From the IMG/VR virus record IMGVR_UViG_3300027759_000046, positions 189,138-253,137 of that record: a stretch of DNA of 64,000 bases. The stretch is one strand, 5' to 3'. Below are positions 1 to 64,000 of this stretch, one piece after another; position 1 is the first letter of the stretch, and every line of letters begins with the position of its first letter. The notes beneath the pieces were generated by a model. It was not told the DNA's origin. It saw nothing but the letters and a program-made list of their open reading frames with translations, and did not search any database. The position numbers were made by a program, and so were the translations under genes.

Positions 1-14
1 AAAAAGAGAAAACA

Positions 15-1040
15 ATGAAATCAATAGAGATAAACCGGTTTAAGATAGACTACTCGGCTGAGATTCTTGGAAATCAGCTAACTCTCTACTGGACCTGGCA
101 CGGCCCAGGCCAGCGCACGATTGAGGTCAAGGCCAAGGACCTCGCATTTGGCTGTAACGAGACCTCGGTGCTACCGGTCAACGCGGAACCGGGCTTGCGA
201 TACTGGAGCTGTCTTGGCAAACCAATGAGTCACGGCCATTCGACCGACTGCAATTACGGGCTCGGCTTCAAGGTCGAGTTCAGGTGTACTGAATCCGGCG
301 AGCTCTTGCACTCCGCTGATTTTCCGCTGTGCCTTACCGACTTTGGCAAACGCTCCTACTCTGGACTCTTCTCGGTTGAGAGACCCAACTTTTGGGTCAT
401 CGGCGATTCGGGCGCAAGCTCGTTCCTGTACGACTCTGAGCCAAAGGATACTGAACACGGCGAGTGGATCATAAATCACGTTACCTATCCATCACTGTCC
501 GCCAGACGATTTGCTCGCGGTAACTGGCGAGATTTCCTAAAGACGATTCCGCTGCGTAAGGGCGATGCGCTTGCATTCATGCTTGGGGCATGGGACGTCA
601 GAGCGGTCTGCGGCCATGCAAAGCTTAAAGGGGTTGAGCCCGACCAGATAATCGAGGAGACCTGTTTCAGGTACTGCCAAACCCTACAAGAGATTGAGCT
701 CATCTATCCGGACAATCCGGTGATTGCAATCGCGCCCAATCCACCGGCCAAAATCGCTAATATTAACCAGGAGTTTATTAATGTCAAGGGCTCGGACGAG
801 CAACGACTTGAAATATGGAAGCTCCTGAACCAGCGACTTGAAGAGGCTCATGCACGTGGGCAGATCAAGCGCTATTGGAACACGACCCTCTACTACAAGG
901 ACCCCGACGGATTCATGCGGCCGGAACTCCTATGGCCCAAGGACACTCATATCAAACTGGGCAAACCTGTGCTCAAGGCAATCAAGCTCCTAATAGATTG
1001 TCATCTGGTTAAAATCAGCAAGCCGGGTTCAAATAAATAA
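15..1040 (+). CDS. hypothetical protein with C-terminal SGNH/GDSL-like domain
   Basis: 341-aa ORF; VIGDS block-I-like motif and C-terminal DTHI; visibly more GC-rich than the rest of the window. Confidence 0.45.
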   Translation: MKSIEINRFKIDYSAEILGNQLTLYWTWHGPGQRTIEVKAKDLAFGCNETSVLPVNAEPGLRYWSCLGKPMSHGHSTDCNYGLGFKVEFRCTESGELLHSADFPLCLTDFGKRSYSGLFSVERPNFWVIGDSGASSFLYDSEPKDTEHGEWIINHVTYPSLSARRFARGNWRDFLKTIPLRKGDALAFMLGAWDVRAVCGHAKLKGVEPDQIIEETCFRYCQTLQEIELIYPDNPVIAIAPNPPAKIANINQEFINVKGSDEQRLEIWKLLNQRLEEAHARGQIKRYWNTTLYYKDPDGFMRPELLWPKDTHIKLGKPVLKAIKLLIDCHLVKISKPGSNK

Positions 1041-1061
1041 CCAGAAAGATATTTGTCCGCA

Positions 1062-1703
1062 ATGTCAAAGATAAAACCTTTCCTTAAACACATCAATGAG
1101 TCAGAAGAGCGCGATGAGAAGTACTCAAGACTTAAAAAATTAGGCCTCACCCAAAACGACGAGCCCGAAGATACGGTGTATGCTCTAAAAGAGGCATTTC
1201 ATAACGACCCACAGATCAAGAGCCTATTGACTCAACTTGACGCAAGAGTTGAAGAACTATTTGCACCAATCATAGACAGAGCCGAAGAGGCTTCTGGCGA
1301 TTGGGAAGATATTCGAATGGACATGTCATGGACCTGGGCCGAGGATATTGCAAACAGTTACATCTACAATCACATTTCAGAATTTGGAGAGTACCTCGAA
1401 GAATCCGAAGAACACCCAGAGCGTGAGCGTAATATTGAAAGATTAAGAGGACTTGGTCTTGCACCCAAAAAAGATTTTGACGAGCGTTGGGAAGAGCTGA
1501 TGGACGAATGGGGCGGGGATGCTGAGATTAGCCTGGCAATCGATACCTTAAAGGCCAAAACCAGTGCACTCATTGACAAGTACATTGACTTCGACGATGA
1601 CGAAGATCAGCAGCAATGGGAACAACGTCAAGAGTGGATGTACGAACAGAGCGTTGACGATCTTGGCTGGTTGGAATACATGATCAGTAGCGGATCTCTA
1701 TAA
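1062..1703 (+). CDS. acidic putative internal head protein with two internal repeats
   Basis: ATG at 1062 gives MSKIKPFLKHINE leader; AATAAATAA upstream at 1032-1040; RLKKLGL and RLRGLGL repeat units. Confidence 0.6.
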   Translation: MSKIKPFLKHINESEERDEKYSRLKKLGLTQNDEPEDTVYALKEAFHNDPQIKSLLTQLDARVEELFAPIIDRAEEASGDWEDIRMDMSWTWAEDIANSYIYNHISEFGEYLEESEEHPERERNIERLRGLGLAPKKDFDERWEELMDEWGGDAEISLAIDTLKAKTSALIDKYIDFDDDEDQQQWEQRQEWMYEQSVDDLGWLEYMISSGSL

Positions 1704-1733
1704 TAAATAATCAAACAAAAAGTATAAATTCAA

Positions 1734-2540
1734 ATGAAACACACAATCATTAAAGACTTCAAAGGTTGGAACGTGCTAATGGAAAATGCAGGATTCATCG
1801 GTGAAGAAACGGTTGGAACCGCAGGTTCAGCTGGAACAGCCGGCACAGCAGGTACAACCGGAACAGCTGGTTCAGCTGGCACAGCAGGCGCTACCTCCGC
1901 TCCATTAACTGCAATCACGGCAGCAGACGGCGCGCTAACTGCTGAGGATATTAAAAAGGTACAGGCAATTGTCTACAATGCCCCACTAACTGACACTAAA
2001 TCATGTGACGGTAAAGTTGGCCCAAACACAAAGGCAAAAATTAAAGAGTTTAGAACTGCAAACGGCATCACTGACGAAACAGTTGAACCCAATCAGACTA
2101 CGGTAGGTCCAAAAACCTTGGCTAAGATGATTGAAAAAATTACTGCAGGATTTACGCCAGGCGGAACCGCTGGAACAGCTGGAACAGCCGGTGCAACTGG
2201 TGTATTCGATCAACGTAATGCAACTGACGACCAGGCTGCAACCAAGATTTGCGACATGATTGTTGCTAAATTCAAGGACACTGCTTTCTGGCAACCATTT
2301 AAAGGAACGTTTAACGATGATGAAGGTCAAGCAGGTTTTGCATATAACAATTGGTACACGACCGAGGTTATGCCTCTAATTAAGACGCTTAGACAAGGCG
2401 ATCCAAACATTGCTCGATTAGAAGCAGCCGATGCGGCAGTTCGTCAAAAATTAGCCGGCGGAATGGCAAACGATTCAGCTTCTTGGCAAATCACAACGCT
2501 TAACGGCGAGATGAAATATCAAGTAGACACAGATTTCTAA
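1734..2540 (+). CDS. putative virion protein with GTAG repeats and peptidoglycan-binding domain
   Basis: MKHTIIKDF...ME leader; GTAGSAGTAG tracts; DGKVGPNTKAKIKEFRTANGI resembles PG_binding_1. Confidence 0.65.
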   Translation: MKHTIIKDFKGWNVLMENAGFIGEETVGTAGSAGTAGTAGTTGTAGSAGTAGATSAPLTAITAADGALTAEDIKKVQAIVYNAPLTDTKSCDGKVGPNTKAKIKEFRTANGITDETVEPNQTTVGPKTLAKMIEKITAGFTPGGTAGTAGTAGATGVFDQRNATDDQAATKICDMIVAKFKDTAFWQPFKGTFNDDEGQAGFAYNNWYTTEVMPLIKTLRQGDPNIARLEAADAAVRQKLAGGMANDSASWQITTLNGEMKYQVDTDF

Positions 2541-2555
2541 AATAAACCAAGCTTA

Positions 2556-4334
2556 ATGAAGCATACAATTATAAAAGATTACAGGAGCTGGTTGTTTGAA
2601 TCAACTCAGTACATGACAGAAGCGGCTGATCCAAACACGCCTATTGAGACTCTATTACAAAATACTGATCTTGAAGGTCTTTATCAAAGAATCATGTCAA
2701 CCGATGCGGCCTCTAAGGGTTTACCTAATTACGCTAACGTAATGCAATGGTGGCATCAAGGCGGACCGGATTTGGGATTATGGAAGTCTCTATTTAAAGC
2801 GGGCGGCGAAGCCAAACGCGATAAGGTAAATTCAGCTCGTAGCATGTACTATTGGTTGGGAGGTTTTGCAACTAAGGGTCGTAGTGCTCAAAGTGCAGGC
2901 AAAGCAAACTATATCAAAAACGTTGAAGACTTCTGTACAGCAGTTAAGACCAATGCTCCAGCAATAGTTGCCGCAGTTAACGCATTCCCAAAACCTGCTG
3001 AAAAAACACGTTACGCAGGTTGGAACGAAGCAGCTGCTAAAGCAGATGCAGTTTTGGCTTTCTTACAGACAGCTAAGGCAAAGAGTCTTAACTTAAGCTC
3101 ACAGGCAGCAGCGATGCTAATTCCATACAGTGCAATTGACGGTCAACTATCAGTTAACAATGCACCAACACCGCCAGCAACCTATTTCAAACTTACCGCA
3201 GACACATTCACAAAAGACAAGACTGATGATAATTTATCGGTAACGTCTTATGCTTATCAAACAGGTCAATGGACTCTACAAACAAGCGCGGTAACAACTC
3301 TTCAACAATTACAGACAAACATTGCAACGCTAACATCAGCAATGGCCGATCAAACTAAACTTTCTACATATTTTTCAGCAGATAATACATTAAGCGCTGA
3401 GAATAAGAAAGTTATCCTAGATTTTGTTAACACCAAGGTACAGGCTTATCTTGAAAGAAAGAATAAGGCTCTTAAACCTGGAGAAACGGCAATGACTGTT
3501 GACTCTGCAATTAAAACTGCAACTGACCTTTACATTTCGCCAAATGGTACTAATTTGACTCTATCGCCTGCAACCAAGCAGCCATCACCAGAGCCAATCA
3601 CAGTTTCAGGCTCATATCCTGAAAATCCAAATGGCGATTGGAATTCAGCTGGTGCAAAGAAAGCTACTCAGTTCTTTGGTGACGATAAGATCCAGATTGA
3701 AGCAGGTCCTATTGCGGAAATGACAAACGGTATCAAATCGTATCTAGCTCAAATTAAAGCGATGGGCGCTCAAATTACTGGCGTAAAAATCTGGGGTATT
3801 TCATCTACTAGTGCTGTACCAAGTTCATACGATCCTGCAACAAAGGGTCCAAATCCTGACGCAGGCTACACGACTGCAAAGAACGGCCCGCTTGCTCAAG
3901 ACCGTTTGACCTCAATTAAAACTTCTCTACGTCAAATCTTTACTCAAAACGGCGTTACTGATAATTTGATAACGGAAGATGCGACTCAAGATAAAGTTAC
4001 TCCAAACATTGGAGCTGCTTGGACTGAACAAGATAAGGCTAAGTTTGCAAATCGCAAACAGCCAGGTAAAGAGGCTCTACTTAAAGAGTACGACGATAAA
4101 TTTGGCAAATACAAATATGCATTTGCTCGTTTTGAGATTACGTACACAATGACTCAGCAATTTACGGTTACACCACAGGCAGATCCTATTCCAAACTCAG
4201 ACTGGAAAGTTTACATTAACTGGATTGATGAAACTTGGACACCACCGACAATTAGCATTCCAGGAATAGGTTTTAAACCTAAATCTGGAGGTTCTCAAAG
4301 AGATTGGGGAAAAACTGACTGTCCAGTATTCTAA
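2556..4334 (+). CDS. putative virion protein with OmpA-like C-terminal region
   Basis: MKHTIIKDYRSWLFE leader; NGPLAQDRLTSIKTSL resembles the OmpA-like N..L...R motif. Confidence 0.5.
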   Translation: MKHTIIKDYRSWLFESTQYMTEAADPNTPIETLLQNTDLEGLYQRIMSTDAASKGLPNYANVMQWWHQGGPDLGLWKSLFKAGGEAKRDKVNSARSMYYWLGGFATKGRSAQSAGKANYIKNVEDFCTAVKTNAPAIVAAVNAFPKPAEKTRYAGWNEAAAKADAVLAFLQTAKAKSLNLSSQAAAMLIPYSAIDGQLSVNNAPTPPATYFKLTADTFTKDKTDDNLSVTSYAYQTGQWTLQTSAVTTLQQLQTNIATLTSAMADQTKLSTYFSADNTLSAENKKVILDFVNTKVQAYLERKNKALKPGETAMTVDSAIKTATDLYISPNGTNLTLSPATKQPSPEPITVSGSYPENPNGDWNSAGAKKATQFFGDDKIQIEAGPIAEMTNGIKSYLAQIKAMGAQITGVKIWGISSTSAVPSSYDPATKGPNPDAGYTTAKNGPLAQDRLTSIKTSLRQIFTQNGVTDNLITEDATQDKVTPNIGAAWTEQDKAKFANRKQPGKEALLKEYDDKFGKYKYAFARFEITYTMTQQFTVTPQADPIPNSDWKVYINWIDETWTPPTISIPGIGFKPKSGGSQRDWGKTDCPVF

Positions 4335-4888
4335 TTAATTTTCTTAGAAACTACACCAGTTCCGAAATAGATCCAGGTAGAAGTGCTTGGATCTTTTTTT
4401 ATGCCTACCGCAAAGGCGATATGAGTAACATCAGGATTCATTAAGACCCATTTATGAGCCGGTGAATACATCCAACTATCGAATAGGGTCTGTATTGCTG
4501 AATCCTCAGATGGAATTGGAAAGACCTTAAAGTTTGGAACCGCTGGATAGCTTGCACCGTATGAAGCACAAACCTCAAGGCTAAGATTCCATGAGAATTG
4601 GTCAGATGAAACTGCTTGGAATTTTTCAACTCTGTGCCTTGCTCCAGGATAAGATTGAGATTCTCCAGGCTGAGCTTCGTATTCAGTGTGATCGCTGATT
4701 CCACGTCTAACCATGTATCGATTATGGAATTCGACGGCTGAATCTAGAACTGCTGAATACTGCAAGGGCTTAAGACCCAAAGCGGTTCTTTGCTTATTGG
4801 TTAAGCTGATTAAGATCGAGTCCTGGTGGGTTTGAGCAGAAGTGTTAACTGCTAACCCGATTGCGATTATTAAGAGTAACTGCTTCAT
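4331..4888 (-). CDS. CAP/SCP domain protein with signal peptide
   Basis: signal peptide MKQLLLIIAIGLAVNTSA; NKQRTALGLKPL, H..YM and WMYSPAHKWVLMNP CAP motifs. Confidence 0.85.
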   Translation of the reverse strand: MKQLLLIIAIGLAVNTSAQTHQDSILISLTNKQRTALGLKPLQYSAVLDSAVEFHNRYMVRRGISDHTEYEAQPGESQSYPGARHRVEKFQAVSSDQFSWNLSLEVCASYGASYPAVPNFKVFPIPSEDSAIQTLFDSWMYSPAHKWVLMNPDVTHIAFAVGIKKDPSTSTWIYFGTGVVSKKIN

Positions 4889-4921
4889 GTAATTATTATA
4901 CTATCTGGAATAAATAAAGGT

Positions 4922-5581
4922 ATGAAACCTTTTAAACTATTGCTAGTACTACTGATTTCGTTTGTACTATTTACATCATTTTCAACTGAGTTTACAGTTA
5001 AAGACAAGATTGTGATCTTGGCTCATGCTGGCTATGTTTCACATTATAGCACAGGTTTAAAATACCCAGTTGAGGTGGAGTGGTGGGATACTAAAGCTCG
5101 ACTGGGCTGCACGACTAAATTTCCTAGAAAAGACCAATTTGCACCAGATCCATTACTACCAGCTGAGACGAGCCTTGCTGATGATTATTCTGGATCAGGT
5201 TTTGATCGAGGTCACATGTGCCCAGCGGCAGATAACCAATGCGATTCTGAATTCTTAACAGAGTGCTTCTATTTTTCAAATATGGCACCTCAATATCATT
5301 CGCTGAACGCTGGGGTCTGGAAAACTCTTGAAACTCGCACCAGAGAATTTGCTGAGCAATTGGACTCAGTTAAGGTTTGGTGCGGCAATATTGGATCGGT
5401 CTCCAAAATCGGAGAGGTTTCAGTACCAGCAAAGTGTTGGAAAGTAATTTACATAAAGAAGACCAAAGTTTGGGAAGCTTACGTTTTTGAAAATACAAAA
5501 GAACAGTCTAAAAAGCTTGATCAATTAAAGGTCAAGGTATCAGACGTTGAAAAATTAACCGGCTTTAAATTTAAACCATGA
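4922..5581 (+). CDS. DNA/RNA non-specific endonuclease (NucA/EndA family) with signal peptide
   Basis: DRGHMCPAAD and FYFSNMAPQ..LNAGVWKTLE motifs; hydrophobic N-terminus. Confidence 0.92.
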   Translation: MKPFKLLLVLLISFVLFTSFSTEFTVKDKIVILAHAGYVSHYSTGLKYPVEVEWWDTKARLGCTTKFPRKDQFAPDPLLPAETSLADDYSGSGFDRGHMCPAADNQCDSEFLTECFYFSNMAPQYHSLNAGVWKTLETRTREFAEQLDSVKVWCGNIGSVSKIGEVSVPAKCWKVIYIKKTKVWEAYVFENTKEQSKKLDQLKVKVSDVEKLTGFKFKP

Positions 5582-5985
5582 AACACATAAAACAATTTAC
5601 TCAATTTGTCAACGAAAACGTTGACTGGAAGCAGCTAACTGAATTAGAGGCGTACGCAGATGGCCTCTTTAATGAGCTTGGTCTTGATGTGGTATTTACA
5701 AAACACTTTAAGGACAGAGTCAACGACGTTCGAAACGGCAACCCGATTACCTATAATGAATTGAAAGCCTTATTCCTAAAGGCTTACTTGAGAGCTGGCG
5801 AACAGATCTCAGAATTACCAGTTGAAACAGAAGCAGTTCTTAAAGATTTAAGTTCAAATCTTAATGCTCCATTCAAAATACAGGACGCACCAGATGATGC
5901 TGACCACACTGAAAACGATATGGTAATGAAGACTATTATGAAGAAAGAAAGATTCATGTCGAGTAACCCGTCTATTGAAGTTTAG
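5578..5985 (+). CDS. leader-tagged hypothetical protein, possible RelE/BECR-like RNase fold
   Basis: MKHIKQFTQFVNE leader; FTKHFKDR and C-terminal MKTIMKK; the fold call is weak. Confidence 0.45.
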   Translation: MKHIKQFTQFVNENVDWKQLTELEAYADGLFNELGLDVVFTKHFKDRVNDVRNGNPITYNELKALFLKAYLRAGEQISELPVETEAVLKDLSSNLNAPFKIQDAPDDADHTENDMVMKTIMKKERFMSSNPSIEV

Positions 5986-6003
5986 CACTTAACCTATTCA
6001 CAT

Positions 6004-6030
6004 AAAAAAAGCCAGACGAATCTGGCTTTT
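6004..6030. terminator. bidirectional intrinsic terminator
   Basis: A7-GCCAGA-CGAA-TCTGGC-T4 between convergent genes. Confidence 0.85.
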
Positions 6031-6053
6031 CTTGTTTAGTGTCCATCGACGAA

Positions 6054-6656
6054 TTACATTTCGTTCTCTTTATTAGCGCCTTTCTTCTGGAAACCAAATG
6101 GTTTAGCAGCAGGCTTTGCAGCCGGTTTACCGAATGGCATTCCTTTTGCAGCAGGTTTTTCGTCTTTCTTAGCGAATGGGTTTCCCTTTGCCGCAGGTTT
6201 ACCGAATGGCATTCCTTTCGCAACAGGTTTAGCTTTAGCTCCTCGTTTTGGGGCCTCTTCCATTTCTTCCTCTTCAGCAGCTTTGCCTTTTTTCTTTGCA
6301 GCAGGCTTTAGATTAGCGAATTTTTTATCAACTTCTTTAAGAGCTTCAATTTGAGCTTTTTTCTTTGCCTCATATAACTCTTCATCAGTCATGCGATTCA
6401 TGTTATGTCTTGAAATTCTGTGTGCATCGTAATCATCTGAATGCATTGCTTGGTCTAACTCACGTTGTGAACTAGTAGACTCTTCGCCACATGCTGTGCA
6501 ATATCCTTCTTCATCAATTTCAGAACCACAACATTGTGAAGTTTCTTCCATTGTATCGCTATCGCCGAATCTATCTTCTTGAGAAAAGGAATCTCCGTGA
6601 TTGGATTCATAATTTTCATTAATGAATTGGGTAAATCTTTTTACTTGATTTTTCAT
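6054..6656 (-). CDS. putative internal head protein with Cys cluster and Lys/Ala/Pro-rich (H1-like) repeat tail
   Basis: start at 6656 gives MKNQVKRFTQFINE; CCGSEIDEEGYCTAC; repeated AKGMPFGKPAAK. Confidence 0.65.
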   Translation of the reverse strand: MKNQVKRFTQFINENYESNHGDSFSQEDRFGDSDTMEETSQCCGSEIDEEGYCTACGEESTSSQRELDQAMHSDDYDAHRISRHNMNRMTDEELYEAKKKAQIEALKEVDKKFANLKPAAKKKGKAAEEEEMEEAPKRGAKAKPVAKGMPFGKPAAKGNPFAKKDEKPAAKGMPFGKPAAKPAAKPFGFQKKGANKENEM

Positions 6657-6675
6657 AGTATTTAAACTGTTTATT

Positions 6676-7116
6676 TTATGGTTCGATATCTTCTTCCTCT
6701 TCAGTATCATCTGAAAGGCCTAACATTTCGTCATTGAATTTATTGAAAGCTGATTCAGCTTCTTTCATGGTCTTATTTAAAGTAATAAGCTCATCTTTTA
6801 GAGTCTGAACTTTCTCTTTGTCTTCGTCAGTTGCTGGATTTTTACGAGCATCTTCTGGCATTTCCAAGAACTCTTTTTGTTTATCTTTAAATGCTTTAAC
6901 TGCATCTTTACGAGCTTGGTCAAGTTTCTTGAATTTACCAATCTCAGTTGAATCATCAATATCTTCAACCGAAGTAGGCTCAGCATCAGTCGGTGCAGCT
7001 GGTTCAGCAGGAGCGTCCATTTCAGCTGGTGTTAAGTCAGCAGGAGGATCAATTGCAGGTCCAGTAGCATCAACCTTTTCAGATTCTTCAAGCCATTGAT
7101 TGTACCTATAAATCAT
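6676..7116 (-). CDS. acidic coiled-coil hypothetical protein
   Basis: MIYRYNQWLEE leader-like N-terminus; GATAAATAAA upstream (7137-7146, -). Confidence 0.6.
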   Translation of the reverse strand: MIYRYNQWLEESEKVDATGPAIDPPADLTPAEMDAPAEPAAPTDAEPTSVEDIDDSTEIGKFKKLDQARKDAVKAFKDKQKEFLEMPEDARKNPATDEDKEKVQTLKDELITLNKTMKEAESAFNKFNDEMLGLSDDTEEEEDIEP

Positions 7117-7136
7117 TGTTTAGTTAGCTATTTTAG

Positions 7137-7166
7137 TTTATTTATCTACGACTCTCGAATAAATAA
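7137..7166. promoter_or_regulatory. divergent pair of (G/A)ATAAATAA late-promoter-like motifs
   Basis: GATAAATAAA on - and GAATAAATAA on +; same arrangement at 10827-10884 and 32883-32940; resembles the T4 late promoter TATAAATA. Confidence 0.7.
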
Positions 7167-7173
7167 CTCTACA

Positions 7174-7950
7174 ATGAAATTACTAACATTCAATACATGG
7201 TTATCTGAGACGGCCAGGCCACTAGTAAAGCTTAGTGATCTTGATATTAACCGTCGATATAAAGATGAGAGGTATGAGTATGAACTATTTCCAAGATTTA
7301 GACGACTTAAAGCCAGAATCAACGAACTAGATAAAATGCCAACTCTTGAGCACTGGTTCGCAATGATGCAGAACTCAGACGCCGAATTCTATACGCTAGT
7401 TCAAACAGGCGAACTTGGTCAACCTGATGTCAGAGAACTATTTAGAGACCTAACGGGTCGTCGTGCAGCAAAGATGGCAAAGTATAATCTAGAAGAGAAC
7501 AAAGGAGAAATCGCTGCATGGCAATGTAGCATAGACCCTTCTTGGAAAATGATTGCGCTATGGCCGACTGATCCGGGCTATGAGGACGCTGCGAAGATTT
7601 TTGACTATTTAGGAATTGCGTTTGGCGACCTTTCTTCTAAAACTATTTACGTAGACGGTGTTCAGCTTGAACAGGAAAATTTAACAAAGGATCACCTACT
7701 TGCAATTGAAGCTCATGAAATTAGTCATGGCATATTAAGTCATCAATCGTCAAATCGAGAATTAGCGGAATACGATGAGAGACAGGAAAGAGAAGCCGAT
7801 TGGATGGGAGTCAGAATCCTTGATGCAATGGATTATCAAATGGCGGCTCAAATCCTAGAAGATCGATATGAAACTCACTATGGCGAAAGTTCAGAAGATC
7901 TTGATAACACCGAAAAATTAGAATCTCAATTGCGAGATTATTTAAAATAA
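7174..7950 (+). CDS. HEXXH zinc metallopeptidase (ImmA/IrrE-like), leader-tagged
   Basis: start at 7174 gives MKLLTFNTWLSE; AHEISH...QEREAD zincin motif. Confidence 0.75.
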   Translation: MKLLTFNTWLSETARPLVKLSDLDINRRYKDERYEYELFPRFRRLKARINELDKMPTLEHWFAMMQNSDAEFYTLVQTGELGQPDVRELFRDLTGRRAAKMAKYNLEENKGEIAAWQCSIDPSWKMIALWPTDPGYEDAAKIFDYLGIAFGDLSSKTIYVDGVQLEQENLTKDHLLAIEAHEISHGILSHQSSNRELAEYDERQEREADWMGVRILDAMDYQMAAQILEDRYETHYGESSEDLDNTEKLESQLRDYLK

Positions 7951-7961
7951 AACAAAATACG

Positions 7962-8255
7962 ATGGCTAAAAAGTATTTCTTTGGATGGGACAACCTTAAA
8001 TGGTTAATTACTCAGCTTGGCGCGATGTACAGCGGAAAATCTTCTTACTTTTCAAAAAAGAGAGTTGAATCAGGTATTGCATTTGCAATTGCTCAATGGG
8101 GTATGATCTTCTTCTTACTTAAAAAATATGAAACTCTAAGTATGACTGACTTCCTAATTTGGGCAGGTGTTGAATTTACAGTTTCAGGATACATGATCAA
8201 TCAGATCCAAAAAGAAAAAGCAGCGAATTCAGCACAAGCAGACGATGTTGCATAA
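7962..8255 (+). CDS. small two-TM membrane protein (holin-like)
   Basis: SKKR followed by two hydrophobic segments. Confidence 0.45.
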   Translation: MAKKYFFGWDNLKWLITQLGAMYSGKSSYFSKKRVESGIAFAIAQWGMIFFLLKKYETLSMTDFLIWAGVEFTVSGYMINQIQKEKAANSAQADDVA

Positions 8256-8264
8256 TTAAAATTT

Positions 8265-8864
8265 ATGAAAACTTTTTCTCAATTCATTAATGAGAATTCA
8301 CAGGATTCACAGCACTATGAATTAATGGCCTCTCTTGCAAATGCAATGAACACTGCCGGTCGATATGCAAACGCGTCAGTAAATCAAGCAGACAATTCAA
8401 TTCGACTCTCATCAAACTGGGAGCTTGACACTATGAAAATTAGCGATCTTGGAAGAGTTGAACCGACTGCCTATTATGTTGCAAATCTTGTTCCAAAATT
8501 TAATAAGGAGGCCTCTACTAATCTGAGCAGACTAATTCAATTAGGGCTAGGAAATGTAAGCGATTTGCTTGAAGGATTTACTATAACTACCGCCCTTAGT
8601 GTAGACGTTTACGAAGTTGAAGGTTATGAATTCAAAGACGGCCCAGACACTAATGAGTATACTCTAGAAGAGTTAGACATTCAGGGGTTCTTTGATACTG
8701 GTGATATTAGTGGAGCGGGCGAAGCTCTTGTTGAATGGTGGGATGAAACTGCTAATGAATATGGCTATATGCTTTATACACGAGTAGCAGAAGACCTTGA
8801 ATCGTATATTGCAAGCCGCCAACCTGATGAAGAAGACGATGAGTTGGAAGATGAAGGGTGGTGA
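8265..8864 (+). CDS. acidic putative internal head protein
   Basis: MKTFSQFINE, very close to the T4 capsid-targeting sequence MKTYQEFIAE; RLIQLGL motif. Confidence 0.6.
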   Translation: MKTFSQFINENSQDSQHYELMASLANAMNTAGRYANASVNQADNSIRLSSNWELDTMKISDLGRVEPTAYYVANLVPKFNKEASTNLSRLIQLGLGNVSDLLEGFTITTALSVDVYEVEGYEFKDGPDTNEYTLEELDIQGFFDTGDISGAGEALVEWWDETANEYGYMLYTRVAEDLESYIASRQPDEEDDELEDEGW

Positions 8865-8887
8865 TGTTGGAATCTGAAGAGATTTAA

Positions 8888-9076
8888 TTAAGGCTTGCCC
8901 GTCATCATTTCATAATAGTCCCAAAGATCTTGACAAGTTTCGTACTCTTCAAGATCTTCAAGCCATTTTATAACATCGAGAATTTCAGACCAATACGGAG
9001 AGGCAATTCCTCTTTTTTCTAAGTCCTTACACTTCTTGCGCATTTCTGCGTGTCCACTGCCTTGATCTGCTGACAC
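8888..9076 (-). CDS. small protein with UVR-like motif
   Basis: EEYETCQDL resembles the UvrB/UvrC EdyE.a..l.d motif; start uncertain. Confidence 0.4.
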   Translation of the reverse strand: MSADQGSGHAEMRKKCKDLEKRGIASPYWSEILDVIKWLEDLEEYETCQDLWDYYEMMTGKP

Positions 9077-10037
9077 TATAATCCCCGTATTTTTGGCGAG
9101 GTTGTACCTCTATAGTATATTTAACGTCGAGGTCGAGCAATTGTTTGAGGCACTGAACAAAATCTGAAGTATGTAGGCTTAGTACCGAATTATAATCATC
9201 ATCTCGATATCCGCCAAAGAGGGCGCATGAAACAGGCAGAGGTCTTTCAAGTTTTCCGTCCATTTTCTTTACCCAACTCCAGAAAAATTCTGAACATTTT
9301 GTCCACCAATATGTTGAGCACTGATGCCCTAATTGATCGTCAGCATGTGAATCGGCGCCGTGACACCAAACGACATAGTCAATTTTACCGGACAAGATCG
9401 CTGATTCTAATTTACCTTCAACAAAGGTTACAAGATCCTCATAATATTTTTGATCTGAGAAACTTGGGTTAAAGTTGAATCCAACTGGCACCGCTGAATT
9501 TAGATCAGGCTGAAACACCCGAGTGTCTTCAATTGAATTACCGAAGTGGCCGTCTAAGTCTAGATAACAGCCGACCTTTCCAAGCTCTCTCCAAATCTTA
9601 ACTGATGCAATTGCCTGTCCACTAAATGTACAGAATCCACTGCCTCCGTCTGGTCGAGCATGGTGGAATCCGCTAGTTGGGCTAAAGCTAACTTCACCAG
9701 GATTTTGGATGGAATTTCGGATTGCTGAATAGATTGACGCATTAGTATAACGAACGGACTCTGCGAATTGCTGATTCCAACTCAAGCCGTTTGATGACGA
9801 TTTTGGTCCGCCCTTAAAAAAGTCTTTGACGTAATTTTTAGTGTGTGCAACCAAAAAGTCAGAATTACCGAATCTGTCGAATGCTTTAGTTATTTCAAAA
9901 TGATCAAGTAGACCCTTCTTGGCCAGATACTCGATCAAGAGCTTAGGTTTTAGAGGGGACTTACTGTAGTTAGAGTATGAGTCCTTCTCTAGTACCTGCT
10001 TTGGATTGTAAAATGTTTTTATCTTTAGGTGTCTCAT
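9027..10037 (-). CDS. histone deacetylase-family (Zn-dependent, AcuC/HDAC) protein
   Basis: GFHHA..GSGFC, DLDGHFGN, GADSHADDQLG and GGY catalytic motifs; ATG at 10037 preferred. Confidence 0.92.
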   Translation of the reverse strand: MRHLKIKTFYNPKQVLEKDSYSNYSKSPLKPKLLIEYLAKKGLLDHFEITKAFDRFGNSDFLVAHTKNYVKDFFKGGPKSSSNGLSWNQQFAESVRYTNASIYSAIRNSIQNPGEVSFSPTSGFHHARPDGGSGFCTFSGQAIASVKIWRELGKVGCYLDLDGHFGNSIEDTRVFQPDLNSAVPVGFNFNPSFSDQKYYEDLVTFVEGKLESAILSGKIDYVVWCHGADSHADDQLGHQCSTYWWTKCSEFFWSWVKKMDGKLERPLPVSCALFGGYRDDDYNSVLSLHTSDFVQCLKQLLDLDVKYTIEVQPRQKYGDYSVSRSRQWTRRNAQEV

Positions 10038-10053
10038 ACTCTTAATAATATAC

Positions 10054-10081
10054 AAAAAAAGTCGACCAAATGGCCGACTTT
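10054..10081 (-). terminator. intrinsic terminator
   Basis: minus strand AGTCGGCC-ATTT-GGTCGACT followed by a T-run. Confidence 0.8.
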
Positions 10082-10101
10082 ATAGTAAGAGTGCGCAAGC
10101 T

Positions 10102-10821
10102 TTATTTCTTTAGAAAAATATTATCTAGGTCGTCTAACCAATCCCAAACATGGGAGATTTCGACTGGACCGTCTTCGACTGGCACCTTTGCGCTGTTTTC
10201 TGAAACAGTTTGCGTTATTTGAAGAGTGATTGCGACTTGTGATAAAATAGTTGAAATAATTTCAGAGAATGTCCAGTTAGTTACTCCTTCAAAATAGACT
10301 TCCTCAGTATGTGGGTCAACGTATTCTAACCAGTCATCTGCGACCAGCGGCAAATTACACCAGTCCTGAAAATTTATTGACGCGAGCGGATGCAAAATAT
10401 CTGTGTCCGGATCGTCCTCATTGATTATTTGCAAGCCCATTAGCACGTTATGGACAGTTATAAAGTTAATGAGGTCTTCGTCTTCTTTTATTTTGCTTAC
10501 TTGAGCAGCCTTTAGTAGGAATACTTGGTTTGCATCTATTTTTTTAGCTGAAATTGAAGATTGATCGGCTGACATGAAAATTTCGTCAAGGCTAACTCCG
10601 CTCAGGCTCTGCACAAAATACAGCTTAATTATGTCTGAATACGGTTTTAGGAGGTTTAGTACAGAGTGAACTGACAAACCTTCTTCAATTTCAACTGCGT
10701 AACTCATGAACCATGTTATAGGTAGAGAAGCGTCCGCAATATTCTTTTTAATCCAGTCTTCAGAAGATTCATCCCAGAATGAAAAGAAGAGCCCGTCCTT
10801 ATTGATTGATACTTTGTGCAT
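10102..10821 (-). CDS. hypothetical protein
   Basis: 239-aa ORF with upstream promoter motifs. Confidence 0.6.
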   Translation of the reverse strand: MHKVSINKDGLFFSFWDESSEDWIKKNIADASLPITWFMSYAVEIEEGLSVHSVLNLLKPYSDIIKLYFVQSLSGVSLDEIFMSADQSSISAKKIDANQVFLLKAAQVSKIKEDEDLINFITVHNVLMGLQIINEDDPDTDILHPLASINFQDWCNLPLVADDWLEYVDPHTEEVYFEGVTNWTFSEIISTILSQVAITLQITQTVSENSAKVPVEDGPVEISHVWDWLDDLDNIFLKK

Positions 10822-10902
10822 ATTAGTTATTTATCGTTTAGTTATTTTACTCCATTTACTGGTACGGATTTCGCGAATAAATAACTAAAAGAATCAAACT
10901 TA

Positions 10903-12888
10903 ATGATTAATTCATTTATTCAAATGGTTAACGAATCAGCCGATTTAGAACTAGGCCAAGAAGGTCTTGTTGATGAGATGGGAGTTAAACGCCCAGAAAG
11001 TTTAACAGGCAGTGAAATGGGAACAATTCGTCAATCTTCAATTCAACACAGGCAAAATCAGACAAACGTTCCACGTAAAAAGAACTATCACGAATTGGTC
11101 GTGGAGCTAGTTGACGATTTAAAGCGTATGCCTAGAACAGAGATCACAATGGAGAAACCAGCAAATTCTCGATACTATTATCCAAAGTTACCGGCTGCTA
11201 TTGTGCAAAAAATGCGCGAAGCCTATGCACTAAACTCTAGATCATTTGTCCAAGATATTGGAAATTGGAGAGACATTAGTCCAAACGATTCAGACGCAAT
11301 CTATTTTAAGATTGAAGCACCTAGTGATCATCAACGAAGCCATTTTCCAAACGGCGGAATTCCGCCAATGCTTAGAGGAACTGGACTAGGTTACAAATTA
11401 TATAGAGCCCTACTTAAAACAGCCGGATATCTTTCTTCAAACCGTTCTGGATCAAATGAAAAAGATAAAGCTTGGGGTTCTCTACTTGCTCAAAAAACAA
11501 ATCCTGACGGAACTTTGTCAGTAGATGACGCTCACGCAATTATTGGTAAGTCCAATTGGATGGCACTAGACAAGGGAATGTCTGACCGTGGGAAAATAGA
11601 TGCAGCTGTCAGTTTCATAACTAACACAGTCGGAGTTCAACGAACTCAGCCCGATAAATTTGATATGGATGATGAGCTATTGTCAATTCTACCGGACGAT
11701 TTTCTGGTTAAATTGGACCCAGCTTATTTGCAATCACTAGTTGATGATGGTCGTATTACTCAGGAAAAATACAGACAAATTGAAGATTCAAGAAGTGAAG
11801 CTGACCGTCGTGAAAGAGAACGTCAAGCTCAAGCTGAAATTGAAGCACGCGAACGTCGTGCTAGAGAAGAGGCTGAGACTCGTCGTCGTTTAGCTAGTCG
11901 AATCCAACAGTTTGGTGCAGACCCAGACGCTGAATGGAGTGTTGGCGATTATATCGTAGTTAAGTCTTACCTATTTGACGCTTCATATAACGGTTTACCT
12001 ATTCGTCGAGTGGTTTCACAAAACGGCGGTACTTATATAGCTGTTAAAATCTCAGATGCAATTAGAATTGATAATGGCGATATTACTCCAAATCAAGCAA
12101 ACGATAATCGATCAACATCTGACAAATCACAATGGGTTAAAGTAAACCTTGATCAAATCCCAGATCTAACGCGAGTTAATTTAACTGACGCTGAGCGTAC
12201 GTACCTTGAGGGTCAAATGGATCCCGAAACTGCGGCTAGAGCAAGAGCAGAACGTGAGGAAGCTGAACGCGAAAGACGCGAAGCTGAACGTAGAGAAAAC
12301 GAGGAACGTGCTAGAAATAGAGAAACATTCGGTTCTTTACCCGATAATGCTGGTGAATTAAAGACTTCTCAAACTGCGAGAAATAATGGCTCAATCAGAG
12401 AAGCTGATCTATTAAAGAAATTTAGAGATTCATATTTCACAGATAGAATGGAGATCATTGTAATGGGACCGCAACAGAGAGAAGCTCTAAGAAATTCATT
12501 TGGTGTTCCAGTATTCATTGCATGGACCGGTTCATCAAGACGTCCAATACCAGCGTCTCTTGATACAATAAATAATGATCCACAATCTGTTAAATTAACG
12601 AATGCTGTAACCGGCTTTACAATTGATGCACCGTTTACTGGTCTTGGCCTAATGGCATATCCATTAACTGAAGTAACAGTTGACGATAAAATGAGAGCTA
12701 GAGCAGGAACTCACTATTATATCTCTGGCCATAAGAATGCCTTTGGTATTCTCGCAAAGAGTGATTATGGTGCAGTTAATACATCTGCTCAGAAATTTAT
12801 CTACGTTAAAGCATACGGATACGGAGAACGTAGCGTATCAGTTAGATTAGATTTATTAAGAAAGATTGGAACTCCTACTGAGCTGTAA
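10903..12888 (+). CDS. leader-tagged multidomain protein with GNAT acetyltransferase-like motif
   Basis: MINSFIQMVNE; IPPMLRGTGLGYKLYRALL matches the GNAT acetyl-CoA motif R/QxxGxG; Glu/Arg-rich coiled-coil linkers. Confidence 0.6.
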   Translation: MINSFIQMVNESADLELGQEGLVDEMGVKRPESLTGSEMGTIRQSSIQHRQNQTNVPRKKNYHELVVELVDDLKRMPRTEITMEKPANSRYYYPKLPAAIVQKMREAYALNSRSFVQDIGNWRDISPNDSDAIYFKIEAPSDHQRSHFPNGGIPPMLRGTGLGYKLYRALLKTAGYLSSNRSGSNEKDKAWGSLLAQKTNPDGTLSVDDAHAIIGKSNWMALDKGMSDRGKIDAAVSFITNTVGVQRTQPDKFDMDDELLSILPDDFLVKLDPAYLQSLVDDGRITQEKYRQIEDSRSEADRRERERQAQAEIEARERRAREEAETRRRLASRIQQFGADPDAEWSVGDYIVVKSYLFDASYNGLPIRRVVSQNGGTYIAVKISDAIRIDNGDITPNQANDNRSTSDKSQWVKVNLDQIPDLTRVNLTDAERTYLEGQMDPETAARARAEREEAERERREAERRENEERARNRETFGSLPDNAGELKTSQTARNNGSIREADLLKKFRDSYFTDRMEIIVMGPQQREALRNSFGVPVFIAWTGSSRRPIPASLDTINNDPQSVKLTNAVTGFTIDAPFTGLGLMAYPLTEVTVDDKMRARAGTHYYISGHKNAFGILAKSDYGAVNTSAQKFIYVKAYGYGERSVSVRLDLLRKIGTPTEL

Positions 12889-13627
12889 CTGGATGCATTT
12901 CGTAGAATCTAGCAAGACGCTCACGAAATTTAAAATAGTATTCTTTCATTTCGCTAGCTGACATTGTAAAATGCTGAGGCTTATCGTCGACTTCATTTGA
13001 AATCCAGATCTGACATCTTGTAGTTTTAATCTGCATTCTATCCCATACTGCAACTGAATATGCGGCAACTTGGTGTTTATAGTCTTCGATCCATTTCTCG
13101 TCTTTTGGTTTACGAGCCGTTTTGAAATCGACGATCGCATAATCGTCCGTTATTAATTGTGAAACGTTATCGACTGTTCCAGCGTATCCGCCGTCTCTTG
13201 GTGTCCATAAGAATCTTTCTTGTGCAATAACCTTTTTAATTTCCTCAAATGACTTTGACTTAATAAAATTGTAGAATAAGGTTCCACCGACTATTTTTGC
13301 ACGATTGTCAAACTTCTCTATCTCATCGTCTAACCTAGATAAGGATAGAGTTTCTTCTAATCGGTCCTTTGAGCTTAATGATGCTGGAAGATTAAGGTAA
13401 ATTTCACAGAGTCTGTGCATTACTGTTCCACGATTAGCTGCATCCTTGCCAATTTGGTCTGCTTTCTGATGGCCAACTCGGTCTCTCCATGCGTTTAGAC
13501 CTGTCTTATCTGAAGTCTCTCCGAGGACAGTAGTCACACTCGGAAAGGTTCCAATTATATGAGTATCATTACTTACTTGGTAATACCTGAAGCCATTGAT
13601 CTCAACTCTCTTTATTTTCTCGTTCAT
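12875..13627 (-). CDS. PD-(D/E)XK exonuclease (T4-like phage exonuclease)
   Basis: PSVTTVL, RGTVMH, YAGTVD, IVDFKT and QVAAY motifs. Confidence 0.9.
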   Translation of the reverse strand: MNEKIKRVEINGFRYYQVSNDTHIIGTFPSVTTVLGETSDKTGLNAWRDRVGHQKADQIGKDAANRGTVMHRLCEIYLNLPASLSSKDRLEETLSLSRLDDEIEKFDNRAKIVGGTLFYNFIKSKSFEEIKKVIAQERFLWTPRDGGYAGTVDNVSQLITDDYAIVDFKTARKPKDEKWIEDYKHQVAAYSVAVWDRMQIKTTRCQIWISNEVDDKPQHFTMSASEMKEYYFKFRERLARFYEMHPVTAQ

Positions 13628-13681
13628 TTGGATAAATAATTAAACTAGTATCTAGTACATAAAATACTCGTAAAGTTTAAC

Positions 13682-14056
13682 ATGCTTAAGAAATTTGATG
13701 AATTTAATGAAACCTTGAATGAGGGTTTTTGGGACTGGTTGACAGGCAAGTCTGAAAAGGGAGAAAAGAAGGACAAAGTGACCAGTGCTAAAGAGGGTCC
13801 AATTGATGCAAAGGTAGCAGAATATTATAAAACGCTACAGGATTTTGCTGATGCTGGCAAATCTATTGAAGTTCAGTCACTTGGCAATATGTCTTATTCT
13901 AAAATGGTTGAAGATATTCAACTTGCGTTGGAATTCCTAGGTTATAAACTTGAAAAATACGGAGTTGATGGATACTTTGGCCCAGAGACTTCTGCTGCCA
14001 TTGTTAAATTCAATCAAGATACCTTAAATAAAATACCAGATTCTCAACATGATTAA
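13682..14056 (+). CDS. peptidoglycan-binding domain protein, leader-tagged
   Basis: MLKKFDEFNETLNE; IQLALEFLGY...GVDGYFGPETSAAIVKFN. Confidence 0.8.
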   Translation: MLKKFDEFNETLNEGFWDWLTGKSEKGEKKDKVTSAKEGPIDAKVAEYYKTLQDFADAGKSIEVQSLGNMSYSKMVEDIQLALEFLGYKLEKYGVDGYFGPETSAAIVKFNQDTLNKIPDSQHD

Positions 14057-15299
14057 AGGATTCGATCAATTTACTGGAAAGATTAATGAAGCTTCAAACG
14101 GTCAGCTAAATGATGCTGACCTAGTTCCAATTCAGCCACTCGGTAAGAGCGGCGGAAACCATAAATTAAATTCACAAGCAGCAAAAGCATACGAAGAAAT
14201 GAAGAAGGCTGCTGAGGCAGACGGTGTAACTTGGGGTATTACTGACTCGTATCGAGATTATGAAGCCCAAGTTGATGTTGCTGCACGTAAAGGTCTTTAC
14301 AAAAATGGAGGATTGGCGGCAGTTCCTGGAACATCAAATCACGGATGGGGTAGTGCTCTAGATCTTGACCTAAATTCTGAAGCTCAAGAATGGTTAAAGA
14401 AGAACGCTGAAAAATTTGGATTCACAAATATTCCAAGAGAACCTTGGCATTGGGAACATAAAGCCAGTGTTGAGCTAGCAAAGACTGGAAAAGAAGGCAC
14501 TGGATCTTCAGCTAAAGTCGGATCAGTGCTAATTGATTCAGATCTAATTAAGAGACTGATTGCAAAATTAAAAGAGAAGAATTTCAGCCAAAAGGATCTA
14601 GACCAGTACATTGCTAAGTCTTCGTCAGGTAAAGGCGCAAACTTTAAAAGCGGTGAAAAGTTTCCTGCTGAAAATATGAAAGCCATTGAAAAAGCAATGG
14701 ATGATCATGGTATAACAAATGAATATGCTAGAAAGGCAATTCTTGGAGTTATTTCAAAAGAATCTCCAGGTTTAAAATCTGAAATAAGTTATTCTGGAAC
14801 AAGTGCTGCTCGAATTAGAGAAGTTTTCCCAAGTAAATTTGGTGATAAATCTGATTCTGAGATTGACGACATTAAGAAAGACGATGCTATGTTTTGGGAT
14901 GTAGTGTATGGCGGTAAATACGGAAACACTGAACCTGGAGACGGTTCAAAGTACCGAGGCCGTGGTTTTAATGGAATAACATTCAAATCAAATTACGAAA
15001 ACTTACAGAGAATTTACGACAGGTCTGGCGCTAAGGTTGGCAATATTGATATTGTTAAGAATCCTGAACTTCTTGAAAAACCTGAAGTTGCAGCCGAATT
15101 CGCTGTTCTATATTTCATGGATACTTTTAAACGTCACGGTAAGGATGTGAATTCCTACACTGATTTAGAGTCAGCCGTTACTGATTACGTTCAAGCAAAT
15201 GCAGGCTGGGGAACTTCTTTAGCTGGTGCAGTCACATCAAAGGGTTTACAAAAGGCAATGGACTTTGCGAAATCATTAGATACAGACCAAATTGCTTAA
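14049..15299 (+). CDS. M15B (VanY-like) peptidase fused to GH19-like glycoside hydrolase
   Basis: SYR..EAQ, PGTSNHGWGSALD and EPWHWE; GNTEPGDGSKYRGRGFNGITFKSNY; MIKGFDQF..INE leader. Confidence 0.88.
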   Translation: MIKGFDQFTGKINEASNGQLNDADLVPIQPLGKSGGNHKLNSQAAKAYEEMKKAAEADGVTWGITDSYRDYEAQVDVAARKGLYKNGGLAAVPGTSNHGWGSALDLDLNSEAQEWLKKNAEKFGFTNIPREPWHWEHKASVELAKTGKEGTGSSAKVGSVLIDSDLIKRLIAKLKEKNFSQKDLDQYIAKSSSGKGANFKSGEKFPAENMKAIEKAMDDHGITNEYARKAILGVISKESPGLKSEISYSGTSAARIREVFPSKFGDKSDSEIDDIKKDDAMFWDVVYGGKYGNTEPGDGSKYRGRGFNGITFKSNYENLQRIYDRSGAKVGNIDIVKNPELLEKPEVAAEFAVLYFMDTFKRHGKDVNSYTDLESAVTDYVQANAGWGTSLAGAVTSKGLQKAMDFAKSLDTDQIA

Positions 15300-15301
15300 C
15301 T

Positions 15302-16219
15302 ATGAAACACCTACTTGAATATAAAATATTTGAATCAGCTGAGAGGATTATTGATGCAACGGCTGGCGCTGGAACAGATGAGGAATCTCTGGTGCAAGCG
15401 ATTGCTGGCATTCAAACGCCTGAAGACCTATCTAAAATTGATGCAGAACTTGCTTCAAACCTAAATTCTGAATATAAAAGCGTAAAAGATGCAATAGCTG
15501 GAGAGCTTGGAGTTTTTGATACAGTTTACAAGGACGCAATTGCTCAAAAGTTTAGTCAGTTAGGTTTGCCTAACTACTTAGAAGACGGAATAATTCCAGT
15601 TAAATCAGATAAAGTAGAAAAGACTCAAATTGAAAAACCTATCAAATCTGCCATGGCTGAAACACAAACTCTTTCTCAAGGAAAAATCAATATTAATTCA
15701 AATAAATCTGCTCCGTTAATTGTTGTATTCGGTGGAATTGATGTGGGTGGACGATCGAGTGGTTCTTATATGTATGACTATTTTAAAGAGGCTACTTTAT
15801 CGAAAGCGACAACATTTATTGCAAATTCTTCAAAAATAGACGGCTCTAAAGCCTGGTCTGAAATATCTGGTTTAAACTTAACTCCATCTAAAAAGATTCT
15901 CTACCTATTCTCTGGTGGATATTTACCTGGGATGAGCTTGCTAAATAAGGTAGCTGCATCCGAGTGGGCTGCAATTTATCTAGTTGATATTTGGATAGGT
16001 CAAAACTCAAATACTGAGAATTTCTATACAAAACTCACAGCGGACTTTCCTGACAAAGTAAAATACTACTATACTGGCGGAGAGAATTCAGCAGGTGGAT
16101 CCAATAACCTAAAGGCAAAGAAGGAAATGATTGACTCTGTTAGCTATTCAAAGGGTGCAGGCTCTCACATGGGAGCAAATGATATTGCGGTAAACGACCT
16201 TAATGGAGATATCTCCTAG
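15302..16219 (+). CDS. annexin-like repeat fused to alpha/beta-hydrolase-like domain
   Basis: GAGTDEESLVQAI...AIAGELG annexin-like; VVFGG and LFSGG hydrolase-like; MKHLLEYKIFE leader. Confidence 0.5.
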   Translation: MKHLLEYKIFESAERIIDATAGAGTDEESLVQAIAGIQTPEDLSKIDAELASNLNSEYKSVKDAIAGELGVFDTVYKDAIAQKFSQLGLPNYLEDGIIPVKSDKVEKTQIEKPIKSAMAETQTLSQGKININSNKSAPLIVVFGGIDVGGRSSGSYMYDYFKEATLSKATTFIANSSKIDGSKAWSEISGLNLTPSKKILYLFSGGYLPGMSLLNKVAASEWAAIYLVDIWIGQNSNTENFYTKLTADFPDKVKYYYTGGENSAGGSNNLKAKKEMIDSVSYSKGAGSHMGANDIAVNDLNGDIS

Positions 16220-16842
16220 TCTTCTTTAGTTGATTTAGTATTTCCGAACTTAGATAAGAATATGTCGGCAGTCTTCTCAAGAACACTATTGAATGCTGTG
16301 TCAGATTCACGAATTGATTTAAAATAGTCAACGAAACCTACCATATCTGCAATTTTATAAGTATTAATCTTGACCATATCAGATGAATTTCCGTCAATTG
16401 AGACAAATGAATCTCCTGTTACTTTTAAGACAATACCAGTATGACCTTTTCCAGATGAAGCGCCGCCTCGTGACTTAATAAAGACTTGACCCGGCTGAAC
16501 CTTTGAGGGATCGCGTGAGTCTATCTTATTTTCAGCAGGTGCAGAATTCCAATGAGACATAACTGCTGCAGTTTTAGGTAGAGGATTTTCAATACTAAGT
16601 TTTGAACAAAGCTCATCGAACATTGCATAAACGAATGCCATGCACCATGGATTACCTGCGCCTAGTCCAAGCTTACCGAGCATACCCTTAACCATTGACC
16701 CGTCATTATTTCCTTCTTCTTTTTTCCCAACGTAATCTGCTAACACATGACCAAATGTTTCGGCTGCATTCGTTGCAGTATCAGGTTTAATCGCTAGTTC
16801 AGCTTCAGTTATGAATTGATTAAAATCTTTAATAAGTTTCAT
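16216..16842 (-). CDS. CHAP-domain amidase/peptidase, leader-tagged
   Basis: PWCMAFV, GHTGIV and IDGNS motifs; MKLIKDFNQFITE. Confidence 0.9.
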   Translation of the reverse strand: MKLIKDFNQFITEAELAIKPDTATNAAETFGHVLADYVGKKEEGNNDGSMVKGMLGKLGLGAGNPWCMAFVYAMFDELCSKLSIENPLPKTAAVMSHWNSAPAENKIDSRDPSKVQPGQVFIKSRGGASSGKGHTGIVLKVTGDSFVSIDGNSSDMVKINTYKIADMVGFVDYFKSIRESDTAFNSVLEKTADIFLSKFGNTKSTKED

Positions 16843-16861
16843 TCTGGATAAATTCTTTGAA

Positions 16862-17089
16862 TTATTTATCTAGGATAACCATATCCTTATAGAACATAAT
16901 TCCAAAGTCCCAGATTAAAAATGTGAATCCTATTACAAATAGACCGGTGTGTACTCCCTGTTCAATAAACCAGCCGTATGGATTGTAACAGAAAGTCAAA
17001 TTTGGGATTGGGCAAAATTGCTTGAAGTAGCCCTTTTCCCAAGTTTTGTGGCAATAAGGTTTTGCCGTAAATTTTAGTTTTGCTTCCAT
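16862..17089 (-). CDS. small membrane protein
   Basis: 75-aa ORF with hydrophobic C-terminus, directly after thyA. Confidence 0.5.
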   Translation of the reverse strand: MEAKLKFTAKPYCHKTWEKGYFKQFCPIPNLTFCYNPYGWFIEQGVHTGLFVIGFTFLIWDFGIMFYKDMVILDK

Positions 17090-17091
17090 AT

Positions 17092-18234
17092 TTAGTTGCT
17101 TAGTGGTGCTTTTATTGCTGGGTGTGATTGATAGTTTTCTAATATAATATCATTTATTGAACTACAGTGAATGCCGTCTCTAACATGGACAGTTGGTAAT
17201 TTAAAAGGCTCTCGTGTACGATATGGTATTTTGTATGCATCATAATATTCGCTTAATCCTCCACCGAACGGAACTTGCTCATCAACTGCTGTTTGATAAA
17301 AATCTCCCATTGCAGTCTTTAACATTTCGTGACGTTCGTCTGGTGAGTAGCTTCTTCCGATTTGCTCTTCAACTGCATCCACGTGATTTAAGTAAAGGTG
17401 AACATCTCCTAGGTTTCCAATCAATTGATCAGGTATCATGTTGACTTCGTCAGCTAGCATAGTTAATAGTAAGCCATAAGATGCTATGTTGAATGGTAGC
17501 CCTAAGAACGTATCTACTGAACGTTGATTCCACATCAAAGAGATTGCTCTGGTTGGTATGTTTGAACCATCTAACATTTGATGAGTATATGGTGCAAAAG
17601 TACGAGCAATACCATCTCTTTTCTTTTTATATTCTGTTCTTTCTTCCAAACTCAACTCTCTTGTATAAACTTGGAATCCATAGTGACAAGGTGGAAGTAC
17701 CATCTGGTCCAATTCACCTACATTCCAAGCATTAACCATTAAACGTCTTGAGTCTGGGTTTGTTTTAAGGTCTTGTATTAGATTTTTGATTTGGTCTACT
17801 CCGCCATCAAATATAGCATTCCAATTCCTCCATTGTCTACCATAAATTGGACCCAACTCACCCCACTTCTTAGCAAACTCTTCATCCTTCATTGACTCGA
17901 CGAAAGCTTCTTCCTTTGTTACAAAAGGTCCCCAATCGATCACACCATTATGCTTTTCGTAATTCTTAATAGCATCACCATTCCAGATATGACAGTTATT
18001 ATCAATTAGGTACTTGATATTAGTATCACCACGTAAGAACCATAACAGCTCAGTCACAACAGATTTGAATGGCATCTTCTTAGTAGTAAGAAGAGGAAAT
18101 CCTTCTTGCATATTATGACGAATTGTATAGCCGAAGATTGAACGCGTTCCTGTGCCAGTTCGATCCTCCTTTACTACACCATATTCATTTATTGCATGAA
18201 GTAGATCTATGTACTGTTTATCTAAGTTATTCAT
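17092..18234 (-). CDS. thyA: thymidylate synthase
   Basis: DRTGTG, ELLWFL, GPIYG.QWR, LPPCH, QRSVD.FLGLPFN and GDVHLY. Confidence 0.97.
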   Translation of the reverse strand: MNNLDKQYIDLLHAINEYGVVKEDRTGTGTRSIFGYTIRHNMQEGFPLLTTKKMPFKSVVTELLWFLRGDTNIKYLIDNNCHIWNGDAIKNYEKHNGVIDWGPFVTKEEAFVESMKDEEFAKKWGELGPIYGRQWRNWNAIFDGGVDQIKNLIQDLKTNPDSRRLMVNAWNVGELDQMVLPPCHYGFQVYTRELSLEERTEYKKKRDGIARTFAPYTHQMLDGSNIPTRAISLMWNQRSVDTFLGLPFNIASYGLLLTMLADEVNMIPDQLIGNLGDVHLYLNHVDAVEEQIGRSYSPDERHEMLKTAMGDFYQTAVDEQVPFGGGLSEYYDAYKIPYRTREPFKLPTVHVRDGIHCSSINDIILENYQSHPAIKAPLSN

Positions 18235-18703
18235 TTATTAACTCTTTTAATCTTTTAATTTCAGCAATCACATCATCGCCTAATTCAATTTTAGACATCA
18301 TGGTGAGGTCTGCTACTTGTCCCATAAGTACTTCAATTAATTGAGTTTTTGCATCGTCCTTCGAGGTTAAGGCTTCTTGGGAAGGCCATATTTGAGAACC
18401 GTTTAAGCTGATTGACTTTACTGGATTCGCTGGCGGAGTTCCGTCTAATGCTTTTTCGCCAACGTTTTTTAGAGCCTCTCCGCTCATACATGCTGATTCA
18501 AATCTTAATTTAACAAAGGTTGAATTGGGAGCAGTTGAGATTGAATTAGGTCTGCAATTTGGCGAAAACTTAGTAATCATAGTGTTTACAATCTTAGTCG
18601 TTTGTGAAATACTAAGAGGATTTGAGTAAACAATAAAGTACTCATTGATTTCTGCTGAATTTCGATTAAGTAATCGATTTACGAAAGTTATTAGTTTTTT
18701 CAT
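18227..18703 (-). CDS. hypothetical protein
   Basis: ORF in a tightly packed operon. Confidence 0.55.
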   Translation of the reverse strand: MKKLITFVNRLLNRNSAEINEYFIVYSNPLSISQTTKIVNTMITKFSPNCRPNSISTAPNSTFVKLRFESACMSGEALKNVGEKALDGTPPANPVKSISLNGSQIWPSQEALTSKDDAKTQLIEVLMGQVADLTMMSKIELGDDVIAEIKRLKELINE

Positions 18704-18706
18704 AGG

Positions 18707-19078
18707 TTATTCTTCTTCTGTTTTGTTTAATAATTGATTATCTGTAATTGCACCAGCAGTCATTAGCAATTTAAGTAGGGCTTCAAGGTCAGTAAAGTGC
18801 ATGCTAATTTGCTCCCTTCTATCCTTTCGTTCGATTGTGATATCCCAACCTTCTCCGTTGGCCCATTCAGTAACCTCGTAAAAATCGCCTTTCTTGCTCC
18901 AAGTGTCATCTTCATTTACGAATAGCTCCCATGACTTTCTCTGATTACTTCCAATTTTGTATTCTCCCAAAAATGAAGGTTTGAAATTATCGCAAATCGG
19001 ATCGGCATCCTGTTTTAAGTCTTCAGCCTCAAGCTGAAGTCTTTCAATCTCTTTGGTTATTTGTGTTAATCTATCCAT
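18707..19078 (-). CDS. hypothetical phage protein
   Basis: EVTEWANGEGWDI segment; operon context. Confidence 0.6.
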   Translation of the reverse strand: MDRLTQITKEIERLQLEAEDLKQDADPICDNFKPSFLGEYKIGSNQRKSWELFVNEDDTWSKKGDFYEVTEWANGEGWDITIERKDRREQISMHFTDLEALLKLLMTAGAITDNQLLNKTEEE

Positions 19079-19274
19079 GTTGATTATATTTTACATAAAA
19101 CTCTCGATTTGGGTCGCACGATCCATCGATCGAGTACCAATCCTTTTCAATAGCCTCTTTTACCCATTGAGCATCTCGCTCAGTCTCAGTGTAGGCAATT
19201 GTTCCAGTTTGTGAAATATCTCCTGTGTCTGGATCAATATCGACAAACACAACTTTCCATTCTAAATTATTCAT
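19071..19274 (-). CDS. hypothetical protein
   Basis: operon context. Confidence 0.5.
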   Translation of the reverse strand: MNNLEWKVVFVDIDPDTGDISQTGTIAYTETERDAQWVKEAIEKDWYSIDGSCDPNREFYVKYNQHG

Positions 19275-19275
19275 A

Positions 19276-19434
19276 TTAATCAGTTAAATCGTTTGGGTCT
19301 TTAGTGTATGCAATATGTTTATTAAACCATTTTGAAAATTTCCAATCAGGAAATCTTCTTTTGCAAAATTCTCCGAATACAATGAAAGCAAAGGCAATGA
19401 TCCCTGCTCCAAAATATGCTATTATTCCGTTCAT
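19276..19434 (-). CDS. 52-aa membrane protein absent from the ORF track
   Basis: manual translation MNGIIAYFGAGIIAFAFIVFGEFCKRRFPDWKFSKWFNKHIAYTKDPNDLTD; fills the gap between neighbours exactly. Confidence 0.6.
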   Translation of the reverse strand: MNGIIAYFGAGIIAFAFIVFGEFCKRRFPDWKFSKWFNKHIAYTKDPNDLTD

Positions 19435-19437
19435 TAT

Positions 19438-19797
19438 TTAAAATTTAATTTCTCTAAATGTACTTGATCCTGACCAAAATTCGATCACCTCCCCGTTTTT
19501 AGGTTGAGGTCTATCGTATTCGGCTCGCATCTTTGCTAATCTTTGGTCAACTGACTTTTTGTCATATAAATTCTTAAGTGACTGCCATTCAAGATTTAGA
19601 TCTTCAATAGTCTCATCACTGAAGTTTTTAGTTATTCCAGCCGGTTCAATTAAGAGCCATTTATCAGAATTTAGAACTGACCATTGTGTGCTGGTTGTAA
19701 CTCCATATAGGAATAGCATTCGAGACTCTTCAATCTCAGCGTGATCTTTAATTAGTTGGTTGAACACCAGATTCCCCAAGTCTATTAAGTCCTTCAT
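19438..19797 (-). CDS. hypothetical protein
   Basis: ATG at 19797 (MKDLIDL). Confidence 0.5.
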   Translation of the reverse strand: MKDLIDLGNLVFNQLIKDHAEIEESRMLFLYGVTTSTQWSVLNSDKWLLIEPAGITKNFSDETIEDLNLEWQSLKNLYDKKSVDQRLAKMRAEYDRPQPKNGEVIEFWSGSSTFREIKF

Positions 19798-20389
19798 TGT
19801 GTTTTTGTATTGTTTGTTTAATCCAGTCAAAATTAACTGGAGTATAATCGGTCAAGCATGCGCATACTGAATAGGCATTCTTGATTGGATGCAAAACTTG
19901 GTGTGAGTGACCATATAGGTGATATGATCCGTGAAATTTTCCATTGAATTCCAAGATTGGATAGTGGAACAGCACAACTCGACGAAAACCGATTTTCTGT
20001 TCTGGGTCCGGAAAGAAGATCTCTTCGTAATCTTTAAAGTCAACGATTTTTGCAACTGAACTAAGTTCCCTGAACCAGTGCTCATCGATATGAGTATCGT
20101 GATTGCCTTTTAACCAAACTATATTACCCTTTAACTGGCTAAAAATCCATTTTAGATAACTTAATTTAATTCGGTGCATTGAGGCATCTCCTAGGAAGAA
20201 AACAGTATCATCCTCCTGTACAACAGAATTCCAACGAGCAATGATCTCATTATCGTGCTCCTCAATTGATTGGAAATTATGCAAACCTTCTTCAAATCGC
20301 AATACGTTATTGTGATCAAAGTGGGGATCGCTTATGAACCAGGTTTTTGCTGGATCGAATATTTTGTTCTGTGGTATTTGTCCGCTCAT
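19748..20389 (-). CDS. calcineurin-like metallophosphoesterase
   Basis: SDPH, LGD, GNHD, HYP and GHSH motifs. Confidence 0.92.
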   Translation of the reverse strand: MSGQIPQNKIFDPAKTWFISDPHFDHNNVLRFEEGLHNFQSIEEHDNEIIARWNSVVQEDDTVFFLGDASMHRIKLSYLKWIFSQLKGNIVWLKGNHDTHIDEHWFRELSSVAKIVDFKDYEEIFFPDPEQKIGFRRVVLFHYPILEFNGKFHGSYHLYGHSHQVLHPIKNAYSVCACLTDYTPVNFDWIKQTIQKHNEGLNRLGESGVQPTN

Positions 20390-21450
20390 GTTAGTTTTGT
20401 ACTAACATACCCAAAAGCGGTTTCGGCGTCACTCATTACCTTAGATCTTTGTTGAAAAGCTAGATCAGTTTGAGCCTTATCGTATTTAGACGAAGATGTG
20501 TGCTTGTCTATTTTTGTTTTATAAATCTTGACAACTTCCTGTAGGAATTCTTGAGAGTTCTGGTATTTAGATTTAGGAAGATTGAATGTTCCGTTTTGCT
20601 CCAATGTTCTAGCAAACCCCAAGATTCCATTGCAAATCTGCTCAAGGCTTAAGTCAGTCACGTCAATTCCAGGATGTTGCTCCAAGTACTGATCAAGCTG
20701 GACTGCTCTCTTCTCTCCACGAGTAAATTCGTCTGTGAATTCAGCAAGATGGGCCAAGAACCTGTTAAAATCTCGGGTAACAATTCTCTCTTCAACGTCC
20801 TTGCGAAATGCTGGGCTGACTAGCTCACCCGCCTTAATCTTGGCAACAACGCCACGATCAGTTACCGAAACTCCGAGCGCATTACCGAATGATTGATATA
20901 AGAAACCTACAACAAATCCTTTAATACCTCTAATTGGCGTGTAGCGGGCTTTTGCCCAATCGGCCGAGTAAGTGAATGTTGGAATAACATCGACTTGCAC
21001 AGGACCATCAGTTAAATTTATGACCAGTTTGAGGTTGCCTTCAGAGATGGCTTCAGTTTCTTCAGTATCTAGATCAGGTCGAGTTGATTCAGCCGACCAT
21101 TGTAAAAAGAGGCTATTATATTTTTTAAGAGTATCAATCTCAACTCGACGACCTTGAGGTTCATCAAGTGGATACATTACAAGAATATCAACATCACCGT
21201 ATGCCTTTTCAGGATTCTCTTCAAGATCCTTTTTAAAATAGACGCCTGAGCCACCTGGTCCAACTACTTTTACTGGAGCAAGACCATGTGCCTGGGCCCA
21301 TTGATTAAAATCTGCAAAGATATTTTCCAGAACCTCAATTGCCTCCTGTAAAACAGCTGGAGTTATCTTGGTTCCTTGAGTTTTGGTTGTTGCCCAGCCT
21401 CCCATTTCATTTATTTGTAAAAAGTCCGTAAATGATTTAATATTCTTCAA
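20386..21450 (-). CDS. Pol-beta-superfamily nucleotidyltransferase, leader-tagged
   Basis: GGSG...YGDVDILV...VQVD; the TTG start gives MKNIKSFTDFLQINE. Confidence 0.75.
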   Translation of the reverse strand: MKNIKSFTDFLQINEMGGWATTKTQGTKITPAVLQEAIEVLENIFADFNQWAQAHGLAPVKVVGPGGSGVYFKKDLEENPEKAYGDVDILVMYPLDEPQGRRVEIDTLKKYNSLFLQWSAESTRPDLDTEETEAISEGNLKLVINLTDGPVQVDVIPTFTYSADWAKARYTPIRGIKGFVVGFLYQSFGNALGVSVTDRGVVAKIKAGELVSPAFRKDVEERIVTRDFNRFLAHLAEFTDEFTRGEKRAVQLDQYLEQHPGIDVTDLSLEQICNGILGFARTLEQNGTFNLPKSKYQNSQEFLQEVVKIYKTKIDKHTSSSKYDKAQTDLAFQQRSKVMSDAETAFGYVSTKLT

Positions 21451-21474
21451 AACTTGTGATGTTCTTTTAGATAT

Positions 21475-22278
21475 TTATCGCTGAACTTCCGGCACCCAGT
21501 GAGTTGTGCGCCCGTCTAGAGTCTCTTCACGAACTACAGTATTTCCTTTGGGATCGAGCTTTTGTGCATAGACTTCAAATTCAAACACGAATTCTCCTTT
21601 TTCTCCGCCCAGCCTCTGGTAATTTCTGATACTGGCTCCACCTTGTGCGTATGAAGTTTTCATGATTTTCTGAATCCAGTTAAAGAGAACAGCTGTTTCA
21701 ACTTGATCAATATCTCTGACCAATCTATGCGGCGAAATGCCTGCTCGATAAAGCACTTCGCATTTAATATAATTACCTACGCCTGCGCACACTCTCTGAT
21801 CCATCAGCACCTCAACTATTGTCTTGTTAGGATACTTATTGATTGCTGAATTGAATTTAACTAGGGTGAACTCTGTATCATTGAGAGCATCTCCACCTAG
21901 ACTCGCTAATTTCTTGGTGAGCTCAGCTCTATCGTGAGAAAATTTAAGTGTACCGAACCTGCGTTGATCTACAAAATAGAGTGACCTGGTGTCATCGATA
22001 CCAATACCAAAGTGCGCGTGCTTATCTGGGTCAGTTGACCAGTAACCGCTCATACCCAATGTAATCCACACGGTTGCACCAGTTTCAAGCTCAAGCCACA
22101 TGAATTTACCCTTGACTCCTCCGCCGACTACTCGGCTTGGCAAGGACACCTCATCAATCCCAAGTGGTCTTTTTTTAAGAAATCTACCACTAAATACTTG
22201 TAACTGTGTTACTTGTGAATCTCCGATCTCTTTTCTGAGATCTTCATACACCCTTCTAACTTCTGGTCCTTCCGGCAT
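21475..22278 (-). CDS. mutM: formamidopyrimidine-DNA glycosylase (Fpg/Nei family)
   Basis: MPEGPEV N-terminus, LGMSG, DQRRFG and GVGNYIKCEVL; zincless-finger C-terminus. Confidence 0.92.
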   Translation of the reverse strand: MPEGPEVRRVYEDLRKEIGDSQVTQLQVFSGRFLKKRPLGIDEVSLPSRVVGGGVKGKFMWLELETGATVWITLGMSGYWSTDPDKHAHFGIGIDDTRSLYFVDQRRFGTLKFSHDRAELTKKLASLGGDALNDTEFTLVKFNSAINKYPNKTIVEVLMDQRVCAGVGNYIKCEVLYRAGISPHRLVRDIDQVETAVLFNWIQKIMKTSYAQGGASIRNYQRLGGEKGEFVFEFEVYAQKLDPKGNTVVREETLDGRTTHWVPEVQR

Positions 22279-22314
22279 AAGATAAATAATTTAGTAAAAA
22301 TATACTTATTAACG

Positions 22315-23781
22315 ATGGCTACAGCAACAGCATTTGCATATAACACAGGATCACCAATTGACGGGACCGACCAGGTCGGATCTCTCGCGGTCGGAATCCC
22401 AACATACGGTTTTGAATCAACTGGCCTTGAGTGGTGGGGCGGTCCCGATCAAGAATTGGGAATAGTGGTTGCAAAACCTGTTCCAAGCGAAAAACAACCG
22501 ACTCCAGTTGGAGAAAATCTTTATTTAGACGGCACACGTAAGGGAGTTGACATTGCATTGACTGGATCACCATCTCAGGTCGCTCATCAAAACTTTGGAT
22601 ATCAACAGTCTGTATTGGGAACAATCGGTATTGACTCTATTGATAAGGTAATGTTTAGCGTTTTAGTTCAGTTAGATACACCGGGCGTTCAGACAAATTC
22701 TCACTTTATTGGAGTTGGTAAAGCATCAATGAACTATCAGGGCAATCCATACCGTGGCTATCCAGGAAATGATAATGCGAGCTATGGATATTGCAGTGAC
22801 GGTAGTACATACGGAGGCGGCAGTGTTGATGTTTCGCAGTTAGCAACTTGGGGAAATGGTGATATTGTTGATATTGCGATTGATCGCTCAATAGATGCAA
22901 TGTGGGTTAGAGTAAACGGCGGCGATTGGAATAATGATCCGTCTGCTGACCCAAATAATCCAAGCGGTGGTCTGTCCGTACCGTTTGACGCAATATGTTA
23001 TCCAGTATTATGTCCAGGATACGACGGTACGATGACTATTCAGGCAAACCCGGCGTATGGAACACCAAATAATTTTAAATTTCTAGGAAGCGGTGAAACT
23101 GCATCAGTTGCATTTAGCCGAACCTCAAACAATCCTTCAACTAAAGAAGACGAATTTATCAGCATCGCATACGCTCTGCTCTATGGTCCAGGCGATATTG
23201 GCGCAAATCCTCCGTTTGCAGACGGTGCTGAAGCATCCGCTGCACTAACCGCTGCAGGATATTGGAATAGTTATTCTAGCTTCGGCAGCTCAGGATTCCA
23301 ATGGATGACAATGACAAGTATCGCTGACTCATCGGCTTCCGGTATTGGACAAAATAATATTACTGTTTCGATTACTCAAGGAGGTGGCGGTATGCAAACC
23401 GAGAATGGTATGTACCAAGCTGCAACATTCCCAGAAGAATATGGAGTTCCACTAAGCGGTAATCAAATCCGAAACACCAAAGCTGGTGTATTTACAGCAA
23501 CATTTAGCCAGCCCGTTCTGAATCCGCTAGTTGCATTTGCAAGCGTTGGTAATCCTGGATTACCAGTCCCAGTTCAATCAACTTTACCATTCACACCAAT
23601 TTTTGGTCAGGCTACAACATATCAAAACGAATGTAGTCCAACTCAATACACTCAATTTACCGGACGAGAAGGATTTAATATTATTCGAATAGATGGTACA
23701 GTCAGTAGCGTAACTTTTACGTATACTGTCGAGGAATTCTATTGCACCGTTTGTTTTGGATTCGTTGATCAAAATGCATAA
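22315..23781 (+). CDS. SPRY/B30.2-domain beta-rich virion or adhesin-like protein
   Basis: GDIVDIAID...WVRVNG.W SPRY signature; GATAAATAA at 22281. Confidence 0.7.
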   Translation: MATATAFAYNTGSPIDGTDQVGSLAVGIPTYGFESTGLEWWGGPDQELGIVVAKPVPSEKQPTPVGENLYLDGTRKGVDIALTGSPSQVAHQNFGYQQSVLGTIGIDSIDKVMFSVLVQLDTPGVQTNSHFIGVGKASMNYQGNPYRGYPGNDNASYGYCSDGSTYGGGSVDVSQLATWGNGDIVDIAIDRSIDAMWVRVNGGDWNNDPSADPNNPSGGLSVPFDAICYPVLCPGYDGTMTIQANPAYGTPNNFKFLGSGETASVAFSRTSNNPSTKEDEFISIAYALLYGPGDIGANPPFADGAEASAALTAAGYWNSYSSFGSSGFQWMTMTSIADSSASGIGQNNITVSITQGGGGMQTENGMYQAATFPEEYGVPLSGNQIRNTKAGVFTATFSQPVLNPLVAFASVGNPGLPVPVQSTLPFTPIFGQATTYQNECSPTQYTQFTGREGFNIIRIDGTVSSVTFTYTVEEFYCTVCFGFVDQNA

Positions 23782-23848
23782 TTTTAAAAAAAGCACAAGT
23801 TTATACCCAAAGTATAAAAATAGGATTAAAAATAAATTATAAATCTAC

Positions 23849-24328
23849 ATGAAAAGACACGTTCAAATTTTCGAAAATTTTGAAAGAGCGTTTGATAACG
23901 TTTACGGAGCAAATCCCTTAATAGAAAAAGCCAAAGTTGATCAAGACGGCGACGGCGATACTGATTACGTTGACGCAAAGGTTGCTCAATATCAAAAGGG
24001 CGGTATTAAAAAAGGCCAAGCAATTGCAAAGGCAAAAATGTTTGCAAAAAAGAATAATATTAAAGACTCTATCAAAGACTCGAATAAGACAGTAAAAGAG
24101 GGCTTTTTTAATAGATGGACAAAACCTTCTATTGATCAAGCTGCTCATGATTCAGTAAGGGGTCAAGGCCACAGCCACCGAGGAAACGACGATGGAGAGT
24201 ACATTATGTTTGACGGTCAAAAATTTAGCCAAGATCAAATTGAGTATGCTGACTATCATGATATGGGCAGAATTCCTAGGGTTGAAGATGGCATATTAAT
24301 TATTGCTGATCCAAATTGGAGTAATTAA
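23849..24328 (+). CDS. leader-tagged protein with DxDxDG Ca-binding-like loop
   Basis: MKRHVQIFENFE; DQDGDGDTDYVD. Confidence 0.55.
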   Translation: MKRHVQIFENFERAFDNVYGANPLIEKAKVDQDGDGDTDYVDAKVAQYQKGGIKKGQAIAKAKMFAKKNNIKDSIKDSNKTVKEGFFNRWTKPSIDQAAHDSVRGQGHSHRGNDDGEYIMFDGQKFSQDQIEYADYHDMGRIPRVEDGILIIADPNWSN

Positions 24329-24331
24329 TCT

Positions 24332-24359
24332 AAAACTGGTTGAGAGTATTAAGTAGAAT
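24332..24359 (+). promoter_or_regulatory. bipartite AAAAC-N15-AGTAGAAT promoter-like motif
   Basis: same spacing found at five other sites in the window (see findings). Confidence 0.6.
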
Positions 24360-24382
24360 AGGCTAAATCAAAAACTTAAAAT

Positions 24383-24580
24383 ATGTATTATTTAGCAAAA
24401 CTACGCTTTGAGTCAGAAGACGACAATGGCAAACAAAAAAAGATTAGAGAACAGTATTTGGTGCAAGCATCTTCAGTTGGAGAAGCTGAACAAAAATTAA
24501 TGGATCGATTTGGACAAGGAATTTCACCTTGCCAGTTAGAAGCAGTTCAAGAATCAAAAATCTTAGGCCTTATTGAATAA
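24383..24580 (+). CDS. DUF4494-like small protein
   Basis: NGKQKKIREQYLVQASSVGEAE resembles the Bacteroidota DUF4494 N-terminal domain. Confidence 0.7.
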   Translation: MYYLAKLRFESEDDNGKQKKIREQYLVQASSVGEAEQKLMDRFGQGISPCQLEAVQESKILGLIE

Positions 24581-24602
24581 AGGTTAGCTGAGACTAAAAA
24601 AG

Positions 24603-24628
24603 AAAAGGAGCATTAAGCTCCTTTTTTT
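24603..24628. terminator. bidirectional intrinsic terminator
   Basis: AAAAGGAGC-ATTAA-GCTCCTTTTTTT between convergent genes. Confidence 0.85.
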
Positions 24629-24848
24629 ATGTGAAATATGTTGGAAATTTAGAAGAGAGGCTCTTCAGTATAGTAGGATCATCTTTGCCTTCGTGCATCA
24701 GCTCATAGGCATGATCGAATATTTTGATGCTGGTGGCATTACCTATGATTGCATCAATCTTGCGACGAACAACTGACGTTGGCCCGTTTTCGTGTATCAG
24801 CTTAACTAGGTTAGCTGGCTCTGGAATAAAGTACTTGTTGAAACTCAT
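24627..24848 (-). CDS. hypothetical protein
   Basis: 73-aa ORF preceded by GTATAATA. Confidence 0.55.
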   Translation of the reverse strand: MSFNKYFIPEPANLVKLIHENGPTSVVRRKIDAIIGNATSIKIFDHAYELMHEGKDDPTILKSLSSKFPTYFT

Positions 24849-24872
24849 ATTTTTATTATACTCTGATTAAAC

Positions 24873-24903
24873 AAAAAAGGTTAGCTTTTTAGGGCTAACC
24901 TTT
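24873..24903 (-). terminator. intrinsic terminator closing the candidate ncRNA
   Basis: minus strand AAAGGTTAGC-CCTAAAAA-GCTAACCTTTTTT. Confidence 0.85.
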
Positions 24904-24904
24904 G

Positions 24905-25325
24905 GTATCGTGGGGAACGCGTATGGAAGGATTAGGGTTTACCTTCAATTTGATGCTGAGCTTGCGTTATAACGACAACCTTCGTACACTCCTGTCAGAG
25001 TCGACTCAAAGCAAGTTGGATCCGCTTGAATCACTATCGTGTTAACCACAACAGTACGAGTGCTTTATCCCACCTAGCAAAGGATTATTCAGCCATTTAA
25101 CGGGACTATTTTATACCCGTATGCCGATTGCAAAATACCATATATGTATATCAAAACCTTAGACTCCAGTGGTTAACTGGTTCAAGTTGACCGTTTGGTC
25201 TGCTGGTTTCAGCCAGCGCTTGCGGAGCATCCTCCTAATCTAAACCATTACCTGTTTTACAATCAGGTTGTTCTGGCACATACTCGATTGAAGCTCATGA
25301 CTTCCTCAACCGTTTCCCCTCGTAA
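24905..25325 (-). ncRNA. candidate large structured non-coding RNA (~420 nt), class unrecognised
   Basis: ORF-free gap in a gene-dense genome; 5' CGAGGGGAAACG pairs with 3' CGUUCCCCACG; many hairpins and long-range complements; followed by a terminator. Confidence 0.8.
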
Positions 25326-25346
25326 TTTAAAGAACTTATGTTAATA

Positions 25347-25562
25347 TTATAACGCTAATTCGGATTTCGGTTTTACTTTTAGCGAATTTTTTTCTAAAAA
25401 AGTTTGAAAACCTTCGTAGATGTAATTCGTTGTGCACTTAGTCGACTGTTGCAGAGTCTTTATGTAGGTGTGGCCGTTGGGCGCTAAGTAAAATCCAATT
25501 ACAGTTTCTTCGCCTTGATCGCCAATCAGGATCAAGTCTTCAAGTTGAATTGAGTCTCTCAT
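25347..25562 (-). CDS. hypothetical protein
   Basis: ORF overlapping the upstream stop codon. Confidence 0.5.
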   Translation of the reverse strand: MRDSIQLEDLILIGDQGEETVIGFYLAPNGHTYIKTLQQSTKCTTNYIYEGFQTFLEKNSLKVKPKSELAL

Positions 25563-25777
25563 TGTTTTTTATAGCGTCTGCGAAAGAAGATAGAGAGCCC
25601 AAAGAATAGAGCCGCAATACAGTACAATACGAAATTCGCTCTCCACAAAGTCCCAGTGAGGTGGATTAGCCAGTACTGGACGATGTCGAACCCGAACGGA
25701 TTGAAGAACAGAGCTATCATCGCGCACCATGTCGCTAGGTTGCCCAATAACGTTTTTCTCCAAGTTTCTACTATCAC
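25559..25777 (-). CDS. small two-TM membrane protein
   Basis: two hydrophobic segments and basic tail; start uncertain. Confidence 0.55.
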   Translation of the reverse strand: MIVETWRKTLLGNLATWCAMIALFFNPFGFDIVQYWLIHLTGTLWRANFVLYCIAALFFGLSIFFRRRYKKQ

Positions 25778-25825
25778 TATCCATAGATTTTTTGAAATTT
25801 GTAAATTCGAGTTTATTTATCCAGT

Positions 25826-26107
25826 TTACCACTTCGCTTCTTGACCAATATCCGGTAGAGCACAATGAAATCCTTGTAGTCTAGTTTTGGCCTCAAGAAA
25901 ACAGCCGCAAATTTTACACTGAACGAATGTTGGATTGAAATGATCGCATGCTTTACATAAGTCCATGCGACGAGTCTTTTCAATTTCCGGAACAAAAACC
26001 TTGTTCAAGATTCTTGACATTACTGTCGGTTGGCTTGATGTTTGAGAACCGCCGCCGCATCCACAATTAGCTGTGGTCGTTTCAGTAGTTTGGTTAGTTT
26101 CTGACAT
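25826..26107 (-). CDS. Cys-rich small protein (DUF6171-like)
   Basis: CGCGG; R...CKAC...QCKICGCFL.AK.RL...HC. Confidence 0.65.
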   Translation of the reverse strand: MSETNQTTETTTANCGCGGGSQTSSQPTVMSRILNKVFVPEIEKTRRMDLCKACDHFNPTFVQCKICGCFLEAKTRLQGFHCALPDIGQEAKW

Positions 26108-27082
26108 TTAATCTAATACTTTTTCAAAGACTCTTTTATCATCAAACTCCAGGTAGTTTTCAAGTAATTTACCTGAATTCTGACGATACTGAAGTACTGC
26201 AAGATCTTTGGCCTTTGCCTCAACCTCGATATCGAAAGTGAGTCCATAAGTATTTATCTTCTCATAAACATGATCGGCATGTGAACGTGCAATAACCGTA
26301 GGATCCTCGAACGTTTTCCTACAGCTTGAATAGTGAGTAAGAGGTGTATGGCCGTGCCAAGTAGTCGAAGCAAGACGTAGCGCGGCTTCCTCAGTAAGAT
26401 CGCCAGTATTGAAACGGTGATGATGGAAATCGAATGTGATTGGCGTGCCGATTTTGCAATAGACTAACGAGTAAAGATCGGCAACTGAATACTGGGCAGC
26501 CTTATCGTCGTTTTCGACAACTAGACGAGCTTTTGTATTTGGGTGTAATACTTTAAAATTCTCGCAGAACCTAGCGGCAGCCGATTCCCTGTCGCCATAG
26601 GATCCACCTAGATGAATATTAATTGGGAACTGATAGGTAATAGGTAAACCCATTAAGGTCATAATCTCGGCATGCTGGTTAAGATCCTTGATTGTTTTAC
26701 GAACAACATTTGGATTTGGAGAACACAAGACATCGAACTGGCCTGGATGCATTGAGATACGCATGCCATGCTGTAGCGCAAATTCGCCAATTGCTTGCAG
26801 ATCAGGTAGAATATCGGCAAAGTTAGGTAACTCAGTAATCTCGTACTCGGACATCCATGGAAAGATATCGCTAGACATACGATACACAAAGATATCGTTT
26901 GCAAGATTCCAGCGCAGAATTTTAAGAATGTCCTTGACGTTTTGATGAGCGAGCTCGCCACAATATACTTGACCCTTTTCCTGAAAGGTTCTCTTGATCA
27001 TGCCACGGTTGGCTGTAATCTTTTGGTCGGCTAGTGATAAGTTAATACAGCAGTAGCCAAGTCTGACGTTAGAATTTTGCAT
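26108..27082 (-). CDS. uvsE: UV-damage endonuclease
   Basis: RLGYCCIN, YRMSSD, SMHPGQF, ENDD, FDFHHH and EAKAKD; ATG at 27082. Confidence 0.95.
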   Translation of the reverse strand: MQNSNVRLGYCCINLSLADQKITANRGMIKRTFQEKGQVYCGELAHQNVKDILKILRWNLANDIFVYRMSSDIFPWMSEYEITELPNFADILPDLQAIGEFALQHGMRISMHPGQFDVLCSPNPNVVRKTIKDLNQHAEIMTLMGLPITYQFPINIHLGGSYGDRESAAARFCENFKVLHPNTKARLVVENDDKAAQYSVADLYSLVYCKIGTPITFDFHHHRFNTGDLTEEAALRLASTTWHGHTPLTHYSSCRKTFEDPTVIARSHADHVYEKINTYGLTFDIEVEAKAKDLAVLQYRQNSGKLLENYLEFDDKRVFEKVLD

Positions 27083-27095
27083 AGGTTTATTATAC

Positions 27096-27121
27096 AAAAA
27101 AAGGGACCGTAAGGTCCCTTT
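27096..27121 (-). terminator. intrinsic terminator
   Basis: minus strand AAAGGGACC-TTAC-GGTCCCTTTTTTT. Confidence 0.85.
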
Positions 27122-27140
27122 GATTTATAGTAAGCGGTTT

Positions 27141-27770
27141 TTAGAAATTAACCGATGAATAGTTTTTCGTAATTGACCTCAATACTCTCACAACGTCAAC
27201 TGCGTCCTGTAGAGCATCGTGTGTTACGATTCCGTCAATGCCTGCTCGCTTCATGCACTCAGCCAAATTCGGTAAACCTGCATCCTTTGTCCAATCCATG
27301 CACAAGATAGCTGGATCAATCATGCGTTGTCTGATCTGTACTGATGATGACCATCCTGTCAGTTTTTGCAGAAAGAGTTTATCAAATGTTGCAAAGTTTT
27401 TACCAGCAACGGTGATTCGGACTTGACCAGTTTTTGAGTCTGGATCGCCTAATCCGTTTGCCTGCAACCATAAGCCGAATGATTTTGCAACGAGGCCTTC
27501 GGGTAAGATATTGTATTTCTTACGCAAGTCAGCTCGCTCTTCTTTATTCGCTCGTTCCAATTCGCCAAGCTGAGCCAGAATATCCTTATTCATGACCAGT
27601 GCAAATGGGCTGCCTGTGTATTGAGGGTGTTCAACTAGACACTTAAATCTAGGCAGGTCCTCAATAGGTAATGGATTAGCTGTGTCCTCAATAACTGCAC
27701 CGATCTGAATCGTTTGGCAAGTTTCTGGATCTAATCCCGTTGTTTCTATGTCTATTGATACGTATTTCAT
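27141..27770 (-). CDS. DEDDh 3'-5' exonuclease
   Basis: DIETTGLD, GKNFATFD and HDALQDA. Confidence 0.9.
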   Translation of the reverse strand: MKYVSIDIETTGLDPETCQTIQIGAVIEDTANPLPIEDLPRFKCLVEHPQYTGSPFALVMNKDILAQLGELERANKEERADLRKKYNILPEGLVAKSFGLWLQANGLGDPDSKTGQVRITVAGKNFATFDKLFLQKLTGWSSSVQIRQRMIDPAILCMDWTKDAGLPNLAECMKRAGIDGIVTHDALQDAVDVVRVLRSITKNYSSVNF

Positions 27771-27790
27771 GTAGTCTATTATACTATAGG

Positions 27791-28207
27791 TTAAAAAGGA
27801 AGGCTATCATCGCTCCAGTTAAAATCAGTTTCGGCTTGAGGTTTACTTGGTGTTGTATCAATATCGCCGAATACATCGTCATCAAATTCTCCAGCATCAG
27901 CAGTTATGCCAATTGGACCGGATTTTTTCTGACCACTAATTCTCCAAGCCTCAAGGGTTGTGAAATATTTTACTGATCCTAATTTGTCTGTCCAGTCTCG
28001 GCCTTTTACGTCGAATGCAACTGAAACAGTATCGCCAATATCGAATGACTCTAGCATATCGCATTTGTCTTGTACCAATTGGAAAAGGATTTTTTGTGGG
28101 TACTTATCTCCCACCTCAATTACGAATTCGCGTTTACGAAATCCCTTATTGAAAGTTTGCGCTGGGAACATCTCAATGATCGTTCCGGTTAATTCAAATT
28201 TATTCAT
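27791..28207 (-). CDS. DUF3127-family single-stranded DNA-binding protein
   Basis: OB-fold FRKREFVIE..KYPQ..GRDW..YFTTLEAWRI; acidic tail ending SDDSLPF. Confidence 0.85.
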   Translation of the reverse strand: MNKFELTGTIIEMFPAQTFNKGFRKREFVIEVGDKYPQKILFQLVQDKCDMLESFDIGDTVSVAFDVKGRDWTDKLGSVKYFTTLEAWRISGQKKSGPIGITADAGEFDDDVFGDIDTTPSKPQAETDFNWSDDSLPF

Positions 28208-28208
28208 G

Positions 28209-28688
28209 TTAGAAATCTGGGTTTGTTATTTTTATATCGTAGTTTTGGAAATTTTCAAAGTCTTTGCGATCAGCCTCAATACGGCGATCAACTGAGTCGC
28301 CTGGCATATTACGGTGAGTCATACGTTCACGCCTAACCTCTTCATCAATATCAATAAAGATTACCAATGAATCTTTACGGGAGTCATCAGACAGGTGAGC
28401 TAAGCCGCTTGGTGTCATGATGAATATGTCATCCTCTTCAAATTGAGTTCGAGTAGTTCCGTAAATCCAGCCGTTAAACTCAACGTATTCATAGAACTCG
28501 TCATTTTTAATTAGACTCGCCGCCTGTTCTGGAGTCAAGAAGAAATAGTCTTGTCCATCAACTTCGCCTTCTCTTGGCGGGCGTGTTGTGTAACTAACTG
28601 CGTATTTAAAGCCGCGTGATTCAAATTTTTTGCGAAGGTAATCTTTGCCGCTTGCAGCACGACCTACTATGATTATTCGTTTATGCAT
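28209..28688 (-). CDS. gmk: guanylate kinase-like nucleotide kinase
   Basis: GRAASGKD, TTRPPREGEVDGQDYFF and YGT. Confidence 0.88.
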   Translation of the reverse strand: MHKRIIIVGRAASGKDYLRKKFESRGFKYAVSYTTRPPREGEVDGQDYFFLTPEQAASLIKNDEFYEYVEFNGWIYGTTRTQFEEDDIFIMTPSGLAHLSDDSRKDSLVIFIDIDEEVRRERMTHRNMPGDSVDRRIEADRKDFENFQNYDIKITNPDF

Positions 28689-28694
28689 ATATGA

Positions 28695-29993
28695 TTAAAA
28701 TTCTCTTTGTGTTTCGTATACTGTTTTAATAACTGGAAATCTTAATGAGTGGTTTCCGTGTTGATCAGTCGTTTCTTCAAAAAACTGAACCGTAATTGTT
28801 TTACCTAAAATTTCATTTGGGTTTTGAAAGTAGTGGCGACGTTGTTCAAGAGAAAAACCTGATCCAACTCTGACTTGATTGCCTTTATGCTGAACGAATA
28901 CTGCTTTCAGCATTTCCTCTTCTTCTTCACGGCCGTTTTCAATAACTCGGTGAGTTCCGTTTTCAAGACCAGTTACTTGATACTCAGCATCATGCATCTT
29001 TTTAACCTTTAACAGGTTCTTTGAGCGTTTGCCTTCGTATCCAACATCCTTACGAATCATGATGCCTTCGTATCCCATTTCAGTTGCATCAGCTGCAACC
29101 TTTTCAAAATGTTCTCGATCAGTTAATTTGAATTGAGGCAATGGCTCTGCGAATTCCAGTCCAGTACTCGATGCCACCAAGTAAGCATTTATCATGACTA
29201 ACCTAGCAGATAGAGTTATTTCGCTTGTTCCGCTTGTAAATTCGTCAAGATCCAATAGGTCAAATACATAATACTTTGGAGTTTCAATAGTGTGGTCCTT
29301 TTTGCCTATTTCTTTGATAATCCCCTGAAAATCTTCAAGGCCAGAATCTCGCATGATACAAACTTCGCCATCTAGAACTTTAGACCTAAGACCCAATTTC
29401 ATAAGGTCTTGGCGTAAAGCATCGAGAGTTAAGAACTCCTTGCCTTGACGAGAAAAGAACTTAATATCACCAGCTTCATCAATTACGGTGATGCAACGAA
29501 CTCCGTCTAGCTTACGACTTGCCCACCACATACCTGAATCAAAATCTACTTTCTTCTCAGCCGATTCAAATTTTTCAGCTAATGCAACTTCAAAGGTCGG
29601 CACTGTCCCAGGCAGGACAGAATTGATTAAGGTAGAGGTTGCTCGGGTTTTAATATTGCGATCTATCACATCATAGATGATGTCTGCGAACTCCTTATAT
29701 TTTGCGATAAAACCATTAACTGCTTGTATTGCATTGTGGCCAGTCACATGACGTTCATTCAGATCATCAAGCATCGCAAACAGATCAGTATAATTATCGA
29801 AAATTAGGTCAGATCTCTTTTTGAGATTTGCTGAAGTAACATGATACTGCTTAAATGGCGTGTACGTGTACTTAAATATTTTTCGTAGGAATGGAGAATC
29901 GTATTTTTGCAGAATCTCTTTTTTGGCATTAGTCGAAGAAGTAGCTTTCATCTCTTCAATAAACTCCCTAAGGTTGGTAAAGTCTGTATGCAT
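28695..29993 (-). CDS. ATP-dependent DNA ligase
   Basis: KLDGVR, LDGE, EGIMIR, LLKVK, VGSGF and SLRFP. Confidence 0.95.
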   Translation of the reverse strand: MHTDFTNLREFIEEMKATSSTNAKKEILQKYDSPFLRKIFKYTYTPFKQYHVTSANLKKRSDLIFDNYTDLFAMLDDLNERHVTGHNAIQAVNGFIAKYKEFADIIYDVIDRNIKTRATSTLINSVLPGTVPTFEVALAEKFESAEKKVDFDSGMWWASRKLDGVRCITVIDEAGDIKFFSRQGKEFLTLDALRQDLMKLGLRSKVLDGEVCIMRDSGLEDFQGIIKEIGKKDHTIETPKYYVFDLLDLDEFTSGTSEITLSARLVMINAYLVASSTGLEFAEPLPQFKLTDREHFEKVAADATEMGYEGIMIRKDVGYEGKRSKNLLKVKKMHDAEYQVTGLENGTHRVIENGREEEEEMLKAVFVQHKGNQVRVGSGFSLEQRRHYFQNPNEILGKTITVQFFEETTDQHGNHSLRFPVIKTVYETQREF

Positions 29994-30016
29994 ACAATTA
30001 TTATACTATACAAAAC

Positions 30017-30045
30017 AAAAAAAGTCGACACTAGGCCGACTTTTT
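30017..30045 (-). terminator. intrinsic terminator
   Basis: minus strand AGTCGGCC-TAG-TGTCGACT followed by a T-run. Confidence 0.75.
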
Positions 30046-30064
30046 CATAAAAATATTTAGTTAA

Positions 30065-31603
30065 TTATCTTCTAACCTTTAGGAAGTCAGAGAATGAAGT
30101 AATCACAGTAGCTTCAGAAACTGCGGTAAATCCTCCTTGTTGACCGCCTTGTTGACCGCCTTGAACAGGAGTCTTTTGCATGTCTTGGGAAATCTTATCA
30201 ACTTGTTGAGCAAGAGGTCCTCCACCTGTAATACCGGCCCAATAGCCGTTACATAGAGAAAGCATGTCTCCGCTTATTTCAGAAGCAACGCAGTACTCGT
30301 AAAAGTCTCCGTCTTCTCCAAAATTCTTAGACCATACTTGTTTAACAACTGCTGCTGTTTGTGGGCTAAGTGAAGTGATCATGAAGGTGATTTGTAATTC
30401 GTCAGCTCCGTCAGTATAACCTTTTGCTAATTCTCTAATTTGAGTACAGAATGCAAATGCTGCATCTTCAGCTGTGAAGTTTTGAGCTTGAACTGGTTCT
30501 GCACCGCTTGCTGCGGCTGAGAGAGCTCCGCCTGTTGCCATTCCGGCACCAACTCCTGCTCCGATTTTTCCACCGACTTGAGCAGCTTTGCCTGCTTGAG
30601 TTAAGGTTGAGAAACCTGATTGAGCTGCTCTAAAGTCATTTGCACCAGCTGCCAGTCTTGAAACGTTTGCCGCTCCTTGAACTCCAACACCAGTTGCTTC
30701 AGCTCCAGTTGTTGCCATTGCACCGCTTCTAAATGCTGTGAAACCTCCTCTTAATTTATTAACGGCTCCAGCTGCTCTAACCGCTCTAGCTCCAGTAATA
30801 AGGCCTTTTGCCGCGGCTCCTACACCGAATGTACAAAGCCCAATCGCAACGTCTACTACCAATGATTCTAGAAAATCTACTCCCATTCCGGTCGCAATAT
30901 CTTGTTCAGTAACGGTATCACCGTAAACTGCTCTAGCTAAAACTTCAGGAGTTCCAGAGAAATCTCCTTTAACCGCATCCATTAGGGACTCATTATATGC
31001 TGTCTGATATGCAGTACCTAATGCTTTGAATATTTCTGGCACGTTTGCACCTTTTTCGTAACCAATACGATAGATTGCTCCAGCTAATGCACCAAGCTTG
31101 TCTTCGTCTGTTCCAAAATTTAATCCGAAAATTGAACTTCCTTCAACACCCTTTCTAAATTGAGTTGCTAAGTAATTCATATCTAAACCTTCGATTACCT
31201 TAGACGTTGAATCCCAATCAATATAAACTCCAGATTTTCCAGACGCGGTTTTACCGCCAGCTACATAGATTGAAACTGCGTATTCTTGGTCTCCGATTTT
31301 TACGGTAACTCGACCTGGACCAGATTGGCCAGACGCTACTAAGTTTGCAGACTCAGCGTTAAGCTTTAAGAATTCTGCGTCCGCTTTATCGCCTTTGCTA
31401 GCATTATCAATAATTAATTTCTTGATTGCCTGAACTTCCGGAGAATCAGTTGGTTCAATTGAAATGGTATTACCTTCAGGTTTTGCACCAGGCGAACCGG
31501 CTGTGCCAGCGGTACCAGCTGAACCGGCTTCAGTTAGCGAATAGTAGCCCAAAGACTTGCTCTCGTTTAATATTGCGTAATTTCCTATGTTTATGTGTCT
31601 CAT
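30065..31603 (-). CDS. putative virion protein with annexin-like repeats and Gly/Ala-rich membrane segments
   Basis: FGTDEDKL..AVKGDFSG and GYTDGADE..VASEISG; hydrophobic VAIGLCTFGVGAAA; LNE leader and GSAGTAG repeat. Confidence 0.55.
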   Translation of the reverse strand: MRHINIGNYAILNESKSLGYYSLTEAGSAGTAGTAGSPGAKPEGNTISIEPTDSPEVQAIKKLIIDNASKGDKADAEFLKLNAESANLVASGQSGPGRVTVKIGDQEYAVSIYVAGGKTASGKSGVYIDWDSTSKVIEGLDMNYLATQFRKGVEGSSIFGLNFGTDEDKLGALAGAIYRIGYEKGANVPEIFKALGTAYQTAYNESLMDAVKGDFSGTPEVLARAVYGDTVTEQDIATGMGVDFLESLVVDVAIGLCTFGVGAAAKGLITGARAVRAAGAVNKLRGGFTAFRSGAMATTGAEATGVGVQGAANVSRLAAGANDFRAAQSGFSTLTQAGKAAQVGGKIGAGVGAGMATGGALSAAASGAEPVQAQNFTAEDAAFAFCTQIRELAKGYTDGADELQITFMITSLSPQTAAVVKQVWSKNFGEDGDFYEYCVASEISGDMLSLCNGYWAGITGGGPLAQQVDKISQDMQKTPVQGGQQGGQQGGFTAVSEATVITSFSDFLKVRR

Positions 31604-31625
31604 TAGTTGTGTGAGCTTTTTTTAA

Positions 31626-32834
31626 TTATTTCTTTTCTTCGGTTCCTTCTGCTGGAGCGGTTGCCGTCTGTACTGCAACTGGAGCAGTTGCTCCTCCAGG
31701 TTTATTGATATAGATGAAACCTGCTTGACCAGCTGTTCCGCTTGTTCCGCCAGTACCACCAGTACCACCAGTACCAGACGTTCCGCCAGTAGTTACAACT
31801 GGGTTAGTTCCTTTACCTGCAAGTTCCCAAAGCTCTTTTAATCGAGCTAGAGTTATTCCAACTTTTGTGCAGTATTTAGCAAGATATTCAACATCATTTG
31901 AGTTGACCGCATTATGTTCAGCTTCTTTTGCATCAAAGAACATTCCAAAGGCAGTTGCTGTGTTTGGACCGTAATTACCGTCCGGATTGCCTAATTTATC
32001 TTGAACCCTTTTTCCAGCCTCGCCGTATTTCTCAGCAAGAACTTTTTCTTTAAGGATTAGTTGAACGAATTTTACCTCTTGTCCCTTTGACCCTCTAGAA
32101 ACTTTAATTCCGGTTTGAAGAGCTCTACCGTTAGGATTTGGGTCTTGCTTATTACTAACAATCTCAAATGCAAGAAGTTTCTCAGTTAAGTATTTTAAAA
32201 TTTGATCGTCCGCAGCGGTGTCTTTCCAATCCCATGGAAATACTCCGCCAGTACCGCCTGTTCCAGAAGAACCGGCTGATCCAGCTGTACCGGTCGTACC
32301 TGCTGTTCCAGAAGAACCACTTGTTCCAGTTTCAACTTTAATAATCTCTGGTTTAACTACTGGATTTAGGTCGGAATTCATTTTGGTAGCGTCCTCGGCT
32401 TTGTATAATTTAAGTTTACCATTTGAACTAGTTAAGAAAGGCTGCGCTTTTGATACGTCGTATTTGGAAGCATCTCTAACAGATAAGATTCCCTTAAAGA
32501 TTTGTTGGCCTGTTGCTGAACGCTCTTTGTCTTTAGTAACTGCAATGAATACGATATTATTTGCGACCTTTGACATTACTACTGCGCTCGCTGATAATTG
32601 ATCAGCTGCATTCTTTTTAGCCTCATCTGGATTCTCAGTTTCCATTTTCATAACGAAATGAAATGCAGCGATTTCGCCAGCATTAGCGTCCGGCTTATCT
32701 TCGTCAACTTTGAATTTTTGATCAGGGGTTAAAAATGAGAGTAGTGCTTCGTTTAGAGGCATTGTGCCCTTGGTTCCAGTTGACTTAGTATAGCTTTCGT
32801 TAATAAAGTCGTCAAATGATTTAAAACTTTTCAT
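31626..32834 (-). CDS. putative virion protein with GT/SG repeats and peptidoglycan-binding domain
   Basis: MKSFKSFDDFINE; RGSKGQEVKFVQ...DGNYGPNTATA; GTSGSSGTAG tracts. Confidence 0.65.
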   Translation of the reverse strand: MKSFKSFDDFINESYTKSTGTKGTMPLNEALLSFLTPDQKFKVDEDKPDANAGEIAAFHFVMKMETENPDEAKKNAADQLSASAVVMSKVANNIVFIAVTKDKERSATGQQIFKGILSVRDASKYDVSKAQPFLTSSNGKLKLYKAEDATKMNSDLNPVVKPEIIKVETGTSGSSGTAGTTGTAGSAGSSGTGGTGGVFPWDWKDTAADDQILKYLTEKLLAFEIVSNKQDPNPNGRALQTGIKVSRGSKGQEVKFVQLILKEKVLAEKYGEAGKRVQDKLGNPDGNYGPNTATAFGMFFDAKEAEHNAVNSNDVEYLAKYCTKVGITLARLKELWELAGKGTNPVVTTGGTSGTGGTGGTGGTSGTAGQAGFIYINKPGGATAPVAVQTATAPAEGTEEKK

Positions 32835-32946
32835 TTATTTCTTTGTTTTTTGTTGGCTTTCACCTTTTTATAATTTGTAAGATTATTTATTCGTGACAAG
32901 TGTCCACTTTATTATAGGGCAGCTACTCTAATAAATAATACAGACT

Positions 32947-34071
32947 ATGAAATACTTATTTGAATTTGCTCAATACTCTGCACAACCTGCTCATACTGCA
33001 TCTTTTGGTGTGCTCGGTGATCTGGGTAAAAAGTCTAAATTTGGAGAACAGACTGGATATTTTAAGAGCCTGATGGAAGAAGCTCAAGCTGGAGGCATGG
33101 ATGCCTTTGTGTTTACAGAGTTTTCACCAGAAGGAGTGACTGCTTGGAGCCTGGACGGAGATGACTGGCATGAATCAAAAAAGGCTTTACCTTCTGTATT
33201 TTACGATAGAAGTTTCAGAAAGAAAGACGGTGCTGGTAAAACTTCAAATACTCGAGCTCTATGCTCGATGGGTTGCACTCCATTAAACTCACCAGAGTTT
33301 AGAAAGCTCGCGCTAGACAAGCATTTAATGTATCAAAATTTAGCAGATCATTCAATTGACGGAATGGGCTTACCTCATACTGAGAAGTACAGCGATTCAA
33401 AATTGATTCCATTCTTGCAAAAACATCCATCAGCTATTCTTAAACCTAGATTTGGTTCAGGTGGGCATGGCATAATCAAACTTTCTAAATCGGATTCAGG
33501 TTATGGAATCAATTATAAGGAAAATTCAATAGAGTGCCAGGAACCAGAATTGCTAAATAAACTTAATGAAATTCGTCAAAAGATGAATGCTAGCAAGAGA
33601 CTCTATATTATTCAAGAGTGCATTGACTTGCCTAAATACAATAATGGAGTATTTGACGTTCGCGTAATTTATCAAAAGGGCAAGGGCGGAAGTCCTCTAC
33701 GTACAGGTATGGCTGTAAGGCTTGCTGCACCAAATAAGGTTACAGCAAATCTACACCAAGGCGGAAGTCGAGAAACTCTAGGAAATGTATTGGGAACCTT
33801 GTTTAATCAAGACATGAATGGAGAAATTGCTGAATCGATTAGAAATTACTCAAAGGAGATTTTTGAGATATTAGACAGTAAAGTCGGGCCAATTGGAGAA
33901 GTCGGTATAGATTTCCTAATTGATCAAGGAGGTAGAGTTCATCTAATTGAGGTCAACTCTGTCCCAGGTAGAAACCTATTTCATATCTTACCGGATATTA
34001 GAGAGACTGCTATTAAAAGACCAGTCGAATACGCTAAGCACTTACTAGATAAACAAAAAAAGCCGCAATAA
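32947..34071 (+). CDS. YheC/YheD-like ATP-grasp protein
   Basis: YDR, DKH, LKPRFGSGGHGI, YIIQE, FDVR, ANLHQGG, GIDF and IEVNSVPG. Confidence 0.9.
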   Translation: MKYLFEFAQYSAQPAHTASFGVLGDLGKKSKFGEQTGYFKSLMEEAQAGGMDAFVFTEFSPEGVTAWSLDGDDWHESKKALPSVFYDRSFRKKDGAGKTSNTRALCSMGCTPLNSPEFRKLALDKHLMYQNLADHSIDGMGLPHTEKYSDSKLIPFLQKHPSAILKPRFGSGGHGIIKLSKSDSGYGINYKENSIECQEPELLNKLNEIRQKMNASKRLYIIQECIDLPKYNNGVFDVRVIYQKGKGGSPLRTGMAVRLAAPNKVTANLHQGGSRETLGNVLGTLFNQDMNGEIAESIRNYSKEIFEILDSKVGPIGEVGIDFLIDQGGRVHLIEVNSVPGRNLFHILPDIRETAIKRPVEYAKHLLDKQKKPQ

Positions 34072-34081
34072 AGCGGCTTTT
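34055..34081. terminator. bidirectional intrinsic terminator
   Basis: A7-GCCGC-AATAAA-GCGGC-TTTT between convergent genes. Confidence 0.85.
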
Positions 34082-34101
34082 CTTTTTAAGTTAATGTCTA
34101 A

Positions 34102-34680
34102 TTAAGCTTGCGCTTGGCTAGACTCTTCTTCTTTTAATTTTGCAATTTGATCGTCTAATTCTTTCATTTCCATGATTGAACTATTTAACGCAACTGCAAT
34201 TCTAAATACTCGTTGTGCTGCTTCTAATCCTGAACCTCTGTAACGATTCAATAATAGAGCGCAGGCTTCGATAGCTGACGCTTGAACCGCTGGAGCTTCT
34301 GCTTCAAGTTTTAACTTAACCGCCTGTTCAATTCGAGCAACCGTTGATGCAAAACCTAAATAGCAATTCATCATCATGAACGCTTCATTCGGTCCATTAA
34401 ATTCAAATTTGCTATTGCACTGATTTTTGATCCATTTAAGATCAGCTAATTCCAAGTTTACTGCCCAATAGCCAGTACGTTTGTTAATCAATTTTTGAAC
34501 TTCGCTTAGTTCTTCAACTGGTTCTGGAATACCTCCTTCTTCTTGTGGGATTTCCATGTCAATGCTTGGCTCCATTACCTCTTCGGTCGGTTGTTCCATT
34601 GCCTCATCAGTAGGCTGTTCAATAGTTACTGCAACGTCTTCGATCAAAGCGTCTGTAACAAGGGTGTTTTGTTCTGTCAT
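34102..34680 (-). CDS. hypothetical protein with acidic N-terminal repeats (EQPTxE)
   Basis: 192-aa ORF with upstream bipartite promoter motif. Confidence 0.6.
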   Translation of the reverse strand: MTEQNTLVTDALIEDVAVTIEQPTDEAMEQPTEEVMEPSIDMEIPQEEGGIPEPVEELSEVQKLINKRTGYWAVNLELADLKWIKNQCNSKFEFNGPNEAFMMMNCYLGFASTVARIEQAVKLKLEAEAPAVQASAIEACALLLNRYRGSGLEAAQRVFRIAVALNSSIMEMKELDDQIAKLKEEESSQAQA

Positions 34681-34729
34681 GTGTATAAATTATTGTTTAG
34701 TAAATTTTACTCAAAAAGATTCGCAAGTT

Positions 34730-35209
34730 TTAGCGAAGGCGATCTAAAATTATGCGCTGGGACGCAGAAACGTGTGTGTATGCCTCTTCGACATCCATAA
34801 AACCTGCCCAGTCAAGTTCTTCAAGCTGAAGTTGTTCTTTTGGAACACGTAAGCCAGTCAAGCCGATTTCAGATAGCTCAGAGATTCTGCAAACCAGATA
34901 ATGAATGTTATTCTTGAATTTAGTCCCGCTCCAAACTTCGGCAGTTTGTATGGCAGGTTCAACTTGGTCTTGGCGAATCCGAAGACCTGTCTCCTCAAAT
35001 GTTTCGCGAAACGCTGCTTCTTCTGGAGATTCTCCATCTTCCATTTTTCCCTTGGGAATTCCCATAGTGGGTTTAACCCAACTTGAATTAGTTGGATGCA
35101 CCAATAGGATCATAGGTTTTTGAGTGTCAGCTGGTGTATAAACTATTGCAATACCTGCCGAATCAGATCGCTTCTTAGGCTTTGTGAAATTATCGAAAGT
35201 ATCAATCAT
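34730..35209 (-). CDS. Nudix hydrolase
   Basis: Nudix box PKGKMEDGESPEEAAFRETFEETGL. Confidence 0.93.
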   Translation of the reverse strand: MIDTFDNFTKPKKRSDSAGIAIVYTPADTQKPMILLVHPTNSSWVKPTMGIPKGKMEDGESPEEAAFRETFEETGLRIRQDQVEPAIQTAEVWSGTKFKNNIHYLVCRISELSEIGLTGLRVPKEQLQLEELDWAGFMDVEEAYTHVSASQRIILDRLR

Positions 35210-35399
35210 TTGAATTATTATCTAGAAATCGTTGACGATATATTGCGTTCTTTACTTGGTCTCGACGCTTAACGCTAGGCTTCTTAAATTCTTTTCTATC
35301 TCTTAACTCAGTTAGAGTTTTAGTTTTACTGAATTTCTTTTTTAAAACCTTTAGAGCTCGGTCGATCGAGCCAATTTCTTGTACGTTAACTAATAGCAT
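35202..35399 (-). CDS. rpsU: ribosomal protein bS21 (Bacteroidota type)
   Basis: SIDRALKVLKKKF...ELRDRKEFKKPSVKRR...AIY. Confidence 0.95.
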   Translation of the reverse strand: MLLVNVQEIGSIDRALKVLKKKFSKTKTLTELRDRKEFKKPSVKRRDQVKNAIYRQRFLDNNSND

Positions 35400-36131
35400 T
35401 TATAGAATGTATGGGCATTTTTTCAAAACTTCTTCTCTATTAATATACTCATTTAGATAAGTTTTGACAAAATTATTTTGGATTTTATGTTTGTACCAAG
35501 TAGGAAGAGGTCCAATATACGATTCGAATACTCTAAAATATAGATCAACTAGTTCAGGCCGATTTAATTTAAAATTCTCCATCGCTAATAATACCGGACC
35601 AGACTCTCCGAGTCCAATTCTGAATCTACTAAAATTAGAGTTAATTTTTGAATTTATTGATTCAGTAAGTTCGTTAAGCTGATCACGATACGGTAATCGG
35701 TCCATGTCTAAATGAACTGGTGTACCGTCAATTATTTGTCGAGCTCCAAATATTTTACCACGGTGTGCAGCTATTTGAATTTGATTTTCGAATTTAGGTT
35801 TAGTAAAGTAAAGTGAGCCCTTTGGAATAGGAGTCGTATTTACGTGTCTAAATGTCTGAAATGTTTTGATTTCTGAAATTGGAGAAACTACTGTAATTGG
35901 TGTCTTTAATTTCCTTGCTCCAAATTTATTGGAAACAGCCTTTGGAATAAAAGGAGAGCCTGCAAGTCTACTGAAAACTTGATGAGTTGAAAAATCATTT
36001 GGCGAAACTTCGACTGCTACTTCTGAATCATCATCACCGTATAGTTCCGGCATATCATGATTTTCACCAATTAGTTTAATTCGTTTTGAATAAGTATCGT
36101 ATACTTGAAAATCGTCAAATTTCTTTATCAT
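35400..36131 (-). CDS. hypothetical protein, possibly a degenerate ATP-grasp
   Basis: MIKKFDDFQ leader-like start; PFIPKAV..LKTPI weakly ATP-grasp-like. Confidence 0.45.
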   Translation of the reverse strand: MIKKFDDFQVYDTYSKRIKLIGENHDMPELYGDDDSEVAVEVSPNDFSTHQVFSRLAGSPFIPKAVSNKFGARKLKTPITVVSPISEIKTFQTFRHVNTTPIPKGSLYFTKPKFENQIQIAAHRGKIFGARQIIDGTPVHLDMDRLPYRDQLNELTESINSKINSNFSRFRIGLGESGPVLLAMENFKLNRPELVDLYFRVFESYIGPLPTWYKHKIQNNFVKTYLNEYINREEVLKKCPYIL

Positions 36132-38506
36132 TATCTACGGGTGATTAATTTACCAATCTTGAAAAATGATTCTTTTAATTCTAGACTGTTATCGCCTATG
36201 TGAAGCAATGCTTCAGATGGCACGGTGTCTTCGTTCCAGTGAGTTAGAACTTCTGATCGGATTTTAGATTTATCAGTTGATTCTATTTCTCCAGCCTTTT
36301 CCATCTTATCTAGCGTTGCATCGAGCCTAGACTCGCTTGACTCGTTTGGATAGTACGATCCCTTTGAACCATTGTCAATGTAAACATCTGAGAAGTAGGC
36401 TTTAAGTAATGGATTTGCTTCGCTTAATGGATGCTGCGCATCAATATTAGAGTCTTCGCCTAATTGTTTTAGGATACTTGCTTCATATTCATTAAGTCCA
36501 GATTCTTCCCATTCTTCAGGAGTTGTTAAATTCGTAACCGGCTTACTTGAATCAATATGTGGCTGTTTAATTACACAGCCAGTTGCAGCTTGAGCAACTG
36601 AAGCACTTCCTAAACATGGATTAGTTGAAGTTTTTATGTCTTCTGCTAATTTGTGAGTATCTTCTTTAGTCTTCTCTATTTGTCCCATTAGAGCTTCATA
36701 GCCTTCAGGATTTGCCTCTTTAAATTTTGCAAGATCTTCTGGAGTTACTTCGCTTCCAACCTTTTCCATATATGAAGTTTCGGTCTCTATTACAATATTT
36801 GATAGCATTTCGTTTGTTGCTGCTAAATTCAAGGTAATTTCGCCGGCTTTATCAGCAGCAGTCGATTTAACTTTATTTAGCGCGTCTTCTGGACTGCCAG
36901 CTAATAGATATTGAGCACAGCTGCTGCCCTTTAGGAAAGCCTTAAGAATGAATACTATAAAAGCTCTACCGCTAATTCCACGATAGGCAAGTTTACCCGT
37001 AAATTTTGCAAGATCCGCCTGAATTTTTCCAAGATTTTGAGTTCCTTTAATTAGGAGTTCCGGTGCTTCTTTAAATATAGCGGCAGTCTTAGCAACGTTA
37101 GGCGAGACCAATTTATTAAGTTTCGGATTTGTAATTACCTCGTCTAATATTTTAGATACGGCAGTTGAATCACCAGCTTTAATTGCGTCAGCTAAAGCTT
37201 TGTCACCAATCTTTGAGCCAGACTTGCTAAGTTCAGCAACGATTTCTGGAGATTTTAGCAATTCGCTTAAACTCTTTCCACTGATTTGACCTTCTTTAGC
37301 TAAGATATTCCCAACTAATTTTTCGGTCATTGCACCTTGAATGTACATTTTTTGAATTGAGTCAGACGCGCCATTCTTCATAATCGCTTTGAAGCCGTCT
37401 GACATAATAATCTCGGCCTGCATTGCTTTATTAAATCCTGGAATATCGGCAAATTTTGCTCCGATTTTCTCAGCATCAGCCGTGACAACACCAGCAGCTT
37501 TTGAAGCATCGGTTGCAGCAACTGCAGCCTTTTCTCCACTTGCAACAATTTTAGCGTCTTCTTTCATTAAGAGTTCGCCAGCTTCAGTCGCGCCTTTTCC
37601 AAAAGATGTCATCTTTAGAGCAAGCTCATCGATCCATTTAATTAGTCCAGCAGGTTTTGGAATAAGTCCAAAACTTACTTTATTGATTGCGGTTCCGATA
37701 AAATCAGCAATTCCACGAATCACCTTAAGAGCAGAGGTTGTAATAAATTCGCCAAGCCCTCTTAGTGCTTTACCCATGGTTTCTATAATTCCACCTGATG
37801 CTTTCGCGGCTGCATCAATTTCAAGAGCGCCAGTTTTGAAAGCCATTGTCTCTGCTTTAATTGCAGCAGTTTCGCCTTTCCATAAAACTGCAAATAGTTT
37901 TTCTCCGATTTTTGCAAAAGGCTTGATAATACCCTTTAGCGTTCCACCAATTACTTGGCCGAATCCTGGAATTGCAATAACTAAGTTAAGGCAACCAATT
38001 AGATAATTTCCACGATAGAAAGAGATTGCTGCATTTAATAAGTTAGCGACGGTGTCAATTGGAATACCTGCCCAAGAGAATGGAATAAGTCCAATAATGT
38101 CTAGGACGAATTGTAGGATCCCGATTGCTGAACCTCCTTCGGTCATCATCATTACAAAATCCTTAATCATACCTAATAAACCTTCGTTTATGGAGTTAAC
38201 ACTGTTTAGAGTGTCTCGGTATGAGCCTTCTAGAGTTAAGAAGACTGGATTGTAGCCATACTGAATTAGGAGATTTTCTGCAGCATTAGCCTCTTCGATT
38301 GTGTCGAATCTATCTAATAATTCAAGTTGATGATTTAGGATAGCATCTGCTTCCTGTGTGGTACGTGGAGAGTATTGAGTTAGGGTGAGAGTACTTAGGT
38401 TTTCCCAAAGTTCAACTGGGACAGCCATTATTGATTCTCGTAGAGAAGTTATTCTAGGGTCTTCGTTAGTACCAAAGAACTCCTCTGCTGAAGATATGTA
38501 TTTCAT
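36131..38506 (-). CDS. large putative virion protein with pre-toxin TG-like hydrophobic domain
   Basis: LDIIGLIP..DTVANLLNAAISFYRGNYLIGCLNLVIAIPGFG; internal SINEG site; AATAAATAA upstream. Confidence 0.6.
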   Translation of the reverse strand: MKYISSAEEFFGTNEDPRITSLRESIMAVPVELWENLSTLTLTQYSPRTTQEADAILNHQLELLDRFDTIEEANAAENLLIQYGYNPVFLTLEGSYRDTLNSVNSINEGLLGMIKDFVMMMTEGGSAIGILQFVLDIIGLIPFSWAGIPIDTVANLLNAAISFYRGNYLIGCLNLVIAIPGFGQVIGGTLKGIIKPFAKIGEKLFAVLWKGETAAIKAETMAFKTGALEIDAAAKASGGIIETMGKALRGLGEFITTSALKVIRGIADFIGTAINKVSFGLIPKPAGLIKWIDELALKMTSFGKGATEAGELLMKEDAKIVASGEKAAVAATDASKAAGVVTADAEKIGAKFADIPGFNKAMQAEIIMSDGFKAIMKNGASDSIQKMYIQGAMTEKLVGNILAKEGQISGKSLSELLKSPEIVAELSKSGSKIGDKALADAIKAGDSTAVSKILDEVITNPKLNKLVSPNVAKTAAIFKEAPELLIKGTQNLGKIQADLAKFTGKLAYRGISGRAFIVFILKAFLKGSSCAQYLLAGSPEDALNKVKSTAADKAGEITLNLAATNEMLSNIVIETETSYMEKVGSEVTPEDLAKFKEANPEGYEALMGQIEKTKEDTHKLAEDIKTSTNPCLGSASVAQAATGCVIKQPHIDSSKPVTNLTTPEEWEESGLNEYEASILKQLGEDSNIDAQHPLSEANPLLKAYFSDVYIDNGSKGSYYPNESSESRLDATLDKMEKAGEIESTDKSKIRSEVLTHWNEDTVPSEALLHIGDNSLELKESFFKIGKLITRR

Positions 38507-38532
38507 TAAAACTAGTCACTTTTTATTATTTA

Positions 38533-39594
38533 TTAGAGACGACTAGCTATTTGGGTTAGAATTTTATAGTAATCACCACGAGAGCAATCTGATATAAATT
38601 TACAGATTTCGAAGAAATCGTCAACTGTCTCAAATGACATTGCTGGATGAAATCTTGAATCTTTATATGAAACTGGAATTGTTCCAAAAATGACCGATTC
38701 ATAAACTCTTGCTGGAATAAATCCTTCTTTTAGATATAGATCTTTGCTGACATTTACTGAGACTTGCGCAAATTGCATATTTTCCCAAATACTAGTTCGG
38801 TTATCTCTTGGACATAGTGAGACTCTAGTAAGGTTGCCAATCCAGTTTTCCAAAGTTTGATCAGATTTTGCAGCAACCATCATGCTAAACGGGCTACCGT
38901 CGAATTTGCTAGTGCTGTCAATTTCAGAAATAATATCATTGATGATTGGATTCTTGGAATGACCTTCTTTATAATTATCAAATGATAAGTTTCCATAATA
39001 CATGATATAGTTTGGAGCCTTATTTGAGAATTTTTCATGTACGTCTAAACATGCGTCCATAAATTCTTTACTGCAACCTGGCATTGTAATTGATGGAATT
39101 TGACGACTTATGCCTAATTCTGAAATCGTACGCAGAAAACTTGGAGATAGGGAAAGATCTGTGTCTAGGATAACGATATCAGCTGGATCATATCCTGAGC
39201 TAAGGGCAAGTTCGATAATTCTCTCAAAATAAGCAGCATCTCTTAATTTCTTTTGTAGAGTCGAAAGATTTCTGAAACGAGCCTTTAAGAATAATTTTGA
39301 ATATTTCTTATTTCGAATATTTTCAATGACTTGGCTTTGGCCTATTTGATATGTCTCGAGCAATTTATTTGAGAACTTATTAAAGACTTCGCCTAATTTA
39401 TCATTTGGAAACATTGGTCGCAGTAGCGAGTCTCCATCAGTATGTAGATAATTTACAAAATCAAATTTTTCAACTGAGTATTTCTTTGAGAGTTCGTCAA
39501 TTAATCCGAGTTGATAAAAAGTATGACCTGGAATGTTATCGTCGAATATTCCTAATTGGCCAAAATAGGCGTAGAGTGCTTTGTTCGTTTCCAT
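38533..39594 (-). CDS. GT-B glycosyltransferase (T4 beta-glucosyltransferase/CgeB-like C-terminus)
   Basis: YYGN...VSVNVSKDLY..FIPARVYESVIFGTIPV. Confidence 0.6.
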   Translation of the reverse strand: METNKALYAYFGQLGIFDDNIPGHTFYQLGLIDELSKKYSVEKFDFVNYLHTDGDSLLRPMFPNDKLGEVFNKFSNKLLETYQIGQSQVIENIRNKKYSKLFLKARFRNLSTLQKKLRDAAYFERIIELALSSGYDPADIVILDTDLSLSPSFLRTISELGISRQIPSITMPGCSKEFMDACLDVHEKFSNKAPNYIMYYGNLSFDNYKEGHSKNPIINDIISEIDSTSKFDGSPFSMMVAAKSDQTLENWIGNLTRVSLCPRDNRTSIWENMQFAQVSVNVSKDLYLKEGFIPARVYESVIFGTIPVSYKDSRFHPAMSFETVDDFFEICKFISDCSRGDYYKILTQIASRL

Positions 39595-39971
39595 AATACG
39601 TATTTTACTAGAACACCGTCATTTGGTTCTATGTCAATTCTGTTATTGTAAAAAATATCCCAAGAGTCTGCGGCATACTGACCAATTCCGTATAATTCTC
39701 GTGGATGTTGCCAATCCGATTCAGACCATTCAGTACTAAATCGGATTAGAGCTTTCGCTCTGCGATTATAAAAACCAAGTGGACGAAGTAGTTCTGATAA
39801 TTCTTGAGGATCTGCCTGCGACATTGCTATTGCAGTTGGATACCTTTCAAAAAGTTCAGCTCTAATTCCGTCCACTTGTACTCTTCTAGTACAGTTCAGG
39901 AGAATACAACAGACTTGGGATTTCCAAGGATCGTCATGATAAATCTCCTGAAGTAGTTCGAATGGGCTCAT
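39552..39971 (-). CDS. MBD4-like HhH-GPD DNA glycosylase
   Basis: DPWK..CILLNCT, LRPLGFYNRRAKAL, LYGIGQYAADS and PND. Confidence 0.88.
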   Translation of the reverse strand: MSPFELLQEIYHDDPWKSQVCCILLNCTRRVQVDGIRAELFERYPTAIAMSQADPQELSELLRPLGFYNRRAKALIRFSTEWSESDWQHPRELYGIGQYAADSWDIFYNNRIDIEPNDGVLVKYVLWKRTKHSTPILAN

Positions 39972-40772
39972 TTACACGTTTTTAAATCCGGCAAAGTGAG
40001 TAATAAAATGCTTGTTTGTTCCAGCACTGCGGTTAACAAAAATTCTGTCGAAATTGTTTTCCATAATTGACATTACTTCGTTAAATTTCTCAGAACGATT
40101 TTCCAATAGCCAGCTGTAATGAAAATGGTATTCAACAATGAATAGTTTAATATGACTCCAGTCAGTAATTGACTTGATCATCTCGTATTCCATACCTTCA
40201 ATATCCATCTTGACACAATTGACTTTCTTTAATACGTCATTGATATTTTCAGCCGGCACAGTTACAACCTTACGACCTTTTACTGGATGGACAGAGTGTT
40301 TACCTGAATCTTGTGATAAGAAGAACTCTACTTCAGATTCATGGCCTGGGACAATCGCCTTTTCGATAATCTCGCAACGGCCCTGTACTCCATTCATTTC
40401 TAAATTTTGTTGAGCAAACTCGACATTATTATGAAACGGTTCGTAAGAGTAAACTTTCTTGATTTTTGGGAATTGGGTTAGCAAACGAGTTGCAAAGATA
40501 CCAATATGAGCACCTGCGTCTAACCATGTATCTTCTTGATTAAGATCTTCAAGAGTTAATGGATTACCGTCCTGTGCATAGTGGGGTAAAAATAGGGGCT
40601 TAAAATACTCTCCGCCAGTCGGCTTCATTGAGATATTTTGAGATACATTGAACTTTATTTCATCTTCTGAACGAACTAGAAATTGATATTCATGATATTT
40701 TGTTTTCTTTTCGAAAACTTGAAGGGTGCCTGCTTCGCGAGCTTCTTCAATCGAGCATAATACGTCTGCCAT
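39972..40772 (-). CDS. FkbM-family SAM-dependent methyltransferase
   Basis: LDAGAHIGIF, YEP, KMDIEGME and VEYH. Confidence 0.9.
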   Translation of the reverse strand: MADVLCSIEEAREAGTLQVFEKKTKYHEYQFLVRSEDEIKFNVSQNISMKPTGGEYFKPLFLPHYAQDGNPLTLEDLNQEDTWLDAGAHIGIFATRLLTQFPKIKKVYSYEPFHNNVEFAQQNLEMNGVQGRCEIIEKAIVPGHESEVEFFLSQDSGKHSVHPVKGRKVVTVPAENINDVLKKVNCVKMDIEGMEYEMIKSITDWSHIKLFIVEYHFHYSWLLENRSEKFNEVMSIMENNFDRIFVNRSAGTNKHFITHFAGFKNV

Positions 40773-40805
40773 TGTCTAAATAGTGTTTAGACTATTATAC
40801 TACAA

Positions 40806-41063
40806 TTACTTATCTTGGTCTAAATCAAATGGAGTATCTTGAATAGAAAGTTTCTTATCGTCACTTTGGCTTACACCAGATAGTTGATAATCAGTATCCT
40901 TTGGCTTTTCAAGTTTTTCGATATCAGCACCTTTGACTCTGAGCATTTTATTGTCAGCAGTCATTATTTGATAAACTCCATTAATTGGGTCAGTCCCAAC
41001 TATTCTGCCTGAACGACCGTCATTCAATACAATTCGATTACCGACTTTGTATTTAGAGGCCAT
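40806..41063 (-). CDS. small SH3-like beta-barrel protein
   Basis: YKVGNRIVLNDGRSGRIV. Confidence 0.5.
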   Translation of the reverse strand: MASKYKVGNRIVLNDGRSGRIVGTDPINGVYQIMTADNKMLRVKGADIEKLEKPKDTDYQLSGVSQSDDKKLSIQDTPFDLDQDK

Positions 41064-41095
41064 TGCTGAGACTAGAGTAATATCCTCAGACTCAT

Positions 41096-42634
41096 TTAAG
41101 CTTTTTTTTTGGACTGATCTAAAGAGATGTAATGGTTTCTTAGAGAATTTACATTTTTCTCAATTGAAACTTTTAAATCGCCAAGCTGTGTTTGATATTC
41201 AGCTGAAAGACTTGAATCTTTAAGAGCCTCTTCTAATTGGGTGATTGAATTCTCCAATTTAGCTAGGTCTTTCTCAACTAATTTTTTCTCTTCGTCAATT
41301 TTACGAAGATTTTTTTCGCGCTCTTCAAGTTCAATTGCATAAAGCTCGCTAACGTCATAGTTGAAATTTTCCATAACGTAATTGTGGAATGCTAGGCCTT
41401 CCATTTTCTTGATAATACGGTTGTTTGCGTATTTTTCAAAAACGTATAGAGTTTCGCCCATTGTAAATACAATAGAATCTGCGTTTAGTCTTTCATTTAC
41501 TAATTTCTTAGCAAACTCTAAGTTAACGATCATGTCTAATCCTCTGAATAGAGTAGTTAATTTAGAACGAGTTTCGATCTGTTCCATTAAGAAGATTTCA
41601 GATAATTCAACTTTACTTAAGTCTTCAACAATTGAACCGTTGATTTTTAAGTATAGATTACCTGATTCATTGATTGCGAATGAAACCTTTAAACCTCTAC
41701 CGTTAGATACGATTTCAGTTTCTTTCTCTTGGAAATTTAAAGCTGCGAAAGCTTCACATACTTCAAAGAAATCTGGATATTCTGCAACTTCTTCTGCCGT
41801 AACTTGTGAAGGGTCTTGATCTTCTTGCAATTTGATAAATTTATTATCAACGTAAACAATTGCTGCTGATTCAGAAATTTTGTAGAACGGAGCGATTATT
41901 GACTTAACTTTAGCGTCACCATTTCCTACACCGATATTAAATTTACCTTGATCCTTTGCCTCAACCATGCTTAGAGTGTTAATCAAACGAGTAACAGTAG
42001 GCATTGATGGTTTTCCACGCAATTTCATTTTAATTACGTCAGCTGAGAAAGTATTTTCTAAAAGACAGTTTTCTAATTCAATGATTGATTCGCGGTAAAG
42101 TACTGCGCCAGTTTGTCTCATTTCAAAGATTGCATTAATAACTTCTAACTTTGCACGATTTTCGTTAACGTATTCTGTTAGCTCAGTCAAAGTTGACATA
42201 ACATTCTTGTTATAAGAGTATTTACCTAAGCTTTCCAAAACGGTACCAATTACTCTAAATTCCGGAAGAGCAGCTAGTTTCTGTTCAATTAACGAAATTG
42301 TGTATTTGAAAGTTGGATCTTTGTATAATTTAGATTCTTTAAGAGCCTTTACTTTTAAAGATAGCCCAGCCTCTTTTGCCATATTCTGAAGGCGTTGAGT
42401 TGGTTTTTCTCCAAGTTTTCTAAATTTAGCAACGACTTCTTTAAGATTTTCATTTAAAGTAGCAGTAGCTAGCTCAGATAGAGTTACTAGGGAATTTTCT
42501 AAAATTTCTTCAGATGGAACTCCTAATAGTGTAGAGTTGTTTATAGATTCGAGCACAACTTTTACTGCAACGCTATCCTTAACGTTTGGGTTAGATTTTA
42601 GCTCTAAGGTTAATTCTTGTATGAGACTGTTCAT
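41096..42634 (-). CDS. putative prohead core/scaffold-like protein
   Basis: late motif upstream; many xNE/LxE sites; C-terminal coiled coil. Confidence 0.45.
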   Translation of the reverse strand: MNSLIQELTLELKSNPNVKDSVAVKVVLESINNSTLLGVPSEEILENSLVTLSELATATLNENLKEVVAKFRKLGEKPTQRLQNMAKEAGLSLKVKALKESKLYKDPTFKYTISLIEQKLAALPEFRVIGTVLESLGKYSYNKNVMSTLTELTEYVNENRAKLEVINAIFEMRQTGAVLYRESIIELENCLLENTFSADVIKMKLRGKPSMPTVTRLINTLSMVEAKDQGKFNIGVGNGDAKVKSIIAPFYKISESAAIVYVDNKFIKLQEDQDPSQVTAEEVAEYPDFFEVCEAFAALNFQEKETEIVSNGRGLKVSFAINESGNLYLKINGSIVEDLSKVELSEIFLMEQIETRSKLTTLFRGLDMIVNLEFAKKLVNERLNADSIVFTMGETLYVFEKYANNRIIKKMEGLAFHNYVMENFNYDVSELYAIELEEREKNLRKIDEEKKLVEKDLAKLENSITQLEEALKDSSLSAEYQTQLGDLKVSIEKNVNSLRNHYISLDQSKKKA

Positions 42635-42710
42635 TGAACTGGGTGTCTTTTTTTGTTATTTATTTGGCACGTTCGCTAACTTTATTTATCTATGAACGAC
42701 TATTGTTATT

Positions 42711-44645
42711 TTATTCTCTGTTGAACGAGGTTGCTGCTGCAGCATTAATATATGAAACCTGTTCATCTCTTACCTTATTACGTTTACGTAACTGGGTCTG
42801 CAGAGTTATATTGGCCTCTGTTAACGATGTCACCTGGGCACTAAGTGCTGCGATAAGCTCCTCGTTACCAGCAGCGGTTGCTGCATCTTCTCCAGCTGAA
42901 ATTACGTCAGCATAATTCGCAGAAGAAGTCCATTTTCCAGTGTATAGGAGAGATTCTGTACCGTCTGCTTTTGAAATTAGAGTAATTGTAAATAGTGCAT
43001 CAGTTGAGGCTAAAATCAATTTAGCTTGATCCTTAGGGACTCTAAATGCAATTTCTCCTAGACTTGGGTTAGTTAGAGTATCATCTACTATTGTTGAAAA
43101 AGCGAACTCTGAACCTTCTCCGAAATTTAATCTAAATTCGCTATTATTGTTTAAGTTAACCTTTGTCTGATTTGTTGCTTTGCTTGGATCCGTTTGATAC
43201 ACCGTAAATTTAATAACATTATCAGTTGGATCAATTGGTAACGTCATTCTTCCTTGTCCATAAATTACTTGATCAGTTGCATCGCCAGTTCGGTGAAGCG
43301 CATTTTTCTGGCTCAATTTGATTGAGGACTGTTTTATCGGTATGTACTCTGGGATCTTAACTTCAACCGTTTTAGTAATTACCTCAGTCGTAACTGGTGT
43401 TCCAGCATCAACTTGAGTAGATTTTGGAGCAAAGATACTGCCAGTCTCAAAGTTCTTTTGTACAATTTTATTGTAGACTTTCATAGACTGTGGGCCTTCG
43501 GGTAGAGTAATCTTTGCAAGAGATTTACCGTACTTATTTGGATTGATCACGCTTAGTGAACCCGTTCTAATTATTTGGTCTCCGTTCTTTCTATTAATTA
43601 GACGTAGTGTATAGTCAATCGACATTGATACTGCAAAACCGGCTTCTTTTAGAATAGGTCGGTATGTTAGAACTTGATCAAATGTGTTCTCTTGATAAAC
43701 AATAATATTACCGGATGGAACTAGCTCTGAGCCAATTTGCTCGTATACTTCTAATTGATGAGTAAAGAACCAATCTTGATCTGGCCCACTATCATTTAGA
43801 GTATCGATTAAAGCGTCTGGGAAAGCACCGTTCCAGGTTGCAAAGAACTCTAAATAGTCTCCATCTGTTGCTTCTTGTAAATGACAGCCTAACCCATCAA
43901 ATTTATTGACTTGTGAAACTGATCCCTCGTAATAGTTAACTATTTGATAGCGATCGTAGGTTACGTTATTTGGAGCATTGTATTCTTCGTAAGTTGCCTC
44001 AGCTAGGAAAACCGATAGAGGAGCTCCTTTAATAAATCCGATTCCACCAGTAATAGCCCATTCAAAAGATGCATCTCCGAATTGAGTAAAATCTTCGTCT
44101 AACCATGCAACTGATGGAATTTTAATATCTACGTATCTGTCATAGATCGTATTTGCTAAAAATAATGGACGAGTGTTATATGTAAAAATTGATTGAGCAG
44201 TTGCTGCGTCTAGTAGGACATTGGCTAATTGCATTTGACCAAGATCGTTAAGCTTGTGCTTTACTCCAATAATGATGTTCTCTACTTCTGTGAAATTAAA
44301 GCCTGACGCAAAATGGACCCTAACTGTGTCCATTACAACATTAGCGCTTAGACTCGATGATAATTGCGTTTCAGTAATAAGCGGATCATATTGAGTATAG
44401 ATTGGAATAAGGGTAATATCGTTGTAGATTGCTTTAGATCCACCAACTGAAATGACGCTTAGGTCTCTAGAATTATGAGTGATATCTGAATATCCGTCAG
44501 TATTATAGATTTGAAGAGTATTTACGTTTTTATTGTCAACTAAGAAATAGTCAGACGATAATATTGACGGATTTGGATCGCCCAATGGGGTTGATCTATA
44601 TTCTAGAACGCAATAATCTGATAGGTTTATGAAACTTGAATTCAT
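42711..44645 (-). CDS. putative structural protein
   Basis: 644-aa beta-rich ORF in the late-gene cluster. Confidence 0.55.
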   Translation of the reverse strand: MNSSFINLSDYCVLEYRSTPLGDPNPSILSSDYFLVDNKNVNTLQIYNTDGYSDITHNSRDLSVISVGGSKAIYNDITLIPIYTQYDPLITETQLSSSLSANVVMDTVRVHFASGFNFTEVENIIIGVKHKLNDLGQMQLANVLLDAATAQSIFTYNTRPLFLANTIYDRYVDIKIPSVAWLDEDFTQFGDASFEWAITGGIGFIKGAPLSVFLAEATYEEYNAPNNVTYDRYQIVNYYEGSVSQVNKFDGLGCHLQEATDGDYLEFFATWNGAFPDALIDTLNDSGPDQDWFFTHQLEVYEQIGSELVPSGNIIVYQENTFDQVLTYRPILKEAGFAVSMSIDYTLRLINRKNGDQIIRTGSLSVINPNKYGKSLAKITLPEGPQSMKVYNKIVQKNFETGSIFAPKSTQVDAGTPVTTEVITKTVEVKIPEYIPIKQSSIKLSQKNALHRTGDATDQVIYGQGRMTLPIDPTDNVIKFTVYQTDPSKATNQTKVNLNNNSEFRLNFGEGSEFAFSTIVDDTLTNPSLGEIAFRVPKDQAKLILASTDALFTITLISKADGTESLLYTGKWTSSANYADVISAGEDAATAAGNEELIAALSAQVTSLTEANITLQTQLRKRNKVRDEQVSYINAAAATSFNRE

Positions 44646-44647
44646 TT

Positions 44648-45475
44648 TTATCTATTGTGTAATTTGATAGTTAACCATCTAGGCGAGTAATATACGCCAA
44701 CTCCAATCATTGGAGCTAGGATCACTGGATTTTGTAAAGTTGCACCGTATCCACCAAAGATACTTAAACCTAAATATCCGCTAGGCTTTTTATTAAGCTG
44801 TTGCTCAATTTGAGTTATTCCGCTTAATTGTATTTTTGCAGGAAACGCTGTTTTTGTTGTAATATTTGCAATCTTAGTCTTAGGATCTCTTGCGATACCT
44901 AATTCAATTCCCATATTAACTGATGTTGTTAAATCTATTTTTCCAGCCTGGATTTTATTGTCTTTAAGCTTTGTAAAAACTGTTCCAGTTACTGAGTAAT
45001 AATTTAGAGTATCATATTTTTTGAAAATATCAATTAGGACAGTTGAGTCATTTAGAATTTTGCTGCCGCCTTCTGTGCTAGTAGCTGATTTTAAATTAGC
45101 AAGTTCACGATCCTTAAATTTAATTTGTGTGTTTAAGTATGCAATAAGTTCGCCATTCTTGTTATTATCGTGTACTAAGTCTTTAAATTTTGAATTTAAT
45201 TCTCGATACTCTGATTTTAGCATGTCCTTATCTGCTGATAGAATCTTTATTTCAGATAAGTTATTATTGTCACGATCTTTCCAATAGTGCATTGAATCTT
45301 TTAGGACTTCAACGTTACCTGATGTAATTTCAGCCTTTTGCTTAAGAGAGGCATTTTCTCTAGCCAAATCGTCTGCTTTGCTGCATTGTTTCAAAGAGAG
45401 CAAAATAAGCAGAATGATTATTGCTGCCATGATGTACTTTAAATTAGTATTAAGCACCGATAATAGATTCTTCAT
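44648..45475 (-). CDS. membrane-anchored coiled-coil protein (spanin-like candidate)
   Basis: N-terminal TM ending LKQCS, coiled coil and beta-rich C-terminus. Confidence 0.45.
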   Translation of the reverse strand: MKNLLSVLNTNLKYIMAAIIILLILLSLKQCSKADDLARENASLKQKAEITSGNVEVLKDSMHYWKDRDNNNLSEIKILSADKDMLKSEYRELNSKFKDLVHDNNKNGELIAYLNTQIKFKDRELANLKSATSTEGGSKILNDSTVLIDIFKKYDTLNYYSVTGTVFTKLKDNKIQAGKIDLTTSVNMGIELGIARDPKTKIANITTKTAFPAKIQLSGITQIEQQLNKKPSGYLGLSIFGGYGATLQNPVILAPMIGVGVYYSPRWLTIKLHNR

Positions 45476-45695
45476 TTAGGTCTTGTAAAATTTTATAAAA
45501 GTCTGGAACCTGTCCAGTCTCAGTCTTTATTTTATCTATTAGGAGAGTCTCGTCTTCTCGTATTTGAGCTAACTCCAACTCAACTTGATTTTTCTGAATG
45601 GTTAGCTGCTTAGTCTGTTCTTCCAATGATTCTAGTGATTTTCGTATTCTAGAATAATCAGACACAATTTTTCTTAATTCGTTTGTGTATTTCAT
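45450..45695 (-). CDS. small coiled-coil protein
   Basis: 81-aa heptad-rich ORF. Confidence 0.55.
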   Translation of the reverse strand: MKYTNELRKIVSDYSRIRKSLESLEEQTKQLTIQKNQVELELAQIREDETLLIDKIKTETGQVPDFYKILQDLNEESIIGA

Positions 45696-45696
45696 A

Positions 45697-47715
45697 TTAA
45701 ACTCTAATTTTAATTCCTTGGCCGACTAGGGCATCATATATTGCATGTAGATAATATTCAGATAAGCCGGATCCAGCATTTGCTTCCTGATTTTTTGTTT
45801 CATCAGTATTTTTAGCAGGATCAGACTGGTTTGCGGTAGGATTAACTGAATTTGAATTATTTACTGTGCTTAAATTTGAATTATTTACTGTGCTAGACTC
45901 TGCAGTTTTAATATTTGAAACTGCTTTATTAATTTCGGTTGCGGTACTTGCAGAAGTTTGAATGATTGTTTTTCCGAGTTGAGCAACTGCCGCTTCCGTT
46001 TTATTGGGAGGGTTAATGATATTGTTTGCCTGATCTCCCTTAAGTAAAGTTTTTGATTCGGTTTTTACTAGATCAGCAGTCGGTGATTTCGTCTCAGTTT
46101 TAGTTGGCTGATCTGCAGAGTCGTCTTTATCAATTTCAGGAGATTCAGCTGTATCAGTTTTGCCAGCAACAACGTCTGACGGCTTTCCAATAGTGACAGT
46201 AGATTCCTTTTTCTTGAGTTCAGCCTCTTCTAGTATTCTCTTGCTCTTCTCAAGCTTCTCTTCCCTAGTCTTGGTCTTCTTCTCCTCAGTCTCCATCTTA
46301 AATTTTCTACGTTCTCCATTGAGAACCGCAATAATATCAGGTAAAGTTCCAGGATCTTTAGCAAAGGCTTGAGCCATTTGAACCTGTTTGGCCTCATCAA
46401 GTTTAAGAAGTTCGGTTCTATATTTTAAACTTTCTTTCCAGTTTGCACCCTGTAGACTTATGTACAGTTGGCTTCTAGCAGCCTCATTTGATAATGGTTT
46501 AACGCTAGCAGCAGACAACACGTCTGAGCCAGTCGATGGCTGTATAGAATTATTGACTGTGGTATTTTGAACAGACGACTGATTTGTTACGTTCTGCGCA
46601 ATTTGATCACCAACTTGGGTATTTGAGGTTTGATTCGTTTGATTTTCAACCTTAGGGGCTACAGGTTTGTCAGAAGTACTTTGGTTTTCTGGAAGTTTAG
46701 GTTGGTTCGTTTGAGTAGTAACCGCAACTTCTGGAGAAGTTTCCTCAACTTGAGCCTCAGCGATTCCTTCTGTGTTTAAGCCGGTATTTTTAACAGTAGG
46801 TTCAGATGAACTGGCCGGTGCAGCTTTTGCTGATTGAGTAGACAATACGTTACCAGGAGTCGGTTGAGCGGGCGCACCGGATTTCTCAACGAGACTTAGT
46901 AAAGTTTGACTAGGTTTAAGTTCAGAATATGCAGCGGACTCAAATATAAAGCGGTTTTCAAATTCAATAATAAATTCGATAACCGGAAAGTTATTTGCTT
47001 TTAGCGCAGAATTGTCAACTCCTTTTTTAGAAGTAGTCCCCTGTTCCATTAATACTTTAATGTGATTTACAACAGACTTATCTGCGATTAATTTTTTAAC
47101 CTTTGCTACGGTTGCCCCATTCTTTGAATATAAGGGCTCTCCTTTATAGAAGTCAAGTAACCAACCTGTTACCTGATTATACATTGAATTAAAGTGATCA
47201 GTTAAAACTGAATCATCTAGTTTGACTGTTGAATTATTAACTGATTGCCATTTTACATGGGAATTTATTGCTAGCGAGTATATGGATTTGACAATAATTG
47301 GTGAATCTTCCAATAAATGAAATAGATCTTCTCTAAGCTTATTGAACAGGTCAACTGAATCTATGCTGGATCCACCTTGTATAAACTTGAATGAAGGATT
47401 TCCAGCAAGAACGTTAAAGTAGCTTCTAACACTTTTTGAGTCTGACGCAGTTAACACGCTAGTGGGAGGTATGTCTTTCCATTTTGAAGTTGCATACCAA
47501 AAACCTCCTTGAGTTTTGTTAAAGTACGCATGTACAAGTTTAATCCACTGCTCTCTATGTTCAGGAGTCGATCCAAGGTAGGGAAAAATTAATTGTTCTA
47601 GGTCTTCATAGGCCTTGTCATACGCTTCTGCTCCAGCTGAGTAATCTTTATTTAGCTTAGCGGTAGCATCTCGGTATGCAGTAAGAAAGGCTGGTCTAAT
47701 TATGTAATCTGCCAA
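45697..47715 (-). CDS. large low-complexity putative tail/baseplate protein
   Basis: 672 aa; AATAAATAA upstream; follows the gp26/gp51-like pair. Confidence 0.5.
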   Translation of the reverse strand: MADYIIRPAFLTAYRDATAKLNKDYSAGAEAYDKAYEDLEQLIFPYLGSTPEHREQWIKLVHAYFNKTQGGFWYATSKWKDIPPTSVLTASDSKSVRSYFNVLAGNPSFKFIQGGSSIDSVDLFNKLREDLFHLLEDSPIIVKSIYSLAINSHVKWQSVNNSTVKLDDSVLTDHFNSMYNQVTGWLLDFYKGEPLYSKNGATVAKVKKLIADKSVVNHIKVLMEQGTTSKKGVDNSALKANNFPVIEFIIEFENRFIFESAAYSELKPSQTLLSLVEKSGAPAQPTPGNVLSTQSAKAAPASSSEPTVKNTGLNTEGIAEAQVEETSPEVAVTTQTNQPKLPENQSTSDKPVAPKVENQTNQTSNTQVGDQIAQNVTNQSSVQNTTVNNSIQPSTGSDVLSAASVKPLSNEAARSQLYISLQGANWKESLKYRTELLKLDEAKQVQMAQAFAKDPGTLPDIIAVLNGERRKFKMETEEKKTKTREEKLEKSKRILEEAELKKKESTVTIGKPSDVVAGKTDTAESPEIDKDDSADQPTKTETKSPTADLVKTESKTLLKGDQANNIINPPNKTEAAVAQLGKTIIQTSASTATEINKAVSNIKTAESSTVNNSNLSTVNNSNSVNPTANQSDPAKNTDETKNQEANAGSGLSEYYLHAIYDALVGQGIKIRV

Positions 47716-47758
47716 TTGTCTCGACTATTTTTGTTATTTATTAAGACCCACAACAAGG

Positions 47759-47935
47759 CTATTGATTTGCATCTCCTGGATCCAACTCGAATTTCTCGTT
47801 ATTTGTTGACCCAGAATCCTTGATTAAGAAATCTAAATATTGGCAGTATTCGTAATACGGCAATTCATATAACGTATTAAATGATTGGTTAAGCTTCACG
47901 GCAAGAATTCGGTTAATCTCAAATAAGTTCGTCAA
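47759..47935 (-). CDS. gp51-like baseplate hub assembly protein (start uncertain: TTG 47935 or frameshift)
   Basis: LTNLFEINRILAVKLNQSFNTLYELPYYEYCQYLDFL resembles T4-like gp51-type small proteins. Confidence 0.55.
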   Translation of the reverse strand: MTNLFEINRILAVKLNQSFNTLYELPYYEYCQYLDFLIKDSGSTNNEKFELDPGDANQ

Positions 47936-48923
47936 GTCCGCCTGAAATAAGGAAAAGATCTTTGACCGTGAAGCCGGACTGCGAAAAAAGAGGCGTTGAG
48001 ACCTTGTTTCCGCACTTAGGGCATTGAGTATTAACCATTGATGATCGAGCATCCTCTATCATCTCTGTGAATTTCTTAATGAATGTGAATTTATTGATAT
48101 GCCAAGCAAATGATTCTCGACTTAGATCGTTATACCGCTGTAAGTTTAAAGCTTGCCAATCTTGAACAATATAAGGAGCAACTCCAATAAATGCTTTATC
48201 TGGTGATTTGCCTGATTTCCTAGAATCTGAAATTCTTGCACGAAGTCTTTCAATTGTTCCGATAGTCGGCATATACAAGTAGAAAGTCTCTTTTAGTTTT
48301 TCTGATTTAATTTCAAAGCATTTGTATTCTGGAGAATAGTACTTCATTACCTCTGCTGGTAATTCAATAAAGTTTAGCATGTTACTCTTGATTCTGACAT
48401 CATCTATCCATCTGGTATCTGCTTCGCAACCTGTCGTACATTCAAATTTGACAAATAATGAATTTTGATCTGCTGGAAAAGTTAATTCCTGAATCATGAA
48501 GATTAATGCAAGGCGATCTAATTCAGAAATATCTCTCCAAGACAACCACGATCTGCCTCCTTTAATTTTAAAACGGCAACACTTTTCAATAATGTAATTT
48601 AACTTATCATCAATGTCTAGCATATCGCCATCATCAATTGTTGACCACTGTCTAATTTCAGAAACGGTTGCGGCTTTAATTGTGATCTCAGCATCTTCTG
48701 GATAAAATAGTCCTTGGGATGGAAGGTTCTCTAGCGGAACGTTTTTCCAAAAAAGATCATTAGGTCCTCCAATTGTTGATTCGAGCATTGGAGTTAGGGC
48801 TTTGCCTAGAGAGATTGGTTTCTCTTCGGTTGTAGGCGGAACGTCGGTGTTTAATCCGTAGGCTTTATCCTGCTCTTCTAAGAAGTCAGCAGCTTCATCT
48901 AGGACTTTATCCTTCTCTATCAT
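47919..48923 (-). CDS. gp26-like baseplate hub/tail assembly protein
   Basis: LPSQGLFY, DRLALIFMIQELT and C-terminal CPKCG. Confidence 0.7.
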   Translation of the reverse strand: MIEKDKVLDEAADFLEEQDKAYGLNTDVPPTTEEKPISLGKALTPMLESTIGGPNDLFWKNVPLENLPSQGLFYPEDAEITIKAATVSEIRQWSTIDDGDMLDIDDKLNYIIEKCCRFKIKGGRSWLSWRDISELDRLALIFMIQELTFPADQNSLFVKFECTTGCEADTRWIDDVRIKSNMLNFIELPAEVMKYYSPEYKCFEIKSEKLKETFYLYMPTIGTIERLRARISDSRKSGKSPDKAFIGVAPYIVQDWQALNLQRYNDLSRESFAWHINKFTFIKKFTEMIEDARSSMVNTQCPKCGNKVSTPLFSQSGFTVKDLFLISGGLDELI

Positions 48924-48945
48924 TTTTACTAAAGTGTTTAGTTAA

Positions 48946-49398
48946 TTATATCACGAACTCTAGGAAGGTTTTCGCTAGATGTGACTTGGACTCGTTTAGG
49001 CGATTTAGAGTTTCAGGATAGACTTCAATAGTCTTTAGAGTTTTAGGATCTCTAATGAATGCTCTAATTGTTTTAGTTTGCTTATCGATCTTTAGGGATT
49101 CGAAATTGCCTATTACGACTTGTGGATTTTTATCCTTGGTAGCAAAAGTTGAATTTACCTTTACTCCGCTTATTCTTGAACCCTTCTTAAATTGACGATT
49201 CATGGCTTTTATCTCTTCTTCAAATTCGTCAATTTCAACCTGAGCAGGTCTAGAAAGATCAGATAGAGGCAACAGCTTTATTGCAATACCATTACTAAAC
49301 GGCGATTTAGACGCAACGAAATTAAAGTCAGCCTTTCCGTAAAAAGGTAGACCTTGCATTGCCTGCTGTCTTTGGCCGAATGTTAGTACTGGTGTCAT
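48946..49398 (-). CDS. hypothetical protein
   Basis: late-cluster ORF; C-terminal LNESKSHLAKTFLEFVI. Confidence 0.55.
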   Translation of the reverse strand: MTPVLTFGQRQQAMQGLPFYGKADFNFVASKSPFSNGIAIKLLPLSDLSRPAQVEIDEFEEEIKAMNRQFKKGSRISGVKVNSTFATKDKNPQVVIGNFESLKIDKQTKTIRAFIRDPKTLKTIEVYPETLNRLNESKSHLAKTFLEFVI

Positions 49399-49399
49399 A

Positions 49400-49717
49400 T
49401 TAAACTACGCCTGGAGTATTTGTTGTGCCCAATAAGGTAACGTTTCCAGATACTGATATTTTTGCAATTCTTGCGTAAAATGTTGAACCTTTAAGTAGGT
49501 GAACTGTTACTCCTGCTCCTGAGGTTCCTTGATCAACTGACCAAATGGTAACGTCTTGTGCGGTAGTTGGATTGTGAACTCCAAAATAGTTTGGCGTCCA
49601 AGTTCCAATTGAGCCAGTCGCTGACCCGAAACCTGACCCGTCTGTGAATGTTGGCGTGTAGTTGTTTGCATTATCACTACTCGTGTGAGTTCTTAAATAT
49701 CTTGCGATTGGTGTCAT
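49400..49717 (-). CDS. small beta-rich putative structural protein
   Basis: Thr/Gly/Ser-rich 105-aa ORF. Confidence 0.5.
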   Translation of the reverse strand: MTPIARYLRTHTSSDNANNYTPTFTDGSGFGSATGSIGTWTPNYFGVHNPTTAQDVTIWSVDQGTSGAGVTVHLLKGSTFYARIAKISVSGNVTLLGTTNTPGVV

Positions 49718-49731
49718 TCTATTTTATATTT

Positions 49732-50412
49732 TTAACAAGCGCAATCGCTTGGGTCATTATTACTTTTTGTGTAGATAATCATACCTGTAACTTTAATACT
49801 GAAGTTAGCATTTGGATTGGTTATCTCTATCTTATTTATTAGACTGTTGGCATCCCTAGTTTCAGGGTTTGCGAAATGAGCAAAAAATTGGTGTAGAGGA
49901 ACTTCAAATTCTTCGTTTACTCTGTTTGTGAACTTGAGTTTACACTCATGATCAGCAGGTAGAGTATCGTCTCCGAGTTTATCTTTGATTGGATACTTTA
50001 CATATAAGATACAACCTCTAACGTAATTCTTGTCATTTTGAATAACGTGATACAACGGTGAGCTTGATGGGTCTGCGGAGTCTGATGGAATATACTCTAG
50101 TCCTTCCCCTAATGGATAATTAGATGGAGTGCCAGATGGCCCGAATGATGGAATTGAATCAGTTGCATTATCGTACACGACTAAAGTTTCTTCTCCGCAA
50201 ACTTCAAAATCTATCGAGAGACTGCTGTCTACTGGATAGATGAAATTTTCTAGTTCGCAAAAACTTGCCTCTTTTTTTGATCCATTAAAGATACTAAAGC
50301 ATCTGTCAAGAAGCTTAAGAGCCTTTTTAGTTGGATCACCTGCGCATAAGTTCGCAAAAGCATCGCTAACTCTTCTAGCTAGTGGATCATCATTATATTT
50401 AATGTACGACAT
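49732..50412 (-). CDS. hypothetical protein
   Basis: 226-aa ORF in operon. Confidence 0.55.
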   Translation of the reverse strand: MSYIKYNDDPLARRVSDAFANLCAGDPTKKALKLLDRCFSIFNGSKKEASFCELENFIYPVDSSLSIDFEVCGEETLVVYDNATDSIPSFGPSGTPSNYPLGEGLEYIPSDSADPSSSPLYHVIQNDKNYVRGCILYVKYPIKDKLGDDTLPADHECKLKFTNRVNEEFEVPLHQFFAHFANPETRDANSLINKIEITNPNANFSIKVTGMIIYTKSNNDPSDCAC

Positions 50413-50428
50413 TCATGATAGACTTTTT

Positions 50429-51205
50429 TTATGGATCGAAAGGTTTCTTTAATCCTGAGGCGCCGGCTATTGGCATTCCTCTTGCTATTAATTCGTCAAT
50501 TGATCTAGATCTATCTATTCGAGTGCCGGCTTTAGTTGTTGGCGTTTCAGCAGGTTGAGTAACGTCCAATACGATATCAAGAGCTTCGGGTTCAGAAGCC
50601 GGCTGAGGCTCTTCTACTGCCTGCTCAGGTTCTTCGTATTGATTAAATAGTTCTTGCATTGAATCAAACTCCTCAGAAATACCACCATCATCGATAATTA
50701 CATCGATTCCTGGCTCAATTGCCTGAGTAACAGCATCTGTGATCTGATCATTTACTCCAACTTTTACAGCATCTTCTGGTTTAATATAGTCGACTAGTGA
50801 TTTAATAAAGCCTAGCGCAACAATTGGTAGAATCGCTCCACTTACAATTGACAGTACTCTTTTTTGATAAATTAACTCTTCGTCAACTAGCCCAAATAAT
50901 TCGATCCAACCTTGAAAATTTTGTAGGTGAGTGAATGCATAATAGGTATTACCCATGGCTTGCATTGCAGTTAAGATAATGAAAAGGCCCCAAACGATTC
51001 CTTTATTCATTTTCTCAAGAGTTATTAATGAAGCAAGGGATGCTGCTGCTCCCACTTCAAATGCAATTGCTAAACTTATGGCTAACCACCTTGGGTTGGA
51101 CAGCTCAAAGAATTCAATTACGTGAATCGTTGAAATTACTGAAACCAGTAAATAAAGTGTAACAAAGGTACCGATTATAAAATAGCCAGTTGTCTTCTTT
51201 CCCAT
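50429..51205 (-). CDS. four-TM membrane protein with acidic tail
   Basis: four hydrophobic helices in the first ~140 aa. Confidence 0.7.
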   Translation of the reverse strand: MGKKTTGYFIIGTFVTLYLLVSVISTIHVIEFFELSNPRWLAISLAIAFEVGAAASLASLITLEKMNKGIVWGLFIILTAMQAMGNTYYAFTHLQNFQGWIELFGLVDEELIYQKRVLSIVSGAILPIVALGFIKSLVDYIKPEDAVKVGVNDQITDAVTQAIEPGIDVIIDDGGISEEFDSMQELFNQYEEPEQAVEEPQPASEPEALDIVLDVTQPAETPTTKAGTRIDRSRSIDELIARGMPIAGASGLKKPFDP

Positions 51206-51498
51206 TATTTACCTGATTCTAATTTTTTGATCTCGTTATCAATTTCGGTTTGACGATTAACATCTAGGATTTTACGATCAGTTGATTGAATCATGCGCTT
51301 TTCAGCTTTCAGACCTTCGATCTCCAAATACTTGTTAAGCTCTTTGCTTGTGCACATAGAGTCAAGTTGAGTATTTGTGATTTTCTCCTGTTTTTCAATT
51401 TTTGAAATTCGACTTGAGTTACCACATTGCTGTACAAAAATTACTAGAAGTAAACCTAGTACAATTTTATTAAAGTGTTTGTTTACAAAATTCATCAT
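51205..51498 (-). CDS. membrane-anchored small protein (lipoprotein/spanin-like candidate)
   Basis: IVLGLLLVIFVQQCG followed by a coiled coil. Confidence 0.5.
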   Translation of the reverse strand: MMNFVNKHFNKIVLGLLLVIFVQQCGNSSRISKIEKQEKITNTQLDSMCTSKELNKYLEIEGLKAEKRMIQSTDRKILDVNRQTEIDNEIKKLESGK

Positions 51499-51524
51499 TT
51501 TAAAACGTCTTTTTAGTTATTTAT

Positions 51525-52031
51525 TTATTTTCGGTGCAATAAGTTGTCAATTACCGTAGCAATTGCCTGATAATTAAGTGCTCCCTGTACGATCCAGTAG
51601 ATTAAAAACGTGGCAATTGCTGCCCATGTGATAACGTACACAGAGTCTAGCCAATTAGAGATCTTACGATATTTGATTTGAATAAGATATGCGTAATATT
51701 CTTCGGTTTTTATACGGTCAGTCTGAGCTTCGATTAATTCAGCAAGGCCAGCTGTCTCAAATGTGCTCTTCTTAAAAGAAATTGACTCGAGCACTCGGCT
51801 CTTTTCAAGCTCGAGAGTTTCCATTCCCATCATTAGGGTCTCAGGCTCAAGATTTAAAACATAATATGCACGATGGCGCATGTCTAATCGCATACCGAGC
51901 TGTTTAAGAGAACCGTTTTTCTCCAGAGTCTTCATTGTTTTTCGATAGAAATTACGATTTGCAATGTTTTTAACAATTTGCATAAACGTTTCGTAGAACG
52001 TTTTCGGATTAAGTAAGTTAAGTAGTCCCAT
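51525..52031 (-). CDS. hypothetical membrane protein
   Basis: C-terminal TM segment. Confidence 0.55.
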   Translation of the reverse strand: MGLLNLLNPKTFYETFMQIVKNIANRNFYRKTMKTLEKNGSLKQLGMRLDMRHRAYYVLNLEPETLMMGMETLELEKSRVLESISFKKSTFETAGLAELIEAQTDRIKTEEYYAYLIQIKYRKISNWLDSVYVITWAAIATFLIYWIVQGALNYQAIATVIDNLLHRK

Positions 52032-52033
52032 AA

Positions 52034-52660
52034 TTAAAAATATTGTTCTAAGTTATCTCGCATTTGAGGATTTTTTTCAAGAACTCTGTCTTTTACCATT
52101 TTACGAGCCTTTCTGATTTTGGTTTTAACGGTATTCAGGTTCATGCTGTACTTTTCAGCAATTTCGTTACCTTTCATTAAATGAATCTCCTTGTCTATTA
52201 GAATTGACTTTTCAATACAGTCAGGCAGAGCGGCCATTTCCATTTGGGTCATGTTGTACAGTGAATCTAGGTAAATCTCTTTATCGAAATTGAAAGCTGA
52301 ATCATCTTCAATTGCTGGAGGCGAAAGCATATTATCTAAACGAACGGCCCATTGCTTTTGCAATTTGTGTTTATGCAATAGAGATTCGTTCTTTGCGATT
52401 GTATAGATCCAAGTTGTGAATCTGAAATTATCGTTATACGAAGCCAATCCTTTAAATATTTTAAAGAGAGTATTATGTAGAACCTCTTCGGTTTCGTCCG
52501 GGTCATTAAAAAATTTCCAGATGAAATATTTTAATTTTGGATACATAATAGAGGCTAGTCTATTTCTATCTCTTTCGGTGTACTCGCCGGCTTTAATTTT
52601 TTCGGCAAGTGATTGCATCTCATCGTTGAGCTGTTTGTTAATTAAGTCGTATGACGTCAT
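52034..52660 (-). CDS. RNA polymerase sigma-70 factor, ECF-like
   Basis: region 2 EEVLHNTLFKIF...FTTWIYTIAKN; region 4 EIAEKYSMNLNTVKTKIRKAR. Confidence 0.92.
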   Translation of the reverse strand: MTSYDLINKQLNDEMQSLAEKIKAGEYTERDRNRLASIMYPKLKYFIWKFFNDPDETEEVLHNTLFKIFKGLASYNDNFRFTTWIYTIAKNESLLHKHKLQKQWAVRLDNMLSPPAIEDDSAFNFDKEIYLDSLYNMTQMEMAALPDCIEKSILIDKEIHLMKGNEIAEKYSMNLNTVKTKIRKARKMVKDRVLEKNPQMRDNLEQYF

Positions 52661-52671
52661 GTAGTTATTTT

Positions 52672-53394
52672 TTACTTAAAGAATTTATGATTAGGGTTTT
52701 CGTCTTTCCATTTTTCGTAGCGTTCTGTGATTTGCACCAAGATTTTATTACGAACAATATCTTCGTCTCCAAATTGATGTATTCCTATTCCATTTATACC
52801 TGTCATTAATTTGATAAAATCAGGTAAAGCTACTTTACTCTTATTGATGTCATATTGGCTTACATCTCCGCAAATTAAAGTTTTAGAATCCTTGCCCATT
52901 CGGGTTAAAAACAACATCAGTTGTTTAAAATCAGCATTCTGAGCCTCATCTAAAATCATTAAGCAATTATCAAAAGTAGCGCCTCTCATGTAGGCAAGCG
53001 GTCTAAATTCAATAACGCCAGCGCCTTCGAGCCAATTAACCAGGTTTGGATCATGTAATATTTTTACCAAATTCGATCGGTAACTTTCCATGAATGGGTC
53101 AATTTTATCCTTGATTTCACCAGGTAAGAATCCTAATTTTTCTCCAGATTCTTGAATGGGTTTAGATAGGATGATCTTTTTGATTTTGCCCGAAATATAG
53201 AGGTTTAGTGCAGCCAGACATGCTGTAAATGTTTTACTTGTCCCAGCAGGTCCATAACAAAAAGTTATGTCATTAGACAAAATTTGATTTAAGTACTTCT
53301 GTTGAGATGGTTTAAGAGTTACTGAGCGTAAATCTTTCTCTGTGATTTCAGTGACTGATTGTCGTTGTGATTTTTTAGCTGGTCTATTTGACAT
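52672..53394 (-). CDS. phoH: PhoH-family ATPase
   Basis: GPAGTSKT, LGFLPG, LAYMRGATF, DEAQN and GDVSQYD; ATG at 53394. Confidence 0.95.
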   Translation of the reverse strand: MSNRPAKKSQRQSVTEITEKDLRSVTLKPSQQKYLNQILSNDITFCYGPAGTSKTFTACLAALNLYISGKIKKIILSKPIQESGEKLGFLPGEIKDKIDPFMESYRSNLVKILHDPNLVNWLEGAGVIEFRPLAYMRGATFDNCLMILDEAQNADFKQLMLFLTRMGKDSKTLICGDVSQYDINKSKVALPDFIKLMTGINGIGIHQFGDEDIVRNKILVQITERYEKWKDENPNHKFFK

Positions 53395-53683
53395 TTCTTT
53401 TGGTTTTTTTAATTGGTGTTTGTATTTTGACTTGTAGATCTTTGCAACGTTGACATGCTTCGTAATCTTCCAGACTTTCAAATAGAGCAAGGGCCTTTTC
53501 AAGACAGTCTGGCCAATCTTCTCTATTTGCAATTACATCCAGTGCTTCTTCCATTATCTGCAACTTTTTGATGTAGATTCGTGGAGCTCCTTTTTTATGA
53601 GCACTATCTATTGCATCAACGATTTGACTAAAAATACTGTGTTTATTGTCCAGGTAATTTCGGACCTCATCTATCTTCTTCAT
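53384..53683 (-). CDS. small protein with UVR-like motif
   Basis: LEDYEACQRCKDL. Confidence 0.55.
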   Translation of the reverse strand: MKKIDEVRNYLDNKHSIFSQIVDAIDSAHKKGAPRIYIKKLQIMEEALDVIANREDWPDCLEKALALFESLEDYEACQRCKDLQVKIQTPIKKTKRNVK

Positions 53684-55630
53684 TTACGTATTTCCATAGA
53701 ATTTTTGTAAAGTCTCCTTGTAATAGTCAACGTAGCTGGAATCTGCCTGCTGTGCAGTTGACGGCCTCTTTGCTACGCCTGACTGATTTAGATTTCTTAG
53801 TGTATCAAAATCGTACTTGGAATCTTTAGCTAAATATACTTCATTTAGGAACCTTGAGTAGACTTCTGCTAAATATTCTTTTGGCTGATTGTCAAGTTCT
53901 TCATTTGCAATCTCCCAGAAGTTTGGAGACTCAAAGAACGATGATGTGTTTACGCAAGTCATCGCCAAATCGTCATTACCGCTTTGGCTGCGATATGAAC
54001 CGTTTGATGATTTACCGAATGATCCAAGTTCGTGAATTGTCTTAAATTCATTTGGCAAGATCTTATTAACTGCTGCAAGATACTTAAATCTCTCGCAGAA
54101 TTTTATCTTATTTGTCATTGTTAATTTTAGGCCAGGTTTCCAGGCTTGAGCAGATTCAGTATGCTTTGAAAAGACTAGCATGCCGTTCCAATAGGCTTCG
54201 TTTTTTGTGATTTTGTCCATCACATACTCGCCCTTATGATTTAATTCAATTAGCATCCTAACCTTGTCTGGATTAAATATGTTGAATATAATATGCTCTA
54301 GCGAATTGCAGAATTCGTTAATATCTTTTTTATTGGTTCGGAACGTTGCAACTTGCACTAGCGCAAAGATATCAGTTTCATTTTTAATAAAGTCTTTTAC
54401 CTGTTCCAACATTTTGATAGGTAGTGCAACGAACTTAAACACGTTAACTACTGAAAAGTCTCGACTCAGTCCATCGGCTGTATCTACCGAAATTACATAA
54501 TAGCTGGGATCAGCCTTAATGTCATCTGGGCTTAACTTGTTGAAGTTAGGGTGAACTGAAATTCCGTCTAATAGTTCCAATCTATCTGGAGTTTGGGACC
54601 ATTCTGGGATGACGTAGTCTGTGCGGAGATTAAAGATCTTTTTAAGATCCTTTGACGGTAATAAGAGCTTATCAGATGAGAAAAACTGTAATCCATATTC
54701 TTGATTAAAATCTTCTTCTGACCCCAAGTTTGCAATTGTCATCTTCTTCCAAGCATCATCACGACCTGGCACCTGCCACCAGTCCACTCTTAGCGGAACG
54801 TATGCGTTCTTTTGCTCGAGAGCGTCCATGTAGATTTCATAAAAACGGTTCATTCCATTTGGAGTTGAGGTTATTATAATCTTGGAATTGGATGAGGCTG
54901 AAATAGTAGGATAAATTGCTCGATAAAAGAAGTCAAGGTACGATGGATTGATGTGAGCAAACTCATCTATGTATAGTACGTGAATCGTAAAACCAATACC
55001 AGTATTTTTGGTAGTAGTACGACCAATTAAACGACACCCATTATCAAATTTCATGGACATTACGTTATTTGAAATGCAACCAGGTTTTAGGAAGAACGGT
55101 AAGTTCTCGAATACTGACTTGATTTTATCAAGTACCTCTTTGGTAGTAGACGCGATATTGGCTACCGCTAATACGTTTTTATCGGTATGGAATAGTAGGT
55201 ACCATGCAACGAATACGCCAGACATAACTGTCTTACCGATCTGACGACTTGCCATCAAGCAGTTAAAACGATTATTCTTAAACGATCTAATAATCTCTTC
55301 TTGATAGTCTCGAAGCGTGATTTGCTGAATTCCCTCTTCTGTCATTACCTGCGCGTACTTGCTAGCAAAATAAACTGGATCAGCTTTACATCGCTTAATC
55401 TCGTCTATCTCTTCTGGCGTGTATTCGAAAACGATATTCGCTTTCTTCCAGACAGGATCATTATCTTTAAATGGGGAATTCTTGATTGTCTTAACGTCAA
55501 TTAAGCCGTTTTCGAAATCTTCAAGTAGTTGGTCTACTTTGGCTGTCGTCCAGATTGCGTTATTCTCTTGATCAAGATTTGATAGCTTAATCCTAGAGGA
55601 CCCGCCTGCGTTTGTTAGAAAATCTTTCAT
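53684..55630 (-). CDS. terminase large subunit (T4 gp17-like)
   Basis: LRDYQ, SRQIGKT, YIDEFA, TSTPNG, FNQEY, VDTADG and GNDDLAM. Confidence 0.96.
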   Translation of the reverse strand: MKDFLTNAGGSSRIKLSNLDQENNAIWTTAKVDQLLEDFENGLIDVKTIKNSPFKDNDPVWKKANIVFEYTPEEIDEIKRCKADPVYFASKYAQVMTEEGIQQITLRDYQEEIIRSFKNNRFNCLMASRQIGKTVMSGVFVAWYLLFHTDKNVLAVANIASTTKEVLDKIKSVFENLPFFLKPGCISNNVMSMKFDNGCRLIGRTTTKNTGIGFTIHVLYIDEFAHINPSYLDFFYRAIYPTISASSNSKIIITSTPNGMNRFYEIYMDALEQKNAYVPLRVDWWQVPGRDDAWKKMTIANLGSEEDFNQEYGLQFFSSDKLLLPSKDLKKIFNLRTDYVIPEWSQTPDRLELLDGISVHPNFNKLSPDDIKADPSYYVISVDTADGLSRDFSVVNVFKFVALPIKMLEQVKDFIKNETDIFALVQVATFRTNKKDINEFCNSLEHIIFNIFNPDKVRMLIELNHKGEYVMDKITKNEAYWNGMLVFSKHTESAQAWKPGLKLTMTNKIKFCERFKYLAAVNKILPNEFKTIHELGSFGKSSNGSYRSQSGNDDLAMTCVNTSSFFESPNFWEIANEELDNQPKEYLAEVYSRFLNEVYLAKDSKYDFDTLRNLNQSGVAKRPSTAQQADSSYVDYYKETLQKFYGNT

Positions 55631-56364
55631 ATCAGTGAGTTAACGTCATCTGAAAAATCTTCTGGAGATTCTTCAGGCTTTATTACATCGGTGAGTCCAC
55701 GTTCGTTCATTACTTCAGTTTTTCTACCGGGGTGGGTTAAGTGTCGAGAGTCCTCTTCATCTTCAACCTCTTCAGCCGTTATCTCTTTAATTAAATTTTT
55801 TGTTCCTGCTGTGATGTAGTAATCGCTAGTTGAGGCAAGTAACGGAGTTACTGAACCAGATCCACCAGACGACTTTTGTTCAATATCACTATGCATCTTT
55901 TTATAAGTATCTTCCAGGAATAAGATATAGTTTGCTTGAGTTTTAATAACTGTTGTCAGCTTATCTTGTAATTGACCAAATACCTCAAATAGACGAGGGT
56001 GGGCATTACCTTGATTAATCTCCTCGGCAATTTTTTCAATTGCCATTCGAATCGTCTTTAACTGAAAGAAAATATTTTGGATATTTGTATTATCTAGATT
56101 CTGTTTTTGACGTAAGTAATCATGTTTGTCTAGAACACCTAGATCAACATAGAACTTTAACATTGATCCAGTAATATCCTTTGCCTGTTTTTCAAATTGA
56201 GAGTTCATCTCAACGAAATCTAACGGCGGGGCTGCTGCGATTTCTCCAAGCTGCTCGTCAACGATATCGTCTTCTCCATTTGGACCTGTTGAGTAACCTC
56301 GTAGGAGATCCTCTAACTCACTTTTGATTTGAGCTTTCTTTTGCTTATCGAATACTTGACTCAT
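55627..56364 (-). CDS. terminase small subunit (T4 gp16-like)
   Basis: HPRLFEVFGQL resembles the gp16-family HPRAYEV motif; immediately upstream of the large subunit. Confidence 0.7.
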   Translation of the reverse strand: MSQVFDKQKKAQIKSELEDLLRGYSTGPNGEDDIVDEQLGEIAAAPPLDFVEMNSQFEKQAKDITGSMLKFYVDLGVLDKHDYLRQKQNLDNTNIQNIFFQLKTIRMAIEKIAEEINQGNAHPRLFEVFGQLQDKLTTVIKTQANYILFLEDTYKKMHSDIEQKSSGGSGSVTPLLASTSDYYITAGTKNLIKEITAEEVEDEEDSRHLTHPGRKTEVMNERGLTDVIKPEESPEDFSDDVNSLI

Positions 56365-56370
56365 ATAATA

Positions 56371-56616
56371 TTAGTTTATGCGGTTTTCGTTTTTATCTAG
56401 TGCAGGATTAGCAAATATTTTGATCTGCTTAACTGCTTCAATGTGTTCGTAAATGTAGGTTTCAAGATAGCTCATGAAGCCGTCTAGTATTGGATTTGCA
56501 CCAAACATTTGGTTAGACAAAGTCTTCTTTAGAATTGAGTCTTTGTACTTAAAACCCAGATGCAGGCGTTTGTCCTTGCGATTGTATATTGTCCAGTAGA
56601 GAGAATTTCTTATCAT
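56371..56616 (-). CDS. hypothetical protein
   Basis: 81-aa ORF between the baseplate gene and terminase. Confidence 0.55.
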   Translation of the reverse strand: MIRNSLYWTIYNRKDKRLHLGFKYKDSILKKTLSNQMFGANPILDGFMSYLETYIYEHIEAVKQIKIFANPALDKNENRIN

Positions 56617-58301
56617 TATACGATTCCTAATTTTTTACGAACTACTTTCTGTGATTTAATTTCAATATTTAGTGCACCTAACGAGCCGTCAGATAGTCCA
56701 GTTTGATATGCATTACCGTTTCGATCGGACCAACCTCCTCTGATTACTGGGAATTCGGCTGATTTAATTATAATATCATTAAATTCGTCTAGTCCAACTC
56801 TATCAGTTTCACGTCTATTCGGCCTTTCCGTAAAAGCAACCTCATTCAGTTCAGATAGTATTGTGATGCTCACTGAGTCAACACCATTTACCTCCTCAAC
56901 TATTTTAATTAGATCACTCTTTGGAACACGGTCGTTTCGGTTAAGTTTAATAAAGTAGTTGCCGACTGCGTCTGAAATATCTGACTTAATAATATCATTT
57001 GAAACATCGTCAAATGCAATAACGCTGATGTTTAGCACGTATTTAGTAATAACTGGATCCAGCAAATTAATTTCACTTGAAATCATTTTTGTTCCAGAGC
57101 GTTCAATGTATTTTAGAAGCTCATTTTTTTGAAATTGAGTTAACGTGAATTTGGATAGAGCCAAGTTAAAATAGTCAGTTCCGGTTTTAAACATTTGCGA
57201 AACGTCTGGCACAAGAAATAAGTTAATCATTCTTGCGTCTAACTCATCTAGGAAAACTCTAATGGTTGAGAACATCTGCATTTTGTGAAGTAGAACTTCG
57301 TAATTATCAACGTTAACTAATGCAAAATTCTTTGATGCTTTTGGCGCGATTAATCGAGTTAAGGCAATCTCTTCAGGATCAACACCAAAACTTGGTGGAC
57401 TTACTGTGTAAATATCAAAATATTCATTAAGGTTTATCTCTTCTCCGATTGGAGAAAATGCAGTCTCAGCGAAAGTAAAGAATACTTGACTTGGATTATC
57501 AATTATGATATTTCCGCCAGCACCCTCTGATACTAAGTATTCAACAACGATTTCAGAACCGGCTGCTGGAATTTTACCAAATGAACCGTTTCCAAAATAG
57601 ATGTCTAATCCATTAGTTATCCCGGTTTTAGCAATGAAACCTTTTCCGCCGCGAGGCATGTCTAACATTGACTCGTATTTGGTCCATTGTTCTCCATTGA
57701 CATACACCTTAACCTTAAAATTATCGATGTAGTAATTATTTGGAAAACCTAACTGGTAACTCTCAAGAGCTTGGCCCTTTCCAGTAAAAGTTTGGGTCTC
57801 AATTTGACCTTGTCGCAGGCTAAAAACTGTTGGGGGTTCATTGCCTGTCAAGTTTAATCGGATTTCATCTTGCGGTAATTCAATAACGTAGGTTAGGCCG
57901 TTATTATCGCAAGTTACCTTGAACAGATCGTTTAATAGGGCTTTATTAACGGGTGGAGTTATTCCAGGTTTTCTAACTACTCTGATCTGGGCAGTTGCGC
58001 CAATTGCACGGCTTGGATTGTGGCCTGCTAAACTTGCTAATGAATAGATTGAAGATGGTCGAGTTGCCTCATTGATATTCAACTCAGTAATTGAGTCTTC
58101 AATATAATAAAATATTAATTGGCTTAAGTTTTCAAAAACAATCAACAACTGACCAAATGGCGAAGCTGCCGTAAAGATGGTCTTTGCCTGCTTGAAACGA
58201 TTCTGCAAGAATGTGATTGATTCTCCCAAGATATCGTTTATTCGGATCTTTAGGCTCGTGAAGAGTCTAAGTGATGTATTTTGACTTGATAGGTTTGCCA
58301 T
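56616..58301 (-). CDS. baseplate wedge subunit (T4 gp6-like)
   Basis: SIYSLASLAGHNP, IYFGNGSFGKIP..G..IVVEYLVSEGAGGN and ALVNVDNY. Confidence 0.88.
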   Translation of the reverse strand: MANLSSQNTSLRLFTSLKIRINDILGESITFLQNRFKQAKTIFTAASPFGQLLIVFENLSQLIFYYIEDSITELNINEATRPSSIYSLASLAGHNPSRAIGATAQIRVVRKPGITPPVNKALLNDLFKVTCDNNGLTYVIELPQDEIRLNLTGNEPPTVFSLRQGQIETQTFTGKGQALESYQLGFPNNYYIDNFKVKVYVNGEQWTKYESMLDMPRGGKGFIAKTGITNGLDIYFGNGSFGKIPAAGSEIVVEYLVSEGAGGNIIIDNPSQVFFTFAETAFSPIGEEINLNEYFDIYTVSPPSFGVDPEEIALTRLIAPKASKNFALVNVDNYEVLLHKMQMFSTIRVFLDELDARMINLFLVPDVSQMFKTGTDYFNLALSKFTLTQFQKNELLKYIERSGTKMISSEINLLDPVITKYVLNISVIAFDDVSNDIIKSDISDAVGNYFIKLNRNDRVPKSDLIKIVEEVNGVDSVSITILSELNEVAFTERPNRRETDRVGLDEFNDIIIKSAEFPVIRGGWSDRNGNAYQTGLSDGSLGALNIEIKSQKVVRKKLGIV

Positions 58302-58401
58302 CGGTAACGGACTTCTTTTTGATTATTTATCAGCCCAATCTTTTCTTTGCAAAACCATGACCTTGGATAAATACTTTTAGTATAATACTTTTATACTACA
58401 T

Positions 58402-58770
58402 GGGGGTGCTTGGATTTGACGCGGATGGTTCAAGTATGCTCGCACGCCGAGGATGATGCTAAGACTCGCTAAAACGTATCAAAACGATAAGTGGAAACAC
58501 TAACTTCTGGAGCCTAGTTAACGCTGGCGTTAGCACTCCGGTTACTGAAGAGCTTTTAGCTGCATAAGTAACCAAGCGGCAACTGCTTGACCGAACCAAA
58601 GTTGCAAAACCAGCATGGCGTAGCGGCCAAGTCTAACCGTTACCGACTTTTAGCTCTAAGTCGTTAAAGAATGAGATAGTTGGTCCAGTTAGAAAATGGG
58701 ACTAAGCGTGTGAACGAGAGTTTACTCGAAAATCTTGCGGACACGGGTTCGACTCCCGTCACCTCCACCA
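58402..58770 (+). ncRNA. ssrA: tmRNA
   Basis: 5' GGGGGTG pairs with 3' CACCTCC-ACCA with a G3:U wobble; GGATTTGAC 5' motif; T-arm CGGGTTCGACTCCCG; tag ORF 58493-58567 GNTNFWSLVNAGVSTPVTEELLAA*. Confidence 0.96.
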
Positions 58771-58777
58771 TGTCTTA

Positions 58778-58802
58778 AAGGCTTCCATTACGGAAGCCTT
58801 TT
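58778..58802 (+). terminator. intrinsic terminator after tmRNA
   Basis: AAAGGCTTCC-ATTAC-GGAAGCCTTTT. Confidence 0.85.
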
Positions 58803-58834
58803 CTTTTTAGACAGCCTGATTGATAAATAAGAGT

Positions 58835-59587
58835 ATGAAGGCACTTAACACCGACGATATTTTTTTAAGGAATTTAACAATAGCTCTACTTGATCTCCTG
58901 AATGGATCAATGACACTTTCTCTGTCTAGAGACGATCATAAAGAGACATTCTCTGTTCCATTTCTCTATAATTTTGGAACTGATGAGGGTTTCTTAAAGG
59001 ATTTTTATATTGGACTCCCAGACAACTGTCAAATCCCAGTAGCCGAAGGCACTTACGATATTATTCCAAGAGGAATTGTTACCCTAGGATCATTTCAGGT
59101 AAAATCATCAGATATTACAAATCGATTCATTCGTGGACAGTACTCCGAATTGGAACGCGGACCAAACGATCAAAACGTTTTAACTGGATATTCTGCTCAA
59201 CTCTATTCTCTACCAATGTCAGTTAAGTTTGACGTAAAGATTATTTGCGATAACTTAAATAAAGCATTCAAGATTGCTGAGAGAATGTTAGACATTAATT
59301 ACGCAAATCGTGTAATGTATTTTCAATACAATGGAGTTCGTATTCCGGCTCAATTCCAGTTTCCAACAAATGAAACGGTTGACAAGGTTTACAAATTTAC
59401 AATGAATGAAAATAACAAGATCAATGTGAGTCTTTCAATTGATGTTGAGACCTATTTCCCAAGCTTTGAGCAGAGTTCTAAGAGGCTTAGCACAAATGTT
59501 ATGGAAAGAGTTAATATCAATAAAAAGGACGATACTGGAAATAATATGACAAGCAGTTGGGTTGATCAAAATACACCTATCATTTAA
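58835..59587 (+). CDS. tail terminator/sheath stabiliser (T4 gp15-like)
   Basis: VPFLY, IPRG and PMSVKFDVKIICDNLNKAFKIAERM pattern; GATAAATAA at 58822. Confidence 0.7.
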   Translation: MKALNTDDIFLRNLTIALLDLLNGSMTLSLSRDDHKETFSVPFLYNFGTDEGFLKDFYIGLPDNCQIPVAEGTYDIIPRGIVTLGSFQVKSSDITNRFIRGQYSELERGPNDQNVLTGYSAQLYSLPMSVKFDVKIICDNLNKAFKIAERMLDINYANRVMYFQYNGVRIPAQFQFPTNETVDKVYKFTMNENNKINVSLSIDVETYFPSFEQSSKRLSTNVMERVNINKKDDTGNNMTSSWVDQNTPII

Positions 59588-60369
59588 TGAAGTACTTATT
59601 AGAATTTAAAACATTTACAATTACTGAAGGCGGTAACGCTTTTCCTGATGCACAAAGCCTTGATCGTGGCGCGGTTGAACCGGCTTTTGCTAAATTCCAA
59701 GATGCAATGTCAAATGTATTTGGCAAAGCTGAACTTGAATTAATTGGTTCATGGAAACAAAAAGAAGTATCTGGTGATCTAGATACTCTATTCTATTCTG
59801 ACTTAACTCTTCCTGAGATCTCAGCAAAAGTTCAAGAAGCAGGATACGAAACCAAGATATTTTATGGATTTAATATTGTGTCCGTTAAATTTGAAATTTC
59901 ACCAGAGCATTTTGTTCAATTTGATATGTTCGTTAGGCCGATGGACACCAACCGTGATGTAAACGATTTGTTCTATAAATCAACTGATGAAGAACGGTAT
60001 TCAACAAAGCATCGTGTCTTTTTGATCTTTTGTGCGCTAGATTCTATGAAGTTTGATAAGATTGAAAAAGACGGTGTGTTAACTCATTTTAAAGGTTATA
60101 TGCTTCGACCTGACGGTCTCTATCAATTCACGAAAGAGATGAAGAAGATTAATTATAAGATTATGGATCGCCAAAAGTTAACCGACGACCTTGATCAAAT
60201 TTCGTTGATCTTATTTGGTAAAGTCTATCCGTATCAACAATGGAATACTTACGAAAAGACTCTCACCTTGCTTGAGAAGAATCCTAAATTAGACATGAAG
60301 ACTATTCTTGACGAATATCGTGCTAAATTGGATGAAGAAGGTCTTGTGGTTCCAGGTGGAATCAGTTAA
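59587..60369 (+). CDS. Pol-beta-superfamily nucleotidyltransferase, leader-tagged
   Basis: MKYLLEFKTFTITEGGN; LIGS..SGDLD..VQFD. Confidence 0.78.
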   Translation: MKYLLEFKTFTITEGGNAFPDAQSLDRGAVEPAFAKFQDAMSNVFGKAELELIGSWKQKEVSGDLDTLFYSDLTLPEISAKVQEAGYETKIFYGFNIVSVKFEISPEHFVQFDMFVRPMDTNRDVNDLFYKSTDEERYSTKHRVFLIFCALDSMKFDKIEKDGVLTHFKGYMLRPDGLYQFTKEMKKINYKIMDRQKLTDDLDQISLILFGKVYPYQQWNTYEKTLTLLEKNPKLDMKTILDEYRAKLDEEGLVVPGGIS

Positions 60370-60980
60370 TCAAATTCCAATTCCAAATCAAAATTGAAAT
60401 ACTTAAAATCTACAGTAAATGTCTGAAATTGTGGAGTAACTGACGAGTACGATAGAGTTATTGCACTCATTTGAGTAATCATTGGTCGGTTAAAGATAAT
60501 TGAACTTACTCCATACCCTTCATTATTTAAAAGAGTTAATCTGATCGGGCTAAAATACGGATGGTTGCCGTGTCTGATTGGACTATTTGTTAGAGCTTGA
60601 CCCAACGAATTGCCTGTATTCTTTTCGCTTGTGTTTGCAGGCTCAAGGTAATTAAGTAACGTATCCATCATGATGAAATAGTTTAAGTAGGCATCAGTTA
60701 ACTTAAAAGTTAATTTAAGATCCCTATTAAACATGTCAGCAATGGGCTTTGAAGATTGAACTTCTTGTATTTTACCAAGAGTTCTGGTCTGAGTCGGCAA
60801 TTGGCTTGTTAATCCAGGAAAGGTTACGCTCTGAATAGTTGATGCCATAAAATCTGAAATTGATTTATACGGCAATAACAGATTACGATAGTATTTCTCA
60901 TACTTCGCATTGACCGCATCATTAAAGAAATCTTGCGGTAAATTAACTAAAAAGCTGTTCTGTCTAGAATTAAGTATCAT
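60366..60980 (-). CDS. tail tube/tail completion protein (T4 gp3/gp19-like)
   Basis: IQSVTFPG..LKLTFKLTDAYLNY..FTVDFKY. Confidence 0.65.
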   Translation of the reverse strand: MILNSRQNSFLVNLPQDFFNDAVNAKYEKYYRNLLLPYKSISDFMASTIQSVTFPGLTSQLPTQTRTLGKIQEVQSSKPIADMFNRDLKLTFKLTDAYLNYFIMMDTLLNYLEPANTSEKNTGNSLGQALTNSPIRHGNHPYFSPIRLTLLNNEGYGVSSIIFNRPMITQMSAITLSYSSVTPQFQTFTVDFKYFNFDLELEFD

Positions 60981-60990
60981 ACAGAATTAT

Positions 60991-63333
60991 CTATATGAGG
61001 CCGAGAGCGGTCTTTATTTTATCAATTACCGTTGATGTTTTGATTGTTCTAGAGCACTCAAACATTCGGTGAGTTCCTTTGTGTACTGGACACCAGTTCC
61101 AATCAGCCGGATCAAGCTTGTGAGTATTGAAACAGCCTGAACATTTGCCGGCTGGTGCACAAACTCTATGAGTGTTCTCAACCGTTTCGGTGTAATCATA
61201 CGAGAATCCTGAAATAAGGACAAGTGGGGTCGTGGTTGCCCAAGCCAACCAGCTTAGTCCACTACCAATTCCTACAAAGACTTGAGACTCTTCAAGTTCA
61301 CGAATGACATTCTCGATTGGACCTGACGCTAATTTGCGAACGCTAGTTGGATGAGAATTACCCATGAAGCCATCTTCTTCTCTTGACACCAGCACTACTT
61401 CATAACCGGTTTCCTTACACCAGTCAACTACTTCTTGCCAGCCGTCTGGATTATTCCAGTATTTTGCTTGGCATGTGCCGTGAATTGCGATTGCGATCTG
61501 TTTTTTCTTTTCAACCTTTGGAATCGCAAGTAGAGGTTTAGTCTCTTTATACTCAAGACCCAAGATATCAAATGCACATTTTTGCATTGCCTGATCCTTG
61601 ACTTCTTTGACGTTTCGGTTTAGATCAATTTTATGATCTTGATCGTAATACCAGCCAATATTGTACATTGCAACAATATTATCAACAACATCGCCAGGTT
61701 TAATGAACTCAATTTCCGGATACTGTTTTTCAAAAAGTTGGTTTAGATGAGTTGAACAAATTACCTTGCAACCGTGCTTCTTACGAAACTCTTCAACTGC
61801 TGGAAACCAGGCCAAACTATCGCCAAGAGAAGATGAATCTACTGAAATATAGACTCTACGATCTTTTAGGCTAATTGACTCGTCTAGGACAAGTTGACCG
61901 CTTTCTTTGTGAGTTACCTTAACTCTCCAATCAATATAGTATCGCTTATTTGACTTGACCCACATATTACGGGTGATTGTGTCCTTGTGCTCGACCTTGC
62001 CAGTTTTCTTATTAATAAACTCAACTAAGTATTCGCCTGGGGCTCCCCCAGTTATCTCTACGTGTGGTCCATTTACGAAATGATAGTTAATAGTCAAGTC
62101 TTTTGCACGCTTTAGATTCACCTCTCTGATGTGACTTGAACGTTCATCAATATGATCAGCTGCAAGCCGTGCAACTCTATCCCAGTTAAAATCTTGATGG
62201 ATCTTTTGAGCATCAGCTAGCGCCTTCTCCTTATGTGATTTATAATTTAAGTAGGCATCTCTCATTGCTCTACGTAAGTCGTTAAAATCAGGCTCATAAT
62301 AATTGCCAACGATATCTGCAGTAGTTACGGTCGGTTTATCTTCCGCTGAGCCAAGCGCTGAGCGTTCGCCAACAATTTTGACTGGAATACCTTTGCCTTC
62401 AGCAAACTCCATTTGGCCTGAGCACTCTGAATAGATTGATGGAGTTCCGCAAGCCATTGCCTCGATTAGTGGCAGATTCCAGCCTTCACTACGCGCACAT
62501 GATACAAATACGTTAACTGACTTGATTAGGTCAACGTACTCTTTTCTTGGCGGCATGTGTAATACTTTAATACGGTCGTCTTTGAATTCGTATTTTGCTA
62601 AGCGCTCTTCGGTTGTTTGACAACCGTCTGCACTAAAGCCCCATGGATTATCAGCAGATAAGATTAGATCTACAGGTTCGTCCGCTGAAAATTCTTCCAA
62701 GAAAGCTCTAACTATTTCGGTTGTAGATTTGCGGTAATCCCAACGACCGAATAGGCCGAATGTAAATCGGTCTTCTCCGGTTAATGGATGAACGACATTT
62801 TCAGGAAAGAATGTCTCAATATCAACTCCTTCTGGGATTACAAATATTTTATCAGCTGGGTAGCCCTGTTTGACTGTGCAATCTCGTTGCCATTTAGACG
62901 GAACCCAAACTTCATCAAATTCTAATAACTTATCAAAGAACTCTGATGGCTGTAGCGTTGATTCCCAAACGTTATAGGCAATCTTGTAATTATCGTAATT
63001 GTGATAAAAGTAATGATGATTAGTTTCGTTTAGAATTAGGTCGACATGAGTCTGGCCGAGGTTTGGCCAAGATTGATATACTTTATGATCGCTAAGAGTA
63101 CGATCTCCATTCCATAGAGATTGCTCAACAAGTAAAGACTTGATCTGATCTGTCATATACGCCTCACCATTATGAGGTTCGTCAGACATACCCTCCCACG
63201 AAGATCCTACTGTGTAGTTTCGGATTTCAAGAGGAAGCCTCTCTGCTAATTTTGTGAAAAATGATTGAGCATGATTATTATAACCGGTATTGCCAATAAA
63301 AGATGTGTGGACCTTGAGTTTTAACTTTGACAC
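60991..63333 (-). CDS. GT4 glycosyltransferase fused to Aah/TibC-like O-heptosyltransferase domain
   Basis: EGWNLPLIEAMACG (GT4); SLGDSLAWFP, GIGSGLSWLAW and CSGCFN..WCPVHKGT.RMFECSRTI (Aah/TibC Cys ligands). Confidence 0.88.
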   Translation of the reverse strand: MSKLKLKVHTSFIGNTGYNNHAQSFFTKLAERLPLEIRNYTVGSSWEGMSDEPHNGEAYMTDQIKSLLVEQSLWNGDRTLSDHKVYQSWPNLGQTHVDLILNETNHHYFYHNYDNYKIAYNVWESTLQPSEFFDKLLEFDEVWVPSKWQRDCTVKQGYPADKIFVIPEGVDIETFFPENVVHPLTGEDRFTFGLFGRWDYRKSTTEIVRAFLEEFSADEPVDLILSADNPWGFSADGCQTTEERLAKYEFKDDRIKVLHMPPRKEYVDLIKSVNVFVSCARSEGWNLPLIEAMACGTPSIYSECSGQMEFAEGKGIPVKIVGERSALGSAEDKPTVTTADIVGNYYEPDFNDLRRAMRDAYLNYKSHKEKALADAQKIHQDFNWDRVARLAADHIDERSSHIREVNLKRAKDLTINYHFVNGPHVEITGGAPGEYLVEFINKKTGKVEHKDTITRNMWVKSNKRYYIDWRVKVTHKESGQLVLDESISLKDRRVYISVDSSSLGDSLAWFPAVEEFRKKHGCKVICSTHLNQLFEKQYPEIEFIKPGDVVDNIVAMYNIGWYYDQDHKIDLNRNVKEVKDQAMQKCAFDILGLEYKETKPLLAIPKVEKKKQIAIAIHGTCQAKYWNNPDGWQEVVDWCKETGYEVVLVSREEDGFMGNSHPTSVRKLASGPIENVIRELEESQVFVGIGSGLSWLAWATTTPLVLISGFSYDYTETVENTHRVCAPAGKCSGCFNTHKLDPADWNWCPVHKGTHRMFECSRTIKTSTVIDKIKTALGLI

Positions 63334-63378
63334 AGAATAGGGTGTTTATAAGCTTATACTCAAGGTCCTCATCAGGTT

Positions 63379-63783
63379 TTATTCGCAAGGGGTAAACCTA
63401 GCAATCATTCCTCCACCGTCATACTGGAAAGAATATCCGCCTATTTCCGAGTCTGACTCAACGTAATAGTATTGGCCCTGCTGTAAGTTTTCAAACGGCA
63501 TAGATACTTCGGCATCGAGCCATATTCCAGAAAAGCCGTCGTCAATATACAATCTGCCCGGGTCAACTGGTATTCCGTTTTTATTGGTTGAGCATGCCGA
63601 ACCAACATCCAAGAATCCTCCATTGCCTGGAATCATTCCGAATAGCACAACCACATAAGAGTCACCGCCGCCACTAACACCAGTTAAGTCGACGCCGATC
63701 ACATTTGAGCTGTTTTGGAGAGAGGCCCCGCTTAGTTCAACTCCGTTGCTTAAGTCTACTCCGTTAATGTTTACCTTAGCCAT
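63379..63783 (-). CDS. putative virion-associated protein
   Basis: 134-aa Gly-rich beta protein starting MAKVNINGVD. Confidence 0.5.
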   Translation of the reverse strand: MAKVNINGVDLSNGVELSGASLQNSSNVIGVDLTGVSGGGDSYVVVLFGMIPGNGGFLDVGSACSTNKNGIPVDPGRLYIDDGFSGIWLDAEVSMPFENLQQGQYYYVESDSEIGGYSFQYDGGGMIARFTPCE

Positions 63784-63797
63784 TTATATTCCATTTT

Positions 63798-63998
63798 TTA
63801 AGGCAATCTAACCCAAGTGTTATCCGGCCAGAATCTTAATATTGGCCAGTCCATTGAGAATACGTAACCGATAATTCTGACATATTCACCTGAGCCAGTT
63901 GGCGGAACTATATCGATCTCACCTGGTGTAGTCTGCATGTACATAGGCTTGCCATTAATATAACCATTTCCATTGCACTGTTCGTTTTGAGCAAAGCC
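63798..63998 (-). CDS. C-terminal fragment of a phage structural (fibre/decoration-like) protein, truncated by the window edge
   Basis: manual translation ...GKPMYMQTTPGEIDIVPPTGSGEYVRIIGYVFSMDWPILRFWPDNTWVRLP*. Confidence 0.6.
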   Translation of the reverse strand, partial: GFAQNEQCNGNGYINGKPMYMQTTPGEIDIVPPTGSGEYVRIIGYVFSMDWPILRFWPDNTWVRLP

Positions 63999-64000
63999 AA

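What the first reader, a model, noticed from the sequence alone, without database searches (positions are those of the whole stretch)
38533..40772. Methyltransferase - HhH glycosylase - beta-glucosyltransferase-like operon: candidate DNA hypermodification system
Seen: three abutting or overlapping genes behind one GTATAATA motif. They are an FkbM methyltransferase, an MBD4-like glycosylase and a GT-B protein whose IPARVYES segment resembles the T4 BGT C-terminal R-V-W-E motif. Established: phage base hypermodification loci combine glycosyltransferases, methyltransferases and glycosylase-fold enzymes. Inference: the operon makes a methylated sugar adduct on DNA and repairs or discriminates it.
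Basis: partly seen in the sequence, partly recalled or inferred. Interest (0 to 1): 0.65.

Follow-up and report, generated by a model that had tools for sequence, protein, structure and literature searches.

The report
Candidate phage DNA sugar-modification gene cassette
A 253-kb uncultured freshwater phage carries a three-gene early-type cassette (methyltransferase, MBD4-like DNA glycosylase, unclassified GT-B glycosyltransferase) that most likely puts a sugar, perhaps a methylated one, on hydroxymethylcytosine in its own DNA; this is a new variant of the T4 type of DNA protection.

Summary
Three minus-strand genes lie behind one GTATAATA motif: an FkbM methyltransferase (39972-40772), an MBD4-type glycosylase domain (39552-39971; E 1e-28 to solved MBD4, catalytic Asp kept) and a 353-aa protein with no Pfam, PHROG or NCBIfam match (38533-39594) that folds as GT-B.

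The fold does not single out T4 BGT. Context points to DNA as the acceptor:
- The genome encodes a second ThyA-family enzyme with the dCMP-hydroxymethylase signature.
- Distant homologues of the glycosyltransferase sit in unrelated phages beside such ThyA-like genes, UDG-superfamily proteins, nucleotide-kinase-like genes and DNA polymerases.
- The cassette shares its promoter motif with topoisomerase and ligase genes, whereas both flanking genes carry the ATAAATA motif found ahead of tail-sheath and other virion genes.

Across 74 related loci the glycosyltransferase is constant. The methyltransferase is lost in a few lineages and the glycosylase repeatedly.

Best reading: post-replicative glycosylation of 5-hydroxymethylcytosine, optional O-methylation of the sugar (inferred), and accessory repair of deaminated modified cytosine. 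No chemistry was tested. The main rival is virion-protein glycosylation.

The parts
40793..40800 (-). GTATAATA promoter-like motif (extended -10 type), with a GACC box at 40817-40820 about 16 nt upstream. This is the early/middle promoter class of the genome.
   Evidence: The same motif precedes the topoisomerase II subunit A gene, the DNA ligase gene, ClpP and many small ORFs.
40774..40792 (-). Inverted repeat GTCTAAA-CACTA-TTTAGAC between the promoter motif and the MT start codon. It could be an operator or a 5' hairpin; its function is unknown.
   Evidence: Read directly from the sequence. Not tested further.
39972..40772 (-). FkbM-family class I SAM-dependent methyltransferase, 266 aa. Inferred O-methyltransferase acting on the transferred sugar.
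   Evidence: PF05050 and TIGR01444 above cut-off. D85/G87/H89/G91 are invariant in 16 homologues. AF2 pLDDT 92.4. Rossmann methyltransferase fold, FkbM 2py6 Z 12.5. Present in most related loci.
39552..39971 (-). MBD4-type HhH-GPD DNA glycosylase domain, 139 aa, without a methyl-CpG-binding domain. Inferred repair of hmU/T/U opposite G.
   Evidence: PF00730 above cut-off. E 1e-28 to solved MBD4 glycosylase domains with the catalytic Asp kept. The nearest phage homologues are in the Xp12 group. Variable across relatives.
38533..39594 (-). GT-B fold glycosyltransferase of a narrow, unnamed, phage-only family, 353 aa. Inferred DNA (5-hydroxymethylcytosine) glycosyltransferase.
   Evidence: No family match. 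Family of 245 word-search hits and 58 representatives at 50% identity. AF2 pLDDT 92.5. GT-B fold. Context of distant homologues.
38527..38533 (-). ATAAATA late-type promoter motif ahead of the downstream 791-aa gene. It overlaps the GT stop codon and marks the 3' boundary of the cassette.
   Evidence: The same motif precedes tail sheath, head-closure-like and virion structural genes.
42657..42663 (-). ATAAATA late-type promoter motif ahead of the upstream 512-aa gene. It shows that the flank belongs to the late class.
28209..28688 (-). Guanylate-kinase-family NMP kinase, 159 aa, just downstream of the DNA ligase gene, which carries the early-type motif. It is a candidate kinase for modified dCMP. 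The link is weak and inferred.
   Evidence: PF00625 E 1.5e-21. Position next to the ligase gene.

Best explanation
The cassette is the post-replicative part of a T4-like cytosine hypermodification pathway in a 253-kb phage.

1. Inferred from residues: a ThyA-family enzyme encoded about 170 kb away (genome 57783-58664) converts dCMP to 5-hydroxymethyl-dCMP, and the base enters DNA during replication.
2. Inferred from fold and from the gene neighbours of distant homologues: the 353-aa GT-B enzyme binds an NDP-sugar in its C-terminal domain (K209, K214, R296, E299 region). It transfers the sugar to the hydroxymethyl group of a flipped-out hmC in duplex DNA, as T4 BGT does.
3. Inference only: the FkbM methyltransferase then O-methylates that sugar using SAM.
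4. Function inferred from strong homology: the MBD4-like glycosylase removes hmU, T or U paired with G, which arise by deamination of the modified cytosines. This starts base excision repair that phage ligase and nucleases can complete. It is an accessory and is lost in many relatives.

The three genes are transcribed from an early/middle-type promoter, separately from the late virion genes on either side.
For: 1. Hydroxymethylase in the same genome. A second ThyA-family gene has MilA CMP hydroxymethylase (E 1e-18) and T4 dCMP hydroxymethylase (E 1.3e-17) as its best solved relatives, ahead of thymidylate synthases (2e-11). Aligned to T4 gp42 it keeps C148, D145 and D179. In E. coli ThyA numbering that is L143D and N177D with D169 retained. 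PMC13326640 gives this as the signature of 5hmdCMP synthases, not 5hoC synthases. The gene lies among PolB, UvsX-like, DnaB, Mre11/Rad50-like and dCMP deaminase genes. It is conserved in 4 of 4 relatives that are at least 81% complete.

2. Context of distant GT homologues.
- L105: dUTPase_2, P-loop kinase-like, UDG, GT and ThyA-like genes follow one another, with the last three overlapping end to end; then PolA, a methyltransferase, dCMP deaminase and RecA.
- L080: UDG-like, kinase-like, GT, then a ThyA-like gene 2 kb on, next to PolB.
- L111: kinase-like, UDG, GT. L107: UDG-like, GT. L106: GT, PolB.
- Both ThyA-like genes next to a GT homologue (L105, L080) carry the same signature.
- The kinase, GT, ThyA-homologue order matches RB69, DLP3 and RL38J1. 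Gene 42 and b-gt are adjacent in T4.

3. Promoter class. The cassette shares its motif with topoisomerase and ligase genes. Both flanks carry the motif of tail sheath and virion genes.

4. Fold and features. GT-B fold with T4 BGT at Z 16.2. A PF09198 cluster is among the best Atlas fold rows at TM 0.67. Language-model features score 0.95 and 0.94 to PF09198 clusters. Motif parallels: LFTD100IRL vs LDTD146LSL, and R269VWE vs R296VYE.

5. A non-homologous DNA glycosylase (UDG superfamily) sits next to the GT in distant phages, as the MBD4-like gene does here. The Xp12 (5mC DNA) homologue of the HhH gene lies beside the dCMP-modifying ThyA homologue.

6. Site avoidance. CATATG occurs 0 times against 31.7 expected in this genome, and GATATC is the most depleted palindrome in many relatives. 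NdeI cuts 5hmC and glucosyl-5hmC T4 DNA completely. EcoRV cuts 5hmC DNA completely.
Against: - No chemical evidence of any modification exists.
- In this clade the GT and the hydroxymethylase-like gene are about 170 kb apart. The GT sits between late, probably structural genes.
- The GT family is acidic (pI 5.7, family median 5.7) whereas T4 BGT is basic (9.05).
- Fold scores do not separate T4 BGT from GT4 enzymes that act on small molecules, lipids or teichoic acid. hhalign sees no sequence relation to BGT.
- The genome has two more GT1/GT4-type glycosyltransferases that could be the DNA enzymes instead.
- The methyltransferase fold gives no substrate.
- The glycosylase is dispensable, was lost repeatedly and is not relocated in relatives that lack it. 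The phage also carries Fpg/Nei and UvdE, so it may be general repair.
- The dCTPase candidate is below the Pfam cut-off.
- Site avoidance is indirect, and GAATTC and GGATCC are also depleted in some relatives.
Confidence: 0.55

Rival explanations
1. Virion-protein glycosylation. The glycosylase is an unrelated repair gene that landed in the same hot spot.
For: - In all 70-odd clade loci the GT sits between the 512-aa and 791-aa genes. Both of those carry the late motif shared with tail sheath and virion genes.
- FkbM enzymes usually O-methylate hydroxyl groups of sugars and other metabolites (family knowledge).
- The GT is acidic.
- The middle gene is variable.
- One distant homologue lies next to baseplate genes.
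Against: - The cassette has its own early-type promoter, shared with replication genes and not with its neighbours.
- Six of seven distant GT homologue contexts are DNA or nucleotide metabolism, three with a UDG-superfamily gene and two with a hydroxymethylase-like ThyA gene.
- HhH-GT pairs persist where the MT is lost (L041, L042, L070).
Confidence: 0.17
2. The GT glycosylates DNA, but the MT does something else. It could methylate the hydroxymethyl group itself, a nucleotide or another base, or an unrelated small molecule or protein. The DNA adduct would then be an ordinary unmethylated sugar.
For: - The MT fold is generic: TYW2, Trm5, CbiT and FkbM tie at Z 12.5-13.
- The MT is missing in four loci that keep the GT.
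- Distant GT clusters carry unrelated methyltransferases (Methyltransf_12, MT-A70) instead of FkbM.
Against: - The MT lies directly upstream in the same promoter-defined unit in more than 90% of the loci where the upstream region is present.
- MT and GT diverge roughly in parallel across the clade, MT 43-98% and GT 38-75% identity.
- FkbM-GT fusions exist in uncultured phages (BFVD row 44).
Confidence: 0.15
3. Modification of a host surface glycan or of a small metabolite. The GT and MT would alter lipopolysaccharide, capsule, teichoic acid or a metabolite during infection, for example for superinfection exclusion. No DNA would be involved.
For: - The top structural neighbours include TarM, BshA, PimA, WaaG and the tetrahydrobiopterin glucosyltransferase.
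- Early expression would fit a host-takeover function.
Against: - The family is restricted to viruses.
- No membrane segment is evident in the model.
- The genomic neighbours of distant homologues are DNA enzymes.
- Known phage DNA glycosyltransferases hit the same set of solved structures.
Confidence: 0.08

Closest known systems
T4 beta-glucosyltransferase with dCMP hydroxymethylase gp42 (glucosyl-5hmC DNA)
   Same: - GT-B fold of the same size (353 vs 351 aa; Z 16.2).
- A ThyA-family enzyme with C148, D145 and D179 equivalents is in the same genome.
- The GT is next to a ThyA homologue in distant relatives, as 42 and b-gt are in T4.
- Motif-level parallels at the proposed catalytic Asp and the RV[WY]E nucleotide-binding segment.
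- Language-model features and an Atlas fold row point to PF09198.
   Different: - No detectable sequence homology (no PF09198 hit; hhalign probability 0.5%).
- Acidic instead of basic.
- In this clade it is placed away from the hydroxymethylase gene and is accompanied by an FkbM methyltransferase and an MBD4-like glycosylase, which T4 lacks. The sugar and its anomeric form are unknown.
5-hydroxycytosine arabinosylation and glycosylation clusters of RB69, DLP3 and RL38J1 (PMC13326640)
   Same: - The cluster logic of ThyA homologue, nucleotide kinase and GT-B glycosyltransferases, seen here in the distant GT homologues (L105, L080, L111).
- Their glycosyltransferases hit the same solved structures: BshA, tetrahydrobiopterin GT, tll1591, sucrose-phosphate synthase.
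   Different: - The ThyA homologues here keep D169 and lack the D169N change that marks 5hoC synthases, so hmC and not 5hoC is predicted.
- No sugar-nucleotide synthesis genes were seen next to the cassette.
- Those systems include no methyltransferase or glycosylase.
MBD4 glycosylase domain (mammalian T:G, U:G and hmU:G mismatch glycosylase) and its homologue in 5mC phage Xp12
   Same: - Full-length match to the MBD4 catalytic domain (E 1e-28) with the catalytic Asp kept.
- 41% identical to an Xp12 protein encoded beside the dCMP-modifying ThyA homologue, dCMP deaminase and DHFR.
   Different: - Only the 139-aa catalytic domain is present, with no methyl-CpG-binding domain.
- Substrate untested.
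- Here it is embedded between a methyltransferase and a glycosyltransferase.
FkbM-family O-methyltransferases (PF05050, TIGR01444)
   Same: Above-threshold family membership, a SAM-binding D-x-G-x-H-x-G loop and a class I methyltransferase fold.
   Different: No FkbM enzyme was found linked to a DNA adduct in the papers searched. The substrate here is unknown.
Metavirome GT-B DNA glycosyltransferases associated with thymidylate-synthase homologues (Pyle et al., bioRxiv 10.1101/2023.12.21.572611)
   Same: - GT-B enzymes associated with ThyS, that is, pre-replicative pathways.
- Such clusters are also found in neighbourhoods with phage structural genes.
   Different: I could not establish whether this family was among their roughly 25,000 contigs. 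That paper does not mention glycosylases or O-methylated or methylated sugars in its text.

Membership tests
T4 beta-glucosyltransferase family (Pfam PF09198) | Sequence match to the family profile | tested here: not met
   No Pfam hit at E 0.01. hhalign of T4 BGT against the 40-sequence family alignment gives probability 0.5%.
T4 beta-glucosyltransferase family (Pfam PF09198) | GT-B two-Rossmann-domain fold of about 350 residues | tested here: met
   AF2 pLDDT 92.5. 1qkj Z 16.2 with 275 aligned residues. A PF09198 Atlas cluster gives TM 0.67.
T4 beta-glucosyltransferase family (Pfam PF09198) | Catalytic Asp (D100) at the end of an N-domain strand, and Arg/Glu (R191, R195, R269, E272) binding UDP | tested here: inconclusive
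   Invariant D144/D146 in LDTDLSL after strand 140-143, and invariant K209, K214, R296 and E299. These parallel BGT LFTD100IRL and R269VWE272. No residue-level structural superposition was available. The roles of the BGT residues are recalled from the literature.
T4 beta-glucosyltransferase family (Pfam PF09198) | Acceptor is 5hmC in duplex DNA | not testable with these tools
   Only indirect evidence: a hydroxymethylase-like gene in the genome and the neighbours of distant homologues.
FkbM methyltransferase family (PF05050 / TIGR01444) | Profile match above the curated cut-offs | tested here: met
   PF05050 49 bits against a cut-off of 22.7. TIGR01444 69.4 bits against 37.7.
FkbM methyltransferase family (PF05050 / TIGR01444) | Class I SAM-binding fold with a glycine-rich loop | tested here: met
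   LDAGAHIG with D85, G87, H89 and G91 invariant. Rossmann methyltransferase fold, 2py6 Z 12.5 at 20% identity.
MBD4 / HhH-GPD DNA glycosylases | HhH-GPD domain with helix-hairpin-helix and catalytic Asp | tested here: met
   PF00730 37.9 bits against a cut-off of 26.2. Solved MBD4 structures match at E 1e-28 over residues 2-133. LYGIGQYAADS aligns with LHGIGKYGNDS.
MBD4 / HhH-GPD DNA glycosylases | N-terminal methyl-CpG-binding domain (full MBD4 architecture) | tested here: not met
   The protein has 139 aa and consists of the glycosylase domain only.
MBD4 / HhH-GPD DNA glycosylases | Excision of T, U or hmU opposite G | not testable with these tools
   Requires an enzyme assay.
T4-type dCMP hydroxymethylase (ThyA superfamily), gene at genome 57783-58664 | ThyA-family membership with a catalytic Cys | tested here: met
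   PF00303 71 bits, above cut-off. The Cys aligns with T4 C148.
T4-type dCMP hydroxymethylase (ThyA superfamily), gene at genome 57783-58664 | N177D (cytosine specificity), L143D/E (non-methyl product), D169 retained (not a 5hoC synthase) | tested here: met
   DFVC, RSND and TPTD motifs. Criteria taken from PMC13326640.
Clustered phage cytosine-hypermodification locus (ThyA homologue + kinase + GT side by side) | GT adjacent to the base-modifying ThyA homologue | tested here: not met
   In this genome the two genes are about 170 kb apart. The feature is met only in distant GT homologues, L105 and L080.

The most novel reading that the evidence does not exclude
The phage replaces cytosine with an O-methylated glycosyl-5-hydroxymethylcytosine, which would be a methylated sugar on DNA, made by an unclassified GT-B family together with an FkbM methyltransferase. 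The same operon would carry a dedicated MBD4-type glycosylase that proofreads the deamination products of this hypermodified base. A UDG-superfamily protein would play the analogous role in unrelated phages that carry the same GT family.
Probability: 0.25. Interest if true: 0.75.

Novelty: new variant of a known kind. Interest (0 to 1): 0.6.

Why it matters
If correct, four things follow.
- A narrow, purely viral GT-B family without any database model joins the known DNA glycosyltransferases.
- A widespread clade of roughly 250-kb freshwater phages, whose UvsX is closest to Lak and other huge phages, would have hydroxymethylcytosine-based, glycosylated genomes.
- Sugar O-methylation becomes a possible further layer of DNA hypermodification.
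- Recurrent pairing of the GT with two unrelated kinds of DNA glycosylase suggests that phages with modified cytosines carry their own repair for deaminated modified bases.

Such modifications affect restriction, CRISPR targeting, sequencing-library bias and the recovery of these phages from metagenomes.

Tried and rejected
- Nucleotide and protein searches of the GT region against 50,697 phage records found nothing, so no cultured relative carries this GT.
- Profile search of the GT family against solved-structure sequences gave only noise.
- hhalign of T4 BGT against the family found no signal.
- The 355-aa protein beside the L080 GT is not a paralogue of the GT.
- Methyltransferase: sequence search against solved structures and two fold searches gave only generic class I methyltransferases and no substrate clue.
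- No MazG and no TET/JBP (the control was also silent, so this is uninformative).
- The dUTPase_2-like dCTPase candidate is below cut-off.
- tblastn of the L105-type UDG, kinase-like and dUTPase_2 proteins against this genome found nothing.
- The HhH gene is not relocated in five relatives that lack it at the locus, but those records are only 24-84% complete.
- The Atlas feature search for the 512-aa flanking protein gave no usable hit.
- Contigs of an RNA library cover most of the cassette at 99% identity or more, with a gap over the promoter. Contigs cannot show transcription, starts or strand, so I draw no conclusion.
- I considered and rejected a 5-hydroxycytosine pathway, because D169 is retained.
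- No complex prediction was run, because I do not claim that these proteins bind each other.
Full report
**What is there.** The window is bases 189138-253137 of a 253,137-bp IMG/VR virus record judged 94% complete. On the minus strand lie three tightly packed genes.
- A 266-aa gene at 40772..39972.
- A 139-aa gene at 39971..39552, which starts on the base after the first gene's stop.
- A 353-aa gene at 39594..38533, which overlaps the second gene by 43 nt.

The first is an FkbM-family SAM methyltransferase (PF05050 E 1e-12, TIGR01444 E 4e-19). The second is an HhH-GPD protein (PF00730). Its whole length matches solved MBD4 glycosylase domains at E 1e-28, with the catalytic Asp in place. The third has no Pfam, PHROG or NCBIfam match.

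**The third protein.** It belongs to a family seen only in metagenomic and viral contigs and never named: 245 hits in the word search, and 58 representatives at 50% identity among 1.84 billion proteins. A 40-sequence alignment shows about 58 invariant positions. It gave a confident AlphaFold model (pLDDT 92.5). Foldseek and VIA-align place the model firmly in the GT-B fold. T4 BGT scores Z 16.2, but this ties with tetrahydrobiopterin glucosyltransferase, TarM, BshA, PimA and others at Z 15-17. The fold alone therefore does not say that DNA is the acceptor.

**How close is it to T4 BGT?** Sequence-profile comparison with T4 BGT finds nothing. Three weaker signals lean towards BGT.
- T4 BGT does have R269VWE272, LFTD100IRL and YGGSFR191SGQR195. 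The window family has invariant R296VYE299, LDTD146LSL and YYGN..K209..K214 in matching secondary-structure positions.
- Protein-language-model features place PF09198 clusters among the nearest clusters (0.95 and 0.94, with 193 and 185 shared features).
- A PF09198 cluster is one of the three best Atlas fold matches (TM 0.67).

The protein is acidic (pI 5.7) while BGT is basic (9.05), which counts against a simple analogy.

**A hydroxymethylase elsewhere in the genome.** Besides a canonical ThyA (window 17092-18234), the genome has a 293-aa ThyA-family gene at genome 57783-58664. Its best solved relatives are MilA CMP hydroxymethylase and T4 dCMP hydroxymethylase, ahead of all thymidylate synthases. 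Aligned with T4 gp42 it keeps C148, the Asp three residues before it, and D179. In E. coli ThyA numbering it has L143D and N177D, with D169 retained. A 2026 paper gives exactly these positions as markers of substrate and product, and D169N as the marker of 5-hydroxycytosine synthases (PMC13326640). By those criteria the enzyme is a 5-hydroxymethyl-dCMP synthase. The gene sits among PolB, UvsX-like, DnaB-like and Mre11/Rad50-like genes, next to dCMP deaminase. It is conserved in all four relatives that are at least 81% complete. A dUTPase_2-like 155-aa protein before PolB is a sub-threshold dCTPase candidate. A guanylate-kinase-family gene lies just downstream of the DNA ligase gene.

**Conservation of the cassette.** In 74 related IMG/VR loci the order is fixed: 644-aa gene, 512-aa gene, (85-aa gene), MT, [HhH, another small ORF, or nothing], GT, 791-aa gene.
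- The GT is always present.
- The MT is missing in L041, L042, L058 and L070.
- The HhH gene is present in roughly half of the loci. It occurs in the most distant subclade and also as HhH-GT pairs without the MT.

On a quick GT tree the full trio appears in two deep clades. HhH presence needs at least 4-7 changes, including a very recent loss between near-identical GTs. The careful tree search did not finish, and several long branches make deep joins unsure. In the distant subclade the HhH protein is better conserved (49-56% identity) than the GT (38-40%) or the MT (43-47%). Five relatives that lack it at the locus show no copy elsewhere, but those records are incomplete. The trio is thus an ancestral arrangement in which the GT is core, the MT nearly so, and the glycosylase an accessory.

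**The most telling evidence: distant GT homologues (24-33% identity) in unrelated phages.**
- L105 has a 20-kb replication cluster: DnaG primase, dUTPase_2, a P-loop kinase-like protein with a DxDxT motif, a UDG-superfamily protein, the GT homologue, a ThyA-like gene overlapping it, PolA, a methyltransferase, dCMP deaminase, RecA and MT-A70.
- L080 has a UDG-like gene, a kinase-like gene and the GT, then a ThyA-like gene 2 kb on, beside a split PolB.
- L111 has kinase-like, UDG, GT. L107 has UDG-like, GT. L106 has GT, PolB.
- L108 has the kinase-like gene before the GT and baseplate genes after it, with GmrSD_N and Lar domains upstream.

Both ThyA-like genes next to a GT homologue (L105 and L080) have the same L143D, D169, N177D signature. 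The kinase, GT, ThyA-homologue order is the layout of the proven cytosine-glycosylation clusters of RB69, DLP3 and RL38J1. In T4, gene 42 and b-gt are neighbours. A DNA glycosylase of a different superfamily (UDG) takes the place next to the GT that the MBD4-like gene holds here. This suggests a functional pairing and not a chance insertion.

**Promoters.** Two upstream motifs dominate the genome.
- ATAAATA, about 25-30 nt before the ATG, precedes 59 genes. These include the tail sheath, a head-closure-like protein and a virion structural protein. It also precedes both genes that flank the cassette.
- (TA)GTATAATA occurs 29 times, 24 of them intergenic. It precedes the topoisomerase II subunit A gene, the DNA ligase gene, ClpP, many small ORFs and the MT gene.

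The cassette is therefore a separately controlled unit of the replication-gene class set between late genes. This weakens the argument from position for virion glycosylation.

**Restriction-site avoidance (indirect).** Among all 6-bp palindromes only CATATG is strikingly avoided in this genome, at 0 against 31.7 expected. Palindromes that contain C or G are otherwise no more depleted than AT-only ones. In many relatives GATATC is the most depleted. NdeI is one of the few enzymes that cut both 5hmC and glucosyl-5hmC T4 DNA completely. EcoRV cuts 5hmC DNA completely and glucosylated DNA very partially (PMC7653180). This fits a genome whose cytosine modification blocks most enzymes, so that only the few unblocked sites need to be avoided. 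GAATTC and GGATCC are also depleted in some relatives, so the evidence is only suggestive.

**The methyltransferase and the glycosylase.** The MT model (pLDDT 92.4) is a generic class I fold. TYW2, Trm5, CbiT and FkbM 2py6 tie at Z 12.5-13. Its substrate rests only on family habit (O-methylation of hydroxyl groups) and on its operon partner. The nearest phage homologues of the glycosylase are in the Xp12 group, whose DNA carries 5-methylcytosine in place of cytosine. There the gene sits beside the dCMP-modifying ThyA homologue, dCMP deaminase and DHFR. The window phage also encodes Fpg/Nei, UvdE, an exonuclease and a ligase, so general repair is a fair alternative role.

**Verdict.** DNA, most likely 5-hydroxymethylcytosine, as the acceptor of the GT is the best-supported reading (about 0.55-0.6). 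Sugar methylation is plausible but untested, and the glycosylase is best seen as accessory repair of deaminated modified cytosine. Virion-protein glycosylation remains the main rival. The system is a new variant of the T4 type of DNA hypermodification. It uses a GT-B family that fails the sequence test for the T4 BGT family but plausibly works like it.

Noticed in passing
whole genome G000; window included: CATATG (the NdeI site) is completely absent from the 253-kb genome, 0 against 31.7 expected (z -5.6). GATATC is the most depleted 6-bp palindrome in many related loci. NdeI cuts both 5hmC and glucosylated 5hmC T4 DNA completely, while EcoRV cuts 5hmC DNA completely but glucosylated DNA only very partially (PMC7653180).
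   Followed up: partly
genome-wide; in the window e.g. 27777-27784, 29999-30006, 24854-24861, 4894-4901 (all -): In many GTATAATA sites the ATG follows the motif by only 5-7 nt (ligase, exonuclease and UvdE genes and several small ORFs). This would make those mRNAs leaderless or nearly so. A conserved RACC box lies about 16-17 nt upstream.
   Followed up: partly
window 35202-35399 (-): A 65-aa gene is homologous to neighbours that carry Pfam Ribosomal_S21 in related contigs (L005, L006). It is followed by a NUDIX hydrolase gene (34730-35209). This is a phage-encoded ribosomal protein S21.
   Followed up: partly
window 21475-22278, 26108-27082, 27141-27770, 28209-28688, 28695-29993 (all -): A DNA-repair set: Fpg/Nei glycosylase, UvdE UV endonuclease, RNase T-like exonuclease, guanylate-kinase-family kinase and ATP-dependent DNA ligase. 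The UvdE, exonuclease and ligase genes carry the early-type motif just upstream (the kinase gene follows the ligase gene; the Fpg/Nei upstream region was not examined).
   Followed up: partly
window 60991-63189 (-); genome 67609-69234 (+): Two further glycosyltransferases. One is a 732-aa protein with a GT4 domain plus a GT9/TibC-like domain. The other is a 541-aa protein with a C-terminal GT1 domain. They could extend a DNA glycan or glycosylate proteins.
   Followed up: partly
window 39763-39796 and loose ends at 39438, 39473, 40740, 40772: Contigs of DNA runs break or branch inside the HhH gene and at the MT start. This suggests co-existing variants of the cassette in natural populations.
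   Followed up: no
L107:166-1164: A GT homologue (P0137) translates to the recorded protein only if TGA is read as Trp, according to the look-up tool. A member of this family may thus sit in a recoded phage. I applied no alternative code.
   Followed up: no
L080:14992-16176 (-) and L080:5156-7795: The distant locus carries a Cas12f1-like/TnpB-type gene just downstream of the ThyA-like gene. Its family B DNA polymerase is split into two ORFs (572 and 293 aa).
   Followed up: no
genome 50716-51909 (L086:2716-3909): The UvsX/RecA-like protein is closest (35-38% identity) to Lak megaphages of Prevotella and other huge uncultured phages. This hints at a Bacteroidota-type host lineage.
   Followed up: partly

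What the first reader, a model, noticed from the sequence alone, without database searches (positions are those of the whole stretch)
58402..58770. Phage tmRNA with an unusually long 24-residue tag
Seen: after ATAAGT the resume codon GGA (58493) opens GNTNFWSLVNAGVSTPVTEELLAA*. This is more than twice the typical ~10-aa tag, with an FW-containing insert but a conserved LAA end. Upstream are both a GATAAATA and an AGTATAAT motif. No smpB is present in the window. Inference: the tag may add an adaptor or protease-redirecting signal, altering the fate of rescued proteins during infection.
Basis: partly seen in the sequence, partly recalled or inferred. Interest (0 to 1): 0.6.

Follow-up and report, generated by a model that had tools for sequence, protein, structure and literature searches.

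The report
Phage tmRNA with conserved long tag
A 253-kb freshwater phage carries its own ribosome-rescue RNA (tmRNA), and its unusually long 24-residue protein tag is conserved at both ends across a large family of uncultivated phages, which suggests the phage labels unfinished proteins with its own kind of degradation signal.

Summary
Window 58402-58770(+) is a canonical one-piece tmRNA (Rfam 113.8 bits; ARAGORN gives the same 24-residue tag). The window is the end of a 253-kb T4-like jumbo phage from freshwater, with 24 tRNAs and no SmpB. The resume codon at 58493 is right: it lies four nucleotides after the conserved frame-setting A, and the disputed N-terminal half shows a clear coding signature in 18 distinct relatives (pN/pS 0.25 against 0.84-0.92 off-frame). 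The tag has two conserved ends, an aromatic block and an acidic/LAA-type end (0.39), joined by a neutral linker (0.97). An RNA hairpin sits inside the reading frame and may account for part of the extra length. RNA-library contigs cover the tmRNA alone, at higher depth than its neighbours. Tags in sampled Bacteroidota (6-10 aa) and Cyanobacteria (14-17 aa) are shorter and different. Long tags are not unique: Bxz1 has 25 residues, bacterial tags span 8-35, and many uncultivated phages carry 21-31. The phage also encodes ClpP and a ClpC-like unfoldase without its N domain, but complete long-tag phages exist without them. Verdict: a real, probably expressed gene and a new variant of a known kind. 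The adaptor or protease-redirecting idea is plausible but untested.

The parts
58357..58386 (+). Sigma-70-like promoter: -35-like ATGACC, 18-nt spacer, TATAAT. It includes the extended TAGTATAAT (58378-58386) and, in the spacer, GATAAATA (58366-58373).
   Evidence: Promoter scan, 10 of 12 positions. TAGTATAAT occurs 17 times in the genome against about 7 expected, and 8 of 8 TAGTAYAAT-N4-9-ATG sites open ORFs of at least 50 aa. Both motifs are kept upstream of the tmRNA in 23 of 25 relatives.
58402..58770 (+). One-piece tmRNA gene (ssrA) with an encoded CCA end.
   Evidence: ARAGORN. Rfam RF00023, 113.8 bits, model positions 1-374. Orthologues sit at the same position in dozens of related phage contigs.
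58402..58408 (+). 5' strand of the acceptor stem (GGGGGUG). It pairs with 58760-58766 (CACCUCC), giving G3:U70, the alanine identity pair. A58767 is the discriminator and CCA is 58768-58770.
   Evidence: Sequence. In the family, 7 of 7 positions pair in 24 of 25 sequences, G3:U70 is kept in 24 of 25, and positions 4-7 show compensatory changes.
58488..58492 (+). Frame-setting upstream sequence UAAGU. A58489 corresponds to E. coli A86, four nucleotides before the resume codon.
   Evidence: Sequence. Conserved as UAAGU, UACGU or UAAUU in all family members. The rule comes from PMC2481249.
58493..58567 (+). Tag reading frame: resume codon GGA, 24 sense codons (GNTNFWSLVNAGVSTPVTEELLAA), stop TAA at 58565-58567.
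   Evidence: The frame is open and 23-27 codons long in all 25 distinct relatives, and every indel is a multiple of three.
58505..58522 (+). Conserved N-terminal aromatic/hydrophobic block of the tag (F-W-S-L-V-N; family pattern [FI]-W-[SDN]-[LIV]-[VI]-[ND]).
   Evidence: pN/pS 0.25 in frame against 0.84 and 0.92 in the off-frames. Trp is invariant, and the Leu and Phe/Ile codons vary synonymously.
58507..58541 (+). RNA hairpin inside the reading frame: outer stem CUGGAG/CUCCGG, inner stem GUUAACG/CGUUAGC, loop CUGG.
   Evidence: MFE folds of all 18 distinct ORFs show a hairpin here, built from different stem sequences in different subclades. Native ORFs against 500 synonymous recodings give mean z = -1.33, with 16 of 18 negative. 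Val codons in the stem are always GTT.
58547..58564 (+). Conserved C-terminal block of the tag (E-E-L-L-A-A): an acidic pair followed by an ssrA-type non-polar end.
   Evidence: pN/pS 0.39 against 0.58 and 0.84 off-frame. The last Ala uses all four GCN codons.
58540..58573 (+). Helix 5 (GGUUACU/AGUAACC), enclosing the last tag codons and the stop codon as in canonical tmRNAs.
   Evidence: MFE folds and the alignment.
58777..58808 (+). Intrinsic terminator: 10-bp stem, 5-nt loop, then a T run, 7 nt after the CCA end.
   Evidence: Terminator scan. A comparable hairpin follows the gene in many relatives.

Best explanation
This is a functional, phage-encoded one-piece tmRNA. It is transcribed from a strong sigma-70-like phage promoter. 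By inference its 5' end is trimmed, host AlaRS charges it with alanine, and host SmpB and EF-Tu deliver it, because the phage has no smpB. During infection it would enter stalled host ribosomes and free them for phage translation. It would also append Ala plus a 24-residue tag to the unfinished proteins. The tag is read from GGA at 58493. It has two selected parts: a C-terminal acidic/non-polar end of the ssrA type (the class of signal read by ClpXP/ClpAP-like proteases), and an upstream aromatic block. A linker that is free to vary at the peptide level joins them, and its RNA forms a hairpin. The most likely role of the upstream block is as a second recognition element, either an adaptor-binding site or a site for a second AAA+ protease. 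On this view the phage puts its own tag on rescued proteins instead of the host's. Shown here: the gene, the reading frame, conservation and selection on both ends, the difference from sampled candidate-host tags, and presence in RNA libraries. Inferred: use of host SmpB, degradation, and what binds the upstream block.
For: Gene identity. Acceptor stem with G3:U70 and compensatory changes. Frame: U-A at -5/-4 in every member, matching the A86 ruler rule. Translation and selection: all indels are multiples of three; Leu, Ala and Pro columns use 3-4 synonymous codons; Trp is invariant. pN/pS for the whole tag is 0.51 against 0.91 and 0.86 off-frame. By partition it is 0.25 for the N block, 0.97 for the linker and 0.39 for the C end. 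Not host-like: 49 Bacteroidota tags are 6-10 aa, and cyanobacterial tags are 14-17 aa, basic and without Trp. Expression: 100%-identical contigs in three metatranscriptomes cover 58409-58768 only; in X4 the depth is 68 against about 3 on the flanking genes, and X23 holds nothing else of the 4.4-kb stretch. Promoter and terminator. No SmpB. Breadth: the same tag architecture appears in more than 30 related contigs and in complete 270-kb genomes.
Against: No partner for the upstream block was found; the phage has no SspB, ClpS or Lon. Part of the block overlaps the in-frame hairpin, so RNA-level selection confounds the peptide signal. The pN/pS values are pairwise counts on related sequences, not a tree-based test. 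The host is unknown, so its tag could not be compared directly. The RNA evidence rests on assembled contigs; DNA carry-over is not excluded, and the ends are only approximate. A few relatives end in VEA or LVA instead of LAA. One related subgroup has a 9-residue tag, so the long form is dispensable there.
Confidence: 0.6

Rival explanations
1. The extra length is an RNA feature and not a peptide signal. A hairpin of about 35 nt inserted in the reading frame serves the RNA, for example in folding, protection from nucleases or pacing of translation. The peptide it encodes only has to stay in frame to reach the C-terminal degron.
For: A hairpin occurs at this place in all 18 distinct ORFs, built from different stems in different subclades. 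Native ORFs are more structured than synonymous recodings (mean z = -1.33, 16 of 18 negative). Val codons in the stem are always GTT, while codons outside stems vary. The linker is neutral at the peptide level (pN/pS 0.97). Without the hairpin codons the tag would be about 13 residues, a normal length.
Against: The N block has pN/pS 0.25, and this includes the Phe/Ile and Leu positions that lie outside or in bulges of the stem. Trp stays invariant in the subclade where the stem has shifted away from it. The z-scores are modest, and RNAalifold found no consensus helix on the mixed alignment. Hairpins in other long-tag groups are not significant.
Confidence: 0.25
2. The tag is read by the phage's own protease. 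The ClpC-like unfoldase without an N domain, together with phage or host ClpP, recognises the upstream block. This would give the phage a private degradation channel for rescued proteins.
For: The same genome encodes a ClpP with an intact Ser/His/Asp triad and a 658-aa ClpC-like ATPase. The ATPase aligns to B. subtilis ClpC residues 155-796 and has IGF at the position of the VGF ClpP-docking loop. clpP and the tmRNA share the TAGTATAAT promoter class. All four complete core-clade genomes with the tmRNA have the ATPase, and a complete relative lacking the tmRNA lacks it too. Of 19 large records with the ATPase, 8 have a tmRNA, and 7 of those 8 also have ClpP.
Against: The closest near-complete relative has the same tag but no ClpP. 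Complete phages with 24-residue tags of the sister group have neither the ATPase nor a true ClpP. The co-occurrence within the core clade can be explained by shared ancestry. No binding was tested.
Confidence: 0.12
3. The tag is simply the host's tag, taken up together with the host ssrA gene and carrying no phage-specific meaning.
For: Phage tmRNAs usually resemble those of host lineages (PMC9004378). The 3' part carries a signature otherwise found almost only in cyanobacterial tmRNAs. The first five and last three residues resemble Bacteroidia-type tags.
Against: No sampled bacterial tag is similar: Bacteroidota tags are 6-10 aa and cyanobacterial tags 14-17 aa, basic and without Trp. DNA-level similarity to bacterial tmRNAs is confined to the tRNA-like ends. 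The long tag diversifies within phages while staying at one syntenic position.
Confidence: 0.08
4. Translation resumes further downstream, for example at the in-frame GCU at 58523, and gives a tag of normal length.
For: ARAGORN does pick downstream starts in some relatives.
Against: Those calls are inconsistent with the alignment. The conserved U-A at -5/-4 precedes 58493 only. The Rfam alignment places the resume codon there. The codons before 58523 show the strongest coding signature of the whole tag.
Confidence: 0.03

Closest known systems
Bacterial one-piece tmRNA (ssrA, Rfam RF00023), e.g. E. coli or B. subtilis
   Same: tRNA-like domain with G3:U70, PK1, a frame-setting A four nucleotides before the resume codon, a tag ending in non-polar residues/LAA, a stop codon in helix 5, and dependence on SmpB.
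   Different: It is carried by a phage that lacks smpB. The tag has 24 residues against about 10-15, with a conserved Trp-containing block and an additional hairpin inside the reading frame.
Mycobacteriophage Bxz1 (cluster C) tmRNA
   Same: Phage-borne, and its tag is long (25 residues by ARAGORN), acidic, with an aromatic pair and an Ala-rich end. From my own knowledge it is much longer than its host's tag.
   Different: No detectable sequence relationship, a different host phylum, and an end in ALV. No function has been assigned to its tag either.
E. coli ssrA tag with the SspB adaptor (bipartite tag)
   Same: The logic of two separable elements: an upstream adaptor-binding part and a C-terminal protease-binding part (established knowledge of SspB/ClpX).
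   Different: The elements here lie about 12 residues apart instead of adjacent. No SspB homologue is present in the phage. The binding partner is unknown.
Mycoplasma long ssrA tags read by Lon (Gur and Sauer 2008, cited from my own knowledge; the paper's title appears hits)
   Same: A long tag in which hydrophobic or aromatic residues upstream of the end are the recognition signal for a different protease.
   Different: The organisms are unrelated. Here the ClpX-type end is kept, and Lon involvement is untested.
Other tmRNAs of uncultivated large phages found here (sister groups with 21-31-residue tags)
   Same: The same 3' backbone signature or the same accompanying ClpC-like gene, long tags with an aromatic/acidic middle and a VAA/LAA end, and intermediates that share the FVGA...AVAA part.
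   Different: Different conserved blocks, for example T-F-E-D-A-M-S-F in place of F-W-S-L-V-N. Several of these phages lack any Clp genes.

Membership tests
tmRNA (RF00023) | Covariance-model score above the curated gathering score over the full model | tested here: met
   113.8 bits against 47, model positions 1-374, E 1e-43. ARAGORN agrees.
tmRNA (RF00023) | tRNA-Ala-like domain: 7-bp acceptor stem with G3:U70, a T arm, and a discriminator A with CCA | tested here: met
   GGGGGUG/CACCUCC, then A and CCA. The stem is kept by compensatory changes in relatives, and G3:U70 is present in 24 of 25.
tmRNA (RF00023) | Resume codon four nucleotides after the conserved A (E. coli A86), downstream of PK1 | tested here: met
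   U58488-A58489-A-G-U, then GGA. The same holds in all relatives. The rule is from PMC2481249.
tmRNA (RF00023) | The tag frame is translated and ends in a non-polar, Ala-rich C terminus, with the stop codon in helix 5 | tested here: met
   Coding signature. The tag ends in LLAA and helix 5 spans 58540-58573. Translation itself is inferred from the evolutionary pattern and was not observed.
tmRNA (RF00023) | Works with SmpB | not testable with these tools
   No SmpB gene is present in the 253-kb record, which is 94% complete. Use of host SmpB is inferred.
tmRNA (RF00023) | Made as a stable RNA | tested here: inconclusive
   Contigs from three RNA libraries cover the tmRNA alone, at 100% identity and at higher depth than the flanks. 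These are assembled contigs, so exact ends, strand and DNA carry-over remain open.
ssrA-type ClpXP/ClpAP degron | C-terminal non-polar tripeptide such as LAA with a free carboxylate | tested here: met
   The window tag ends in LAA. Relatives end in LAA, VAA, IAA or LVA, and two end in VEA. Actual degradation was not tested.
Adaptor-assisted (SspB-type) bipartite tag | An adaptor protein that binds the upstream part of the tag | tested here: not met
   No SspB or ClpS family match in the phage genome. Host adaptors are unknown. Two conserved blocks joined by a neutral linker fit the logic only.
ClpC (for the phage ATPase, outside the window) | Two AAA+ modules, a UVR-type middle domain, a ClpP-docking (V/I)GF loop, and an N-terminal Clp_N adaptor domain | tested here: not met
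   D1, D2, the UVR motif and the IGF loop are present, and the protein aligns to B. subtilis ClpC 155-796. The N domain is absent, so it is ClpC-like but not a full ClpC.
ClpP (for the phage protease, outside the window) | ClpP fold with the Ser-His-Asp triad | tested here: met
   Pfam 193 bits; NCBIfam NF011091 at 252 bits, below its equivalog cut-off of 361. Ser, His and Asp align with solved ClpP.

The most novel reading that the evidence does not exclude
Large environmental phages use their own tmRNA to replace the host's degradation tag with a phage-specific, two-part tag. Its conserved aromatic block is read by a phage-chosen factor; in this clade that could be the ClpC-like unfoldase lacking its N domain, working with phage or host ClpP. 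This would give the phage a private route for disposing of, or recycling, proteins from ribosomes that stall when host mRNAs are destroyed. The hairpin inside the frame would be a second, RNA-level adaptation of the same gene.
Probability: 0.15. Interest if true: 0.8.

Novelty: new variant of a known kind. Interest (0 to 1): 0.55.

Why it matters
Phage tmRNAs have been catalogued (about 2% of phage genomes) but are treated as simple copies that keep ribosomes running. Here the tag itself is under selection in phages, differs from the tags of the two candidate host phyla sampled, and is shared by a large and widespread group of freshwater jumbo phages. If the upstream block proves to be a recognition signal, phages would be shown to reprogram which proteins are destroyed, and by which protease, through trans-translation. 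The tag would also be a candidate orthogonal degron for protein-control tools. The finding is directly testable with tag-reporter fusions. It also shows that standard software mis-reads or misses tags in this family, so surveys of phage tags are likely biased.

Tried and rejected
(1) blastn of the tmRNA against deposited phage genomes found no match.
I reached bacterial genomes through handles instead.
(3) Cyanophage idea: the 3' signature pointed to Cyanobacteria. However, the genome has no psbA, the phage ClpP is closer to a Bacteroidota subgroup (50% identity and full length, against at most 43%), and the closest cultured phages by TerL infect Bacteroidota or Sphingomonas. The host remains unresolved, and the signature itself is absent from 50 sampled Bacteroidota tmRNAs.
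(4) Scoring the family profile on bacterial tmRNAs matched only the tRNA-like ends, and the cyanobacterial set was pre-selected by the signature, so the donor lineage cannot be named.
(5) GATAAATA as a T4-type late promoter: TATAAATA is under-represented (12 sites against about 38 expected). ATAAATA followed closely by ATG is only modestly above composition-matched controls.
(6) ClpP as an obligate partner is rejected, because the closest relative lacks it.
(7) Phage Clp genes as the general readers of long tags are rejected, because complete long-tag phages lack them.
(8) RNAalifold on the mixed tag alignment did not recover the hairpin, because the subclades pair in different registers. I used per-sequence folds with synonymous-recoding controls instead.
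(9) Hairpins in other long-tag groups were not significant.
(10) No complex prediction was run. The tag is shorter than the 30 residues the tool asks for, and no specific partner is supported well enough.

Full report
**What is there.** Rfam's tmRNA model matches from its first to its last position, at 113.8 bits against a gathering score of 47. By eye the gene has the following features:
- An acceptor stem GGGGGUG/CACCUCC with the G3:U70 alanine identity pair, a T arm, and an encoded ACCA end.
- The sequence UAAGU directly before GGA at 58493.
- 24 sense codons, then TAA at 58565-58567.

A sigma-70-like promoter (ATGACC, 18 nt, TATAAT; 58357-58386) precedes the gene, and a 10-bp hairpin with a T run (58777-58808) follows it.

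**Context.** The window is the last 64 kb of a 253,137-bp IMG/VR virus record estimated to be 94% complete.
- The tmRNA lies between a gp6-like baseplate wedge gene and a gp15-like gene, a few kb from the large terminase and PhoH.
- The genome holds 24 tRNA genes and this one tmRNA, but no SmpB.
- The closest cultured phages by terminase are only 30-38% identical: uncultured huge phages, Sphingomonas phage PAU, Tenacibaculum and Flavobacterium phages, and Lak phages.
- Public runs that hold the stretch are freshwater lake and river metagenomes from 17 studies.

**A family, not a singleton.** Searching IMG/VR with the neighbouring baseplate protein gave 78 related loci. In those 65-100% identical to the query, a tmRNA sits at the same position.
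- I read each tag from the aligned resume codon. All 25 distinct sequences encode 23-27 residues with one architecture: G-N-T, one or two variable residues, [FI]-W-[SDN]-[LIV]-[VI]-[ND], a variable stretch, an acidic pair, then L-x-[LVI]-[AV]-A.
- ARAGORN mis-called or missed several of these.
- More distant relatives carry a different but related 23-residue tag with Trp or Phe, and one subgroup has a 9-residue tag.

Three results argue against that.
- In E. coli the frame is set four nucleotides after the nearly invariant A86 (PMC2481249). Here U-A lies at -5/-4 of 58493, and this holds in every relative.
- All indels in the tag region are multiples of three. Leu, Ala and Pro columns use three or four synonymous codons.
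- Pairwise Nei-Gojobori counts give pN/pS 0.51 in frame against 0.91 and 0.86 in the two off-frames.

Split into parts, the values are:

| Part of the tag | pN/pS in frame | Off-frames |
|---|---|---|
| N-terminal block (the disputed part) | 0.25 | 0.84, 0.92 |
| Middle, about 12 codons | 0.97 | 0.96, 0.95 |
| C-terminal end | 0.39 | 0.58, 0.84 |

So the frame is read from 58493. Both ends of the peptide are under purifying selection, and the middle behaves as a neutral linker. These are pairwise counts on related sequences and not a tree-based test.

**An RNA element inside the frame.** The two Val-Asn codon pairs are always GTTAAC, a self-complementary hexamer.
- Folding shows a hairpin at 58507-58541 (outer stem CUGGAG/CUCCGG, inner stem GUUAACG/CGUUAGC), just before a canonical helix 5 that holds the stop codon.
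- A hairpin occurs at this place in all 18 distinct ORFs, but with different stems in different subclades.
- Native ORFs are on average more structured than 500 synonymous recodings of the same peptide (mean z = -1.33; 16 of 18 negative).
- This gives a competing reason for the extra length, since without these codons the tag would have about 13 residues.
- It does not explain everything. The hydrophobic positions outside the stem are conserved through synonymous change, and Trp stays invariant where the stem has moved away from it.
- RNAalifold found no consensus helix on the mixed alignment, and hairpins in other long-tag groups are not significant.

I therefore rank the RNA-only reading as a serious rival and not as the main explanation.

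**Expression.** Logan contigs from four metatranscriptomes were laid on 56000-60400.
- In X4, a 100%-identical contig covers 58409-58591 at depth 68, while contigs on the flanking genes have depth about 3.
- X23 holds only 58421-58577 and 58597-58767, and nothing else of the stretch.
- X8 holds 58618-58768.

The contigs stop within a few bases of the predicted mature ends. This fits an abundant, stable RNA. Contigs cannot prove strand, exact ends or the absence of DNA.

**Is the tag host-like?**
- A 3' signature of the family occurs, among 185,579 species genomes, almost only in cyanobacterial one-piece tmRNAs. Their tags are the classical 14-17-residue basic type without Trp.
- A sample of 49 Bacteroidota tmRNAs has tags of 6-10 residues, and none carries the signature.
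- The phage ClpP is closer to a Bacteroidota subgroup (up to 50% identity, full length) than to Cyanobacteria (at most 43%). There is no psbA.

The host is therefore unresolved, with Bacteroidota weakly favoured. In neither phylum is the tag a copy of a sampled host tag. The first five and last three residues resemble Bacteroidia tags, as if such a tag had been split by an insert of about 15 residues. That reading is an inference.

**Phage protease genes.** Outside the window, the genome encodes two Clp components.
- A ClpP (L204:1486-2157, minus strand; 193 bits in Pfam; Ser/His/Asp aligned with solved ClpP).
- A 658-residue ClpC-like ATPase (L205:1204-3180, minus strand). It aligns to B. subtilis ClpC residues 155-796. 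It has the UVR-type middle domain and IGF at the position of the ClpP-docking VGF loop, but no N-terminal adaptor domain.
- clpP and the tmRNA share the TAGTATAAT promoter class.

All complete core-clade genomes with the tmRNA have the ATPase, and a complete relative without the tmRNA lacks it. Two results weaken the link. The closest relative has no ClpP, and complete phages with 24-residue tags of the sister group have neither gene. A dedicated phage reader of the tag is therefore possible in this clade, but it is not a general explanation.

**How unusual is it?**
- Phage tmRNAs are known: 402 of 18,146 phage genomes (PMC9004378), huge phages (PMC7162821), and Bxz1 and phage G (PMC4131195).
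- Bacterial tags span 8-35 residues (PMC8012679).
- Bxz1 has a 25-residue acidic tag with an aromatic pair, while phage G, LR756500 and Lak-A2 have 10-13 residues.
- A scan of IMG/VR with the 3' signature found at least 120 contigs. Among them are this group, a large sister group with 23-25 residues, a group with 29-31 residues, and groups with 12-15 residues.
- Jumbo phages that share the ClpC-like gene have 21-26-residue tags of yet another type.
- I found no paper that describes conserved long tags in phage tmRNAs or links them to phage Clp genes.

**Verdict.** This is a real, very probably expressed phage tmRNA. Its 24-residue tag is correctly read, and selection acts on an upstream aromatic block and on an ssrA-type end, joined by a neutral linker that also forms an RNA hairpin. 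It is a new variant of a known kind.

Noticed in passing
L204:1486-2157 (-) and L205:1204-3180 (-), i.e. G000:C1 about 133.0-133.7 kb and 111.0-113.0 kb, outside the window: The phage encodes a ClpP with an intact catalytic triad and a ClpC-like double-AAA+ unfoldase that lacks the N-terminal adaptor domain but keeps an IGF ClpP-docking loop. This ATPase type occurs in at least 598 IMG/VR stretches, many of them on 100-476-kb contigs.
   Followed up: partly
Genome-wide, e.g. G000:C1:133707(-), 129037(-), 140595(-), 194040(-), 219145(-); in the window 58378-58386: TAGTATAAT marks a promoter class (17 sites against about 7 expected) with an (A/G)ACC element about 15 nt upstream. At 8 of 8 sites with an ATG 4-9 nt downstream, that ATG opens an ORF of at least 50 aa. 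This implies leaderless mRNAs, clpP among them.
   Followed up: partly
window 58813-58828: The gp15-like gene probably starts at the ATG at 58826, directly after GATAAATA-AGAGT, and not at the TTG listed at 58820. Thirteen ORFs in the genome have xATAAATA 3-8 nt before their ATG, against 3-5 for non-overlapping control motifs. This may be a late-promoter/leaderless arrangement.
   Followed up: partly
G000:C1:118413-140279 (outside the window): 24 tRNA genes lie in three clusters on the minus strand, including three tRNA-Met(CAT) genes. clpP lies next to the largest cluster.
   Followed up: no
L012, L015, L040, L041, L049, L053, L348-L352: ARAGORN mis-places the resume codon or finds no gene in many tmRNAs of these phage groups, so automated surveys will under-report long tags.
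   Followed up: yes
L087 (3.5-kb contig binned in a Flavobacterium MAG, G031:C66): This MAG has its own tmRNA on contig C2 and a second one, with a cyanobacterial-style 14-residue tag, on a short contig. The short contig is probably mis-binned or of phage origin.
   Followed up: no
family alignment: Only about 8 of 25 family tmRNA genes encode the 3' CCA (the window's does). The others would need a CCA-adding enzyme.
   Followed up: no
window 60991-63333 (-): A 780-residue protein combines a GT4-type glycosyltransferase with a C-terminal heptosyltransferase/TibC-like part. It is wedged between a tail-tube-like gene and small ORFs.
   Followed up: no
L391, L420, L446 (IMG/VR contigs): A separate phage tmRNA group encodes 29-31-residue tags with a conserved E-D-M-M-S-I-P block. 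These are near the upper end of the known tag-length range.
   Followed up: no

What the first reader, a model, noticed from the sequence alone, without database searches (positions are those of the whole stretch)
60991..63333. GT4 fused to an autotransporter-type O-heptosyltransferase next to tail genes
Seen: an N-terminal GT4 domain plus a C-terminal Aah/TibC-like domain retaining the Cys ligands. Established: Aah/TibC glycosylate Ser residues in repetitive adhesin sequences. Inference: two-step glycosylation of virion surface proteins (glycan shield or host recognition), with the Gly-Ser/Thr repeat proteins as candidate substrates.
Basis: partly seen in the sequence, partly recalled or inferred. 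Interest (0 to 1): 0.6.

Follow-up and report, generated by a model that had tools for sequence, protein, structure and literature searches.

The report
Phage fibre-glycosylating GT4–heptosyltransferase fusion
A jumbo phage encodes a two-headed sugar-transferase (a GT4 domain fused to a TibC/Aah-type protein O-heptosyltransferase) that sits between a giant serine-rich collagen-like fibre gene and the tail tube gene, which points to sugar-coating of the phage's own fibres and would give the heptose-making genes found in viruses a use.

Summary
Window 60991-63333(-) is one 780-aa ORF. Residues ~1-405 are a GT4 GT-B domain with an intact EX7E motif. Residues 413-780 are a genuine TibC/Aah-family domain (TIGR04414, 275 bits against a cut-off of 200; TibC 4RAP E 9e-59; AF2 model TM 0.87). 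It keeps the catalytic Asp, the phosphate and heptose contacts, all four iron-finger Cys and the hydrophobic thumb tip. The adenine-reading Arg is lost.

The gene lies 10 nt upstream of the tail tube gene in a 253-kb phage contig. The contig end cuts off the key neighbour. An identical contig shows that two genes upstream lies a collagen-like (Gly-Ser/Thr-Ser)n fibre protein of at least 2018 aa.

GT-BAHT fusions, or adjacent gene pairs, are widespread in uncultured large phages. They co-occur strongly with such collagen-like genes:
- 32/40 BAHT-carrying records have the repeat.
- 16/35 repeat-carrying records have BAHT.
- 0/32 random controls have either.

This phage also carries an HldA/HldC-like NDP-heptose cassette. 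In other phages that cassette lies directly downstream of the fusion gene.

Best reading: hyper-O-glycosylation (heptose plus a second sugar) of virion fibres. This is inferred from genomic context and has not been demonstrated. It is a new variant of a known enzyme kind.

The parts
60991..63333 (-). GT4-BAHT fusion ORF, 780 aa, GTG start
   Evidence: ORF list and translation; Pfam, NCBIfam and PHROG matches; AF2 model pLDDT 91.8.
62119..63333 (-). N-terminal GT4 (GT-B, retaining-type) domain, residues 1-405
   Evidence: PF00534 37.7 bits, PF13692 and PF20706. Foldseek matches GT4 enzymes: GlgM, PBCV NY2A 3OY2, MshA, HepE, PglA.
62461..62487 (-). GT4 EX7E motif, E283-E291 (EGWNLPLIE)
   Evidence: Read directly. 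E283, E291 and the residues between them are invariant in 75 homologues, as are G196, R197 and K202.
60994..62097 (-). C-terminal TibC/Aah-type O-heptosyltransferase (BAHT) domain, residues 413-780
   Evidence: TIGR04414 275 bits, cut-off 200. TibC 4RAP E 9e-59. Foldseek on 4RAP: TM (target) 0.87, rmsd 2.5 A, 34% identity.
61909..62091 (-). TibC-type N-terminal beta-barrel, residues 415-475
   Evidence: PF21129 TibC_1st 24.7 bits, just under GA 27. The model shows strands 414-498.
61819..61821 (-). Codon of Asp505, equivalent to TibC catalytic base Asp110
   Evidence: Alignment. Role taken from PMC4358343. Invariant in 121/121 homologues. Codon checked.
61054..61143 (-). Iron-finger segment with Cys731, Cys734, Cys748 and Cys760
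   Evidence: Aligned to TibC Cys339/342/358/370. Kept in 88/121 homologues; the other 33 have lost all four together.
60366..60980 (-). Tail tube protein gene, 204 aa; starts 10 nt after the fusion's stop
   Evidence: phrog_45 tail tube 7.8e-09. The synteny GT->tube is conserved in L010 and L019-L028.
63379..63783 (-). 134-aa ORF between the collagen-like gene and the fusion; no family match
   Evidence: Present at 100% identity in L019. Not conserved in more distant relatives.
63798..64000 (-). Last 66 codons of the collagen-like (G-S/T-S)n fibre protein; the rest lies beyond the window and contig end
   Evidence: The ORF is open at its 5' end. The identical contig G106/L019/L428 shows at least 2018 aa, composed of Ser 46%, Gly 31% and Thr 12%. 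Pfam Collagen 30.7 bits, GA 27.2.
58820..59587 (+). T4 gp15-like tail sheath stabiliser (context)
   Evidence: PF16724 25.2 bits, GA 25.
56616..58301 (-). 561-aa tail/baseplate-type structural ORF (context)
   Evidence: phrog_219 2.1e-30.
53684..55630 (-). Large terminase (context; shows this is a T4-type morphogenesis block)
   Evidence: PF03237 72.5 bits and terminase PHROGs.

Best explanation
The ORF is a bifunctional protein O-glycosyltransferase of a large, uncultured tailed phage, made together with the tail and fibre proteins.

Its C-terminal TibC/Aah-type domain transfers a heptose from an NDP-heptose onto serine (possibly also threonine) hydroxyls of the giant, proline-free collagen-like (Gly-Ser/Thr-Ser)n fibre protein encoded two genes upstream. 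The donor is probably ADP-heptose. It would come from the phage's own HldA-like kinase, HldC-like nucleotidyltransferase and PMI/lyxose-isomerase-type cupin, or from the host.

The fused N-terminal GT4 domain adds a second sugar, most simply by extending the heptose. In relatives an FkbM-type methyltransferase domain is inserted between the two domains, or the module is split into two overlapping genes, so some phages would also methylate the glycan. The result is a densely glycosylated virion fibre.

Shown here: the domain identities, the catalytic residues, the gene order, the co-occurrence with collagen-like genes and the linkage to the heptose cassette.

Inferred: the acceptor, the sugar, the order of the two transfers, a TibC-like ring oligomer, and the role (stiffening or stabilising the Pro-free triple helix, protection from proteases, or shielding and host recognition).
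For: Enzyme:
- TIGR04414 scores over its trusted cut-off. TibC is the top hit by sequence and by fold.
- Asp505, Thr620, Lys624 and Trp695 (TibC D110, T226, K230, W305) are invariant or nearly so in 121 homologues.
- The four Cys are kept. The thumb tip is F656-M657 plus F758, matching TibC F265, V266 and F368.
- The GT4 EX7E motif is invariant.

Setting:
- The order is collagen-like fibre -> 134 aa -> fusion -> tail tube, all on one strand with gaps of 45 and 10 nt.
- The closest near-complete relative (93% by CheckV) has a collagen-like ORF in the same place carrying Collagen and Peptidase_S74 domains and tail-fibre PHROGs.
- The fusion is 69.5% identical between these two phages, while the flanking tail genes are 85-95% identical and the fibre has no detectable match. 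It therefore varies along with the hypervariable fibre region.

Association:
- 25/82 BAHT loci have S/T-rich GXY runs within +-6 kb.
- 32/40 BAHT-bearing viral records have at least 6 G-WSN-WSN triplets; the reversed-pattern control gives 0.
- Of 35 viral records chosen only for at least 8 such triplets, 16 have TIGR04414 at E<=1e-10. In 11 of those 16 a collagen-like run lies within the ~10-kb flanks fetched around the BAHT match, 0.3-6.6 kb from it.
- A random 14-mer sample of 32 viral records had 0 BAHT and 0 repeats. Fisher p = 4e-6 and 4e-13.
- Counting only BAHT-ascertained loci, 10 of 20 clusters at 70% identity have at least one repeat-adjacent member.

Donor:
- The HldA-like and HldC-like ORFs have TIGR02198 and TIGR02199 as their best matches.
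- The cupin-HldC-HldA cassette lies immediately downstream of the GT4-BAHT gene in L033-L037. Parts of the cassette follow the gene in L039 (cupin and HldA-like) and L044 (HldA-like).

Precedent:
- TibC modifies Ser in Gly-flanked contexts and modifies free peptides.
- BclA collagen-like repeats are densely O-glycosylated.
Against: - There is no direct evidence of glycosylation.
- TibC Arg286, which reads adenine N1 and is needed for activity, is Val here and in most homologues. The nucleotide, and perhaps the sugar, may therefore differ.
- The HldA-like and HldC-like scores (114 bits each) are well under the equivalog cut-offs (345 and 181.5).
- No GmhA/SIS_2 isomerase was found. The cupin's role rests on weak matches.
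- The cassette was found in only 6 of 54 other BAHT-bearing records. It is absent from the cultured relative Mel-JY01.
- Two large BAHT clusters have no collagen-like gene within +-6 kb.
- The contigs are phylogenetically related, so the Fisher tests overstate independence.
- TibC was reported to modify Ser but not Thr, and to act on a beta-helix rather than a collagen-like chain.
- The complex prediction gave no answer.
Confidence: 0.5

Rival explanations
1. The fusion glycosylates other virion proteins rather than the collagen-like fibre. Candidates are the tail tube encoded immediately downstream, the sheath, or the poly-Thr-linker proteins. This would parallel mycobacteriophage capsid and tail-tube glycosylation.
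For: - The fusion gene directly precedes the tube gene in this clade.
- Stand-alone BAHT genes in other big phages lie next to sheath and baseplate genes.
- Several proteins in this genome have poly-Thr runs.
- Two large BAHT clusters have no collagen-like gene within 6 kb.
- Tail tube and capsid glycosylation is known in mycobacteriophages (Freeman 2023, as cited in PMC12619734).
Against: - The tube protein has no Ser/Thr-rich tail or repeat.
- Tube adjacency is limited to the close clade, whereas the collagen-like co-occurrence spans many clusters and both directions of ascertainment.
Confidence: 0.2
2. The enzyme acts on host targets during infection: host surface adhesins or autotransporters, S-layer or pilus proteins, or envelope glycans. 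The purpose would be to block superinfection or remodel the cell.
For: - The characterised family members TibC and Aah modify bacterial surface adhesins.
- Phage glycosyltransferases that alter host surfaces are well known (reviewed in PMC12619734).
Against: - The gene sits inside the late morphogenesis block, not among early or moron genes.
- No target repeat (TIGR04415) is present in the phage genome, and the host is unknown.
- The strong link to phage-encoded collagen-like genes would be left unexplained.
- In cellular genome bins the fusion is found only on MAG contigs of scattered taxonomy, which look like phage contigs.
Confidence: 0.1
3. The module glycosylates a non-protein acceptor (hypermodified phage DNA or a polysaccharide or lipid), and its resemblance to BAHT reflects only the shared GT9-type fold.
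For: - Phage glycosyltransferases are classically DNA-modifying.
- The genome carries a wider sugar-nucleotide gene set: an SDR epimerase, an NTP-transferase-HAD fusion and an FkbM methyltransferase.
Against: - The match is specific to the protein-modifying BAHT equivalog (275 bits), against 27 bits for LPS heptosyltransferase I.
- The BAHT-specific beta-barrel, thumb and iron finger are retained.
- The gene's position is structural.
Confidence: 0.05

Closest known systems
TibC / Aah (BAHT family, TIGR04414) of enterotoxigenic and diffusely adhering E. coli
   Same: - Same family by curated HMM, by sequence (E 9e-59) and by predicted fold (TM 0.87).
- Shares the beta-barrel plus GT-B core, the catalytic Asp, the Thr/Lys/Trp donor contacts, the four-Cys iron finger and the hydrophobic thumb tip.
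- Like TibC, it is expected to hyper-modify Ser in a long repetitive extracellular rod.
   Different: - Encoded by a phage and fused to a GT4 domain.
- No autotransporter and no strand-loop-strand target repeat.
- The candidate acceptor is a collagen-like G-S/T-S repeat, not a beta-helix.
- The adenine-reading Arg286 is replaced by Val.
- 33 of 121 homologues have lost the iron finger altogether.
Mycobacteriophage virion glycosylation (Freeman et al. 2023, cited in PMC12619734)
   Same: In both, phage-encoded glycosyltransferases sit next to structural genes and are proposed or shown to decorate virion proteins.
   Different: - Different enzymes; none is of BAHT type as far as I know (from memory, the paper was not held).
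- The acceptors there are the C-termini of capsid and tail-tube subunits, not collagen-like fibres.
- Hosts there are actinobacteria.
BclA exosporium nap of Bacillus anthracis, and Mimivirus L230 with viral collagen-like proteins
   Same: Both are collagen-like Gly-X-Y surface filaments that are densely glycosylated (BclA: PMC10050317). L230 is a virus-encoded bifunctional enzyme that modifies viral collagen-like proteins (PMC9614988).
   Different: - The chemistry differs. BclA carries GalNAc-rhamnose-anthrose chains. L230 hydroxylates Lys and glucosylates it.
- Neither involves a heptosyltransferase or a GT4 fusion.
- The repeat here is Pro- and Lys-free G-S/T-S.
NDP-heptose biosynthetic enzymes found in viruses (Tang et al. 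2024, summarised in PMC11461863 and PMC11573728)
   Same: This phage has an HldA-like kinase and a single-domain HldC-like nucleotidyltransferase. As reported for viruses, it has no clear phosphatase.
   Different: - Those papers leave the role of viral heptose open. Here the cassette is linked to a heptosyltransferase gene, and in some phages it is directly adjacent.
- The motif reads ..VGDYSTT, not the promiscuous GRSTT (STTR5) type.
- A cupin replaces the SIS-type isomerase. This is an inference.

Membership tests
BAHT (TibC/Aah, NCBIfam TIGR04414) | Score over the curated equivalog cut-off across the full model | tested here: met
   275 bits against 200, covering profile positions 10-373 of 374. 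Search of the genome with the family model gave 277 bits.
BAHT (TibC/Aah, NCBIfam TIGR04414) | TibC protomer fold: N-terminal beta-barrel plus GT-B catalytic core | tested here: met
   AF2 model pLDDT 91.8. Foldseek on 4RAP: TM (target) 0.87, rmsd 2.5 A over 374-380 columns. PF21129 scores 24.7 bits, just under GA 27.
BAHT (TibC/Aah, NCBIfam TIGR04414) | Catalytic base Asp110 and donor contacts Thr226, Lys230 and Trp305 | tested here: met
   The equivalents are D505, T620, K624 and W695. They are conserved in 121/121, 119/121, 117/121 and 121/121 homologues.
BAHT (TibC/Aah, NCBIfam TIGR04414) | Arg286 contacting adenine N1 (ADP specificity; needed for TibC activity) | tested here: not met
   It aligns to V676. 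That column holds Arg in only 8/121 homologues. An Arg lies two residues later in this protein but is not conserved.
BAHT (TibC/Aah, NCBIfam TIGR04414) | Four-Cys 1Fe-0S iron finger | tested here: met
   C731, C734, C748 and C760. Metal binding itself cannot be tested here.
BAHT (TibC/Aah, NCBIfam TIGR04414) | Beta-hairpin thumb with two hydrophobic tip residues plus Phe368 (dodecamer contacts) | tested here: met
   F656-M657 and F758 by alignment. The tip is Y/F-M in 77 of the 88 Cys-bearing homologues.
BAHT (TibC/Aah, NCBIfam TIGR04414) | Ring-shaped dodecamer | not testable with these tools
   Only the determinants could be checked. No oligomer model was made.
BAHT (TibC/Aah, NCBIfam TIGR04414) | Transfers heptose from ADP-heptose to Ser | not testable with these tools
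   Context only: an HldA/HldC-like cassette in this genome, adjacent to the fusion in other phages.
BAHT (TibC/Aah, NCBIfam TIGR04414) | Partner autotransporter adhesin with strand-loop-strand target repeat (TIGR04415) | tested here: not met
   No match at E<=1 in the 253-kb genome. The host genome is unknown.
GT4 (Pfam Glycos_transf_1, retaining GT-B) | Family HMM over the gathering score, and GT-B fold | tested here: met
   PF00534 37.7 bits against 26.4; PF13692 36.9 against 27. Foldseek matches GT4 enzymes.
GT4 (Pfam Glycos_transf_1, retaining GT-B) | EX7E motif and the conserved Arg/Lys of the donor-phosphate site | tested here: met
   E283-x7-E291, G196, R197 and K202 are invariant in 75 homologues. 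Assigning roles to the Arg/Lys rests on general knowledge of GT4 enzymes.
NDP-heptose biosynthesis (HldA, HldC, GmhA, GmhB) | Heptose-7-P kinase and heptose-1-P nucleotidyltransferase | tested here: inconclusive
   TIGR02198 (114.5 bits, cut-off 345) and TIGR02199 (113.7 bits, cut-off 181.5) are the best matches. They clearly beat ribokinase and glycerol-3-P cytidylyltransferase but stay under the cut-offs.
NDP-heptose biosynthesis (HldA, HldC, GmhA, GmhB) | SIS-type sedoheptulose-7-P isomerase GmhA | tested here: not met
   No SIS_2 match in the genome. A conserved cupin with weak MannoseP_isomer and Lyx_isomer affinities travels with HldC and HldA.
Collagen-like phage fibre | Long uninterrupted Gly-X-Y repeat over the Pfam Collagen threshold, joined to a fibre-type C-terminal domain | tested here: met
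   - L019/L428: at least 2018 aa, with GXY runs of 1095 aa. The tested C-terminal piece scores Collagen 30.7 bits (GA 27.2).
- L022: Collagen 52.8 bits plus Peptidase_S74 52 bits and tail-fibre PHROGs.
- Triple-helix formation is untested.

The most novel reading that the evidence does not exclude
A TibC-like ring of the fusion enzyme threads and processively hyper-heptosylates a proline-free collagen-like fibre of more than 2000 residues, and the GT4 head extends each heptose. The glycans take over the role of hydroxyproline in holding the triple helix together, as glycosylated Thr does in some invertebrate collagens (from my own knowledge). On this reading, virion fibre glycosylation is the hitherto unknown purpose of the NDP-heptose pathway carried by viruses. 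A large, uncultured group of aquatic jumbo phages would then carry sugar-coated collagen fibres.
Probability: 0.3. Interest if true: 0.8.

Novelty: new variant of a known kind. Interest (0 to 1): 0.65.

Why it matters
Protein O-heptosylation is known only from bacterial autotransporter adhesins. Virion glycosylation in phages has so far been shown only for mycobacteriophages, with unrelated enzymes.

If this reading is right:
- A widespread family of large environmental phages builds heavily glycosylated collagen-like fibres with a TibC-type enzyme.
- That gives an explicit use for the NDP-heptose biosynthetic genes recently found in viruses, whose role is stated to be open (PMC11573728).
- It identifies a new acceptor class for the BAHT family.
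- It explains how a Pro-free Gly-Ser-Ser 'collagen' could be stable.

The idea is directly testable, because a cultured relative exists (Microcystis phage Mel-JY01) and because E. coli supplies ADP-heptose for co-expression assays.

There is also an annotation consequence. Gene callers and GenBank records read these repeat genes on the wrong strand.

Tried and rejected
- **Complex prediction.** BAHT domain with a 45-aa G-S/T-S segment gave 'no answer' (score 0.05). This is not evidence either way.
- **STTR5 motif.** I looked for the motif that marks CTP/UTP-promiscuous heptose nucleotidyltransferases, hoping to explain the lost adenine-reading Arg. The phage HldC-like protein reads ..VGDYSTT, not GRSTT, so I dropped that link.
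- **Mel-JY01 'cytidylyltransferase like protein'.** This 639-aa protein near the fusion is NMNAT-like, not HldC-like.
- **TIGR04415 target repeat.** None in the genome.
- **GmhA/SIS_2.** None.
- **Family-model searches for HldC/HldA in other records.** These gave few hits. A protein search then found an HldA-like gene in G001. No HldA family-model search was run on G001, but I treat these tallies as lower bounds.
- **Promoter and terminator scan of 60000-64000.** Counts equal the shuffled expectation, so it is uninformative.
- **Megablast against phage records.** No match.
- **PDB profile search with the cupin alignment.** Nothing significant.
- **Tail tube as acceptor.** It has no Ser/Thr-rich segment.
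- **Upstream neighbours of L010 against our ORFs.** No homology. That is how the antisense gene call on the repeat gene came to light.
Full report
**What is there.** Window 60991-63333 (minus strand) is a single 780-aa ORF starting at GTG. Homologues start at the same position.

The N-terminal ~405 residues match Pfam Glycos_transf_1, Glyco_trans_1_4 and GT4-conflict above their gathering scores, and PHROG 2170. Residues 413-780 match NCBIfam TIGR04414, 'autotransporter strand-loop-strand O-heptosyltransferase', at 275 bits against a curated cut-off of 200. That match covers almost the whole model. LPS heptosyltransferase I scores only 27 bits.

Against the PDB the only sequence hits are the two TibC entries, at E 9e-59. 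An AlphaFold2 model built on 75 homologues has mean pLDDT 91.8. Its C-terminal half superimposes on TibC 4RAP with TM 0.87 and rmsd 2.5 A. Its N-terminal half matches GT4 GT-B enzymes.

**Residue-level check, using the TibC paper PMC4358343.**
- The catalytic base Asp110 corresponds to Asp505.
- The beta-phosphate contacts Thr226 and Lys230 correspond to Thr620 and Lys624.
- The heptose-O4 contact Trp305 corresponds to Trp695.
- The four iron ligands Cys339/342/358/370 correspond to Cys731/734/748/760.
- The hydrophobic thumb tip Phe265-Val266 and Phe368, which hold the TibC dodecamer together, correspond to Phe656-Met657 and Phe758.

In 121 homologues the Asp and the Trp are invariant and the Thr and Lys nearly so.

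Two differences stand out. First, Arg286, which contacts adenine N1 and is needed for TibC activity, aligns to Val676 and is Val or Ile in most homologues. Second, the stereoselectivity position (Pro300 in TibC, Ser294 in Aah) is Gly. In addition, 33 of the 121 homologues have lost all four Cys together and have also changed the thumb tip.

The GT4 half keeps an invariant EX7E motif (E283-E291) and invariant G196, R197 and K202. Both halves look catalytically competent.

**Setting.** The window is the last 64 kb of a 253,137-bp IMG/VR virus record that CheckV rates 94% complete.

Downstream of the fusion, after 10 nt and on the same strand, lies a tail tube gene. A gp15-like gene, a 561-aa tail/baseplate-type gene, the small and large terminase, PhoH and a sigma factor follow. 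The large terminase is nearest to those of uncultured huge phages, Sphingomonas phage PAU, Tenacibaculum phage PTm1 and the Lak phages. The host is unknown.

Upstream lie a 134-aa ORF without family matches and then an ORF cut by the contig end. Another IMG/VR contig (G106; loci L019, L428) is 100% identical across the tail block and reads further. There the cut ORF is a collagen-like protein of at least 2018 residues, still open at that contig's end. It consists almost wholly of Gly-Ser-Ser and Gly-Thr-Ser triplets (Ser 46%, Gly 31%, Thr 12%, almost no Pro), followed by a C-terminal domain of ~230 aa. Its last 66 codons are window 63798-63998.

The tested C-terminal piece passes the Pfam Collagen threshold. 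In the closest near-complete relative (G001, 252.6 kb, 93% by CheckV) the ORF in the same position carries Collagen and Peptidase_S74 (the tail-fibre chaperone) and matches tail-fibre PHROGs.

Between these two phages the tail genes are 85-95% identical and the fusion 69.5%, while the fibre has no detectable match. The transferase thus belongs to the fast-evolving fibre region.

**The family.**
- The word search found over a hundred clusters of 765-790-aa GT4-BAHT fusions. It also found ~1000-aa and ~1225-1330-aa variants with an FkbM or other methyltransferase domain.
- Abundant ~380-aa stand-alone BAHT genes share 50-57% identity. In big phage contigs they overlap by 4 nt the end of a GT4-plus-methyltransferase gene, next to sheath, baseplate and fibre genes.
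- In IMG/VR, 74 loci were retrieved. Nearly all encode a second transferase domain fused to the BAHT domain: mostly GT4, sometimes GT2 or a methyltransferase, in varying order.
- Among 50,697 deposited phage records, the BAHT part matched only four listed records: the cultured Microcystis phage Mel-JY01 and three metagenomic huge phages.
- In species-representative cellular genomes the fusion occurs only on MAG contigs of scattered taxonomy and in no isolate.
- I found no paper on phage BAHTs, and none linking collagen-like proteins with heptosyltransferases.

**Association with collagen-like genes.**
- Ser/Thr-rich GXY runs lie within +-6 kb of the BAHT gene in 25 of 82 loci. These include Mel-JY01 and one of the huge phages, LR756501.
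- Over whole records, 32 of 40 BAHT carriers have at least six consecutive G-WSN-WSN triplets. The reversed-pattern control gave none.
- Conversely, I scanned IMG/VR for at least eight such triplets and took the contigs of 40 kb or more. Of the 35 that could be searched, 16 carry a TIGR04414 match at E<=1e-10, 15 of them over the cut-off. In 11 of the 16 a collagen-like run lies within the ~10-kb flanks fetched around the BAHT match, 0.3-6.6 kb from it.
- A control set of 32 viral records drawn with an arbitrary 14-mer had neither feature. Fisher p = 4e-6 and 4e-13.
- The records are related to one another, so these p-values overstate independence. Counting BAHT clusters at 70% identity among the BAHT-ascertained loci only, 10 of 20 clusters have a repeat-adjacent member. 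Two populous clusters have the repeat gene elsewhere on the contig, not nearby.

**Donor sugar.** The genome carries a sugar-nucleotide region at ~100-111 kb. It contains:
- a 271-aa PfkB kinase whose best family is heptose-7-P kinase (TIGR02198, 114.5 bits);
- a 129-aa nucleotidyltransferase whose best family is heptose-1-P adenylyltransferase (TIGR02199, 113.7 bits);
- an SDR epimerase, an NTP-transferase-HAD fusion and an FkbM methyltransferase.

Both heptose matches are under the equivalog cut-offs, and no SIS-type GmhA is present.

A conserved 127-aa metal-type cupin travels with the two genes. It has weak MannoseP_isomer affinity and viral look-alikes carrying Lyx_isomer. I take it as a candidate sedoheptulose-7-P isomerase; this is inference.

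The important point is linkage. In L033-L037 the cupin-HldC-HldA cassette lies immediately downstream of the GT4-BAHT gene, and in L039 and L044 parts of it do.

The cassette is sporadic, however. HldC-like genes were found in 6 of 54 other BAHT-bearing records, and a weak match in 1 of 26 controls. Mel-JY01 has none. Most carriers would depend on the host or use another donor.

Commentaries on Tang et al. 2024 state that viruses carry heptose biosynthetic enzymes, lack the phosphatase, and that the role is unknown.

**Most likely mechanism.**
- The BAHT domain O-heptosylates Ser in the G-S/T-S repeats of the fibre protein.
- The GT4 domain adds a second sugar.
- Methyltransferase-bearing relatives cap the glycan.
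- The retained thumb and iron finger suggest a TibC-like oligomer acting on a rod-shaped substrate.

Because the repeat has no Pro, dense glycosylation may be what stabilises or stiffens the fibre (my inference). Shielding and host recognition are equally possible roles.

Shown: the domains, the residues, the gene order and the co-occurrences. Not shown: any glycan, the acceptor, the donor or the oligomer.

**Rivals.** In descending likelihood: other virion acceptors (tube, sheath, poly-Thr proteins); host targets; non-protein acceptors. They are weighed in their own sections.

**Comparison and novelty.** The domain is a member of the BAHT family by every sequence and fold criterion I could test except the adenine-reading Arg. 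The system is not 'autotransporter-type', since neither an autotransporter nor its target repeat is present.

Functionally it resembles three known systems: glycosylation of the BclA collagen-like nap, Mimivirus L230 acting on viral collagen-like proteins, and mycobacteriophage virion glycosylation (cited). It uses a different enzyme and a different acceptor from all three. I rate it a new variant of a known kind.

**What led nowhere.** The complex prediction gave no answer. The promoter and terminator scans were uninformative.

Noticed in passing
G000:C1:1-1851 (minus strand; outside the window, at the contig start): An ORF of at least 617 aa runs off the contig start inside a 24-nt tandem repeat that codes for (TTTTTAAP)n. 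It may be the N-terminal part of the same fibre protein if the two contig ends adjoin. Other poly-Thr proteins lie at G000:C1 8600-14716, 133763-135100 and 165774-166529.
   Followed up: partly
L001 (PP395634.1, Mel-JY01) 2-3049 (+); L010 1-4821: Collagen-like G-S/T-S genes are read on the wrong strand. GenBank annotates minus-strand 'hypothetical proteins' (1-651, 739-2298) over a + strand ORF of at least 1016 aa. A metagenome gene call gives a 1700-aa 'PDEP' antisense product.
   Followed up: yes
L009 (G000:C1:95001-115000): A sugar and auxiliary gene region: HldA-like and HldC-like genes, cupins, an SDR epimerase (GalE-like), an NTP-transferase-HAD fusion, an FkbM methyltransferase, an NMNAT-like 488-aa protein and a ClpB-like 658-aa chaperone.
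   Followed up: partly
G001:C1:203019-203801: The HldA-like gene of the closest relative carries one in-frame TAA, and no HldC-like gene was found there. The cassette may be decaying in that phage.
   Followed up: no
Alignment of 121 fusion homologues (P0001-P0121): 33 homologues have lost all four iron-finger Cys together and carry a polar residue plus Phe, instead of Tyr/Phe-Met, at the thumb tip. This suggests a subfamily with a different oligomeric state.
   Followed up: partly
window 1734-2540 (+), 30065-31603 (-), 31626-32834 (-): Three proteins have short G-T/S-A triplet linkers of 24-30 aa. They have no family match beyond a sub-threshold Collagen hit.
   Followed up: partly
window 16216-16842 (-); 52672-53532 (-); 52034-52660 (-): A CHAP-domain protein (probable lysin or virion-associated hydrolase), PhoH, and a sigma-70-family factor.
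   Followed up: no
window 63334-63380 (upstream of the GTG start): No Shine-Dalgarno-like purine run is visible before the GTG start. That would fit a host that does not rely on SD sequences, such as Bacteroidota, but the host was not determined.
   Followed up: no
L429-L442 (GTDB genome contigs): Every 'cellular' occurrence of the fusion is on a MAG contig, binned as Pacearchaeota, Woesearchaeota, Bacteroidetes, Lentimicrobiaceae (256 kb), Patescibacteria and others. These look like phage contigs placed into MAG bins. Four of the 14 also have an adjacent collagen-like run.
   Followed up: partly
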